A program made the position numbers and the translations under genes. A DNA stretch of 64,000 nt from Podarcis filfolensis (taxonomy: Eukaryota), in the NCBI GenBank assembly GCA_964270895.1, contig OZ185435.1; one strand, written 5' to 3'. Position 1 is the stretch's first letter. Every line of letters begins with the position of its first letter. Of this stretch, positions 1 through 64,000 are shown piece after piece. The notes under the pieces are model-generated. The model was not told the origin of the DNA. It made no database searches and saw only the letters and a program-made list of their open reading frames with translations.

Positions 1-990
1 CAGAAAAATCCAAATTGGAAACGGAGTTGCTAGATACCAATGTTAAAAATCTATCTAAAATGTATAATTTATTGTTGGAATGGCATACAAAGGATGAACA
101 AGTTAAATCTGTGATGATTGATTGGGCAAGAGATGTTGGACACAATATAATGTTGGAAGATTGGGAAAGTCTTTGGAAGAAAGGGGTTAAGTTTACTGCA
201 TGTACTGTTCTAAAACAGTGAAAATAGCATAGATGTATCATACAAATGTTAACCAATGTTGGAAATGCAAGGAAAAAGAAGGAACTTTTTACCATATGTG
301 GTGGATGTGTCCTAAGGCAAAAGACTTCTGGGGGGAAAATTATTATGAATTGGAAAAAATGTTGAAAAATACATCTATTAAGAAACCAGAAGCCTTTCCA
401 CTTGGAATAATAGGATTGGAACTGCCCCCAAAAGATGTTAGAGTGTTTTTGTATGCCACCACAGCGACAAGACTTTTTTTGGCCAAAAATTGGAAATCGC
501 AAGAAATACCAACAATAGATGAATGGCATATGAAGATGTTGGACTTTTTGGAGCTGGCCGACCTGACTGGAAGAATCCGGGACTAGAAAGAAGAGGAGAC
601 ACAGGAAGATTGGAAGAAATTTAAAGAATATTTAGCTAAATATTGTAATATAAGATAATTAGAAGTCACTTGGAAGTAACAAATAGGCTTAGGACTAGAA
701 TAAGAATGCGTTGTAAAACATTAAGGATTAGAATACTAATAAAAGAGAAGAGGATAGTAAATGGAAGAAGTTAATTTTAATAGAAATATGACTTTGGAGA
801 ACTGTTACAAGAAATTCAGTTAGGGGAGGATTCAAGGAAGTCGGCTAACAATGTAAGGTAAATTGGATCTTGGAAGAAATAATTGCTTTTATCTTTTTCT
901 TTTGTATCGTAATGTGTTTTCTTTTGTTCTGTGTTTTATAATGTTATTTCTTTTTATAAATTTGGAAAACTAATACTTTTTTTGAAAAAA
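1..990 (+). mobile_element. 3' end of an L1-clade LINE (degenerate ORF2 C-terminus plus AT-rich 3'UTR)
   Basis: ORF 233-586 contains the L1 ORF2 cysteine-rich motif CWKC-x-GTFYHMWWMC. There is a frameshift between ORFs 15-221 and 233-586 and a probably premature TAG at 584. An A/T-rich tail follows. Confidence 0.8.
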
Positions 991-1113
991 TAATAATAGA
1001 ATGACTCATTGACTTAGAAAGAGTCCACTCCACACAGTTAGTTCTCTTTTCATTGCTGTTGCCTCATTGAGAACCTTTATGGATGTCACAATGCTTGTTT
1101 CTGCCCAATCTAG

Positions 1114-4100
1114 ACTGCCTCCAGATTGCCAAATGTCTCGAGGGGATGCGCCAGCGATGCTGCCGCCTGGATTGCGACTTGCAGGGAGCAAGGGAGAAGC
1201 TGCGCCAGTCGGAGTACGAATGTTCAGTCCTGGAAGTGAAGTTGAAACACGCCCGCAACCAAGTGGAGGTGGAGATGAAGAAAAGGCATCGGGCAGAAGC
1301 TGAGCTGGAAAAGCAGGTTCTTGGAGGGGCACAGTGGAGAAAAGTAGATGGGGGGACTTTTTCTCCCCTTCTCATGTTAGAATATGAGGCCATTAAGGAC
1401 AGACCATAAGGAAACTGCCTTGTACTGAGTTCTGGGTTTTGGTCCATCTAGCTTGGTATTTGTCTACATTGACTGGAAGCATCTTCTTTCCAGGGGCCAG
1501 GAGGCAATGACAGCCCTACCTGAAGATGCCAAGGATTGGACCTATCTGCATACAAAGCAGATGCTTTACCGCTGAGCTATAGCACTTCCCTACGTAGTTC
1601 TTCACAAGCTCCTAATTAAGGTGTAGCAAATTGTAGCGACAGCCACCAGTTTATATGGGTTTTAAAGATAAATGCATCATGTATAAGGCTATCAATTGCT
1701 GCCTGTCATGGTTGCTCTGTACTGCTTCCAGGATCTGTGGTAGCAGGCTTCTGCATACCAATTGGTGGGAGAACAAATAGCAAGAGGGGGCTGTCCCATC
1801 CAGAGGCCTAGGCTTTCCAGAGGCACCCTCTGAGAAACAGGATACAGGACCTTTGGTCTGATCAACAAGACTATTTAACTTGAAGGACCTGTATCCCACT
1901 GTTCATTGCCAAAAAGCACTTCCAGGGTGGGTAACAGTGAAAAGTAAAATTCATATGCCGAAAAGCAACAGCAGAAAACAAGAGCAAATAAGATTCCAAC
2001 CAAATAATGATGCCCGTCGTATTATGTTCTTAGGGCGATAAAGCCTAGTAGGTGAATGGTTTGTGTTGTGTCAGAGTGATGCATGCTGCGAAGAATAATA
2101 TCTAAACCTGGAGCGGGGAGGTGCTGCCACAGAACTTGGGAACTAAAGAGATGTGGCTGGAGCAAGAAGGAAGTTTTAAGCACAACCCGAATAGAAGCTA
2201 GTGTTTGGCACGATAGATGGACAAGAGACTGCTGCAACTACAGCTGTGCTGTTTCAGGTCTCATAAAAGCTGCCAGGAGCTGATGTGACTCAGTAGCTTA
2301 GACACTGAGCTATGCAGCAAGCAGGTGGAAATTTACTGTTCTCATGAAATTAAGACTGCAGAATTTTGGACTTTGGGAGCACAGAACTTGGATGTATTTA
2401 GTGCATAGTCAGTTGCAGTCCTGGACATGCATCCCAGGCAAAAACAGTTCACTTGCATTAGGTTGGCTTGGGAGAACTAGGTGCTCCCCACCCTAAGGAG
2501 GGATGTACCAGTCTGAACATAGTTACAGCTGCAAAGCGGCTGCACTTGAAGACTGCTACATTCTTCATTCCAACAGGGTCTCCATTGTTCTACTCACCCC
2601 TCACCCCTTTTCATCCCTCTCAGGAGCGCAAGCTGCAGCTTATCTATGACTACCTGATGGCTGATTCACAAATCAGTCCTTTCAATGAGGACCAGCGCTC
2701 AGCCCTGGCGGCTTTAGAAAGGCCACGTTTCAGCCACAGCACCCTGCTGCCTGGCAAGTGGTGAGTGGCAAGGGAGTACTTACGACAGCTGATATTGCAG
2801 CTTCTCTCAGGCAAGCAAATCAATCCCTGAGTCCTGTCTGGATATTTTTGTTTTTAAAAATGGGCATATGTAAATCTCTGGTTTCACACATGCCACAAAT
2901 CATACAATAATTGAAATTCAATCAAACAGTTGTGTATTGTGTATACATCCTACAGCCCAAATACCATATTTTTTGCTCTATTGGACGCACCGGACCACAG
3001 GACGCACCTAGTTTTTAGAGGGGGAAATCAAGGGAAAAAATATTATCCCCCCCCCAGCCCCAAAGAGCAAGGGACAGGCTGCGTGCAGCCTGTCCGCTTC
3101 TCCCAGAGCTTCTCGGGGCTGCGGGGGAAACCTGGGTCCCCCCCCCAGCCCCAAAGAGCAAAGAAGCCAAGACAGCGAGCAGGATCCATAGCCGCGCAAC
3201 CTCTCCAGCCAGAAGCTAAACCTCTCCAGCGCAGCTAAAGAAGAAGACAAGGCAGCGAGCGTGATCCATCCCGCTCACTGCCTTGGCTTCCTCTTTAGCC
3301 TTGAGCAGCATCTTTAGCCTTGCGCAACGGGATGGATCGGGCCCGCTGTCCACCGGGGCTGGACTAGATGACTCCTGGGGTTCCCTTCCCACCCTGCAAT
3401 TCTATGACCTTGGAAGGTGTTGGGGGTCTCCACCACTGGAGGCTTTTAAGCAGCAGTTGGGGGACCATCTGCCTGGCGTTCTTTAGCTGTGATTCCTACA
3501 TTGTGAGGGGGCTGGGCTAGATGACCCTCGGGTGGCCCTCCCAACTCTATACAGTCCTACACGTCTGCGGCAGGAGATCCACAGCCACTTCACACAATGC
3601 CCACTCCCAATTTTCATTGGAGAGACACGTGGCTTCAGTGTCTAGGTAGGTACCCCCCTACCTGCCACTCTCCCCCCACCCCACTTAAGCCGAGGGAATT
3701 CCTGCCCAGAGAAGCTCCCAGGTGAGGCAAGGGTTAAGATCTACCTCTGGTAAATGGCTTTCCCTTTTCTCTTCTTCTTCTGTGCTATTTCCTTCTTTTG
3801 TGTTTTGTTTAATCTGTTTTTATTGTATACTAAAATAAAAGCTGCCAAGTTTCCTTTTTTATAATATCCCCCCCTCCAAACTAAAACGTTAATCTAGATA
3901 AAAACACTGATCCAGAGGAAAAGAAGGCGGTGGAGAAAGGACGAAAAAAGAAAAAGAGGTAGAGATAGAGAAATTTTTTAAAAGTCTTCTTTAGCCTTGC
4001 GCAGCCTCCCGCGACTGGAGAGGCGCAAGGCTAAAGAGGAAGCCAAGGCAGCGAGCGTGATCCATCCCACTCGCTGCCCGGGCTTCCTGGAGAGGCGCGC

Positions 4101-7100
4101 AAGGCTAAGGAGGAAGCCCGGGCAGCGAGGGGATGGATTGCGCTCACTGCCCTGGCTTCGTCTTTAGCCTTGCGCAGCCTCCCCGCGGCTGGAGAGATTG
4201 CGCAAGGCTTTTCTAGAGGAGGGAGAAGGGACTGACTGGCGGTGTCAGTCCCTTCTCCCTCCTGGGGAAAAGCCCGCAAGAGCCGCACGAAGCTTGTGTG
4301 TTGCTCTTGGGGGCTTTTCCTGCCTGCCTCCCCCCCCCTGCATTCGCTCCATAGGACGCACAGACTTTCCCCCTTAGTTTTTAAGACGGAAAAACTGCGT
4401 CCTATGGTGCGAAAAATACGGTACATAGCAGATCAGTTTTATCTCTCAGCTTAGTTGCCTAATTCCTGCTGGTTCCAATAATGGGCAGAATCAAATTATT
4501 ACTGTTTGCAGAAAGTTTCTGGTGATTCAGATGTGCAGGTAGTTGTTACNNNNNNNNNNNNNNNNNNNNNNNNNNNNNNNNNNNNNNNNNNNNNNNNNNN
4601 NNNNNNNNNNNNNNNNNNNNNNNNNNNNNNNNNNNNNNNNNNNNNNNNNNNNNNNNNNNNNNNNNNNNNNNNNNNNNNNNNNNNNNNNNNNNNNNNNNNN
4701 NNNNNNNNNNNNNNNNTTCAAAATAAATACCGATATACTGGTGTGAATATCCACATTCAGAACAGGGGTGCCAACTTGAATAAAACATTGGGGGGCCCAT
4801 GTAGGCATCAACCTGCATGTTTCATTCCATGACACAGTGTATACACACCATTTGCATGGCAATGCCCATCAACTATTTTATTGGGGGTGCAAAGACCCTT
4901 TGGCCCCTAGGAGTTGGCTCCTATGATTGAGAAGTAGTATAAAAAAAACCAAGTGCCAATTCTACAGGTTTGAAGGGGCCCCTTGAAATGCATACTGAAA
5001 ATAACAATAATGATAGGCAACTAGTTCATATGCAAACCCACAATGCCAGAACAACACAGCAAGTGTGTTAATGTAGCTTTCCCACAATGGTATCCCCACA
5101 TTAAAAAAAAACAAAAAACGATGGGTGTTTGGAGAAGATACTGGATTAGAAGAACTGAGCTATATAGCAAGAGTGGGAGAGACAGGCATGATATGAGGCT
5201 GTTATTTGTGATACAGCCCCTGTGTTACTCTTCTCTGTAGGCCGTCTGCAGTGGAAGGACTTGGCGCCTCAATCATATCTGACATCAGCTTTGATCACTC
5301 GGATGACGAAGTGGTAAGTAAGCATCCCTTCCTCCCAGGCTTGCCAGGTCAGAACTGAAAGCTCCAGGACACAGTCAGACTCTTGTGTTTACTGTTGACT
5401 GAGATCTCTGTGCTCTACAGGAGCAGAAGCCAAGGCTTCACACTTGAAATCGATGGTGCCACACGTACTACTGCAACAGGCCCTGCATGTTGGTGTATGT
5501 TTTCAGAGATACACATCAATATGAACAGAGACAGTATATGTGGAAGGGAGTTGGTTTGAAACAAAGTAACATATTTTTCCATGTATTAGACGAGGGGTTT
5601 TTTTACTTAAAAAATTATGTTAAAAATCTTGGCTCGTCTTATACATGGGTAGTGCCGAGGGAGGACGTGCGATTGGCTGCTGCCACGAGTTGGAGTTTCT
5701 CAGTGACGATAGGGCGGCCGATTGGTGGTTTTGGCGAGTTTTTTTGGCGATTGGCTGCCGCAGCAGCAATTGGGTAGCCCCGGCAATGCATGAAATTGTC
5801 AGTGTATGTGCAATTCTGGGCAGTCCCCCCCAAAAGAGCTTAACAACTCTTGGCAATCTCCCCCCATTTTCTTAATTTTGAGTCCCCAAAAATAGGGGGC
5901 GTCTTATACACGGGAGCATGTTATACACGAAAAAATACGGTACTCTTTCAGGGGGAATTATGCTTGGTCACCAAAGGGAGAAAATGCATGTGACATATTA
6001 AGAGCAACCGTTTGAAAGCACCCTTGTGGCACTTGTATGCCCAAAACAGTAAAAATTTCTGTTCTACGGGGAGAGAACCAGTTATGCAACATTTTAGTAA
6101 AATTTGGTTTGAACTAGGGAAAGCCAGCTGTGAGGAGCACCTATTGTGAAGTGCATGTATTGCAGCACCATCATACCCTCCCCCTTCTCCCCAGATTTCC
6201 AGAGTAGTCTTGCAACTATTCTAGCAACAACAAGGGAAAGCAAAATAGCTTTGCCGTTTTTAAAAAGACTAAACGATGTGAGGAGGAGCAGGACTAAACC
6301 AGCCTTTGACGTAACTGGTGCGTATTTGTGTAAAGCAAGTTGTCAACACCCTTCATAGGTTCAAACATTTATTTGCTGTTTTGGGGTGAGAAATGGGCAC
6401 CTTGTTCTAATGAAAGCACAGATTATTTGGAGACCAGATACCGTGACAGGTGTAATGTAGTTGAATTGTTTATTTGCGTATTTATTATTGCATTAATACC
6501 TCGCTCTTCCTCCCCAGGTCAACAAACAGATACACAACTTTAAAATTAAGCAAAAACATTCTAAAACGGTTAAAAACATATGAACACAGCTTCAGTTCAA
6601 AACATTCTTCCATCCAATGGTCGTGGGGTTGCCAGGAACTATTCCTCATCCCCCAAATGCCTGGATAAACAGGGATGTTTACAAATTCCTCTGTAAAGTT
6701 AATTATGATGGAGGCAGGCACACCTCCTAATGCAGATTGCAGGCAACTCTGTACTTATTACTTGATGGTAAAAAAACAACAACACTCAAAATACTTTACA
6801 TAAAGAATAAAGTAAAAACAATTACAACTTTTTTAAAAAATGAAATAAAACCAGCAACAAACTAAAAGCACACCAGCAATCTACTTGACTATAGCCAGAA
6901 TGCCAGGGTTTAGGGTAGCTTCTTGCAGAAAACAAGAATATGGAACCTTAGTAAGAAACATGTGTGTTGTTGATGAATACAAGTAGACAGATTCTTATAG
7001 CTATTGAAACACATGTGCATACTGTGAATGCTGAAGAGGCTTCTGGGATGTAGATACAATCTGATACAGGTGGCTATATGCAGAAGCTTTTAAAAGGATG

Positions 7101-7101
7101 C

Positions 7102-7132
<31 letters not shown>

Positions 7133-10100
7133 TGTATGTATGTATACACACAGTTCAAAACTTGAGATGGGAAGAAGTGGCAAGATGTGCTCAAGCTCAG
7201 GGTGGGCCTTCATTTTAGTAGCCCATGAGCTACAAATGTGTCTACATCCTTTCTCATGCTTTCCTTTTCTGTTTTCTTCTAGGATTTGGAAGTGATAAAA
7301 TCCCTCAAAGGCAGAGACAAAGGGGTAAGTGAAGGTGGTGCTGGGAAGCATCCTGTCCTTCAGCTGCCACATATTCCAGAACTGAAGCACCCATCCTATA
7401 TTAGTCCTGTGTGCCTGCCTCAAACATCTGTTTCATCAGAGACCACAACTGGACAGAAGGAGATAAATCTTCCTTACGCATATGCAATTCTAATTACACA
7501 TTCAAATATTTGAAAACGTCTTCGTCTGTATCCCACCATTTACTTTGCTCTGTCTTGTTGATAGTCTGAAAAATGGCAAGCAATTTGTGCTGAGCTTCTC
7601 TCACCTGGAATTACGTGGATCTGTCTTCCTGTTGCTCTCACACCTGTTTCTCTCTTCCAGTGCTCCTCCCTCGTGCCCCTGATTCAGCCAGTGGCAACAA
7701 CCAAATCTGCACAAACATCTGTGGCACCTCCGCCTCCTAGTGTAAGTACCTGGCGATGCCCTCGTGTGTATCTCTGTGCGAGGGAAGACCCAGCCTGCAA
7801 CCTTTGACACCATTGAAAAATCAGCTCTGATAATAAATGGCTCTGATAAAAAGATATTGCAATGTGGTAGATTGCACAGCAGGGTATGTGTTATACGTGG
7901 CATGATCAAACAGGGCAATGAAGCTTCAAGTAAAACAGGGGGTTTCCCTTACGTTCTGCAAGCTCTTAGGGTTAAGATTCCTTTGAACGTGTGTGTGTGT
8001 GTGAATAATCCTGCATCCTTCATTTAAAGGGGTTTGATCAAGACTGTCATTCATCATTCTCTGCCCCTCCCCTCCAATCTTGCCAGGCCAATAAGATGTC
8101 TGTGGCGACTCTGAGATCCGGAGCCACTGCCCACGTTTTGCCCCCTATTCCTGTGGTGCCCCGTCGCCGATCCCAGCAGAGACGTTGCCTGTCCACACGC
8201 TCAGGTGCCTCTTCCCTCCTTCTTTTTTGGGTGTGGCCTGGCCTGTTCTGAAGGTGGGCAGACATGGTTAGGTAATGAGTGTTGACAGAAGGTTTAGCAG
8301 TAGAACTAGAGAATATGCTGCAGTAAGCTTTTCCATTTCCAAAATGGAAAATAGGCTGTTCCCAGAATGCTGTAAAGGGAGTTGGGGACAGTGAAGGGAC
8401 AAAAGATCCTGTTCTGCTTGGGCTCCTCATTGCTATCCCGTTTTCCTTAGTTGTAAGTGGGGATGGGGAATCTACTCAGTACATGCTCAGGGTACTTATG
8501 CCTTTCCTTTGAAGAAAGGGTGTGCAGTCCAAACAGATTAGGAGGTGGTGCTGGTTTAGAGGAGGAGGAGGAAGTGTAGAACCACAAAACCACGAGCCAT
8601 GTTATGTGCAGGAGACTGGCAGGCAGACCCTGAGTGTGTCCAAATGGTTTAATAGTGATCTCAGATGTGTAGGTTTGTATTCATAGGAGCTAAAATAGCA
8701 AGAATGGCTTTATGAGGAGCAGGGAGATATTTGGCTTGTCTCCCCCTCCTTTAAAGATGGGGTCTGGTTTGCAAACTTTTGAGTCCATTCTCCCACCTGT
8801 CTGTCCTCTGGACAGTTGACCGCCACCATGCTCCCAAGCCCAGGACCACTGGAGGGGATTGAGCAAGTTGTCTGCCCCACCTTAGCCCAGGTTCCTGGCC
8901 AACTCCGTCCACACAGAGCAGTCACACTGAGCTCTGGATTGTGGGCTTCTGCACCCCCAGGGCGTCATACTCCAAATGGGAGCCTGCAGATGGAAGTAGG
9001 CAGACCAGTGCTAAGATCCAACAATGCCTTCTGGGAGGTGGCAGCTTGAACGCTGGACGAAAGTGTCCATGCCTTTAAATGTGTCTCTGATGTGTGGTCT
9101 TCTCTCCACAGACGTCACTTCCTTCTGGGGCAGCAGTGAGGGGTCAGGCAGAAGTACCGGTAATAGCCAGGCTGAGAGTGACACCATTGGCACGAAGATT
9201 AGGACTGAGTTGAGGGGTGTTCAGGACCCCTTTTCTCCTTCTCCCACACAGGGAACACCACCCCTCCAAGAGCACCACTTTACTTCCAAGACGGTGAGAA
9301 AAGAGGAACAGGGCTGCCTCTCAGCAACGACCTGAGCTGGAGTGCTTATCTGCTGGGATGCTTTCAAGTGCTCTTAATGATAGGTTGACTGGGTTCTCCT
9401 AAACCAACCATCTGCATTTGTTTCCAATTTTGTGCAAGTCTCATAACTTCCTGTTAAAATCTTGTAACACTGCATACCACAAAAGTTCTGCTTCTGTCTT
9501 GCCCAAGAGCGCTCACCCTGGTGGCAATCATGCAATAACATTTTGAAAGCATCTCAGGATAGCTGATAAAGTGGAATGATGTGTGGGTTCTCCAGTACAA
9601 ATCCACCACTAAGGAACTAAGGATCATGCCAGTAACATGTTGTGGAATATACCTACAAAAAAAAGCTCCATGAAGAAGAGATCGGGGTGGGGGGCAGGCA
9701 GGGGCAGCACCAGAGGCTGTGCCACTTGGACTCTCCCCTCCCCACCTACCCCTGGGCCAACTATGCTTTTTGTATCATTTATTTGATGTTTTAAAACTGT
9801 CAACCGCTTTGGCAGAAAGGCAGTGTATAAATGCAATAAATAAATCCAAGAGCTCCATTGGACAAATTCAAGCTAGAGGGATATTGTACAAAGGGGCAAG
9901 CTATGGGAAGCCTGTGGTCTTTTTCCTCTTGATCTCTGCTGTGCTCATCTAATGCTCTTCCCTCTTCCCTGGCTACAAGATGATCAGCCTGGAGTCGTGT
10001 GCGGTTTGCAAATCCCGCCTGCGCTTTGGGAAGATGGCCCTGAAATGTCGGCCCTGCCAGCTTGTAGTGCATCCTGAGTGCAAAGAACGCAGCCCATCCG

Positions 10101-13100
10101 TGTGCAGGCCGACTGCCTCCCCCAGAGCGAGAGAGGTGAGGACGCTTCCCTGGGATGGGAGCTCATGGGGCTTTTATTGCAGTGCTGCCGGCTTTGCCGG
10201 GGGCAAGAGCAATTCGGGAGGCTGGTGTGACTTGTGTGTGGCAGGTATGGCTGAGCTGTTTCCCCCCAATCCACATTGATGGCTACTAGCCATGATCAAT
10301 GGCTACGAGCCACAATGCCTGTGTTCTTCCTCCACTGTCAGACAGTATACCCCCGACTACCAGCTGCCTCTTCTAAGGTTCCCCGTGTCTTCTCAGGGCA
10401 TTCTGGCAGATTTTGCACCCTCCACCCCACCTCTGGTGCCCCCACTAGTCATCCAGTGTGTGAATCAAGTGGAAAGGCGTGGCCTGAAGGAGGTAAGTGC
10501 GTTGGGGGGGGCAGCAGTGGGGCTCTGAAAGGCTGGTTGAGCTGCTGATGGTTTACTCTTAACTGTCATCAACCTGGATTTCCACATCTAATTCTGTCAC
10601 TGCACAACTTCTGTGATATTTTTCTTTTTGCCCTACTTCCCCTATGCTAGCTGTTGGGTTAGAGGTGTTGCATTTAGTTCACTTGCTTCTCCTGACTTCT
10701 GAGCTTCTTTTCCTTTTTCATCTTGGCTGGTGGTTTGGTTTTCTAATGCATTTTTAATATTTGTATATTTCTGTTCACTGGCTACTTTTTCTTCCCCAAA
10801 TTCCTCTCAGCCTCTTTAGGCTCTTGATAATCTTACTTCTGATCTCTGCTGCTGCTGCTGTTCTCCTTATCTGTCCCCTCGTTCTTTGCATTCTGCATGC
10901 TCTGAGCTTTCTCATTGGACATCCTGTGTTGGTGTTGCCTGCTCTGACCTTCTCCCTAGGCCTGGAACTCTCTGCCTCTGCTACCCTCCTTACTGGTGGT
11001 GGGAGATGGGCTTGCATACCCAGTGCCTGTTTTTATCCAGCCACAGGAGTTAATTATATAATTCCAGGCCCAATCCAAGGCCCTGTCTTTCACATTTCAA
11101 GTCCTAAAGTATCCATGAGGGTGTGGCATAACACAAAATGGCCGTGGCATCTTTAAAAAGCAGAAAGAGGCAAGGCCACAAAATGGTGCTGGCAGATGCT
11201 TCTGACTAGTGGTAATGATTCCAGGCTTGAAGTGCCAGCTGGGACTGTACCTTAGTGGCCGTTACAAGCTTTTGTGTGTGCATCTGTTCCTCTTGTCTTT
11301 TGCTCCTCGTGATCTGCAGGCTGGGCTATACAGAGTGCCAGGTTCAGAGCACCTCATTCGAGAATGGAAGCGCAAGCTGCTTTATGCCCGAGGAGCACTT
11401 CCCTCACTGGACCAGGTGGCTGATGTCAATGTGATCTGTGGGGTTCTCAAGGACTTTCTGAGGAGCCTGAAGGAACCTCTAGTGACCTTTGCCCTGCACC
11501 CTGCCTTCCTGCGTGCTTCAGGTAAGTTTGGACAAGGCTGTAGGTGGAAAGTGCCTTTTCTGGAGTGGTAGTAATGAGACCCCCCCAACCTCATAGCACT
11601 ATTTTCTTCCCACCCAGAAATTCCAGATGAAGCTGCTCGCCAGACTGCACTCTGCCATGTTGTGATGAAGTTGCCCCTGGCCAATAGGGACACTCTGGCT
11701 TTTCTGGTGCTGCATCTCCATAGGTAAGCTGGTGAGGGCAGATTTTAGGCTTGAAGGGATACCTGGGACTCTAAAATGTGCAAAACTTTCCCTCAACTTG
11801 GTGGAGATTTCTGCCTTGGCAAAAGGTGACACTGCATGTTCAAGCCATGTATTTTCCTTTGAAACAACATAATACTGTTTCTGCATGTTAGGAGTGTTGT
11901 GAATTTGCTTCCCCATTTGTAAAGGCAGAGGCCTTTACATTTCATTTCATAAAGGTCTTCCTTTTCTTAATTTTCTTACTCTGTACAAGGGCAAGCAGAT
12001 AAGTATCTGACAATTGTTCCATCATCAATCCTTGTTGAAAGTGCTGGCTGCACCACTTGCTACTGTGGGTATTTTCCTGTCTTGCACAATAGGTTTGAAC
12101 ACCACTCTTTTCTGTTCATTGATTGGATCCACAGTAACTGTTCAGAAACCTGTTTTGGGGCACTTATTTGCTACATCAGATAATGCACTTCTCACTTAAA
12201 AGAAACAAACATAATGGATATCTGTTGCATCAAACGGTGTCAGGAATACATTTTCTGCTAATGAGGGGTTTTGTCTAATCTTGTCCCCTGCAATTGTCTT
12301 GTGGGCTTGGTTGCTTCACCCATTGTGTGGCCTGTGTGAACCATGGTTTCTGACCCCGCTCTGATGCCCACCATCCATGTTATGGACACCCTGAATGTTA
12401 TGGATATAGCTGGGCTTTGTACCTTTGGGTTAGAGGATTCTGCTTTGGCCTTTGGCCTTTGACTCCATGGATCCATCTCTCTATCCTTAGGGTCATGCAG
12501 AGCCCTCAGTGTCGAATGGACCGGCACAACCTAGCACGTATCTTTGGACCGACTCTAGTTGGGCACGGTACTCCTAGCCCTTCCCCACGGATCATCATGG
12601 AAGACACACCACGTCAATGCCTGGTAACAGATGTAACCTGTATTTGTTACTTGTGTGCAGTATTTAATTTTTTTCTGACCCTCTGTGGGACTGCAGGAAA
12701 GACTGCACAATGCTCAGACTGTACATCAAGCAAAATCCTGATGTAGTTTGGAACTGAGGATTGATTATTTTTGTTGCACCAGGGTAGCTCTTGTGAACTC
12801 AGTGGAATGTGGGGAGGTACCCTGATCTTGGAGAAATGCTTCTGCTAATTGTGACAAAGGCAGGAACAAAGTCCTGACTGTGGGAAATCCTGCTTACTTC
12901 TGAGACTTTGCCAAGCATTTTAAACAGATTTTTAATATTATATTTTTGTCTTACGGGCTAGAAACTTGCTTTTTTATATTAAAAGGTGGGGGGAGCTGAG
13001 ATTCCCAGAAACGCTAATTTTAGCCCAGTGCAAAATTCAGCAAGTGAGCCCTTGCTATGTGCCATGGCTTCCTTATTCCATAAAATTTCATAAGAGCATA

Positions 13101-14539
13101 AAAGCTGCAGTGAGAAATTCAAAAGTCAAGGTAACAAATGGGGTGTAACTGACTGCCGCTTAATCAGTGCTCTTGCATCTCAAGTAGTAGAGTTCAGAGA
13201 ATTATTCTGAATGCTTTGTTTCAAATATTAGCTTGTGAGAGTGCCAGCTTTCACTGTTCCTCCAAGCTTGCGTTTTTGCAAGCTCTCATCTCTACCACAT
13301 TGTCAATAAATTTATGATGAGAACTGAATCCATGTGAAAACAATGGGCAGATAGACACTTCTGTGGAACATAAGCTAGAACCAGCTAATGAAGGCCCGGT
13401 GGGGCAGATAGGGAAGAATTTCCATGATTAGGCGGCAGACAAAAGCTAACATGATTCCATTCCCCCGCAGGTGGTTAGCAATCTCTTAGCACTGCCTCTT
13501 TCGTTCTGGAGACATTTTGTGGGAGAAGAGCAGGAGAACCTGGTGCCTTTGGTGCAAAAGCCCAGCATCGTGAATGAGCAAGGTGAACTGAAGTGTGGGT
13601 GGCTTGGGGAGGAAGAAATATAAGAGCCCCATCCTTACTCAGTTTTGGTGATCCTCCGAAGGACAGGGTGGTGGTGGTGGTGGTGGTGGGGAGCTAGACC
13701 TAATACTTCCCTCCAACCTTCCACCCACAGACCAGATCTTCTTTCCTCTGACTCCCCCTGAAGTCAGCACCATCCATATGAGCCCAGGAGGTGGCTGTCT
13801 CCCTAATAAGCTATGGGACTGCATTGGGACCACCTTCCCACCCTCGTAAGTGAGCTGGCACAGCTGCCTGGGGTGCATTTTGTGGGGTTGCAGGGGAAGG
13901 GGACCTGTGAGCTGAATGCAGCCATCAAGGCCTCCTTGTCGGGTCTCCCTGGACTTTCCCCTCACAGATACTGCTCCACTCCCTGCTTTTGCCTAACTGG
14001 AATGTGCTGTTAAACTATGATGGTGCTCTGCTTGTCTGGATGGAGAAGTAGCGAGTGTCTGTTTGGGTGTGTGAGAGAGAACTTCTGGTTTTCGTATGGC
14101 TGGAACATAGTCCAAAGATAGTCAATGATAAGTCACACCGGCTGCTCTGACCACTTTTGCTTCCGGCCCTGCTCACCACTAGTTTGCCACACCAGGAAGG
14201 TCGCCTGTGAGGGAAGGCTTTCTTCCGGCTGAAGAAGATTCCCCAACCCTGCTGCTACTGAGTGCTGCTACCATCCTTGGATAAGGACTGGGTTTGTTTG
14301 GGAAGGGTTATCAAACTCTTGTTGCCACAGCTGTCCATGTGCCCATGCCCCTGAGGTGTGGAGGCTCCTACATGTTGTGGGGGTTCTCTGACCTTCCTTT
14401 CACCTGCCCAGAGGGGCTGCTGCCAAGGGGGCTGCCATAGATGTCCACTCTGGGGTCTCCCTCTCCTGTTTTGTCTTCTGCCAGGAATGCCTCCCGCACC
14501 AAGAAGACGGGCAAATTCTTCCCACTTCCAGTATCATGA
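1114..14539 (+). CDS. RACGAP1: RACGAP1/MgcRacGAP/CYK4-like Rho-family GAP (divergent paralogue; coiled coil, C1 domain, RhoGAP domain); 15 coding exons in window, 5'-incomplete
   Basis: Exons with AG/GT boundaries and consistent phases: 1114-1316, 2624-2760, 5241-5313, 7283-7324, 7661-7741, 8087-8204, 9112-9293, 9980-10135, 10397-10492, 11320-11521, 11618-11723, 12491-12623, 13471-13582, 13731-13845, 14485-14539 (TGA 14537-39). The joined frame is open for about 602 codons. Diagnostic peptides: VLEVKLKHARNQVEVEMKKRHRAEAE, SDISFD, a complete C1 Cys/His set, GLYRVPG, LKDFLRSLKEPLVTF, LPLANRDTLAFLVLHL, NLARIFGPTLVGH. Several exon sizes (203, 137, 81, 118, 96, 106, 133) match those recalled for human RACGAP1. 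The symbol names the closest known homologue; this gene is probably a paralogue, not the 1:1 orthologue. Confidence 0.92.
1408..1590 (-). mobile_element. tRNA-headed squamate SINE remnant
   Basis: Reverse-oriented tRNA-like head (ggattggacc...gcagatgctttaccgctgagcta) plus a body shared with copies near 25903-26070, 35438-35520 and 39108-39260. Confidence 0.55.
2964..4421. mobile_element. Non-autonomous Tc1/mariner(pogo)-type element with CC(G/A)TATTTTT TIRs, composite interior
   Basis: TA-flanked imperfect TIRs of about 26 bp (CCATATTTTTTGCTCTATTGGACGCA and the reverse complement of TGCGTCCTATGGTGCGAAAAATACGG). The interior has GC-rich palindromic repeats and CR1 tails. Confidence 0.7.
3357..3560 (+). 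mobile_element. Two CR1-type LINE/SINE 3' tails
   Basis: ggactagatgac...ccc...attctatga and ctagatgaccctc...ccaactcta motifs typical of sauropsid CR1 3' ends. Confidence 0.65.
4550..4716. other. Assembly gap (167 N)
   Basis: Run of N, located in a RACGAP1-like intron. Confidence 1.
5569..5940. mobile_element. Mariner-type MITE (CCGTATTTTT-type TIR)
   Basis: TA + ACATATTTTTCCATGTAT at the left end; ATACACGAAAAAATACGG + TA at the right end. Confidence 0.65.
7103..7142. repeat. (TATG)10 microsatellite
   Basis: Read directly from the sequence. Confidence 0.97.
13667..13687. repeat. (GGT)7 microsatellite
   Basis: Read directly; lies in the short intron 13583-13730. Confidence 0.9.
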
Positions 14540-16130
14540 AGCAACTCTGATGCACCAGCGTTGCCTTGGCTTCCTCCCAGCAACCCTCTTCCTTGCCGCC
14601 TCCAGATTCCAGGCCTGTGTCCTCACATTTCAAAGGGAGATGCTATGTGCCTTATCTCTTAATGGTGGCTGACAATCGTTTCTCCAACCTACATGATCAG
14701 GAACAGAGGAGATCTTACCCCTCCCCTTTCATACTGTTGGGTCTTGCTTTGTGGACTTCTGAGTTTGCTGAAAACTCGAGGCATGTTCTTGAGCCATCTG
14801 TTTCCTCTGTTATGATGGACTCTGGGGCAGTGAAAACTGGGTTCAGCTTACCTTGTGTGCATACCTTTTCTGCCTTTCCCCCCATGTCCATTACCAGTTA
14901 TACTTGAATGGCAGAGTTGCTGTCATGTAGTGGATGGGGAAAGTCATTTCCTGGAGCAGTTCATTAGTGGTATCATTCTGATAAAAAACCAAACATGGCA
15001 CATTGGGAGGTTTTTCTAGCAATAGAATCCTCATCACCTCTTGATGCTCTTGATGCTGTCCCTGGTCCTCGTTAGAGCACTTGCATGTTTACAGAGGGCA
15101 GCTTCCTCAAAAACTGGAGTGGCTAAACACGAAGTGGTGGTATTTACTAGCACATGAGGTTGGTTTTACTATTCCCCCCCCTTCACAGTTTCTGTAACTC
15201 CTGTGCCTACTCGATTTGGGGTTTGTGGGGGTGTCAGCTGTGCTGGCGCACCACCCAATCAATCCCTTCTGCCCAGAATCATCCTAGAAGTAGTACCTCT
15301 GACCCAGCTTGGCCACATGTCAGCCCTGAGTGAGGCCATTTACTGTTAACGCGTGTGCCTTAATCACCAATGGAACTTAATTGATGCTGAACTTAAGGAG
15401 GCAAGACTTCTTAGCTCTGTACTTTTGCATTACCCTGTATCAATCAGTTATGAAAACGTCGTAAGAGTCTCCTGAGGCTAAAATGTCCACATATCCTTCT
15501 GGAGTGAATAGTATCAAAGAAGGATGGGAGATGAAAGACTGTCCAGAGCAATGCCTTGGTTTTGTTTCAGTTACTCCTGCCCAATCCCTTCACTTTCTCT
15601 GCTCGTTTCAGCAGTGCTCTAAACTTATGTATTTTGCTGAGGGAATTTTGGGTTCTTGCCACCTGAAAGATTCTATGGCTCTTAACAAATTATTTCCCCT
15701 TTGAGTGGAAGGAGCTGTAGCATGAACTTCTTTTCCAATGTGTGAGTCAACCTTACTCCAATGGCTGGGAACTGTGGTTCTAAATACTCAGTGAGGTCCC
15801 TCTAATGGGTGCTGAGTGCCTTAAAGGCATGGTCAACAGCGGGGAATTGGGTGTGGATGAGGATGCTCTCAAAGGGTGTTTTGAATTTTCGGGTCCCCAT
15901 TAAAATTCCATTGTGGATTTTTCTTTCATAAATATATTTGAAAAGACTTGAACAAGAAGATCCTAATAGCCTAATAATAAAGACACTGTTATCAATCTAT
16001 CATAATAAAACTATAATATCAGCATGTGACAGCCTTGCTATTTATCATTCAAAGAAGTCCACCCTCTTCCTTTCTCCTACCTTTAAATGTGCCCTTGCTA
16101 GTTTCTTTTTTTCTTCCTGGAGCAGCGAGC

Positions 16131-16250
16131 AGCAAATCTGGTGCCCTTCAGATGTTCTGGACCACAGTTACAACCACCGGCCATGCTGGGTGGAGCTGAT
16201 GACAGCTTTAATCCAAAACATCTGCAGAGCCCCCTATTGGCTGCCCCCTA
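16131..16250. mobile_element. Short palindromic hAT-like MITE remnant (cagatgtt...aacatctg family)
   Basis: The same motif set (ctccagatgtt...ccatgctggctgg...gatgggaattgtagtcc) recurs near 22020-22092, 26540-26640, 27705-27772, 34640-34695, 43094-43222 and 57812-58600. Confidence 0.55.
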
Positions 16251-16624
16251 TCCTGGAGATGCATTGCTCCTCCTGTGAAACGTAATAGCATCACCAACTG
16301 GCCACTGAACATGTGGCCTCCAGTGGATACAAGATGGGTGGGATGCAAGATGGGTGTTGAAAGAAAAGGTGTAACTATCCCCAGGAACTTTCTGCTTCCC
16401 TGGAATATCCAAGTACCTTATGCATACATACACACAAAGGTAGTCATGCTTGTTTGCATATAGTCTGTGTCTTAATATGAAAGTTTATTTCAAAGAACAT
16501 GAACACAACAACAAGAAGAGAAACTGCATGCTTTCCTGTAGTGAGACCCTCCCCACTAAGTCTGCTGGGAAAATGCTACCTACCTCCTAGCAAATCCTTC
16601 TGTTGCTGCTCGGGGAACTCAATA

Positions 16625-16866
16625 CAGTGGTACCTCGGGTTACATACGCTTCAGGTTACAGGCGCTTCAGGTTAAAGACTCCACTAACCCAGAAATAGTA
16701 CCTCGGGTTAAGAACTTTGCTTCAGGATGAGAACAGAAATCACGGCGCCGCAGCACGGCAGCAACGGGAGGCCCCATTAGCTAAAGTGGTGCTTCAGGTT
16801 AAGAACAGTTTCAGGTTAAGAATGGACCTTTGGAACGAATTAAGTACTTAACCTGAGGTACCACTG
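16625..16866. mobile_element. Tc1/mariner(Tigger/pogo)-type MITE, 242 bp
   Basis: TA target duplication and near-perfect TIR CAGTGGTACCTC(G/A)GGTTA. Internal repeats of the cttcaggtta type. Confidence 0.85.
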
Positions 16867-19686
16867 TAGTCAAAAGCCTTGGTTTTTACTGTAGGCTGAA
16901 GAGGAAAGATGGCAAGTTGCTTGTTGTCAGCTATAGGAAAATGGTGGACTGAGCTAGGTTTTTTCTAAAGTTGACAGAAAGTGACCCCATAGTGTTCTGT
17001 AATAGTATAAAATACATTTGAAAGCATTTCCATGAATTTCAGAACTCCCCGTTCCCTCTTAAATTATTTTTCTTCAGCTTAGGTCACGTCAGCTTCACAC
17101 CTTGTTGCTGGTTCAGGTACAATGAAAAATCACAACAATAAAAATAATGCAATAGCCTGCTAAGTGCTTAGTCCTGTGTTGGAAGCAACCTGCCTTTTCT
17201 CCAAAGCAGCAGGGTCTAATGCGGAAATCCTTTCTCTGTTGAAGTCATGGAGCCAAACCACTGCGATCGTAGTCTGCCTTCCTCTTGTGAGTGACATGGG
17301 CCTTCTTGAGTGTCCGTATGTCTGGAGCAGTAGCAGTCACCTCAGTTCAGTCAAAAGCATCTGCTAGAGGCCTTGAAGCAGGATGGATTTTTGTGCATGA
17401 TAACATGTCCTACAGTCAGCAGGGGATAGAAAAAGGAGACAAGCAACAGGTGCAAATGTTCAACCAGGGCCAGCTTTCTCTCCATCTGTAGCATGGCTGC
17501 TTCTATAACACTCTAGCAGATTTCAGCGGTTGAAAAATCTATTTACAGTTCTGCAGTTCAGATCCTCCTTTCTTATTGCTTCTCTCACCTCTTTCTGCAT
17601 CATAGGAGGAACACGCAGCCAAAGCACCAATGTTGCCTGTTAGGAAGAAATCTCTCTCTCTCTCTTTCATGGGCTGGAAAGCCCCACCTTACCCTCATGT
17701 GTCACAGATGCCCTGGAGGTAACCCAAAGTGCTGGGTAGCAAGTGTGGCCTTGAATGGCATCAGATTGAATACCGGTCGATGCCTGTAGAAGGGAATGAA
17801 GAAAGTTAATACCATAGTGGGAGAAGGATCCTGCCTATGCTTCTCCCTCTTTGTTGTCTGATGGGCGTGACTCGGTTGGGAAGCAGCTGTTTCCTTCCAT
17901 GAACTACATATCCCAGAGGATAAGTCCTGTTCCCCAAGCTGGCCTGCTGGGAAGAATCGCTGCAGTCATAGACACAGGCCAGGCTGTGCCTCCTATAACA
18001 AACTCCTGGCCTAGAGAACATGCAGAAGCCTCATTGGATGCAGTGGCCTCCTCACTAAGAAGAAATATTCCCAAATGGGGTGATCAGTAAAGTTTCTAAA
18101 AGTTCAAAACCTCTTGCTTACAGTTAGAGGCTTTTGATGATCAGAGGCTAGTTGGTGCCTGAAATGCACCTCCTCTTTTCATGCTGCTTTTTATCATGTT
18201 AGCTGGTGGTCTCTCTTCTCCAGCCCAGCCCTTACGGTTCTTGGGTAGTCCCGTGGTTGCAATTACCAGAGAGGGGTGTTCTGCTTAAAAGCAGTTGCAT
18301 TGCTCAAGCTGAGCAAGTTTGGCCCTGAAAGCCATATACAGGGGGAGACTGCCTGAGAATCCTTGGGAAGCTGCTCTGAGCTTTAGTGTTTTAGCCACTG
18401 GTGTTACATGCCCAAGCTTATTAAATTTCTTGTGCTCCATCATAAACTAGATAATCAGGAGCCAAAACCAGTCGGTTGAGTGGCAATCCTAAAAGTAACT
18501 CAGCCAGAAGTTAGGTGCAGATCGAACTTACTTGCAGTTTCTTAGCTGCCTTTCAAGCATTGTACTGGGAGTGGGGGGTTCTGCAGCAAAAAAATGGCTT
18601 AGGATTTTGGCTAAGCAACTCTATCCCACTAATTTATTCTGCAGTGAATTATACTTGAGGCAACTTGCATTTCCTTATATCAGGCCCAGGAAATGTGTGG
18701 CCCTCCTAGATGTCCTACACCACCTCCCATCATCCCATACTGTTCCCCATGCTGGCTGAGGGCTGATCTGATTTGGAAAGTCCAACAACATCATGAGGAC
18801 TGCACGGGTAAGCCACCCCCTCTATGGCATGGTGGCTACAGGCGCTGACCAAAGAGATGCTACCCTACACAGACCACGGACAGATCCACTCCAGCTTGCG
18901 TACAAACATGTAGGAGCACAGATGCAGCCGTACACACAGCTAGTTGCGGGAAGGTGGCAACACAGTGAACCAGAGAGCCCATGGCATCAGGCAAGAACAA
19001 GGGAGATCATTCAGACTCAAGCCCAGTGGAACAAGGCAACAAGAAGCCGTAGGTGGTGGCAGCCTGTGTACCTGTGGCCAGAGCCTCTCCTGGGAGCCAC
19101 ATCAGCCAGAATTGTGTGCTTTTGGGGGGAATTGAGTGGTAAACGCAAGAGGAAATAATAATGTGGTTGCTATAACAACTAATGGGTAGTCTAGGTTGTG
19201 CACCAGCCACGCAAGGCATGAGGCTGATCTACCCCCCCACCCTTTATAGCTTATGTCAAGATGGGAGGAGAAAGTTCCTTAGCTCTTTTTTCTAGCTGCT
19301 GTGCTCATCCATCACTGAGATGCTCCTATGCAGGTGGAAGAGTGAGAGAAAGCTGACGACGCCCCCCAAAACTTGTAGATAATGTAATAAAAGTAGCAGA
19401 AGCTGGATCCTGCAATAGTAAACTACTATACTGTCCCTGCCCCCACAATGGTAAGGGAAGCTTTGTTGCAAGGGAGATTTAAATTAGAGAGATTAAATAT
19501 TAATTTAAATAAAATTAACTGGGAATAAAAAGAATGGAAGTAAGAGAAGAAGCGAACGTAAAGGGAACAAAGAGAAGGGATTAAAGAAGCAGGCTGTTTC
19601 TGGCAGGGGAAAGTAGGATACAAGTTAAGTGTGAAAGGAGATGGGGAGAAGAAATGAGAGATTATGAAAAATACTTTTTTGAATGG

Positions 19687-19688
<2 letters not shown>

Positions 19689-19718
<30 letters not shown>
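19689..19718. repeat. (TG)15 microsatellite
   Basis: Read directly from the sequence. Confidence 0.97.
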
Positions 19719-19722
<4 letters not shown>

Positions 19723-20904
19723 TGGGGAAAGAGGTATGTGCAGATAAAATGCCTTCTCCCCTTTTAGCCTCTAGCTCAGCAAATTCTGCCTATAAAGGAG
19801 AGGCTGAGTCATGGTAACTCCAATATTTATACTTAGCTTGAGGAAAGCTGAACTGTGGAACTCCTTGTCACAAGGAAACCACTTTGGCAGAGAATTTAGC
19901 AGGTTCCAGAAATGGATTAGATACCAGTGAACAATTATGCCAGATGATTAGAATAAACTCTGCCTGCATTCACCACCATTCTATTACTGGCTCTGCCATT
20001 TTGTGTTCGGTAGGCCTCTCAGGTGGTTGCTGGGGGGGTAGAAAGCTTGAGAACTCCTGAGTTAGAAGTCAGAGAAGAAATCACAGCAGGTGAGTAAAAA
20101 CAGTTTACAAGGCATGGAAGGGGAGCAGGGGGAACTCTTCTGAGATACACAGTGGCTGAATTTCTGATGGGCAGCTTTGAAGTCACAGGAGAGCTTTCAG
20201 ATAAAGGGGGGAATTTGGGGGTGGGGAACTGTGGCTGTGTGTGCTTTATCCACTGAATATCATATTTTTCCATTGCAACCTTTAAAGGCTAAGCTTAACA
20301 GCTCACCTGACACTCTACCTGCCCCCAAGCTGTAACTGCCTCTGTGCCTTTAGCAACCACAACAGGTAAATAAATCAGCTGGGGTGACTACAGGGCATGG
20401 GAAGTAACATAACCCCCAGCTCATGTTACCCAGTGAAATGGTTATTACTGAAAAACCACCATTTCCCTGTGATAAAATCTGTGCTAGGGAAATGCAGTGG
20501 AAAAGCAGGGTTTTATCATTTCAATTGGAAATGAATCTAACATGCAGCACATCTACTAACACTCTGCCAAAAGAAATTTACATATATGTGAGACATACAC
20601 CAGCTTTCCCACTACACAGCTGCTTAGTTTTCTGGATGCAGAGGGTTCCTCTGATGCCGTCCAGTTCTATAACCAGCTCTTCCCATGCAATAAAACACTT
20701 CCAACAATTGGTGTGCCGTGCTAGCACCAAGGGATGTGAAAAAGAGTAAGGAGAAAATCTGAATGGATTAGAGGTGGAGTGAGAAGCTGCTGATTGTAAA
20801 GGTTTAAGCACAGCTTTGATGTATCAGGAGGCCTCTCTCTTGCCAGAAGCTGGAACGCTGCCTGTGTGTGTCTGAGCAGCCCCCCTAATAATCATAATCA
20901 TAAA

Positions 20905-21190
20905 TAATGTATTAAATTTGTATACCACCCTTCATCTGAAGATCACAGGGCAGTTCACAACATAAAAATAAATGCAAAATACATAATAAAAACAAACCCA
21001 TAAGCCCCCCTCCCACAAACACATTAAAAAGGACATAGAATGTTAATCAGCCAAAGGCCTGGTTAAAGAGAAACGTTTTCACCTGCTGCCTGGATATATG
21101 TAATGAAGGTGCCAGGTGAGCCTCTCCGGGGAGCCACTGCCGAAAGGGCCCATTCTTGTATTGCCACCCTGCGGACCTCTCATGAAGAGG
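20905..21190 (-). mobile_element. L2/CR1-group LINE 3' remnant
   Basis: Reverse lizard LINE tail pattern (tttgtataccaccc...cagggcagttcacaac...aaggcctggttaaagag). Related tails occur near 9770-9845, 43230-43610, 49560-49680, 51530-51800 and 60310-60412. Confidence 0.5.
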
Positions 21191-21439
21191 TTCCTCCTAC
21201 AAGGCTATGCTGTGTTTACGATCCATAGCATTGGCCTCCCTTCCAGGCTGGGTGTTTGGTTCTAGACAGACAGAAATACAGACCTGGCTTGGCCGGACGG
21301 ACAAGAGAGACCCAGCAGCAAGGCAAAAACGAGCAGCAGGGCAGAGGCTAGAGAGGCCAAGGCATGGGGCCTACCTGAGCTGGAGAGAAGCGGAGGAAAT
21401 GGAGGGTACAAATGGAGGAAGGATGGAGCGTCAGGCGGC

Positions 21440-24400
21440 TTAAGAGTTTAGGGCATCGATACCTGCAGGCGTGAGAACCAGGGCTTGGAGAATGTCAGAG
21501 AGGGACACGATCCCCCGCGGGGTTTTCTTCTCATCCACCAGAACCAGACGATGGACCTGCCAGATGAGTGAGCCACACACCATCACGGAGAGAAGAGTAC
21601 GGTAACGGGATGAGCCGAGATGAGTGCTTGACATCCACAGGGCTAGAGTTACCCCTCCCTCCTGAGGCAAACCTCAGAAACGTTTCCCTTTGGTGGCATA
21701 ATGCTATTATTATTATTATGAACATCATCACCATCCTAGTACAGCAAGATAGCCGAGGGACAGGGCATTCTGGGAAAAGTTACAATTAAGAGTGGCAGGC
21801 AGGAAAGTTAAAGCTGGGTGCTGTTGCGCCGCCTATTAGCCTTTAGTTGCAGAGGAGCAACTGTGCTGTACAGAAAATGAGTCTAGGGCTGCTTCCCACA
21901 TTATAATTTTTTAAGGTATGTGTCTTTGCATATGGAAACACCTGTTTGCTTCTAGAATGGGGAATCTGTGACCCTCTAGGTGTTTTTGCTGAACTACATT
22001 ACCCTTCATCCCTGACCATTGACCATGCTGGCTGGGGCTGATGGGAATTGGGGTCCCAACGCTTTGTGAAGGACCACAGGTTCCCCACTGGTTCAGTAAA
22101 TCATTACACGCAACAGACAGATGTTTCCCACCATATGCATGAGACCTGTATGTGCAGCAGGGAGCTGGGACTTGCCATGGCTTCCTGCTGTATGGCAGCA
22201 AACAGCTGTTTTCTCTCATATAACATGTGAAGCAGCCTTTAGGTGTCCAGTTCTCATCAGCTTCTGAAGATGGTTTCACTTACCTTGGGGACCACCCACC
22301 TGAGCAAGCTACCTCTTCTGTGCGGGCTCTTGGCTTTCCCCGTGGACCCCCCTTTTAAGTGATTCATTGGGAATAGCTTCTACCCTGGAGAAGTCTCATG
22401 AGAATTATTTTGGGAGTTTTTGCTTTTTTGCTTAAATGGTTGGAATACAGTATTCCACAATATTTCCCATCCTTTTCCTAGGGCCTGTAAGCCACTAGTG
22501 TGGACTTGTCTCTTCCATGAGTGTCATGGGGAAGAACAAGCCAGAGATGGTTACTGCTGGAACACCTATGCCAAGAGAGCAAAGTCAATCAGGCGACAGG
22601 ATTAGAGGCTGACTGGATTAGAAAGTGTCACTGGGCATGACTTGAGTAAGCAGAAAGTAGAGACAGAAGAGGTTTAGGCTGAACATTTAACTCCTGAAGT
22701 CAGATTTTATGGACCTGGAGAGGTCAAGGTCTTGCCACAGAGTAACTGTTACCTAAAGCTGCACATTCTTCCTGCTCCACTCTGGCATACCTGCTCCTTG
22801 GCGATGCGATCAATAATGTCTTCCATCGTTTCATAAGGATGGCAGGTGAGCACCCCTTCCAGGCAGACTGAGCGCTGCTTCAGTGCTTCCCCCACAGTAA
22901 TGTCCAGGTTGTTGTAGGACTTCTGGGCAGCCAAGTGCTAAGCAGAGACAAGGAAATGGTTTGAAGCCACCATGACAGATCATCCAGGCAGGGGCTTGGC
23001 ATTAGCAGAGAATAAAGCTACCCCAATCCCACTTTGCATAGGTGGGAGAACTCTAACTTTAATATCCAGGTAACTCTTGCTGAAACAAGGCTCAGTTGCT
23101 ACACACTGGTTTAATGCACCTTGTGACAGCCACTTTGATAAATGGACCCTAATCCGCCATCAATTTAGAGTCACAGCCCTGGAGACAATGTTCTCCTTTG
23201 CTTTTCACCCTATGTTTAAGAGGGAAACTGCTGCTGACTTCTCTGTCTAGAGCTGAAAAATAGTAGTGAAAATTAGTAACACCACCTAAATCCCTTTAGA
23301 TAGATGGAGTTCAGGAAACATTTGTGAAGGATACCAAACCACACACACACACACTACCAAGTGATGTTCCCATCTTAAAATTTTAAACAGGTACTGCATC
23401 CCCTAGAGGTAAGACAGGGAAACATTCTATTTTCTTAGCTTTAGCTATTAAAAAAATCCATTCTCCCGCCAACCAACTTCACACCTGCAAAAATATGATT
23501 GTGCTGTACTTACAATCACATCAAAGCGAGAGTAGAGGCCAACTACCCTCCCTGTAAAGAGAAAGTGAGGGAAGCATTATAAGGGACTCAGTAGAGAAAA
23601 CCCTCCCATTCACCCACCTCATAATGTAGCTATCATCCATTTTTAAAAAGTATTGATATATTTAATACGTTCCAACTAAGCAAGTATTCCATATGTATTA
23701 ATCAGAAAAATAATTAAGAAATACCCGATAAAAGAAAATATCCACTGACAATAAAGTCTTGAATAGAGCTAGACACAGAGCATTATTCATTCATATTATC
23801 ATATATGTGAACACCACTTTTCCAGGCTTTTATCACATCTTGAAGTTCATAGTTAATACATAAAAAGAGGGTTCCTGATTTTATGACAGCGGGTGGAATT
23901 TACAAAAGTGACAACATCTGGGTGATGGTGATTCAACACTATCTCTGAGATGTTACATATAGCACTATGGGTCATTGGCTCAAGCAGGGTGGGTGGGATT
24001 CAAATATGGAACCCCAAAACGGTGCAGCTTGGCAAAAGATGCATCACAAGATTGGCTTGGATTGTTTGATAAATGTCACATAGGGTTTGTGGAATTTCAG
24101 GGCCCAAGAAAAAAGTAGAGGCTGAATTAGAAAGCTGATAACCTATGAGAGAGAGGTAAGGCTCAGCTGAAACGGCAAACATAGCGGTGAGCAGAGCAGA
24201 GGAGCTCCCCGCAGCAAGTACCGGTACCTTTTTCATTAACAACAGGCAATGCTGAGACCCTGCGGTCCACAAAAATCTCCAAGGCTGTGTAGACAGGGGC
24301 TGACTCCAGGACCATGGCAACGTCACGGAAGGTGCCGATGCCCAGTTCCAGGATGGTTTTCTGCAGGAATCGTGGCTTTGGAAGCATGGCTCCCTGTAGT

Positions 24401-27400
24401 GAGAGAAGAGGAGGTTATTGTTTTCAGTGCATTATTGGTGATGCTCCCCCTGCCCCACAATGGAAATGAATGATGTGTATTCATACAATAATGTAATTAA
24501 TTGCATTCTTAAATTTGGCCACAGTGAACAGTGAGCTGGATAACATTTTTTTGCAGAAGCTGAACTGCAGCAGAATAGAAATAGAGCTGCAGACAATGAA
24601 TATGGGACAAAAAAGAAAATGATACCTTTTTACATCCCTAGTGGAGCCTAACCTCTTACTCTCCCAACTTCTACTGTTTTCCCAATTGTCTATTTTAGAT
24701 CGTGAGCATCTTGAGGGAAGTGGCCAGTCTATTTTTCCCTATGCAGCTCTGCAAGGCACCACGTACCCTGTTGGCTCTCTACCAATAAATAAATGATAAA
24801 AGAGAGCATCGGGCACTGGGCCAACATAGGCCCCACTGAGACCAAAAATAATCTGCCTTGCCATCATCTATGCCAAGAGGAATTTGGGACCACCAGACAC
24901 TCACGAAGATATGCAGGAACTTGAGGATACGTTTGTGGGTCAGAATGTGTAGGACGTTCCCTGAGATGGGCTCGATAACAGGCAGCCGATGGATCTTGTG
25001 CTTAATCAAGGAATAAACAGCATCAAATAGGCTAGGAAAGGGAGAAACAAAAGGGCAATATGACATGCCTGGAGATTGGCTCCCTGTACCCAGGGACTGT
25101 ACCCATTTACTGCTTCCACTTTGGGCATCGTGCAGCACAGCTGCTCTAAATGGAGTAGGCGTTGTGAGACAGTGAAGGTTCCCCCACCCCTATTATGGAC
25201 AAAGGCTCTGTGCATTCAGCTGTTTGACAGGCAGCAATCAACAAGTGAAGTGTTTCCTGGCAAGGAACTGATGAGTAAAACTTCACTCTTTTATACCAAC
25301 TGCCATGCAGTTGTTAAAAGTACAAGACTCTTTCCATTAAAGCTAGCCACACTATTATTATGTATTCATTAAAATTCTTTCCCACCTTTCCTGCCAAAGA
25401 GGAGGGATCTGTGGGAGGAGTAAGCAAGCATCAGGAATGACTTACCTATCATTTGGGGAGATGCACACCAAGGGTTTGAAGAAACCTTGCAAATACACCT
25501 CTGGGGAGAAAGGAAAGCGTCTGAATAGTATATGGAACCGTTGCCCTAGGTAAGATGGGAGAACTACTACAGGTTAAGGATGAAGCTACTTCTGTGAGGG
25601 GAGGGGAATCTGGCAAAAGAGGTCAGTCGGGTTTCCAATCTATTTAGAAGGATGTTGAGTTTCTGAGATTTTGGCATACAACAGCTTGAGGTCACTATAC
25701 CATATGGTTAATCACTGCCAAGTTGAAGATGATTTACCATAACATCAACTTTCTTCCCATGTTATGTGCACTGAAAGCATCTCAGAAATTGGAACAGTGA
25801 TTCAATGTATAATACTTTTTTTAAAATAATTTTATTATTTATATCCTGCCCATCTGGCTGGGTTTCCCCACTTTGAAGAGAGAAAGGGTACTATAGGTGT
25901 TATACTGAATCAAACCAATGGTCCATTTAGCCTAGCACTGCCTGCGTCCTGATTGGCAGCCACCCTCCAGGGTTTTAGCTAGGGGGCATTTCCCTACCCA
26001 AACAGGAGATGCCAGGGATTGAATCTCAGATCATTTGCAAGCAGAGCATGTGCTCTACCACTGAACATGCAAGCAGTGAGCAGATGGAGGAGGATCCTCC
26101 CTGAGCCTTGCACCTTCCCTGTGAATCAGGGGCAGCCCACATGGTGCCCTCCACATGTTGGATTTCACTTGCCATCATCCTTGACCATTGGGCCATGCTG
26201 GCTAAGGATGAAAAGAGTTGGATCAACATCTGAAAGGTACCGCATTAGCTGCCCCTCTTCTGGGTGGTTGTGTGGACCAAGCTCAAAGGGAGAGGGTAAG
26301 TAGAAACACTAGGGACAGAAATGGGACAGGATCCAATGAGCTCACAGCAATGGGCTACAGCACATGGAATTTCATCAGAATGCAGCAAAAGAGCCTGTAG
26401 TGCAAGGAGGGTGAACCTGTGACCCTCCAGATTGTTATTGGTCATCCTGGCAAGGGCTGATGGAGCCCATCAAAACCAGAAGTCACTGGTTTCCAATCCC
26501 TAGAGTACTGTAACCTAAACCCTTTGCCTAGGGGCTGGGGTGGCCAATGGGCCCCAACTCCCATCAGCCCTAGCCAGCATGGCCAATGGGAGGGAATTAT
26601 GGGAGCTGTTGTCCTTTAGATGTTGTTGGACTAAATGCTGGCCGCGCCTTGTCTAGAGGCAAGACTATCAAGTAGGAAGGGATACCAAGTTAAGAGAGGA
26701 ACTGTTTAAATCAAGGCCAGAAGCAGGGAGACAGACGTAAACATGTGCACACACACACACAGAGTGCAATTCACCTTCCACTGCTGACAATCAATTTTAA
26801 AGATATTCAATAGCATCCATGCATACACTACTCCCCCTAGTGGTGCCCTGCTCACCTCTCCACGTTTCAATTTTGTGTTCCTCGATCTCATATATCTGAA
26901 CCTAAAAACAGCACAAAATGATACTCGTAAGCAGGGTGATGTCACCCACAAAAGGATAAGATAGTGAGAGTTCCAAGCAGCCCAGACTTGTACTTTGAAG
27001 TCACAGGTCCTCTTGCTTCGCTGTCACCCCTCTGGCCCTGCCCACCCCCCTCCGTCCCTGTACATATTGGGAGGGAGATGCTGGAAGCTGGTTTGCTCCA
27101 GATCTTGCAAAGGCAAATGAGCAGTCCTGGAAAACTCACCAGAGGTGATCGGTAGTAGCGATGTAGGATGTTAATGAAGTCAGTGATAGTCAACATACCT
27201 GCAGTAAGAGAGAGTAGGGGGAAAGAGGAAAAGGAAGAGAGTGGATACACATAGGTGTAGGTCTGGAAGAGCTGAAGGGCTACCTTGTGCAGGCCCCAGT
27301 TCTCAGGACAGCAGATGGTTGAGCCTTTCCTTAATAAGGCACCTGCAGAATTCCTGCACACACCCAACCTTGCCTTCTTGACCATCCCTAGTACAGTTTG

Positions 27401-30072
27401 AATGGCCAGCAGTAGTCCTATGAAATCCCAATTCACACTGCCTTTTGCCCAAAACCTGCTGTCCTGTGTTGCCCTCCTGAACGCAGCATCACTTACCCAC
27501 AAAACACTGCTGCTTGTTGTCCCAGAGAGGGGCTGCTCGCACCCCATTGGCCACCATGGCTAAGAAGGCCTTCTTTATCTGGGGACAGGAGGAAAAAAGA
27601 ATAGGTGGGCCGGACTTGCAGTTGCTATTCAATATTCCTGTCTATCTGCAGTTAGGAGTAGTCAATGTGGTGCCCTTCAGGTCTTGTTGGGCTTCAGCCC
27701 CCGTCATCCTTACCATTGGTCTGAGGCTGATGGGAATTGTAGTACAATATCTGGAAGGCACCACATTGGTCAGGCCAGATCTACAGGGTGAGGAAAGCAT
27801 CCAGCTAAGAAGGCTGGGCAGGGGAAAATCCAGAAGTAATCGCCCACACTGCACCCTCTTGGACTCCAACTCTGTGTAGCAATTATATTCTTCTGCTAGA
27901 CTAGATATTATTAAACATTGTGGTTCAATTTTAGGGCCTTAGGCCTATTTTTTACCAAATGATGTGGCTTGGACTTTCTTCCAAGTTTGCTCTCTTCCCA
28001 TGATTCTACCTCCTCCTAAATCACAGCTCTAGGAATGTGATGAACTACAACAAATATGAGGGAAGGTAAACTTGCAGCAGCAGGAATAACCTGATGAAAC
28101 AGGTAGAATTGCTTCATCCTGAAAGTGAGCATCTATTTGTTTAATCCTTGCAGACGGATTTGAGTTCCTATATCCAGCTCTGCCAGTGTCATAAGAAGAG
28201 TCCAAAGGCCCGCCTAGTCCAGAATCCTGTTCTCACAGTAGCCATTCAGATGCATATTGAAAACCAACAGCACTCTCTCCACTTGTATTCCAAAATAGTT
28301 AGTATTCAGAGGCCTACTGCCTCCTAAAATGGAGGGAGAACAGTCATTGCAGCTAGTAACCATTGATAGCTTCGTGCTCTATTAATTTCTACAGCTCCCC
28401 ACAACACACACACTGCCTGCCATAACAGAAAGTCAAGTACCAGTACCTGACAGATTAGGAAGTTGAAAACTGCTGAGTGTAGTGTAGTTATAAGGGAGGA
28501 GGGCAGACATGTGCTAAAAGGGTAGGGAAACCCCCACAAACTTCAGTGTAGAATCCCTGTCAGGGCAGGTCACACTGCCAGGGGTGCAAGCGCTGTCTGA
28601 AGTTACTCGTGTCTGCACTGGCATGCAAGATATTTTATTCTGCCTTCCCTACTCCTTGGGTGGAATTCAATGTGACTCTATGGCAATTGGTCCATCAGGT
28701 TTTCAGCTTCCCCTGAGCCAATTTCAGATAACATGTGGGGACATGTTGCACTAGTGTAAGTCCTCATGTTGGCTTCCACTAACAGGACTAGTTAAATGAA
28801 TGCTGCCCCTTTATGATTTTTCTTGTGTGAACAGCGTTATTCATCCTTCTGTACACCAATCTGGAATTGTATGATGAACAGTTCAGAAACATTATAAATT
28901 TAAAATATAAATATAAATATAAAATAAAACCAGAAGCGTTCCTCAAGTATAATTGTTTACTTTTCCCATAGAAGTGAAAAGCAAGCATTCACTTACATAC
29001 GGAAAGAAAAGAGATACCATCAGGTTGGAACTATGCTGCTTCCAATTATTCCCAACCCTCAGTTATCTGAGCCACTCACATTCAAGCCTTTTGCACACTC
29101 CCATCTGCACCATTCCACCCTGTATTCTATTTTGAGAACTAGCTTTTCTTGAGTGCTGATAACAATTTTACTAGGAACATTGAGAGGGAGCAGAGCTGTT
29201 GACTTGAGCCTATTGGACTACTGTCCTGTCTGTGCTGGATGTTTCAGGATTTGTAACAGGGATAGGGACTCCAAGTCATATCAGTCCCAACAGTATCTGG
29301 ATTGCCACAGGTTCCCCACCCAGATTAGTAAAGAACTGAGCTTCCATTATCCCATTATTAAAATGACCAGCTTTCTATCCCCTTCCTTGACCCACAACAG
29401 CTCCCACTTCCCCCCTTACCTGCAAGGTTGTGTCAAACACTACCAGTTTGGAGCTGGTGGGAATGGCATCATAACAGTGGTGGCGCCGCATGAAATGCAT
29501 GTAAGTCTCAGCATCCGGTCCCAGCAAATCAGTATCAGGACCAAACCCAAGAATTTCACAGTCGAGAGAAATGATGTCACCATCGTCATCTTTGTTGCTC
29601 TCATCTGGCTTGGTGACTTCTGATGTTGCTTTGGCATCCACAACCGTGCCTTTGTTTTGCCGACTGGCATCTTTAACATTCAGGGTGGGGGCACTGGCGT
29701 TCCAGCTCTTGCACCTGCCTCTTGGCATCACGTCCTCCTTGCCCCCTGGACCTGTTTGTCTCCTATCTGTCACTGTGGCCTGTGGTCCACCGTAGTTGTC
29801 AGCTGTATCCAGTTCTCTGGCCTCTGAATCTGCAGCCTTAATATCCGATTCCGTAGCAACGGCATCCCCAGCTGTTACTTTGCCATCCCGATTTGCAGTC
29901 TTGGCATCCAGCCCAACAGCTCTGGGATCCCCGTCCATGGTCCTGCCATCTGACATCACATTCATCATGCTCAACTCTGGACCTTTGCCATCTGCAGCCA
30001 GGTCCTTGGCCTCTTGCCCTACAACCTTGGCTTCCAACGCTGATTCCTTAACATCCAGAGACAGGTTGGGGC
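21440..30072 (-). CDS. PRKAG3: AMP-activated protein kinase gamma-3 regulatory subunit (4 CBS domains); 10 firmly supported coding exons
   Basis: Minus-strand exons: 29420-30072, 27497-27578, 27140-27198, 26856-26901, 25446-25500, 24905-25031, 24228-24393, 23514-23551, 22791-22937, 21440-21556 (TAA). The sizes 82/59/46/55/127/166/38/147/117 are the canonical PRKAG exon series. Peptides: [97 protein letters not shown]. The C-terminus (TPAGIDAL) and linkage to TTLL4 indicate gamma-3. Confidence 0.95.
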
Positions 30073-30544
30073 CTAGTGGGTAAGGGGAGGCATTGCAAAT
30101 CCAGACACCAAAAACTTCTTGGTAGGTGAAACATTTAAGTAATCTTGGCCCTTTTGACTGACACAACCTTCCCTCCTTCTCACTAAGCCTAAAGAAATGG
30201 TATGTTCTCACATAAACTGCAGGAACACGCATGCTGAGCTGAACAACCCATGACTTGCACAGAGAACCAGCCAAAAGCTGCAGCAGTCACTGACCAACCC
30301 TACCCCACCCTGCCCCACAGAGCACATCCAGTTAGTTGATTGTTTACATCCCTTGACAGGCAGCAACCCACACACTTCAGCCTAAGGTGATGGCATTCGT
30401 TGATTTCAGACAGAGCCCAAACTCTCTTCTGCAAATTTTACAGTAGAGGGGAAAGTGTAAAAGGGGCTAACTACTTGCTCTGAAAAAGCAGACCCGGTCA
30501 GCAGGGGCTGTATACTGTATTTATTCACACATTTCTGTGGCAGT

Positions 30545-30700
30545 TGAATAACTTCATTATCTTTATTGATTGCCCTCACAACAACCCTGTGAGGTAGGTC
30601 ACCAATATTCCCATCTGACAGATAGAAAATGGAGGATGGACAATACTGGGCTTATCCAAGGAATCTAAGTATGAGCCCAGATTTTGAACTCAGGCCTCAC
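30545..30700. mobile_element. MIR/CORE-like SINE remnant
   Basis: cctcacaacaaccctgtgaggtagg...cccatctgacagatagaaaatggagg resembles the CORE-SINE consensus. Confidence 0.5.
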
Positions 30701-32379
30701 ATAATTCAATTTTGTAAGATGACATTAGGATGGGTTTCACAGGTACTAGCAGAACTGGAGCCATTCTCAAACAGGAAAGCAAAAAGTGAAATCTGGGTAC
30801 AACTGAAATTTTCCAAGACTAGAATGATAGGGGAGGCAGTGGTTCGGATGGCTCGCAGCATGGCTCAAAAAGTGATGTATAATGTCCCAAAGTTAGTACA
30901 CACAATCATGCTGTTATGGATTAGCAAGTTTAGAAGACACTCAAAGCAGGCAATTAACACCCCAAACTGTTCCCTGCAACACATGTCATGAGTCAGTCTG
31001 GCTGGCAGGCAGTGAAGTCTGTACTTGAAAGCGGTCACTCCACCACCGGCAGGCAAAACCAGTGCACTACCCACCTGCTTCCTGAGGCTGGAGGCCATTG
31101 CTCAGTGGTGCTGCCTGGGAGTTAAGGAAAAATGGAGAGAGTTAAAAAGTGGCCTCTGTGATCCACATTCAATGTGCAAAATAGTTCAGCTTTTAGGATC
31201 TGAAGAGTGAGAGCTATAATTCTGCAGTGGACAGGGAACCTCAGACTCCACCCTAGGCCCTCAATCCCCAAAGTGCTACAAATCTAGTTCAAACTGAATG
31301 CTGGAGGGATCAAAAAACTTAGTGCTTCACATATTTTCTGCAGGCAGGGGCCACTTCCTTCATCCTCACGTGGCTGCTGTTTATTTCCTTCCTATTGTTA
31401 CAGCTTTTCAAGTTGCAGGCAGAGTTGTTTGCAGGGAATGTTAAGCATGTTGTGGGAAAGCAGATGTTTAAATCTTGGGTAGGATAACCGTATGTCCCTC
31501 TTTTTACATCATGGGAAAGAGGGTGGCTTAACCAGCTAATACCACAAGGGAATTAAGAAACAGTGACGTGGTGGGAGAGGAGACCTCTAGCTCTAACAAT
31601 CCCCAACAATCATACCTACGGCTTTTCCAGTTAGTACCCAAAGCTAGCATCTGTAAGGACACTGCAGTAAAAGGTCTATTGTAAATGTGGAAGGGGTTCA
31701 CACAGATGATCCAATAAAGCTGATTCAGGCTGCACCCAGTCAGAGACTGTGCATGACAGACAACACACTTAACCGCAATGCATGCGTACTCAGACACAGG
31801 AGGAAACATGTGTAAGAGCAGAGTGCAATCAGACACAGACACATGCTGAGACATGGATGAAACCCCAGACAGAGATTTGGTAGCCCACAATTTTCCTACC
31901 GCAACTGACAGAAAGCAGAAACATGCCAGCTGACAAATATAACCAGTAATTTATTTATTTATTTAATGTGCCAGTTGCTTTATCTTGCCCAGGGCAACCC
32001 AAAGCAACTTACAGCTAAATAAACAAACTAGACAATAAACCCCACACAGATACATTAAAACCAAGAGGGAAGAGAAATACATTAAGAACACCCCACCCAC
32101 TTCTAAAAGGCCGCAGATAAGTTAAGGACCAAAGACCTGGTTTTGGAGGAAAGTTTTAATAATATTAAAAAAGGCACTTGCAAGACAGCAAGAGAGCCAT
32201 ATAGGAATGGGATTCAGCTGCCAACTTTCTCTCACTTCGTTTATGGCTGCACTATTTGCTTGATCGACTGATCAATTAAATGCGTTGATTAAAAAGGTGT
32301 CCTCAGTTCAGCAGATTTCTAAACAAATAGCAACGCCACACGAAATGCATGTTTTCTGATATAGAGGGAGCCAGTTATG

Positions 32380-33500
32380 ACGACACGTGCTTGCATTCTC
32401 TAAAAACAAAACGCGCGTGCGTTTCTCCCTTTGTCTTCAGAGCTTTTGTTTTTGTTCACCCGAATACTTGCGCGGCTCGCATTGATGCATAAGATTTATT
32501 TAAATCGGCAGCAGACGAGTCGGAGCACCGAGTTCAATTTCTAAACGCGAAATTGTTACGGGCCAAGCACGCCTAGGAATCGCACCCGAAGGTGTGGGAG
32601 AGAAAACGCAGAGGGGCAGGCAGCGCTCTGCACGTGCTCAAAAGCTCCGTTCTTGACACTCAAGGGTGTCCAATGAGCTTGGGTAGCACGTCCCGGGGCT
32701 CAGGTAAGCCCCGCTAGCCCCACTCCCCCGGCAACCCAAAGCAGGAAGTGGTCGCGGCGTTGTTGCGCCAGGAAGTGCCCTCCGTCCGTGCTCCCCGGGC
32801 CGGCCTGGCCGGCAGAAAGGCACCCGCCGCGAAGCCCTTTCTCGGGGAGGTCTCTCCGCCGGGCTTACCTGCTCCGAGGCCGGTGCCGCCGCCGCCGCCG
32901 CCCGCTCCATGCCGAGGCAGCTGCTATTTTCGGGCGCCTGGCCGGGGAGCCAGTCCGTGTCAGGAAGGCGGCGGGCCTGGCAGCAACACCCGGGTGCGCG
33001 CGGCGCCAGGAGGGGCGGAGGGGCCACCGCCTGCCGCGCTGTGCGAAGAAGGGCCTTCCCGCCGCCTCCCGGGGGACTCAGGGCAGCGCGCGGCCGCCTC
33101 CCGAGACGGTGGAGGAGGAGCAGGGCATGCCGAGAGCGGGGCTATCCCAGGAGGCGCCGAGGGGTCCTGGGGCGAGGGATGCGGCGAGGAAAGCGGGCTC
33201 CGCTGGGGGGACGGGACGGGGACGCGGCCTCTCGCTCGGGAAGCTTCGGGCGAAGCCTCCTGTTTGCCCTGGAGGGCGGGGGGTGGGGGGAGAGAGCGCG
33301 ACTCGGCTCCGGCTGTAAATAAATCACGGAATGTGCGAAGGGAGGAAGTCGGGGCACAGAAGCCTGTGCGCGGTGGGACAGCGTCTCGCGGGGTGGGAGG
33401 TGGGGCGAGGAGAAGAGATGATGGAGGCTATTGGGGGGGGCAGCCCCTCCCGGGAGGAAGAAGCAAAGGGGTGAAACGCCAGTGATGGGCCGAGGCCAAG
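32380..33500. promoter_or_regulatory. CpG island, probable PRKAG3 promoter region (possibly bidirectional)
   Basis: Sharp rise in GC and CpG content in an otherwise CpG-poor window. It contains tandem ETS-type CAGGAAGTG motifs (32742, 32769), CACGTG E-boxes, GC boxes and G-rich runs, and overlaps the candidate first exon. Confidence 0.8.
32869..32910 (-). CDS. PRKAG3: Probable first coding exon of PRKAG3 (MERAAAAAAPASEQ)
   Basis: Minus-strand ATG in strong context (GGC-ATG-G) inside the CpG island, followed by 14 codons and a strong donor CAG|GTAAGC. It ends in phase 0, so a small phase 0-to-1 linker exon is needed before the 30072 acceptor; the candidate is 31620-31650. Confidence 0.55.
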
Positions 33501-35310
33501 AGGAGCCGTTGTAGAGGTACAGTCCCTGGTGCAATGGGGACACTATAACCTGGCTCCCCAGGGCAGAGACTGTTCCCGCTTGCAGCGGGCTTCTTTCTTT
33601 CAGAAGGCCCCTATGCCTTTAAAAGCTGTGAGGTAGGCAGACGTTCAGCTGGCGAAGTCACTCCCACCCGCAAGGAGTACTGATTGGAAAGCAATGCAAC
33701 TTCCATCTGTTGCATTAAAAAAACAAAAAAAAAACCCTATTGTAGTATCAAGGATATAAGGTAAAAATTGTAATTTTAATGGGTGAACCCTCCAGCCTTT
33801 TCCCCACCAGTCCCTCATATCCTTTTAGCCACAAACTCATCCCCTTCCTATGTTCCAGCAACATAATATTCCCAGTATTCTTTTTAAAAATGCTAGTAAA
33901 GTTTGTCTTTACAAAAGCATTTGGAAAAAAGGAGCTCATGTATTCCCAAAAGGGTTTGGGCCATGATAACACTTTTAAAATAGGCCACTTGTTCCTGAAT
34001 GTTCACCTAGCCAACTCATTTATCTGAAGCAGCGTAGCTGCTTTGCAACCCTAATGAATCTGTGTGGAGCAAAGCAGCTTGTGATTCAGTAGTGCTTGAT
34101 AGGTATGTTACCTGAAATGGCAGGAGAAAATGTAAAAGTGTGCACACAATTACAACTTCAGTTGGAATCGTAGAAAATGCTAGTCTAGAGTGGCACCATT
34201 ACAAGATAATTCTAGACCATGTGTTGACTTGTTCCATCATTGCCTTTCAGTTGTTAAAAGCACAGGACTGCAGATTATAGTTCCCCCAATACTAGATAGA
34301 TGCTGTAATTAATTGTCAGTGAGTGAGGAAGCATCCTAAATAAATGGGATATTCTTTTGCTCAGGGCTGTCCTCAGAGAAACACAGGAAGCCAATAATGT
34401 AAAATATATATACAGATCCGACACCTGCACACTGGCAGCAGCACAGGCTGAGTTTCATTGATCAGTATTGTCCATTTTGAATTATTGGGAGTAACTCGGT
34501 TTCCTATACTGCAGGTCTGGGATATGTGTGTGTATCTTGACTGCACCATCCTACCACTTCACAAGCTGTCTGGCTCTACCATAATAAGGTCAGCATTATC
34601 TGCTGCAAGGAACAGCCACAAGTAAATAGTGCCAGTAGTCAGGAATGATAGGGGTTGTAAGTCCAGAACATCTGGAAGGCACCACATTGGCTACCCCCAC
34701 AGCACGTAAAGCAAGACATAACATAGGAAGCCTGGGAAAGGGAGCAAACAGTGAAATGTGACATCATCATCACATTCATTTAAAACACATTTTCTCTGTG
34801 CGCACAATGTTTATCATATCTTGATTAAAATTTAGCAAGACCAGTAGAAGCCAGATAAGACTGTTTGGATAGAAGCCAGATGTGACCCATGGGCTGCAAA
34901 TTGACCTTCCCTGGGATTAGCTGCAGGGATTGGAAGCACTAAAACCGACCATACCCAATCTCGCAATTAAAAGTCCTTACAGCTTATATGTGGGCTAGCA
35001 TACAGCTTGGTTGCCCAATAAAGGCAGCGTGAAACAGCTTATTAGTTTATAGAGCAGCATGAAGATAGATGTTCATGGCAACATAATTAGAGCCTGCCTG
35101 GATTAGGCCAAGAGTCCATCTAGGCAAGCATCCTGTGTTGTTTTTTACAGTAGCCAGCCTCAAGCCTCTCTAGGAAAGGCCTCCTGTGTGGCCCCTAGCA
35201 ATTGGCTTTCAGAAGCATTAGTACAATACACATATCTGTCCTCCATGAATTTATCTAGTCCCCCTTTAAAACAATTTAAACTTACTTGAGCAGGAGAACA
35301 ATTTCTGGCT

Positions 35311-35407
35311 TGAATTGTAGAGTTGGAAGGGCGCTCGAGGGTCATCCAGTCCAACCCCTTGCAATGCAGGAATCTTTTGCCCAACGTGGGGCTCAAACTC
35401 ACGGCCC
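35311..35407 (-). mobile_element. 5'-truncated SINE with a tRNA-Lys(CTT)-like head and CR1-like tail
   Basis: The reverse complement reads GTGAGTTTGAGCCCCACGTTGGGC, close to the tRNA-Lys 3' half GTGGGTTCGAGCCCCACGTTGGGCG. It is joined to ttggactggatgacc...ccttccaactctacaatt. Confidence 0.65.
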
Positions 35408-38400
35408 AGGTTTCCCCTCCTGCACTCTGATAAGAACATAGGAAGCTGCCTTACACCAAGTCAGACCATTAGTTCATCTAGCTCAGTATTTGACAGTGGC
35501 TTTCCAGGATTTCCCAACCCTCTGTAAAACTACTGGTGTTTTGTTTTGAATTTGGCAGTTCTTGTTGCTCCCAATCATTTTGCCTACTTTTGTTTGCAGT
35601 TTGCCCCTTTGGATTCATGGAAGAAAAGCCGGATAATATACATTTTTAAAAAACAAACAGTAAAATAAGGAGAACTTGGTCTTGGCCAGCGCCAGTTCCC
35701 CCTTCTGGCGACACCTGAAGCAGGTTGTTTCCCCCTGTTGCTTATGGCTAGCTATGACCAGGCACCCCTTTTATCTTTACATGCAGTTCTGGTCCTGCCT
35801 CAGAGCCTTGATCTTGATGCAAGTGCTTGCTGTCTTCACCTCCCCATCTACACATACTAAACATAACCCACTTGGGATTGGCCTCTCCTCCCCACTGTGG
35901 AGAATTCCTGGAGAATGAGTCAGGCTCCTAAAAAGAGAATGGTTGCTGTCCCCTCCCCTCTCAGTTTATCTCCACTACTTGTGGCCTGAACTCAGCGACA
36001 CAGGCCTTATTGGCTCTTGGCAAGAAAGGAAATGGTTACAGGTGCCCACTGCCAGCAGAAAGCCAGCTGTGGCAGTGTCTCCGGTTGGTCAAAACTCCCA
36101 ACACTTCAGGGGATAGATAACCCGTTCCTATCAAGATCATTTTCTCAATCTAGCAGGGGGACCGTTTGCTCCAAAAGGAAATATATAAACATAAAAGTTA
36201 AAAACCTTACACTTCGCAGAGCAAGCAAAGTAGTGTGGAGGTGCCTGCTTTTCCTTTGCAGCTGAATAGCAGCTCTGTGTGCTCTAGCAAAAAAATTAAA
36301 ACTAACAGTAGGGTAATACCTTTATTGTGACCAAGAAAAGATCCAACAAAATGCAATATCCAGTTTAAAAGGGGTAAAATTTGCCCTTTGTGGATAAATA
36401 ACACCAGTGTGTTGAGCAGCCTTCTCCTCATTATAAAATGTAACTTTAAAAAAAAAAAAAGCATCGTGGGAGATCTGATCATAGATCAGCATACACACCA
36501 AAAATACAGGCTTGGTGGCAGCAGGGGATTTGCATGCTGGAGAAAACTTTGTTGGCTGCCAAAACAGATTTCATGTTGCACCAAGGACCCTTTGGATACT
36601 GAAGACAACAGTGGCTGTTCCCCCTTGAAGCACACATCCACTGTAGTCCTTAGGAAAGTTTGTATATTGGTTAGTGGCCATCAAACAGCAAAAAATACTT
36701 ACAGACCTTTCGTTTAGTTTATACTCACTTACCTGAGAGGGCCGGTCTTGAAGAATACTCAGTTTTGAGTTGACATGTATTGCTAGAGATGTTCTAGGCC
36801 TCTAAACCAACTTGCTTGCCTCAAGGTGCCCACCTCAAAAGCAGTTACTCCTATTTCAATATATAAAGGAGCTGGAGGACTTGATTAATGCTGCTCTACT
36901 CTTTGAAACCAGAGCAATTTCTCATTGTTTTATAGGGTGGTGGCAAAACAGAAAGCAAACCATAAGAGTATAGCTATGATATTTAAGATTGGAATGCATA
37001 TGCTGCTTCTACACAAACTCTGCATAAGAGGTATGGTGACCATAGGAAGATAGTTCTGGATTACCGCACTTGAACAATATCCTGAATAATGGTGGCTTTG
37101 CTAAAGTGCTCATATGAAATCAAGGTTTATTGAAAGCCAGGGCAATTTTGAAACTTAGCTGGACATATTAAGCAGCAAGAAACTCTGGAGAGCTGTCAGA
37201 TTTCTCAAACCTCACATTCTTCTTCCAAAATCTCACGTATTTATCCAGATATGCCAGTAAACTATCTCTTGGATTTAAAAACCTTCAACACCGAAGCAGC
37301 TTTTGGAGCTCTGCCTTCAACCAGTGGACACATTCATCAGTGTAACTGTGTTTTATGAACTATTGCCCCTTGTATATATTTCCAGAAGATGCACTGCTGG
37401 CTACATACCTGGCTAAAGTGGCTGGTTGGCTTGTTTAAACTTATCTACGTATTTGCTTAGCAATACTGCTGAGTCTGTAACTTTTAAAGTAGCTGTTTTA
37501 AAGGAAGTGTGGCCACAAATCCCAGAGATTAGGAATCTAATTGACAGGATAGTTTTATGTGAATTACAGATTCTGTTTGGATATCTCTGAAAGACTGTAA
37601 GGTGGTTGTTTTTTGCTAGGCAATAAAAGATTAATTAGATTTGCCCACATGACATTATGGCAGCTTAAGCAAATCAGATATATTACAACTGCATATCTGC
37701 CTGGAATAGCACACATATGCTATTCCTACCTCCCATGCTGAGCAAAAAAACCAAACCAGTTTTCTTTGCTTGCAGAGCAGAAAAGCTATGATTTATGACA
37801 GGCCTAGTTTTCACGCCTTGCTGAGTCAAACTATGGAGTAGCCCTCCTCCATAGCTGCTACTGCAGCCAAGCTGCTGTGAGTTAAGCCACAGTTTGGCTT
37901 AGCATTACTTCTGAGTCTGGGCTCGTCGTTCCTCTCACTCCAGACAAACCATGAGTGGTAAGCCACAGAACAAACATTGCCAAGACCTCATGGTCTGTTT
38001 GGAGCAAGATAAACCACAAGCTGTGGTTTGGATGCATCACTAAGCCAAACTGTAGGTTAGCTCAAATCAGTGCAGCGGCACCAGGACCAGAGGAGCAGAA
38101 AAAAGGCCACAATCTTCTCTCCAGGAACATGCCCATTTGCTCATTTGTGTTAAGCCATAGCAAAATGGGCCAGATTCTAGGAAGTTTATCTAGCAGTGTA
38201 TGTGCTCCACACTTTCTTCCCACTTTTTTTTAACCTCAGTCAGTTTATTAGATTCACTATAATGGGCCTTGTATAAGAAATTTAGGTGAAGTGAGGCAAT
38301 CACTCTACAGAGGTTGATGTTTGTTCTCCTATTCCTCTCAAGAATTTGGTGTTGACAGCAGAAACTCACATGGCTTTCCAGGGTCTAAATGCCAACCTGG

Positions 38401-41080
38401 AGAAAATTTGCTTGTACGGTATTTCTTAGATAAGCAAACCTGCTTAGTGGCAGCTTGGAGGAGCAGGGCTCACCTAGACTCAAAAATCCCTAAAGCACCC
38501 AACATTACCTTTACTGCCACCCGAGTTATATCACAACAGTCATGACCACATACTTGCACTTGAATCATTTATTTTGTTTTTCTTAAAAAAATATCTTTAA
38601 TTTAGCAGTGTGAGTTAAATTGGACTCATGGCATCCTTTTGAAAATGTATATCCTCCTCTGGATCTTTCCGATGCACACTTCAGAAGACCCAAACAACCA
38701 CTAGTGCCCTCCGTGCAGCAATAAATTGACCACTGACATTTCACTCTGAGCAGAATAAATCCATCTGAAGAAGATAGTTGTGTTAAGCATGTTGAGACAT
38801 CAGCTACTCGAGCTTCAAATCCCGAAACGTGGAAGGTGCTGGGATGGCTTCTCCTCTATCCCAGAGCAATCTTCTCCCATTCCCGAAACACTTGGGCAGA
38901 ATTCTATGCCCTTCTGCATAGGGTGGCTCCTCACAAGTCATAGCACATCTTTTTGTTCCTCTCAGTATCAAGCTCTATAGCACACTGCTTGGAGGATCCA
39001 CCTTAGCAAGATAAAACCAACCAATGAGGCTTCTATTTACTGCAATAGTTTGCTTTAGGGGAAAAGAAAACCATCAGGACAAGGAAATAAGTTCATTACA
39101 AAGCACTACATAGGAAGTTACCTTATACTGAGTCAGACCATTGGTCCACCTCAGCACCATTTATGGTGACTTGGCAAAGGTTCTCCAAGGTTTCAGCCAT
39201 GAGTCTTCCACCTTATTTGGGAACCTGGGATTTTGTGCATGCAAAGCATATGCATATGCTGAAGGGTGATATTTGGCCAGAAATGCAATGCCTTTTCCCT
39301 AAATTGAGTTCCACCAATTTACATTGAGCGATCCATGACATTTTGTGCAGAGTAGTACCCACCTAAGGTTCAAATACTGATGGGGCATGGGGGAAGGAGA
39401 GAACCAGCAATGCCTGTTAATACCAGGAAACAGAGATAGCTGTGTAGACCACATTGGAGGAGTGCTGAACACCTGTTTGCTCGTAATTACTCAAGTCAGG
39501 AAGGGTGGGTGGTGGTGGCAAGAGTATAAGGCGGCTCAGGGAGACGGCCAGCTGGGAGGATTCTTTAGGACACTCGAAGAGGCCTCTCCACTTTCACACT
39601 TCTACACAGCTAGCTCTTTTAGGTCATTCAATACAATCCTAGGAGTCAGGCTAGTTCACAGAAGATTGTCGCTATGAGATTTGAGAGGGACACATTAGGC
39701 ACCAACCTCCTACAGAGCCCAAAGAAGGGACATGACACTCAGTTTTCAGTAGGGGACAGTGAAATAAAACCTGTTGCAGGGCTAGGACACATAGGTCGGT
39801 TCCTAAAAGAGGATTCAAAATGCAAGCCTTCATTTTTGTGTACCAGGTAAACAGGGAGAGAGGTTTTAACCAAGTTAAAACTGAACATATATTGAGGATG
39901 TTAGCAGTAGGAAGCCAACTCTCCCTCTACCCTTGTTTTATTACCTTACTAGAAATTGGCTTGCCCTCCTTTTGCTAATGCACTGCCTCACCAAGATCTC
40001 AGCACCTGCCCGGCTTGGCTTGCAGAAAGGGCATAAGAAATTAAAACAAAAATTCAACACTCAAGCCTCCTAAAGGATTAGACTGTCTTCTGTTGGCTTT
40101 TTGGAGAAAAGCCTGTCTCACAATAGAGGTTAGTGCAACACACCCTTCCCCTCTGTTTACAAAGTTTTGCAGGGAAGGTTGATAACTGTCAACTGATGAA
40201 GCTAGTAGCCAGGAACATATAGAGTATGAACTTGGAAGAAGCAAGCCGTCTCCACTTCTATCTTCCCAACCTCACCGACAGCCAAGCTGGCTAAGAGAAG
40301 AGCCAAGCTGGAGAGAAGTTATGATGAATCTGAAGGGGATGGAAATAACAAGCCAAGGGGAAAAGAAGCTTTAATTCAGGGGATCGTGCCATAAAGGTCT
40401 CACCAAGATAGATACCTGTGTTAATACAGCCAGTGAAGTAAGACAGAAACGCAAGGTAAGTCACTGTCTGCAAGGCAGACTCTGAAATGATTTCTAGCAA
40501 CTCATTCCCTGGCATGATGCAAGGAGCGCTGCTGCTTCTACTGCTAAGGCCCCAGGAGAAAGCACAACTACATCCAGTGTGCCTGGCTTGGCTTCCAACT
40601 CTATGTTTCCCAGCTTTTCTGCTCTTAAAAGCTTAATCACTGAGGTTACTTAGGATAAGCAAATGACAGATGTAGTAAGAAAGAGGTGCCCTGCTGCTTT
40701 GGTGTTATGTGCTCCGGGGAATCTCACACCCCTCTGCAATGACTTGAACCACTTTAACAATAAATGCACACTGCATCTATATTCTAGATTACAGCTGCTG
40801 TATCCAGTTGTATCCAGGAGATTTCCAGGACTGTGTGATTCATAAATACTGCCCTGACCAATGGAGAAGCAATCTATTTGGAGAGATGCACTGTAGAAAT
40901 GATGCCTTCTTTTTTCTGGCCATTTATATCACAAGTAGCCACCTAAGCACATCTCACCACCATAGTGAGAAATACTTACAGGCATTTGGAATATCATTAC
41001 TGCTGCATGGAAAAAATAGAAGACTGCACAGTGATGCATCAAGGGACTTGCATGCCTTATGCTGTCCATAGCATTTGACT

Positions 41081-41100
41081 GTGTGTGTGTGTGTGTGTGT
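41081..41100. repeat. (TG)10 microsatellite
   Basis: Read directly from the sequence. Confidence 0.9.
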
Positions 41101-42537
41101 AAAATGAGACAAAAGGACTCCTATCTTTCATTAAACAGAAATATTTCTTGCAGCCAAAGTTGCTGAGTTCACCCTCAAGGCTCAGAATTTAGCAGCTTCC
41201 TCACGTGGTGTCTGAGTACAGGCAGGAAATGCTCCTAAGTGTCAAGGTATCAGGAGTCAAGTAGAGCAACAGATGCATCTATCAGTGCCCAGGGATCAGG
41301 ACAGCAAACGGCCCTTGCTGGCTGTAAGTGCAAGTTTACTAACACATTCCGGACATACGCACACAACTGAAAAATGTACCCAAAGCTGGGATCCAGTACC
41401 AGATTCAGATTAGGAGTAAAGTATAACAAGTGGAGAAAAGGCAGAATTCTCCAGCAGCAGGGAGAAGGCACTGACTGATCAGAAATAACACTGACTGAGG
41501 CTGCAGTACTTAATGCAAGAATTATACAGCCAAGCACCACTTGGGCTAAATTATAGTCAAGTCTTCTTTAGGGGTAAAGAACTGGAGTGTGTTCTGGGGT
41601 GTGTATGAATGCTAGGAGGATTAACACAGATAACCACCTGACCCTAAACCAGAGAGGAACAAGAAGCAGCCACCTTAGCACACCTTTTTCTAAGTCCCAG
41701 CACAAAGCTAGAACTGAAAGGAGATGCTCCTCCTGTCTTAAGAAACCACCACCAGTGCTTAAGCTACACAGTTGTGCTTTGGACCAGCACACTGCAAAAT
41801 CTGCTTCTCCAGAGTAAAAAGTAAGTAGAAAATACCTTCCATAACTAAAGTCCATCAGGAAATCTGTACCCAGGAACTAAGTAAACATGGGTGTGTACCT
41901 AGAGAATAAGAATATTCTTGGACTCCCCACCACCTCCCTCACTGTTTAAGCCTATTTCTCTTATGGCCATGCACCAGAGAGTTTATGAAAAAATCTGCCT
42001 GATTTACTGGTGTTAAGCCATTCTTAAGTTTGTTTTCCCATCTGTTCAGCTAATAAGGAATTTGTGTCATGTTGTGAATACATGGGTTATTATGTCAATT
42101 GCAAACATGCAATTGCCTCATGGTAGCAGCTCATTTCACAAATGGTCATTGAGGTTGTCAGTGTCTGGCGAAACCTAGTATGTCGGCACTTAACAGCGAG
42201 AGGCACTTATGGCTCAAGTGGTGATGATCATGGCAAGGTCAATAAACTATAAGGAACTCACACTAAAAGTTAAATAGGTTTTCCAAGCTTCTGTGTTTAG
42301 CAACTTCCTTTGTCATAAAAAAAACTATAAACAGAGCATTTGTCCCTTTTAACCAAGTTAAACATCTCCTCTTCGACTCAATTCCCTTTCCAAAAAAATA
42401 GTTCTACGTGGGCGTGCCGGACGAAAGGTCCTCCCATCCTTCCATGCTGGCTCTCCTAGCTTCCGTTGAGGTAGGTCACGTACGCCCCCTCCTGAGACCA
42501 TAAGGAAGGGGAAGTTGGCCACTCACTCAGTCCCCCG

Positions 42538-45500
42538 TCACTTCACTAGGCTTGAGTTGCTGAGGGTCCGAGGGATTGTGGGTTTCTTGAGACTTCCAGC
42601 TGTGTATTTAATCTGAGGTAAGCTTTGAGTGCAAGGGTTTGGCTCAGAGCTTCGGACTGGCTCCTCCCCATCTCGCTGGACAAGGATTTTGCTGTTGGGA
42701 AGAAGACAGAACTTGAGAGAGAGGCAGATCTGTCTTGCACAGAATAGAGCACACACAGAGAGAACCACTTCCATAGCATATCATTTTCACCTGTCTGAAG
42801 GAAACGGCAGTCTTTCTATTACTACTGTGTCATCCCTGTATTTGATGGGAAAGAAGGATTTAGGGCTTATGGCTCACCACTGCCTAGGCCTGTTTACCAC
42901 AATGTGCTGTACCTCGGGCTGCCTTGAAAACAGTCTAGAAACTTCAGCTGCTCCAAAACAGGGCAGCAAGATTGTTAACAGGGAGTGGCTGAAAAATTAT
43001 ATCATGCCTGTGCTTTGCTATCTACAGTGGCTTCTAATCTATTCCAGGGGACAATTCAAAGCGCAAGTATTAACTTTTCAAGCCCTAAAACAGAGATGGA
43101 GAATCTGTGACCCTCCAGATGTTCTGGGACTAGAACTCCAATCATCTCTGACCATGGGCCATGCTGGCTGGAATGAGACAAAGGCCAACAACAACTGGAA
43201 GGCTGCAGGTTCTCTATTCCTGCCCTAAATAACCTGGGGCTAGGTTATCTGAAGGACTATCTCCTCCCATATATACCCAGCCCAACCTGAAAATCATCTT
43301 TAAAAGTCCACCCCTGCCAAGTGAGGTTAGGTGAGGCAGGTGCCAACTTTTCAGTGGCCATAGGTCAAGGCCTTTTATTCAGCTAGGCTTTCCTACTTAA
43401 AAACACGGTCAAAAGGTGTGAGGTTTTTTTAGACATTGGGTACTACTGGTTCCTCTGCTGCTGGTTTTATTTTGAAGTTTCAGCTTTGTTTGTGGTTTTG
43501 TGTTCAAGTTGTTTTTACATTTTACATGTGTGTGTTTTTTAAAGTATACTGCCCAGAATGCTTAGTGTTACAGGTTAGTATAAAAATGCTACAAATAATT
43601 ATTTATGTCAGATATATACCAAAGTAAAAATAAGAAAGCCTAAGACAACGGCCTGGTTTGAACTTAACATGAAATCCTAACTTGTAGCTACATGATCGAA
43701 GCTGCCTGACCATACATGGGCTCAGGGCTACTCAGGGAAAATTAAGATTGGCACTGTATCCAGCCTCCATGATTTTTTTTAAAGCAGGAATTGCAAGTCA
43801 GAATGGCAGAAAAGTCTCACAGCCACTGCAGAGTGCCTCAGTGAGCACCACACTGAAAAAGCCCAGTTGAAACTAACTATAATTTGCCCTTACTGGATAT
43901 AATGATTAACCACAGTTAGTTTAAACCCAGAAGCAGATGCTTCTAATTTAATCCTCTGGCACATCCTAACAGGGGCAGAAAGTAGCACATAAACAGTTAA
44001 GATCACGCTTGTTAAAAGGGTAATATATCAGGGGAGGGAAGTAAGGAATGTAAAGGTGGCATATAAGTAACAAAGAAGAGTTTCCTTTTTCTCCATGTAT
44101 TCATGAGAAGGTTAACATGCATTAAAATATATTAACCATGGCTACAATCCTACACACAACCACCTGGGAATAAATCCCATTGAACGCAGTGGGGATTACT
44201 TCAGAGCAGACTTGCAAAGAATTGTACTATAAGGGAACGGATGAAAAATCATGGACAAACCCCAACTGGAAATGTATTGAGATATAACAGTGGCTGGTTC
44301 TCGCAATCTCACCTGGTTCTGCCTAATTCCATCTTGCTCAAGCCATTCACAGGGAGTTCATTTTTCATATAGAGGTGGGATCTTGGAATTGACCACTGAA
44401 GTTGAGAGAGTGCAGAGTTAGACAGCTAGTGAATATTCCTTTCTTAGCTCCCAGCATACCTCAAACTTAGTGAAGCAAAGAGAAGGTGCTTCAGGCAGTA
44501 AGACAACCACCAATATAGAGCCACTTGATTAGTAACAAGTAGTTCTGATGGGCACCCTCATGAAAAAGCAGAACATATCTAAGGTATGAGGAAAGGCAAA
44601 GAGGGCCCACCCTTACCATCACTGTGGATTCTGTCACCACTCCATTATGAAAGCCTTTGTGACACCAGTTTCTGAGCAGATCCACCCCTGCAGAAAGGAA
44701 CACCACAGAGCGAATGCTAGTTTACATGTGAAATTTTGAGGGCTATTACTAAGCAACTGCCCTGGATGTAAGAAGGCAGTGGGTACAAGTAATGCAGGGC
44801 CTTGATACTGAGCAACCCAAACACACACAGGTTTAAAAATCAAGCTGCAATGGTATGATGCTCATTTGAAGATGTTGAACTTCCTGGTCTATTCTATGGA
44901 ATTATCTGGATACACTCAAGAGAAGCAGGTAACACTGATGAACAGGAAGGCTCTGGGTGAGGGTGTGGGCTTAAAGATAGCCAATAGAAACCAATGAAAG
45001 GACAAAGGGGTGGGCAAGAATAAAGAGAGACTTCTGCCCCAAAGCCAAAGATGTGGCTGCAAGGTGTGGGGAGTGGGGAAGATGACAGAAATGACCCAGC
45101 AAGAAGCAACACTCAAACCACACTAGCAACCTGTAAGGATGACAGATAATAATGCTATGTGAAAGAGCATAGACAGCTCTGGGTTAGAAAGCAAGGTATG
45201 CAGTCTACTTATAAAGGGCTGGATCAAACAACTAACTGCTTATCCTAGAAGGGAGCTTGCAAGAAGGAGGTGATGGGAACTTTTTTACCTTTGACCTTAT
45301 TCACGAAATATTTCAGCTCCCACTGGGAAGTAAGGATGTTGTAGTATCGCGGCTGCTCAAAGAAACGTAGGTAGTGCATGGAGAAGCGTGAGGGGAAAAC
45401 TCGCTCAAACTGTCCACGTCGAGCGAATTCATCCTCTGTCTCTACTAGGACACGTACATCATCTGGTGTTAGAACATCTAGGATGGTGGAATAGAACTCC

Positions 45501-48500
45501 TGCAGCCAAGAGGGACAGGGAAACACCTTGGTTTTCCAGGAGGTAACTGCACAAGTCTACATGCATGCCACTTTCAGTTCTCTAAAACCACTATGATTGC
45601 CACTCTAGGATGGTGGCCACGCAACACATATTCCCCTCCCACTGTGACAGCAGTGGAAAGACAGAAGAGAGATATTCAAATAGGAATTTGTTGGGGGGGT
45701 GAAGAAGAAAAGGCAGGGTTCTTGGTTATGGTTCCCAAATGCTTCTTGTACCCCTTGAACAAACTAAACCAAAAAGCATGTGTGTAAGTAAGAAATGGGA
45801 AATCTTACTGCTTCAAGGCACACCCATTATAACAATGGCAACCAGTGGCTATGGCCTATTGGGTCTTAACTATACAGTGGTACCTCGGGTTAAGTACTTA
45901 ATTCGTTCCGGAGGTCTGTTCTTAACCTGAAACTGTTCTTAACCTGAAGCACCACTTTAGCTAATGGGGCCGGGCTGCCGGAGCACGATTTCTGTTCTTA
46001 TCCTGAGGCAAAGTTCTTAACCTGAAGCACTATTTCTGGGTTAGCGGAGTGTGTAACCTGAAGCATATGTAACCCCAGGTATCACTGTAGTTTGTAACAT
46101 TTTCTTATGCTATGCTGTGTGTTTGATGGGCTTAAGGTTTGACACTAGCCTTGCTCTGAATACAGTTGAAATACAGCTCTTTATAACTTCCACACTTAGC
46201 CAAATCATATCCTATATGTCAAATACAACCTCCTTCAGATACCAGTCCTTCAGTGAATAAACAAGCACCTCCTCCTTGTGTGTGGATGCATCTTACCTGT
46301 TGGGACACATTTTCTGTCAGAAAAAGAGCTTGGTTGAACTCTTAAGCACTCCCCAAGCCAAGCGATTGTAATGATCATCTGCTAGCACGAGTCAATATTT
46401 CAGTGTAGCTACCTCTATGCTTTGTAACTCCTTGTCTAGTAATATTAGGCAGGCACCCTTACACCCCTGCTAAAAACTTTTTTTTATTTCAGCAAGCCTA
46501 GCAAGAAACATAATTTAGTTATGTATACTTGTTTGATGATTTTATATTGTTTTATGCACACTACTTATGGTTTCATTTAATTAAACAGTTAATGAAATGA
46601 TTCAAAGAAGAGCAGAGAACTCCAGCCCAAACATGCATGAGATCTCAGAATGAGGGCAGAGTATTTGGGGAAGGCATGTTCTCGCCTACCTGATCAGGCA
46701 CTTTTGAGGTCAGATAAAAAGCTCTTTTCGTTTTCTCAGAAGTGAACAGCTCCAGGGATGACTTACTCTTCTCCTTTGCGACACTATTCAAGCTGGGCAC
46801 AGCAATAATTAAAGTTAGTACAGAGAGTTAGTCAGTGCCCTCAATTCAGCCACCTATAGCCAGAATCATAAGCAATACTCTGTTAAGCCAAAAGAAACGA
46901 AAAAAGCCTCAAATGATCCATGGAGACATAGATCAGGGATGGGGAACCTTAGGCATGGGGGCAGTGTGTAACCCTCCAGCCCCTCCATCTGGGCCCCAGG
47001 ACTCTTCCCAAGCCATGCTCCCTTCCCCAGGCCCCATCCCTCACCACCCTGCTTCATGCTTTCCCCAATCTGGCGCCCTCCAGGTGTTTGCTGCCATCCC
47101 TGACAACTATTGTGGCTGAGCTGAGTTGGGGAGCAACACACAATTCCAGCTACCGAAGCCCAGTATTCCTGGCAATATGTCTGAGATCACCACCGCTGCT
47201 CAGCTTCCAAGGTTGCACGAGGTATTGCCCGGGTATTTCAAGCCCATCTTGCAATTACATGGACTAGAAACTTGCTTTAAAAATAACAAAAGCAGAGATT
47301 CTTTGGATGTTTAATTCAGTTTCTGTACCAATAGCGTGACTGAATAAAATGCATAGTCCTATATACAGGCTACAGCTATGCTTCTGTGCTATAGCCACAC
47401 ATACTATTGCCACAACAACTTTTCATCTCAGTCTTTCCAACTCAGGCCTCCTCACTCCCCTACTGAACAAGAACAATGCAAAAGATGAGATGCCCAGTAA
47501 AACGTCTCTTTCTGAGTTTGATCTCTAACCTAGTTGTGGAGCTGCTGGCACTTCCAGAGGGTGAAGCCACATCATCTGTGCTTGGCAACAGAAAACCAGC
47601 CAAATTAAGGGCATCTCTGACCATTTGACCCTTGATGCTCACATCCAGAGGAGAGTTTGAATGAAGGCTGCAGAGAGAACAAAACCTTGATTGGACAAGC
47701 CCATCTTCATGTCTTTGGCCCTAGCTTTTGGCATTTTAGATAGCTGTTAAGTTTGATTTCCAAAAGAGAGAAAGGAGGAACTCGATCTCCAAGGCAAGGC
47801 AATCTCTCTCTCTTTTAGTATCCCCTCCCCCACCACACCCACATGCATACACAATACACAGACATACCTACCAATCAGAGACACACTGTGTGATACAGTT
47901 CAACGTAAGTGTTGCCTCCCTCACATTAAGAGATGGAAGCCATCAGCACATGAAGTAAGGCATTGGCAAAACAGACTGCATGCATCTGTGCCTATAGGCC
48001 TAGCATGCATCTGTGGGACAAATTGGAGGTAAAGGGTGTTCTTGAAATTGTAGTGAAATGCACCAAGTCAGAGCTCAAGCTGAAGGGTGCACCATGCACA
48101 GCTTACCTGGGGGAAATATTGACTTCCAGAATCCATGGCTTAAGGTTCTCATCCAGCATGATATCAAACCCAAACAGCTCATGGCAGCAGTAAGGGCGTC
48201 TCACATACATCTTCACGAGATTGATTATGTAGGGCTCTGATCTAGAAAATGAAACAGGTGCTGGGTTGTTCCTGAGCAGCAAAACTACCAGCAGGACTTC
48301 CCAGCCTCTTATGCATCAATCTAGCCAGGTATATGGTACAAGCATGCCAAAAAAACAGGGCTTCAGCAATAGCTTCCCCACATGGCTCAGATGAGAGCCT
48401 GATGAAGACAGCACATGACCCTTCCTTGCTTCAGGTTACTAAGATCCAAACAAGATACTTTTGGGGCCAAGGAACAATCAACAAACTCCAGAAGCAGAAA

Positions 48501-51500
48501 TTAGCAAGAAAGAAGCAAAGATGCACACTTGCTCAAAACATCTGCAAACATCGGTACACATCTCTAGCTAATGGGTAAGATGACCCATCAAAAAGAGGTC
48601 CTCCTGAAAGCAAAGGGCTGTGGGGGGAACACAACTAGATCCTGAGACTTACGCAATGATGGTTTTGACAACAATGTCTTTTATCTTCTCCCAGATGGCT
48701 TCACTGTCAACTCCTTTCTGGGTCAAATAACTCCAAAGTGCCTTCAGTGCCCTGTGGAGACAGAACAGAGCATACAAGTGCATTAGGGTTGCCCCAGATA
48801 TTGTTATTAACTCCTCTCCCCCCATCTCTGAAGGAAAAAGGCAACATGAACGCAGAACTGACTATGTTTTTAATGCAATTTTATATAAACCACTTATGAG
48901 ACCTTTCTTTTTTGATTAAGTGGTCTATACATTTTGTTTAATAAATGAAAATAAAGTCTCTCTCCTATGGAAACAGTAGGGCCACATCTGGGCTACTCAG
49001 GACTAGAGAGGTAAGACAACATAAGCCAGTCAAGAACATAACACATACAAAAGGATTATCTTTCCTGCTCATCAATACTTACCACTTGTGACCTTGACAT
49101 GCAGTTTCATCTGTATTAGCCTTGTATTCAATATTCTTCTTGTTGATACTGTAATTAGTCAAGTGCATGTACTTGTTGTTGAGGCTCTTCACAGAGGGGG
49201 AATATCTGAGGTGAAGGAAGAACAAAAGTTTACACTAAGTAAGAAGACATCACTCATCAAAATGAAATGGCAAGAAGAGGGAGGAATGCTAGCAGTATGG
49301 GAGCTAAAAGACAGAGGCACACACACCAATCTTTAAGTATCTTCTCTAAGCTCCAGCCTGGTGTGTGTGAGAGAGAATGAGAATGAATGTGTGTGCTCCA
49401 CAGAGATATGACTGGTTTAATAATTCAAATTGTTAATCATCAAGAGTTGCTCTGACTTGAGTTATTCACCAACTTTGTCAGTTAACTAAACATCCAGATG
49501 CTTAGGAATTTGAAGTAATTATAATCTGTCTTATTATTTTAACTTTTGTATGTTTTAAAGTGCAGCTGTAATTTTTTTATTGATTTTCTTGTTTTATCTT
49601 TTTGTAAACCACTTTGAGGGTTTTTTTTAACAATCAAGCAGTGTATAAGTTTTATGAAATGAATAAAATAAAATAAATCATTTAATAATTGGCTATTTTA
49701 AATGCACACAGACTCAGCTACACAGTGCAAGCAAATAATTGGTTCTCAATAGTCACTGCTTAAACCAAAAAAAAGTGCACAGGCTGTAATACAAATGACA
49801 CCTGCAACCAATAGTTAGTCTACTGTTTTCAGAAAACATATTAAATCTGCTGTTCATGAATCTCAGCTTATCTTCTGACAAGCAGTCAACCCAACCCTCT
49901 TTCTGAGGTTACCAATTCACAGGAAACCTACTTGCAGCTGGCAAAACGAACAAGTCCATCTTTGAACAAGTAAACCCGAAGTGGATCATAGCATGTGACG
50001 TAAACATAAATCCTCAAGTCGAACTTGCTTCCACCAATGAGGTAGGGTTTATGTAAGTACCTGCAACAGAAAGATAGGTGAGCATACAGGAACCACATCA
50101 TAGAGTAGCCCTGAGATTTAGTCTCAAGAAGGTCAGGACATTGTCACCAGTGGAGAGGCTTGATGGAGATGGTTTCTGTCCCTAAGGGGTTTGGGAGACT
50201 GCTGATGAAATGCCAGCTTTCTCAACAAATGATACTCCTTGCCACAGCAAAAGGTTTCCTTTAGCCATATTTCTGAACCCATGTCAATATCGTAACAATT
50301 CCACAATTGCTCCACTCTTTAGCTGGAAGCAGAAGCAAAAGAAACAAACCCCACAGAACAATGTAAAGTTTTACAACGGCAGAACACATAATCAGAAACA
50401 AGTTGGTTCTTTGATACCTTAAGATATTAAAGCCAATCTTTTGTTAGCAGGGTGGGGAAAGACTGGCAGGGCGGGGGGACTTGCTTACCTTTGCACCAGC
50501 AGTGGCCTGCGCTTGGGCAGCTGGCTCCACTTATGGATGACCTGAATGCCGATGCCTCTAGCTGATGCTGGCTAAAGTGAGTGAAAGACAGAGAGCGATG
50601 TTCACATTGCATCCATTTGCTGCTATCCTACAATTCAAAGCTGGAACATCCGATTATAGTCTGGGAAGGTGGGGTACATGAAAGGAATTTGTTTTAATAC
50701 TATCAATCTTAAGACAAGCCTCCAAAGAAGCAGCCTCACAAAAATCTCAATGTAATTTTAAGTTCAGCAGTATGTTAAAATCAATTACTGTGGCAGCTTT
50801 TTCAAACACTGAGCATGTCAGCAAAGGCTTTTTAAGTCAATAAAAGCTTTGTACGTTCACAAGTTGGTGTATAGCAGCTTTGAGTTCCTTGCTGTCACTG
50901 ACTGATAAGCTAACTCCCTAGAGGTTTCAAAAACGCGTCTGGCTGTAGTCATGCAGTACAGTACAGACTGTGGCACCTGTCGAGTCTGAGAATATCTAGG
51001 GTTTTGAAAATACTTTAGTCCTCATGAAAAGAGAGGGGGCGCCTTTCTCTCTCTTTAGGAAATGTTTGAGGCTCCTAGGAACAGAAGGAGGCACCCCCTG
51101 CCTGTCTCCCAGTCTTCTCTCCTCGTTTACATGTTTAAGGGTGCCTCTTTTCACCTAAAACATTCAATGCACAAACACCTCAGATTCAATGACATGGGGA
51201 AATGCAAATGTGAAGCACTTTTATTCACAACCTTTACGAGGTTGCAAAGAATAAAAACCCAGGATATTTTAAAACAATGCACCAGGGAGGATTACACCTG
51301 TCCTTCCCAATATCAAGGAAATGAATGAAGAAGAAGATGGCAGGTGGGTTTTCAGACTGGTGCAGGTCCTACTTGCAGCAAGAGGGAGACCGACAGCCAA
51401 AAGGGACTATTGGGCTAAAGCTATGATATAGTCAAGAGGGAACCAGAATAAACAAGTCCATCTATAAGAAGAGAATATGCATTGTTGCTATAGTGGAAGG

Positions 51501-54500
51501 TGGGGGAGGTGTAGTTTACATTACCATTAATTATTGTTAAGTACACTTCAGTACCATCTAATTACTTAAGTTCTCTGAGTGGTTTACAGAGATTAAAACC
51601 ATGAAACAGAATACCTAAAATCTAAAGCAGAATAAAAACCACACAATACAAAAACAGAACAGAGCTCATCCCAAAGGCAGGCTGTCCCAACACAAGTCCT
51701 AAAGCCTGATGAAATGCATAAAAAAAAATCAGATTCATCCAAGAAAACCTGAAACTGGCAAGGCAAGGGAAAGCATGGCTATACCATGGCGGAAGGCACA
51801 CAAAGGACACACCCCTATCTCTATACAGGTCGAACCATATCTGTGCCCTCCCTCACCGGCTTCACAATCCATTTCTGTCGGCTCCCGCAATCTTCCCAAG
51901 CCTTTCTGAGCAGCTTGATATCCTGAGGAAGGATGAAGGACTGGGGCAGAAAGTTGAACTCCTTCTTCCCAAAGCGCAACTGCATTTTGGACACATTTCT
52001 CCACAGACGGTCCTTCCGACCAATTTGGAATGAGCCAGGAAAATGATTCAACTGCAGGAGGGAAAGGAAGAGACAAGAAAGGAGTAATGAGGTTTCCTGC
52101 TGCATCCTAGCTGGTAAAAATGCAAGATAAAGGTTCAACAGGGGGGTACCTTCTCCTCCAAATTCAGGGATAGCTGCAAGAACCTAGATTGGCCGTACAA
52201 CCCCCACCCCAAAAGCCCCTGGGCTGATACTCCCAACAGGTAGTTCCCATGAAGGAAGCATGCCAGCACTGAAGTTTCTACTGTCTTGCAAACCTAGGCT
52301 GCCTCCTTCAGAGGCACAGCCACCAAGAGAACATGAAGGGACTAAGGGAAAGAGAACATTGCAGCAGAAAACAGGGAAGTATCAGCTACATGCAGAGCTC
52401 AGATTGAGAAAATGGCAGAAAAGGCCAGAGTGAAATGCATCTCATGCCCTTTCCCCACACTGTATTATATTCTTTAATATGTCCTTTTGTAGTTATGACC
52501 ATATCTCATACCTTCTGGTGTTCTCTGATAACTCTGAACCCCGGAGATTTCATGTGATGGCCCCAGCAGCCCAGCCAGTCATTGTTTCCTGTTGGCAATA
52601 GGGCAGTTCACAGACTATTCTCTGAACATCACCAAGAACTGCAACAGTCTCAGGCATATAAGAATTTCAGTTTGGAAAATATGAATTGGAAATAATTTTC
52701 CTGCCTTATCCATGTTTCCCCTTCCACATGAACCAAGAGTGGCCTCATACGAGCAGCCACAATAAACCCTATTGAGAACTGTAAGGTAAAGGTAAAGGGA
52801 CCCCTGACCATTAGGTCCAGTCATGGCCGACTCTGGGGTTGTGGCACTCATCTTGCTTTATTGGCCGATGGAGCCGGCGTACAGCTTCCGGGTCAAGTGG
52901 CCAGCATGACTAAGCCGCTTCTGGCGAACCAGAGCAGCGCATGGAAACGCTGTTTACCTTCCCGCTGGAGCGGTACCTATTTATCCACTTGCACTTTGAC
53001 GTGCTTTTGAACTGCTAGGTTGGCAGCAGCAGGGACCGAGCAACAGGAGCTCACCCCGTCGCGGGGATTCGAACCGCCAACCTTCTGATCGGCAAGTCCT
53101 AGGCTCTGTGGTTTAACCCACAGCGCCACCCACGTCCTGAGACTGAGAAGTGTACACAACTCTAAAAAGATTGTGGCATCAGCATCACAGGGTATACTGC
53201 AACATCAAAGCCTATTCAATTACAGGTGAGCAGGCAGGAGATGTCAAATTAAAGCCCCCACAATCCCTATCTGTCTAAGTCTCCTCTTATTGGAAGGGTA
53301 GGGGGTGAAGGATTGCTGCATTTATCAAACAGCCTACTGTACTGGAAAGAGCAGCTACAGCTCTGCATTACGAGGCACAGAGCATCAGATGTATAAGCAA
53401 ACTCTACGAGAACTGCTAGGACATGGAGTTTTATTCCATGTCTTGAACATTCTTCCCCAGTTTGTAAGTACAGACCATGCTGCAGCTCTTGCTGTTCTGC
53501 AGTAAACATTAGCACTTTGTGGTCAGTATCCATCTTGACAAGAGCTGCCCAAGGGCATACACATAGGCAGAAGTGCCATGAAGCTTGCCCAAGACTTAAG
53601 AGGGAAGAGCCACAATTAGATCTGCAGCTTCATGATTTGCAGCATCTTTCAGAGTCCTCCATGCAAGGGAGGTGCATTAGAGTAATCAACTCTATGGGAG
53701 CTTTTTTTGCTCTGCTACTGAAGATCTGCATCTGAAAGTGGGACAATTCATTTCCAGACATTAGCACTATTCCAAGATAAAGCTGTGAGTCTGGGTGTAT
53801 TTAAGGCAGGAGGCAACATGCACCCACAGACCATTCCTACAATACAACTCACTCTTGCTGATTTTGAAGTGGGACCTGGAGATCGTTGCCTTTACAATGT
53901 TGGGAGTCACTGTGCTCATCTTCCATCGTAGCATCTTCCTCTGTTCCCAAGGAAGCTTCTCCACTAGGAAAGAAAGAAATCCTAAGGTTAGAAGGGAAAC
54001 CCAACCACGGGAGCATCTCCTTTGGCTGAGGACATCAATTTGTCATTAAGTGCTGGAAGGGTAAGATTTTTATTCAATGAATTTCAACAGAATCAGATCA
54101 CCAAGTGAAAGAAAACCTTTGGCAAAAGCTCTGTCACTTGTCCATAGAACAGTGGTTCTCAATCTGAGAAGCACAACACACCTGAAGGAATGTGCAAAGT
54201 TTCTGGGAGGAACAGGATTTTGAGGCAGGTGGGACTTCCCTCCTCTCATCAGTGAATAAATGGATAGGTTGAATGCCCTCTAACAGAGGATCCTAATTTA
54301 TTTTGGGGACAGGGGTGCAGCTGTTCCCCTACTTGCCGTATCATGCCAGTCTGATCTGGGAAGAGCTGCTGCCTTGCTCTCCATGCTATGGAATGGGACA
54401 GGTGGCTAGTTCTGAACTGGGGAGGGGGAAGGCAGACGTTTAAAAGGCAGATAGTGAAACTAAGCTCAAGAAGTTTGAGAAATTATGCTATATATAGCAA

Positions 54501-57500
54501 GAAGCATGCTGAGTCGGTCTATGTGCAAATCCCAACAGGTTAAGACCAGCTTTAATTCTTCAAAGACCAAAGGTTGTTGTGGTGCTGTGATAATGCCTGC
54601 TCTCCACTATGGAAGCACCCAGGCCAGAGCAAAATACGACAAATGGGACCATCTCTGCTACAAGGGAATCTGGATGTCCACTCACCCCATCATAGGGCAG
54701 GAAAGATACATGCTCCACCTATGGTGGGATTAAGATTGAGGGTCAAAGTGAATGCCCATCAAATATTACTGTACCTTCCAGCATCTCAGCTGCTGTTTCA
54801 GCCATTTCAGTTCTGAACCTCTTTGCTGGTGATCTCAAAATCCTACAGCTCCACAGATATAAATCTAGATTTAAGGTTTTCTCTTCACATCACCTGGAGA
54901 CCTTAGTAACTCCATTGGAAAGGCGTCATTACACCACACACTTAAATGACATGACCACATGCATCCCACCATCACCTCCCCACCCTAGAATCCACTCCAC
55001 CACTATAGTACACTAGGGTTTTCTGGCATTGCCTGTTTCGTGCAATGAATTTGGATCCACCTTACCTCTCTCATCCCGGGTACCAAAATATATTGTGGGA
55101 GGCACATTGGGGAACAGGCTGCATGTAAGAGCTGGCTTGAGAATTCGTTCTTGGCCCTCTAGTGTAGGCACCAATCCCTCCACGCAATTCCTAGGAAAAG
55201 AATACCAGGCACAGTTGGAGAAGTGAGCAGCACAACACTTTCTCTGGGACATCTGTTTCCATCATATGCCATTCAGTTTAATTCCTGAGGCTTTTGACCA
55301 ACACATTGACTGAGAAAGTGAGGTTTGCTTTGGCTGAGAAACACCAACCCAGAATGAAAACTAAGCTGCCTTTCAGCCCGACTGCTTAGCATCTCTGTTT
55401 CTCTTTGCAGATGGGCACAGCCAGCAAGTGCAAGCCAAGTGATTTCACCAAGGCAAACAGATCAGGGTCTTCAGGTGGCCATCCCATAGGATTATCCAAA
55501 AACAAAAGGATCCAATGCATTACAGACAGAACATTCCTAAAACGAACCTGGATATAATAGCTACAGAACCATTGGGGGATAATCCGGATGAAGAGGAGCC
55601 ATCTGATTCACCTAAAGAAAAAAGGCAAAAATAGTTTAATGAGTGAAAAATCTTGGCTACACTCCATGAACATCCTGAAGAAATTCAACCTCTTTTAGAC
55701 ATTCTCTCAGATAGCTGAACTTAATCCACAAGCAACTGTTACGTGACTGGAAGAATGTTTAAATAACAAACCACCTCTCTTGCCTCTACTCATGAGAGGT
55801 GTTTGCGTAATTTCAGAGTTTTCCCAGCAGCAAAGGAGCCGCTTACTGATAAGTGCCCCCGTGCAGCTACATTTAAAGGGCACCATAGTTTCTGCACAAT
55901 GACCTCAAATCAGATTCCGGATCTTGACAATGAGAGGATATCCATTATTTGCCTGCTCTTCCACACAGCCATCAATCTCCTTATTTGTACACCGTAATAA
56001 AGGACCCCATGGTAAGGTTAGAAGAGGATAGAATATCATTCCCTATGTCACTCCCCGTAAGTTAAAGTTTGCCTTCTATTTACAAAAGGATATCATCAGA
56101 GTGTTGAACCACAGTGCAATATACTAAAGCAATAAAATGGTTGAACTAAAACACAGCTGAAAATGTCAGGCTGCTACATCACAATGTTAGCAAGAACTAC
56201 AGTAATCACCCTAAGTGCAGCTTTCTTCCAAACTCTCATGCAAGAAAATTAGGGGTGGGGGACAGAATGGGTCAATACTCAGGGTGAGTAGCATTGTACC
56301 AAACCATAGCAAGACAGCAACAATTATAATAAATCCACACACAAGTATTTACTGGGTTTGATCAGAACATTCCTAGCACGAATACTGAAGATGAAGTCCT
56401 GTAGTTAGGATCTGCTAGCTGAGGGGCAATGGGATTTGACAGAAGCCGTATCATGCCTGCAGAATTCAAGATATGCCACCACCATGACAGATTTGTTGGT
56501 GGAACAGCTAAACTGGGGCACAGCTGTAAGCATCACACATATCTGTAGGTTGGGCTCTCGCTTCTCAGACTGAGTAGTAGTAGTAGTAGTAACAACTTAT
56601 TATTTTATTTATACCCCACCCTTCTCGCTGGGTTGCATAGGATACAGAGGCCCTTCCAGCAGCAGTGAATTAGTGTTGCTCTGCCTCAGTACTGAATGCT
56701 ATTACTGCTGTTTATGATCTAGAAATACTGTCAGGCCTTGTACATTCAATGGTAAAATTATCTCACTCTGAACTGTTTCAAGACAGTAGATTTAAAAAGT
56801 TTGTCTCTGGGTAACCAGAAAACAATTAACTGAATGCTTGATAAAATGCACCAGTAAAATGTAAATGGAGATCAGACTGTTGCTTTGCCTACAATAGCAG
56901 TTCACTAAATATCACTCAAAACAAGTTTTACAAGTGTAGAAAGTGCATAGGCTGAAGGTGCCCACAAGGCAAATTATAGTATTCAAGCTAGCAATTTTAT
57001 TTGTTGCAATACAGTTCTTTCTCTCTTCATATTATAGAGTGATTTGCAATATATCCATGCCCTAATAGTAAGCATGGACAACTGTAGTAGGAATCGTTTT
57101 AGCTTTTTACTAGATTCAAGCTGTGTTTTGAAATGACAGTAATTAGTATATTTGTATTAACAGAATAATCAGTGTATGAAAACCCTTCTCTGTTTTATGT
57201 GTGGTGAATAGGCTTGTTTGTACTTTGAAGAGAGGAAATAAATGTGACTGCTGACCTTCCCCATCCTCCTCTTCGCCCTCCTCATCCTGACTGCAGGCAT
57301 CTTCCAAGCCGTCCGGGAGCTCTTCCTCTACATCTTCCACCTCCGCTTGGTCCAGCAGGGGGAGGTTGACTGCAGCTCTACAACACAAAGGGTTACAGCC
57401 CTAAAGTGAAGCTCTGTAACTCCTCTCAGTTAGCAAAGCAAAAAGATCTCTACACCCAACAACAGACCAAGAGATCACAGACAAGGCAAGATATCCCAAA

Positions 57501-60073
57501 TAACTATTATAAACATTAACCCATGTTAGTGATAGAAGTGGTGTGGAGAGAAAGGGAGGAATAGTTCAAGTGGCAAATTTTGGACTTGACTTGTGGCACA
57601 CTTGTCAAAACAATGGGCTACCAGTGGTAAAGCAGAATGGTCATCTGATCTGAGAGACGTTTAGGAGACAGTGAAGGCTGCAAAACCATCCAAGGCGTAT
57701 CAAACACCGATTGATGACCAAGCTTAAATATGCTTACATCACAGGAACACTTTGCTACTAAGCTCTTTAGCGTATTTTACTATATCAAACACAGTCCTTA
57801 TCATAAGAAAAGGGTGATTAACCTCCAGATGCTGTTGGACTCCCACACCCATCAGCCCCAGCCAGCTAGGCCTGGGCGACATATCAATATATCGCCCAGG
57901 GCCAGTATGAGGAGCAGACCACAAAGTCGGCTTCACTCAGCGGTATATCGCTGGTGAAAGTGCCATCGCTCCTGAGTCCCTCTGCTAGTAACGCTCGCTG
58001 GAGGAAGTCAAGACTCTTGACTCCTTCCAGCAGGCGCTGCCAGCAGAGGGACTCAGGAGGAGCAGTGGTTTCATCAGTGATATACCGCTGAGTGAAACTG
58101 CCATCCCACTCTGCCCTCATATTGTGCAGAGGGAGAAACAAGCTTCATTGGCAAGGCGTCGATACTTTTTCCTCCCTCTGCATCTTTGAACTGCTCGGCT
58201 GAGGCATGTGTGGTTGCTACTCTGCTCAGCCGAGCAGTTAAAGGATCCCCCAGCCCAGTGCTGGCTCCCACACAAGTGGGGGGGGCACTGTTGGATTGGG
58301 AGCCTTCCCGCACCCCAGATGAGCCACGCAAACAAGCTGTGTTGTCCTAGCCCGCTAGGCACTAGGGTGAAACTGCCTCAGTTCCCACAGTGAGAGATGC
58401 AGCAGTTTCACCTGGTGCCTCACTGGCCGAGGCCAATGCAGCTTGTTTTTTCAACAGTGTGGTATAGCACCAGACCACGATGTTTGGCTGATGATATACC
58501 GCACTGTTGAAAAGCTGATATCGCCCAGCCCGACAGACATCATGGCCAATGACTCAGGGATTATGGGAAGTGTAAGCCAGCAACGCTTGGAGGGCTACAG
58601 GTTGGCAATTATTGCCACAAAGAGTACTGAAAGGGAAACACTAACCCACCCCAACAGACATATTTGCCAGAGTACTTACTCGGTCTCTTTCACAGTAACA
58701 GGGTTCCCCCATTTTGTATCCGTGCCTAACTGAAGAGAGGAAATTTTGGTCTCTACCTCAGAGACTGTAGTCCGTGGGGACAGCTCTGTTTTTACCACTT
58801 GTTCTCCAGCGTTTACAGAGGTGTGGTTGACAGTCTGACTCAAGGCGCAGTGGTTGGAAGGTTCAGGATTTGAGGCTAAGAAACGAACATCGATGCGTTT
58901 AGTGCAGACATCGGCAGCTTCTGTGACCATAAGGCTCTGGTGGCGGCTACCAGGCTCCAGATTTGGGGAGGTGGCAGCTGGTACGTCCTTTGGGGTGATC
59001 TGTGCTACTATGTGTGGCTTCCATCGATTGAAAAGACTAGAGTGGAAGTTTGCATTCATAAGGCAAGAGCTGTCAATGCGGTGACCAAATTCGTTGTAGG
59101 TGCTAACCTTCCGGATCCCATTTGCAGTCAGCTTCCGCATAGCTTCCGTCAACCGCACATCTTGCTCTTTCAGGTTCTGAGACCTGTTCTCACCATCTTC
59201 GAGTCGCCAGGAGGGCCGTTCCACTTTGAGAACCACGCCATTGTGAATGGCCGAGCGAGGAGATTTGGCACTGGGTTGCTCAAGAGTTATGCCACTGTTT
59301 TTCCCAAGCTTTCTTTCAAGGTTCGCAGGAGCGCCATCTCCATTTCCACCAGAGTGGGTCCAAGAGAAGCCAATAGGTCTTGACAAGCCTTTTAGCTTCT
59401 TATTTTCTGGTGGCAGCGGTTGGTGGTACTGCTGCTGCAAAGGCACTTTTGCACTAGTTGGCCGAAGGAAAGAGTTATTGTTTAGCACTGGCCTGTATGA
59501 ATTGGAGTTTTGCTTCCCTGAGCTTAGGGGAAACCCCTTTGACACTGGATTGGAACAGTCAGCAGCAGTATTCGGCATAAAGAATGGGTCTATGGCTGAG
59601 GATGTCATGGTGTTGTTAAGAACGGAGCGATAGGCAGGGAGTGGAGCACAAAGAGGTTTCTTCTCCAAAGAAGTTGGCTGCAAACAGATGGACTCAAGCC
59701 TCCGATAAGGCTTGTGTCTGAAGTAAGAACGTCGGTAGAGCAAGGTGCTTCCAAGGAAGTTTGGGAGAGCGTGGGGCAAAGGTGGAGGTGAAGTCAGGAA
59801 TGCTGTATCACTACATAATGACTCTGGGTACAAGAGGCGGGGACGCTGGGAAGAAATCCCTGAGTGGACCAATTGGAGGTCCTGAAAATTGGTCACATGT
59901 TTCTGTTCCAGCTGCCAAATGGGCTTCACCTGCTGCTTAGCAAGGTACCAGGCCTTACTCTCGTGAAGCTTTGCTGTGAGTGGCGGCACCGTCAGCCCTG
60001 GTGCAATGCCCACCTGGAACTGGTTTCCCCTCTTGAGGCCAAGGCTATAGGCTTCTGGCCCTACAGAGGCCAT
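42538..60073 (-). CDS. TTLL4: Tubulin tyrosine ligase-like 4 (polyglutamylase), complete CDS of about 1150-1190 aa
   Basis: Minus-strand exons: 58680-60073 (ATG; exon acceptor 60147), 57256-57377, 55548-55611, 55066-55190, 53853-53963, 52512-52588, 51857-52051, 50489-50571, 49932-50060, 49083-49205, 48653-48751, 48107-48241, 47530-47667, 46690-46792, 45289-45499, 44617-44687, 44313-44395, [candidate 42878-42988], last exon 42538-42691 or 42538-42733. All phases chain. Peptides: [107 protein letters not shown]. Confidence 0.95.
45875..46087. mobile_element. Second copy of the CAGTGGTACCTC MITE (213 bp), opposite orientation to 16625-16866, in a TTLL4 intron
   Basis: TA flanks, the same TIRs, and an interior matching the reverse complement of the first copy with an internal deletion. 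Confidence 0.85.
52781..53137 (-). mobile_element. Full-length Sauria SINE
   Basis: (AAGGTA)n tail followed by gggacccctgaccattaggtccag...ttcgaaccgccaacc...ccacagcgccacccacgtcc, the reverse complement of the tRNA-headed Sauria SINE with its BovB-like tail. Confidence 0.88.
57867..58533. mobile_element. hAT-type MITE (TAGGGCTGGGCGATAT-like TIR) inserted into an older MITE
   Basis: Ends are taggcctgggcgacata and gatatcgcccagcccga, with a degenerate 8-bp TSD (cagccagc / cagacatc). The halves of the host MITE join up across it. Confidence 0.7.
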
Positions 60074-60412
60074 GTAGAGCCATCCCACACTCTCAGTGAG
60101 TACAGCTGGTGAACCGGAGTCAGAGCGGCATCTTCACCATGACCAGCCTGAAAGAAACACACATGTGAACTTTACGAGGCCCAAAGGAAGCACTCCGGTC
60201 AATCTCTGTTGTCGTTGGTAAGATGTCGTTGGTGCCATCAAGGCTGAGAAAAAGACCAGATTACAGCATACAAAAGACCTGTATTATTATTTTTCAGAAG
60301 ACATCTGAAGGCAGCCCTGTATAGGGAAATTTTTAATGATTGATGTTTTACTTTATGTGTGTGTTGCTGGAAGCCCCCCAGAGTGGCTGGGGCAACCCAG
60401 TCAGATGGGCGG

Positions 60413-60946
60413 CACCGACCCCTCTCACTCTCCAGGCTTCAGGAAGCTGTCCGCAAGCCGTGGGAGAGCTGCCTGCACCCCGAAGCTCTCCCACCTCTTG
60501 CGGAGACCTGCTTTGGGGGCTGGCAATGGGGAGAAGCGCACTTCTCCCCATCGCCAGCCCCACAAGCTCGGGGGACAGCAGGGAGGCGGAGCGCCGCCAT
60601 CCCGCTATTCCCCGACCTGCTTTGGAGGCTAGCGGTGGGGAGAAGCTTGCTTCTCCCCATGGCCAGCCCCACAAGCTCGGGAAACAGCGGGAAGGCGGAG
60701 CGCCACCATCCCGCTATTCCCTGACCTGGTTTGGAGGCTGGCAGTGGGGAAAGCAGCGCTTCTCCCCATCACCAGCCCCACAAGTTCGGGGGACAGCGGG
60801 GAGGCGGAGCATGCCTTCCCACTGTTCCCCGACCCGGTTCTTCCAGCCCCATACCTGGGGGGAAATAAAATTTTTTTTCTTTATTTCCCCCCCAAAAAAC
60901 TAGGTGCGTCCTATGGGCCGGTGCGTCCTATGGGGCGAAAAATACG

Positions 60947-60947
<1 letters not shown>
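60413..60947 (-). mobile_element. Truncated member of the 2964-4421 MITE family carrying 3 x 109-bp tandem palindromic units
   Basis: The reverse complement of 60860-60949 matches 2962-3040 (ccgtatttttcgccccataggacgcaccggcccataggacgcacctagtttt). Repeat units start at 60505, 60614 and 60723. Confidence 0.7.

Positions 60948-60983
<36 letters not shown>
60948..60983. repeat. (TAT)12 microsatellite, beginning at the TA flank of the MITE
   Basis: Read directly from the sequence. Confidence 0.95.
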
Positions 60984-60984
<1 letters not shown>

Positions 60985-63900
60985 GCACCAGGAAGGCTTG
61001 TGCTACAGGGAAGAACAGCCAGAAAAGGGCTTTTTCTCCTGCACAAGGAGATGGCAGGGGAATGAGGTTAACAACATAAACACTTGTTTATAATGCAAAT
61101 AAGCTAGCAATAGTTGCTCAGTATTCCTGCTTGCACCTTTGTGTTTCTTATTCTCATGCAGGATTCTTCCATCCACCAGTTCTTTTATATCTTATACCAC
61201 AGAAAGCCTAGAACCAAGAACAGAACTAGACATAACAGCAGAACTTTGTTTATTATACCTAGCTCCAGCACTATAGGTTCTTCACTTGGTTACCCAGCCA
61301 GGCAACAAATCCTTCTGGATCTGTTGCGGAAGAGCTTGGGAATAGAAGTCCCAAGGTTCAGAGTTTGGTTCCCAAAAAGGAGAATGAGCAGATAATTCAG
61401 TCATTTTTCTAAGCAATTTTGTCCTCCACCCGTCTTGCCAGAATACAGAGCAAGCAGTTGGAACAAGAGCACATGTCTACAAAATCAAGCTACTTTTTGC
61501 AGAGGATGACATGGGGTGCTGATAAGCAGCAAGGTGACATTTTGATAGCCATAGGGGTATTGAACCAGTGATAAACTTCATGCTAGAAAGCATTCCTGAA
61601 AATATTCAGACCTAGTGTTGGGGGTGTTTGCAAACCTATGTTCTGAGGTTAAATAGATTACTTTGCCCTTGCCCTTTTCATTACATAGTATATATATTAT
61701 AATATTGGGAATCAGCTTTCCTACCCAAAGAAAATCTGACATTTAAATTGCTAGGTTCCTATTGGAGGCTGGCTGTTTCTTCACAGCACATGCCTGCTGA
61801 CTCATCAAGGCAGTGCCGAAAGAATTCAGTCTAGGTTTCAATCAAACAGTCCCTTGTACAAAGAGCCAAGAGAGGCAGCAGGAGGCACAAGCAAAGCACA
61901 GTCCAATCCTGGCTCTAAAATAACATTCACCCATTTTATTCAGCAACCTGGCTAGCAGGGGATTAGCAATGAGGCTTCCCTCAAAATGCTAAATATGCCC
62001 CTTTCACCTTTTTGTGCTAGGATGCTTATCAGGCAATCTTGTTAAACAGATGCTAGTGGATTTGAAGGCAGGGAGAGGAAGAAAAATGTCACAGCATACA
62101 TATGAAAGAAACTAAAATGCTTACAACACCTATTGAGCCAGAAAGGTGTATTCACACCCATTTCCTTGTAAAATGGCTGGTATTTAATGCATTAGACAAC
62201 AAAATAAGTGGATCTAATATACCCTCAAACAGAAGGGAACTTGCTCAGCTATAAAGACATGCCACCCTAGAGTAGACTGCTCATGTGATAAGCCCTTTAG
62301 GTTATTTGGGGACAGTGCTGACCTTGTACAACCAGTAGCAGCTCACAGAATTGGCAGTAGTGTGGAACTCCAGTGTACTAGGATGCAGACGTGGTGTTGC
62401 ATGGTCCTCTAGACAGCCTGAAAAGGATTTATACCAGACATCTTGTCTCTAACTTGATTAAAAAACATTCTTTTGGCTGGACATACTTTGGGCTCTTAGC
62501 AGTTGACTTCTCTCACAAAAATATTGCTGTCCCTGAAGTTTCACTTCACCGTTATTATGTACTGTTCCTACCACCAGTACAGAGCCAACGGACAGCACTA
62601 ACCTTTGTTCTGACAACAAGCTTCTATGCTATCTCAAAGCAAACTGCCTCTCTGCCAAAAGAACTGTCAACATCCATAACATTCTAGAACAGGACTTTGT
62701 CTACCATTCAGGCTACATGCTGAAGTGTGACACACAACTCCTGCCCTCTTTCAGGTGAGCCGTCACATCAAAAGCACCACCCTGCAGGGCCATCCTAGAA
62801 CCCCCCCTTCCTATCCTAAAATCGTAAAGTTTATCAAAGGTTAGTGTACTTGAGAACCAAGAGGTGGGAAGTGATACTGTTACTCATTGCAAAAGGACCG
62901 TGTGTCCAATACACATCCATCCTCCCTCCCATGAATTGCTGATACAGCTCTGATGGTGTGTTCCAGTTCAGAAGGCAGCACTTGATACACTGCATGTACT
63001 GTATTGGATTACAAAGTCGACACCCAACAACAATCTCCAATCTGTAGTGACATCTAAGCCCTACACACAGATTAGGGGAAAAACAAAGACTACACTGAGT
63101 TCCTAGAACTTGGCAAGATAGAATTTCATTTTGTAAACGTGTTGCTTGATATCCACCAGATACTGTTCCTCAGGCAAGTTCTGAAGGCTGATTAATCCTC
63201 AAGGTATTTTGAGAGACCAAAAACAGAAAAACCAGAGAAATGAGACTATACAATTTCAAACACAGAAAATTCTTCAGGGCCCATCTATCCCCTCTCCAGA
63301 ACCATTCCTATATAGATCTTCCATAGGAGGCTCATCCAACCTAGTTAAAAATTCAATCAAAATAGATCCATGAAGGACAGGCCCTATGGTGAAGGGAAAT
63401 GGTCCACTTCAAGTGATAATTTTTGATGCGACATTAAAAGGCAAGCAACTGTCTTAAGAGCAGGATACCTGAAATATTGTCTTACCTCTCTTATGTACCC
63501 AAATGATCACTGTACTCTGCAAGGGAGGGCCTCCTACAAATACCATCTTATCAGGTGGTCTTTAGTGCAGTGACACTTACCCTTAGGAATTCCCTCCCCT
63601 TGAATATCAGACAGGAGCTGTCTCTGTTGTCTTTTGGATGCCAACTCAAGACCTTCCTCTTTCAACCAGCCTTTTGAATTGAGATATTTTGCTGTCTGAA
63701 TCCATATTGGAATTATTGTTTTATCACTTGTTGTTTGCCATCCTAGGCTCCTTTGGGAAGAAGAGTGGGATATTAACTAACTAACTAACTAAATAATTTA
63801 AACCACCTTGAAAAAGGTCATCAGGACAAAAAAGCACACCCTAAAAAAATACACAGAACACACTTTTATACATACTATACATGTTCAACAGGGCTTGCTC

Positions 63901-64000
63901 CTAGGTAAGTGTGTTGTTTCAAACTTTGAATCAAATGCCATACCACCTCCTCCTTCCTCTCTCATCACCTAATCAGTTCGCATTCTGCATAAATAATTTT

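Follow-up and report, generated by a model that had tools for sequence, protein, structure and literature searches.

A second RACGAP1-family gene in the lizard Podarcis filfolensis, very probably an ohnologue of RACGAP1 lost toward mammals

Introduction

RACGAP1, also known as MgcRacGAP or CYK-4, is the GAP subunit of centralspindlin. Its N-terminal coiled coil dimerises and binds kinesin-6, and its serine cluster is phosphorylated by Plk1 and docks ECT2. Vertebrates are regarded as having a single RACGAP1/CYK-4 gene, essential for the organisation of cytokinesis. The home of human RACGAP1, 12q13, is paralogous to 2q35, and the gene pairs of this paralogon include PRKAG1/PRKAG3, WNT1-10B/WNT6-10A, DHH/IHH, PRPH/DES and ASIC1/ASIC4. 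In human, RACGAP1 adjoins ASIC1, and GMPPA adjoins ASIC4.

A gene annotated by NCBI as 'rac GTPase-activating protein 1-like' is already present in more than 100 genomes. Our literature search found no paper on this RACGAP1-like gene, and we know of no counterpart in the human and mouse gene sets. Here we describe the copy found in a 64,000-nucleotide stretch of Podarcis filfolensis DNA (contig OZ185435.1), which we refer to as the window. This gene is very probably the intact, transcribed lizard orthologue of a second vertebrate RACGAP1-family member, an ohnologue that encodes a CYK-4-type GAP and was lost toward mammals.

Results

The window contains exons 2 to 16 of a 16-exon RACGAP1-family gene on the plus strand, between positions 1114 and 14539. 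As the window begins downstream of the first coding exon, exon 2 starts at position 1114. In tblastn searches, the in-window exons corresponded to residues 44-647 of the Podarcis raffonei protein 'rac GTPase-activating protein 1-like' (P0162), with 85-100% identity per alignment, the low end of which reflects flanking non-exon residues. All 15 exons are bordered by GT..AG junctions and keep the reading frame throughout, with no stop codon before the terminus. Furthermore, contigs of 1960 and 777 nt from public runs (presumed to be RNA) of two related species skipped eight introns exactly at the GT..AG borders, which allowed us to read eight exon junctions directly and indicates spliced transcripts in both species.

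Where no other evidence is mentioned, exons were placed by tblastn to P0162. Exon 2 (1114-1316; phase 1 start, 98.6% identity) encodes the coiled-coil core KLKHARNQVEVEMKKRHRAEAELEKQ, and exon 3 (2624-2757) has two GT donors, both in frame and separated by 3 nt, so that it ends at 2757 or 2760. The letters of the window include an assembly gap (N, 4550-4716) within the intron 2757-5241, about 1.8 kb past the donor at 2757 and 0.5 kb ahead of the acceptor at 5241. Since orthologous proteins are continuous across the 2757>5241 junction, no coding sequence is missing at this gap. The next exon (5241-5313) carries the serine-rich SIISDISFDHSDDEV motif, which we take to be the counterpart of the Plk1/ECT2-docking region of RACGAP1. 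It is followed by four linker exons at 7283-7324, 7661-7741, 8087-8204 (with the basic stretch VPRRRSQQRR) and 9112-9293, the last of which encodes the first residues of the C1 domain at its 3' end (HHFTSKT) and is joined to the following exon in a contig (9293>9980). The zinc-finger exon (9980-10135; Pfam C1_1, 1e-8; contig joints) holds eight of eight zinc ligands. The RhoGAP domain is encoded by the exons 10397-10492 (also in spliced contigs), 11320-11521 with the arginine finger GLYRVPG (Pfam RhoGAP, 7e-13; PDB match; contig joints), 11618-11723 with NRDTLAFL (Pfam RhoGAP, 8.4e-6; contig joints), 12491-12623 with MDRHNLARIFGPT and 13471-13582, the latter two again covered by spliced contigs. 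The exon for the C-terminal tail (13731-13845; spliced contigs as well) is followed by the last coding piece (14485-14539), which ends in KTGKFFPLPVS with the stop codon at 14537-14539. The transcript extends beyond 14700 into a 3' UTR (contigs of X1 and X5).

When comparing gene structures, we found 16 coding exons in the standard RACGAP1 of Anolis sagrei and in each of four RACGAP1-like genes. Moreover, the phase series 1,0,2,0,0,0,1,0,0,0,1,2,0,1,2 occurs at homologous positions in all of them. On gene structure, the original prediction, which described 15 stop-free exons chaining in frame, with intron positions and phases mirroring RACGAP1, thus holds, all 15 intron phases being identical. 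As the complete set of 15 introns is kept, retroposition is excluded, in agreement with the same prediction.

The Pfam matches lie in the expected exons, and the best solved structure by sequence was human RACGAP1 (57 bits versus 31 for other RhoGAPs). By fold, too, the best match was the GAP domain of human MgcRacGAP (TM 0.93-0.96, 50-51% identity). For the P. raffonei protein, which is nearly identical, an AlphaFold2 model predicts a continuous helix over residues 11-124, with a block-mean pLDDT of 53-96 that exceeds 85 over about residues 41-120, followed by folded C1 and GAP domains and a disordered linker and tail. Among 41 RACGAP1-like proteins, the KLKHARNQ core of the N-terminal helix is invariant, as are S168, S171, S174 and D176 of the serine cluster, the C1 residues H317...C365 and R412 (41/41 each). 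In the wider set of 117 proteins, the arginine finger is kept in 114 and the C1 ligands in 109. The window gene retains GLYR and an intact ligand pattern (H-x12-C-x2-C-x12-C-x2-C-x4-H-x2-C-x7-C) directly before the GAP domain. It therefore encodes a RhoGAP with a catalytic arginine finger, as judged from Pfam, residues and fold, preceded by an atypical C1 zinc finger, and both its exon structure and its place in the gene tree are those of the RACGAP1 family.

The Podarcis RACGAP1-like protein is 43% identical to standard Anolis RACGAP1 in the coiled coil, 55% in C1, 51% in GAP and 19% in the linker. For standard Anolis versus standard wombat RACGAP1, these values are 83%, 94%, 83% and 76%, respectively. 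This agrees with the moderate similarity in the three conserved regions and the barely alignable linkers that had been predicted, and the predicted conclusion, that the gene is too diverged to be a RACGAP1 orthologue, was borne out by the maximum likelihood tree. Here, the vertebrate family, the standard gnathostome RACGAP1 genes and the RACGAP1-like genes each form a clade with 100/100 support, and the window gene belongs to the last of these, together with genes of rays, a sturgeon, teleosts, coelacanth, lungfish, amphibians, turtles, a crocodilian, birds and squamates. The window gene does not group with the standard clade, and one squamate, Anolis sagrei, carries both genes. Cartilaginous and ray-finned fishes, coelacanth, lungfish, amphibians and sauropsids are represented in both clades, and the CYK-4 sequences of amphioxus and echinoderms fall outside both. 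Within the RACGAP1-like clade, the basal fish branches are unresolved, with the rays placed inside the clade at 81/80. Both clades hold cartilaginous as well as bony fishes, which dates the duplication of the RACGAP1 family to the interval between the divergence from amphioxus and the diversification of extant jawed vertebrates. Lamprey and hagfish sequences join the standard clade weakly (81/76), and because of this placement both 1R and 2R are possible for the duplication. Of the predicted 'probable 2R ohnologue', the ohnologue part is supported by an ancient paralogue in a 2q35-type block, and the assignment to 2R becomes one of two options.

The window also contains the AMPK-gamma and TTL-domain genes that had been predicted. 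The first, a PRKAG3-type AMPK gamma-subunit gene (21443-30286, minus strand), is arranged tail-to-tail with the RACGAP1-like gene, encodes CBS domains and has AMPK gamma-1 as its best PDB match. The second is a tubulin-tyrosine-ligase-like gene (45248-60133, minus strand) with Pfam TTL in three exons, which we assigned to the TTLL4 type on the grounds of synteny and of its large N-terminal exon. The gene order in Zootoca and Anolis sagrei is p450, RACGAP1-like gene and CBS gene, the latter in the same position as in the window; the squamate neighbours of the RACGAP1-like gene are CYP27A1 and PRKAG3. In ray, turtle and owl, a GMPPA-type gene lies downstream of the RACGAP1-like gene, followed in owl by SPEG, and in anchovy TMEM169 lies upstream. 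The common GMPPA-type neighbour indicates, independently of the tree, that the ray, turtle and owl genes are orthologous. The location next to PRKAG3 stated in the original prediction is therefore true for squamates but not for ray, turtle and owl: the ancestral site adjoins GMPPA, and the adjacency to PRKAG3 is squamate-derived. The human counterparts of these neighbours presumably all map to 2q35.

Annotated orthologues were found in squamates, turtles, a crocodilian, birds, caecilians, a newt and a frog, and on the fish side in lungfish, coelacanth, rays, a sturgeon and some teleosts. The gene is hence retained in squamates as predicted but is not specific to them, as most of the non-mammalian jawed vertebrates sampled keep it. 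In one assembly of Anolis sagrei, the RACGAP1-like gene and standard RACGAP1 are located on two different chromosomes. Both copies also occur together in the sauropsids Malaclemys, Emydura, Struthio, Dromaius and Passer montanus, and in Geotrypetes, Rhinatrema, Leptobrachium, Protopterus, Latimeria and Thalassophryne. For squamates, the presence of standard RACGAP1 is based on Anolis sagrei and on the king cobra, in which a RACGAP1 was placed beside AQP6 (PMC4245216). Members of the RACGAP1-like clade are labelled plain 'RACGAP1' in Pogona, Anolis carolinensis, Gallus and Calypte. No mammal was found among the best 120 matches listed for a RACGAP1-like query, nor among close representatives. 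A loss of this copy in mammals is consistent with everything we saw.

The RACGAP1-like copy has an evolutionary rate 4-8 times as high as that of standard RACGAP1. Nevertheless, dN/dS of the window gene was 0.21 when compared with king cobra and 0.20 with owl, and the copy has been under long-term purifying selection. Against Zootoca, the closest comparison, we obtained a value of 0.64, which comes from 63 differences only and is not significantly below 1 (p = 0.07); by part, it was 0.95 in the linker and 0.38 in C1 and GAP. Constraint on the gene may be relaxed in lacertids. The window, P. raffonei, Lacerta agilis and Zootoca all have an uninterrupted reading frame.

Discussion

Introns, AU tests and tree rule out that the window gene is a retrocopy, a recent duplicate or a RACGAP1 orthologue. 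The idea that the lizard has no RACGAP1 other than this gene, which would then be the orthologue of the mammalian one and evolve fast, could appeal to the plain name 'RACGAP1' in the four species mentioned above. However, a standard copy is present beside the RACGAP1-like gene in Anolis sagrei, turtles, birds, amphibians, lungfish and coelacanth, and this, with the full support for grouping with ray and fish genes and the 2q35-type neighbours, leaves the idea with next to no credibility. It is just as hard to believe that the gene arose by a recent duplication in squamates, sauropsids or tetrapods and was drawn to the base of the tree by its fast evolution. The RACGAP1-like branches are indeed long, and long branches can attract, but uniting the squamate RACGAP1-like and standard sequences in one clade was rejected by the AU test (dlnL 368, p 3e-39), as was one clade of all tetrapod sequences (dlnL 183, p 2e-44). 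Moreover, the RACGAP1-like clade largely follows the species tree, with amphibians, turtles, crocodilian, birds and squamates resolved as expected, and its ray, turtle and owl members share their GMPPA-type neighbour.

With an ancient origin, the pair could still stem from a small-scale duplication before the jawed-vertebrate radiation instead of a whole-genome duplication. Only two copies survive, so that the tree alone does not separate the two modes, and the cyclostome placement is weak. Against this speaks the location of the copy in a block paralogous to the home of RACGAP1, since a single-gene copy would have had to land by chance at the matching site (ASIC1 versus GMPPA-ASIC4), and the full intron set excludes retroposition. 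We consider a small-scale origin unlikely and infer that the early vertebrate genome duplications produced the RACGAP1-like and standard genes, which makes them ohnologues. The lacertid gene might also be a transcribed but dispensable relic drifting toward loss, as the dN/dS values against Zootoca, overall and in the linker, would allow, along with the 0 and 2 reads that two bulk RNA-seq runs of one related species contained for it. The intact frame in four lacertids, the lower dN/dS in C1 and GAP and at longer distances, the conserved catalytic and zinc-binding residues and the existence of correctly spliced transcripts make such a decay very unlikely, and we favour a functional ohnologue.

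Because every RACGAP1 module is retained (the 110-residue N-terminal helix, the invariant serine cluster, C1 and RhoGAP with its arginine finger), the RACGAP1-like protein would most likely dimerise and bind membranes as a Rho-family GAP of the CYK-4 type. Its use would be limited to certain cells or divisions, with the essential standard copy working alongside. A more speculative proposal, which we put forward tentatively and regard as rather doubtful, is that, in most jawed vertebrates outside the mammals, a second CYK-4-type subunit forms an alternative centralspindlin-like complex with a kinesin-6 (and ECT2) in specialised divisions, and that in mammals, which lost this subunit, its role was taken over by RACGAP1. 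Candidates for such divisions would be those of the germline, of the early embryo or with incomplete cytokinesis. If such a complex exists, work on cytokinesis in chicken, Xenopus-like animals and fish has overlooked a partly redundant player.

Most classes of jawed vertebrates have thus retained, for over 400 million years, a second, structurally complete member of the family; the species that keep it include the chicken, a standard model of cell biology. It adds one further ohnologue pair to the well-known 12q13/2q35 paralogon and offers a natural experiment on the indispensable parts of CYK-4, in which the coiled-coil core, serine cluster, C1 ligands and arginine finger are fixed and the linkers are free to vary. 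It also shows that gene names are unreliable here, as the name 'RACGAP1' stands for the RACGAP1-like paralogue in the annotations of several birds and lizards; expression or knockout results obtained there may consequently concern the wrong gene.

Among known systems, the chimaerins (CHN1, CHN2) also combine a C1 domain with a Rac-type RhoGAP domain immediately after it and were the next-best fold matches. In contrast to the RACGAP1-like protein, they have an SH2 domain and lack the N-terminal coiled coil, and they reach only 28-30% identity and 29 bits, versus 57 for RACGAP1. RACGAP1 itself shares with the RACGAP1-like protein the same order of coiled coil, serine-rich motif, C1, RhoGAP with arginine finger and disordered tail, as well as the 16-exon structure with its intron phases and the vertebrate family clade, and the human MgcRacGAP GAP domain superposes on that of the RACGAP1-like protein with an rmsd of 1.2 A. 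The RACGAP1-like gene differs in being a separate, faster-evolving gene on another chromosome, in a 2q35-type block, with an identity that drops from 43-55% in the folded parts to about 19% in the linker, and in having no mammalian member among the matches listed. In sauropsids its product lacks the standard linker motif TTVTVP..AVSTIETVPYW. Finally, it has Pro after the arginine finger, whereas standard gnathostome proteins have Ser (Ser387 in human structures). The sample of lamprey and invertebrate family members is small, but most of these also have Pro at this position, which suggests that Ser arose within the standard gnathostome RACGAP1 copy.

Structure of the RACGAP1-like gene

Hallmarks of RACGAP1 were readable in stop-free pieces of the plus strand between 1114 and 14539, among them the coiled-coil core KLKHARNQVEVE, the C1 finger and the RhoGAP exons with GLYRVPG, NRDTLAFL and FGPT. 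Both C1_1 and RhoGAP were matched by Pfam, each in the exons where it would be expected. Among PDB sequences, the best match of the main GAP exon was human RACGAP1 (57 bits, the next RhoGAP scoring 31), and the coiled-coil exon had no match there. With the main GAP exon as query, an exhaustive HMMER scan covering 1.84 billion cluster representatives gave a distinct top group at 69-80% identity, with all others at 62% or less. From the full-length members of this group we arrived at snake, lizard, turtle and bird proteins named 'rac GTPase-activating protein 1-like'. One annotated protein of this name, P0162 of Podarcis raffonei, was used as a near-identical stand-in for the whole protein in searches and folding; the exons of the window were searched separately.

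Alignment of P0162 with the window gave 15 colinear pieces, each 85-100% identical, where flanking non-exon residues account for the lower values. From this alignment, and by joining some 20 codons spanning each junction to choose the splice sites, the plus-strand exons were placed at 1114-1316, 2624-2757 (or 2760), 5241-5313, 7283-7324, 7661-7741, 8087-8204, 9112-9293, 9980-10135, 10397-10492, 11320-11521, 11618-11723, 12491-12623, 13471-13582, 13731-13845 and 14485-14539. All junctions are GT..AG, the frame is kept and stops are absent, which confirms the original prediction of an intact gene. In relatives the first coding exon encodes 27-43 residues; here it lies beyond the upstream edge of the window.

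At the exon end 2757 (window 2755-2766), a second in-frame GT donor follows 3 nt on (GTGAGT at 2761), and the two possible donors would give ..PGK-PSAVE.. or ..PGKW-PSAVE... The same junction reads KR in Lacerta and Zootoca and KCR in P. raffonei X3, and is thus variable among lacertids. The following intron, between 2757 and 5241, holds an N gap at 4550-4716, far from both of its ends. An exon concealed in this gap was ruled out, since the orthologous proteins are colinear and continuous from exon to exon over the junction. The same intron carries a pair of 64-nt inverted repeats (3243-3306 and 4023-4086; 84% complementary), which are probably two oppositely oriented copies of a short interspersed element. 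Other introns contain a (TATG)n microsatellite of 10.8 copies (7103-7145) and, after 13582, a G-rich simple repeat (13658-13698) where the read search skipped reads. Retroelement-like ORFs fill the first intron at 1-996, for instance 233-583 with the Cys-rich motif CWKC..HMWWMCP; Pfam gave no match for these ORFs. Alignment with the Zootoca intron is confined to 997-1113, the remainder upstream being occupied by the retroelement-like insertion.

Standard RACGAP1 of Anolis and the 'like' genes of Zootoca, owl, turtle and anchovy have 16 coding exons each, and these five genes have the phase series 1,0,2,0,0,0,1,0,0,0,1,2,0,1,2 in common at homologous positions. The gene therefore mirrors RACGAP1 in intron positions and phases as predicted, and its full set of introns excludes an origin as a retrocopy. 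In the king cobra (L003, 23403-24035), the annotation divides the 'like' gene into a 482-residue 'RACGAP1, partial' model and, directly after it, an 82-residue gene, which holds the exons matching window 13471-13582 and 13731-13845.

The 'like' genes form an ancient clade separate from standard RACGAP1

Database representatives of the 'like' protein came from caecilians, a newt, a frog, the coelacanth, lungfish, rays, a gharial, a sturgeon and some teleosts. For many of the species with a 'like' protein, a lamprey-seeded search also listed standard RACGAP1: Anolis sagrei, four turtles, many birds, caecilians, axolotl, frogs, lungfish and coelacanth. One shark and the wombat were listed as well. 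Teleost standard copies were obtained with the cichlid standard RACGAP1 (P0255) as seed, a search that returned teleosts alone. Two fragments among the representatives were identical or nearly so to human RACGAP1 (P0096, 100%; P0073, 99-100%), and neither entered the final tree or served as a query for further searches; P0096 and a 64-residue stretch from the PDB match were used in local pairwise comparisons, and P0096 was also one row of a quick tree.

In the final maximum-likelihood tree (55 sequences, 631 columns, LG+C20 PMSF), the vertebrate family, the standard gnathostome clade and the 'like' clade, which spans rays to lizards, were each supported at 100/100, with amphioxus, echinoderms and coral outside the vertebrate family. 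The 'like' clade mostly matches the species tree; its basal fish branches were unresolved, with the rays within at 81/80. Two lamprey genes and a hagfish gene attach weakly to the standard clade (81/76). Of the two genes of Lampetra planeri (P0433 and P0031), one is short-branched and the other very long-branched. Retention in squamates, as originally proposed, holds for lizards and snakes but is too narrow, as rays, fishes, amphibians, turtles and birds have the gene too.

Could the gene be a fast-evolving orthologue of RACGAP1, or a recent squamate duplicate? Forcing the squamate 'like' and standard sequences together cost 368 log-likelihood units (p-AU 3e-39), and the single assembly of Anolis sagrei carries both genes, on different chromosomes. 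The tree, the AU tests and the two Anolis chromosomes therefore exclude both explanations, and the 'like' clade is not nested among squamate RACGAP1 sequences. A duplication at the tetrapod level was excluded as well, since uniting all tetrapod sequences cost 183 units (p-AU 2e-44).

The 'like' gene was already present in public annotation under the uninformative '-like' label, or as plain RACGAP1 in several birds and lizards. In NCBI, the '-like' label is used for two distinct kinds of protein, because the 'RACGAP1-like' proteins P0042 and P0276 of Odontesthes and Leuresthes fall outside the ancient 'like' clade, as a divergent extra copy in the teleost standard clade. Full-text literature searches gave no paper recognising or studying a second vertebrate RACGAP1. 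In the king cobra, a RACGAP1 has been placed beside AQP6 (PMC4245216); the 'like' gene of this snake has no aquaporin neighbour, which is consistent with two RACGAP1 genes in the cobra likewise. No mammalian member was among the matches listed, and we infer that the 'like' gene was lost in mammals. The 'like' gene adds an unstudied member to a known family and is of moderate relevance, chiefly for researchers of cytokinesis and genome duplication.

Synteny and probable origin by genome duplication

The neighbour of the 'like' gene in the window, placed tail-to-tail with it, is an AMPK-gamma (CBS) gene, in line with the predicted PRKAG3, and a TTL-domain gene follows. Between these two neighbours, a GC-rich island (32600-33600; GC 0.55 in a 2-kb bin) has long ORFs on both strands that gave no match in Pfam; the island may be a promoter or a first exon. 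A p450 gene, the 'like' gene and a CBS gene follow one another in this order in Zootoca and Anolis sagrei. A ray (Mobula), owl and turtle have a GMPPA-type nucleotidyl-transferase gene as the downstream neighbour, with SPEG next in the owl, and in anchovy TMEM169 lies upstream. In human, CYP27A1, PRKAG3, TTLL4, GMPPA, SPEG and TMEM169 are all located on 2q35. The paralogous block of 2q35 is 12q13; there RACGAP1 adjoins ASIC1, and GMPPA for its part adjoins ASIC4.

Cartilaginous fish and archelosaurs have the GMPPA adjacency in common, so that it is likely to be ancestral. Adjacency to PRKAG3 would then be derived, and this change of neighbours within one chromosome block, from the GMPPA-type gene in ray, turtle and owl to a place flanked by p450 and AMPK-gamma genes in Anolis, Zootoca and the window, points to a squamate rearrangement. 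A single-gene duplication could also have produced the second copy, but it would have had to land at the matching position of the paralogous block, which is less likely. The synteny fits an ohnologue pair of the 'like' gene and standard RACGAP1, and the proposed origin as a sister copy from vertebrate genome duplication is supported.

Selection and transcription

Measured between the same two species, paths through the 'like' clade were 4-8 times as long as paths through the standard clade. Using Nei-Gojobori counts per exon, which were then summed, dN/dS of the 'like' gene was 0.21 against king cobra (484 codons, dS 0.87) and 0.20 against owl (dS saturating). Against Zootoca, with only 63 differences, it was 0.64 and not significantly below 1 (p = 0.07); by part, the values were 0.38 in C1 plus GAP and 0.95 in the linker. 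Long-term purifying selection is clear, and the constraint is lower than usual for an essential gene.

In two small runs, presumably of RNA, from two related species (97-99% identical), Logan contigs of 1960 nt (depth 31) and 777 nt omitted eight introns, in each case precisely at the GT..AG borders of the gene model. Most simply, these spliced contigs are mRNA. Additional contigs extend beyond 14700 as 3′ UTR. Run X1 gave a 695-nt contig (depth 14; window 13817-14514) unspliced across the last intron (13846-14484), which indicates intron retention or pre-mRNA beside the spliced form; together with low-depth intronic pieces, it fits pre-mRNA. Bulk RNA-seq of one related species, in two runs of which about 12% each was scanned, yielded 0 and 2 reads of the 'like' gene, so that its expression may be limited to certain tissues. 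RACGAP1 is named in a paper on chick brain and in another on gecko testis, where either paralogue could be meant.

Comparison with RACGAP1 and other RhoGAP proteins

An alignment of 41 'like' proteins that ranges from rays to lizards shows no variation in the coiled-coil core, in residues S168, S171, S174 and D176 of the SIISDISFD motif (numbered as in P. raffonei), in any of the eight C1 zinc ligands, or in the arginine finger R412, K451, N497 and R498. GxYR is present in 114 of 117 full-length members and the C1 ligand pattern in 109. The N-terminal coiled coil of RACGAP1 binds kinesin-6, its C1 domain binds membrane lipids, and its serine cluster is the Plk1-dependent docking site of ECT2. 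By analogy, the 'like' protein would act as RACGAP1 does, in kinesin-6 binding, ECT2 docking and contact with membrane lipids.

Two places after the arginine finger, in GLYRVPG (window 11329-11340), 101 of 114 'like' proteins have Pro, whereas standard gnathostome RACGAP1 mostly has Ser. This Ser is numbered 387 in the structures of the human protein and is mutated in PDB 3wpq and 3wps. In a 16-row alignment, amphioxus and one lamprey copy also have VPG after the finger. Furthermore, the linker motif TTVTVP..AVSTIETVPYW of standard RACGAP1 is absent from sauropsid 'like' proteins. The AlphaFold2 model of P0162, made with the 'like' alignment, has a single long helix (11-124); its C1 and GAP domains are modelled with confidence, and its linker and tail are disordered. 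The GAP domain of human MgcRacGAP superposes on that of the model with a TM of 0.93-0.96 and an rmsd of 1.2 Å, and the chimaerins are the next-best fold matches.
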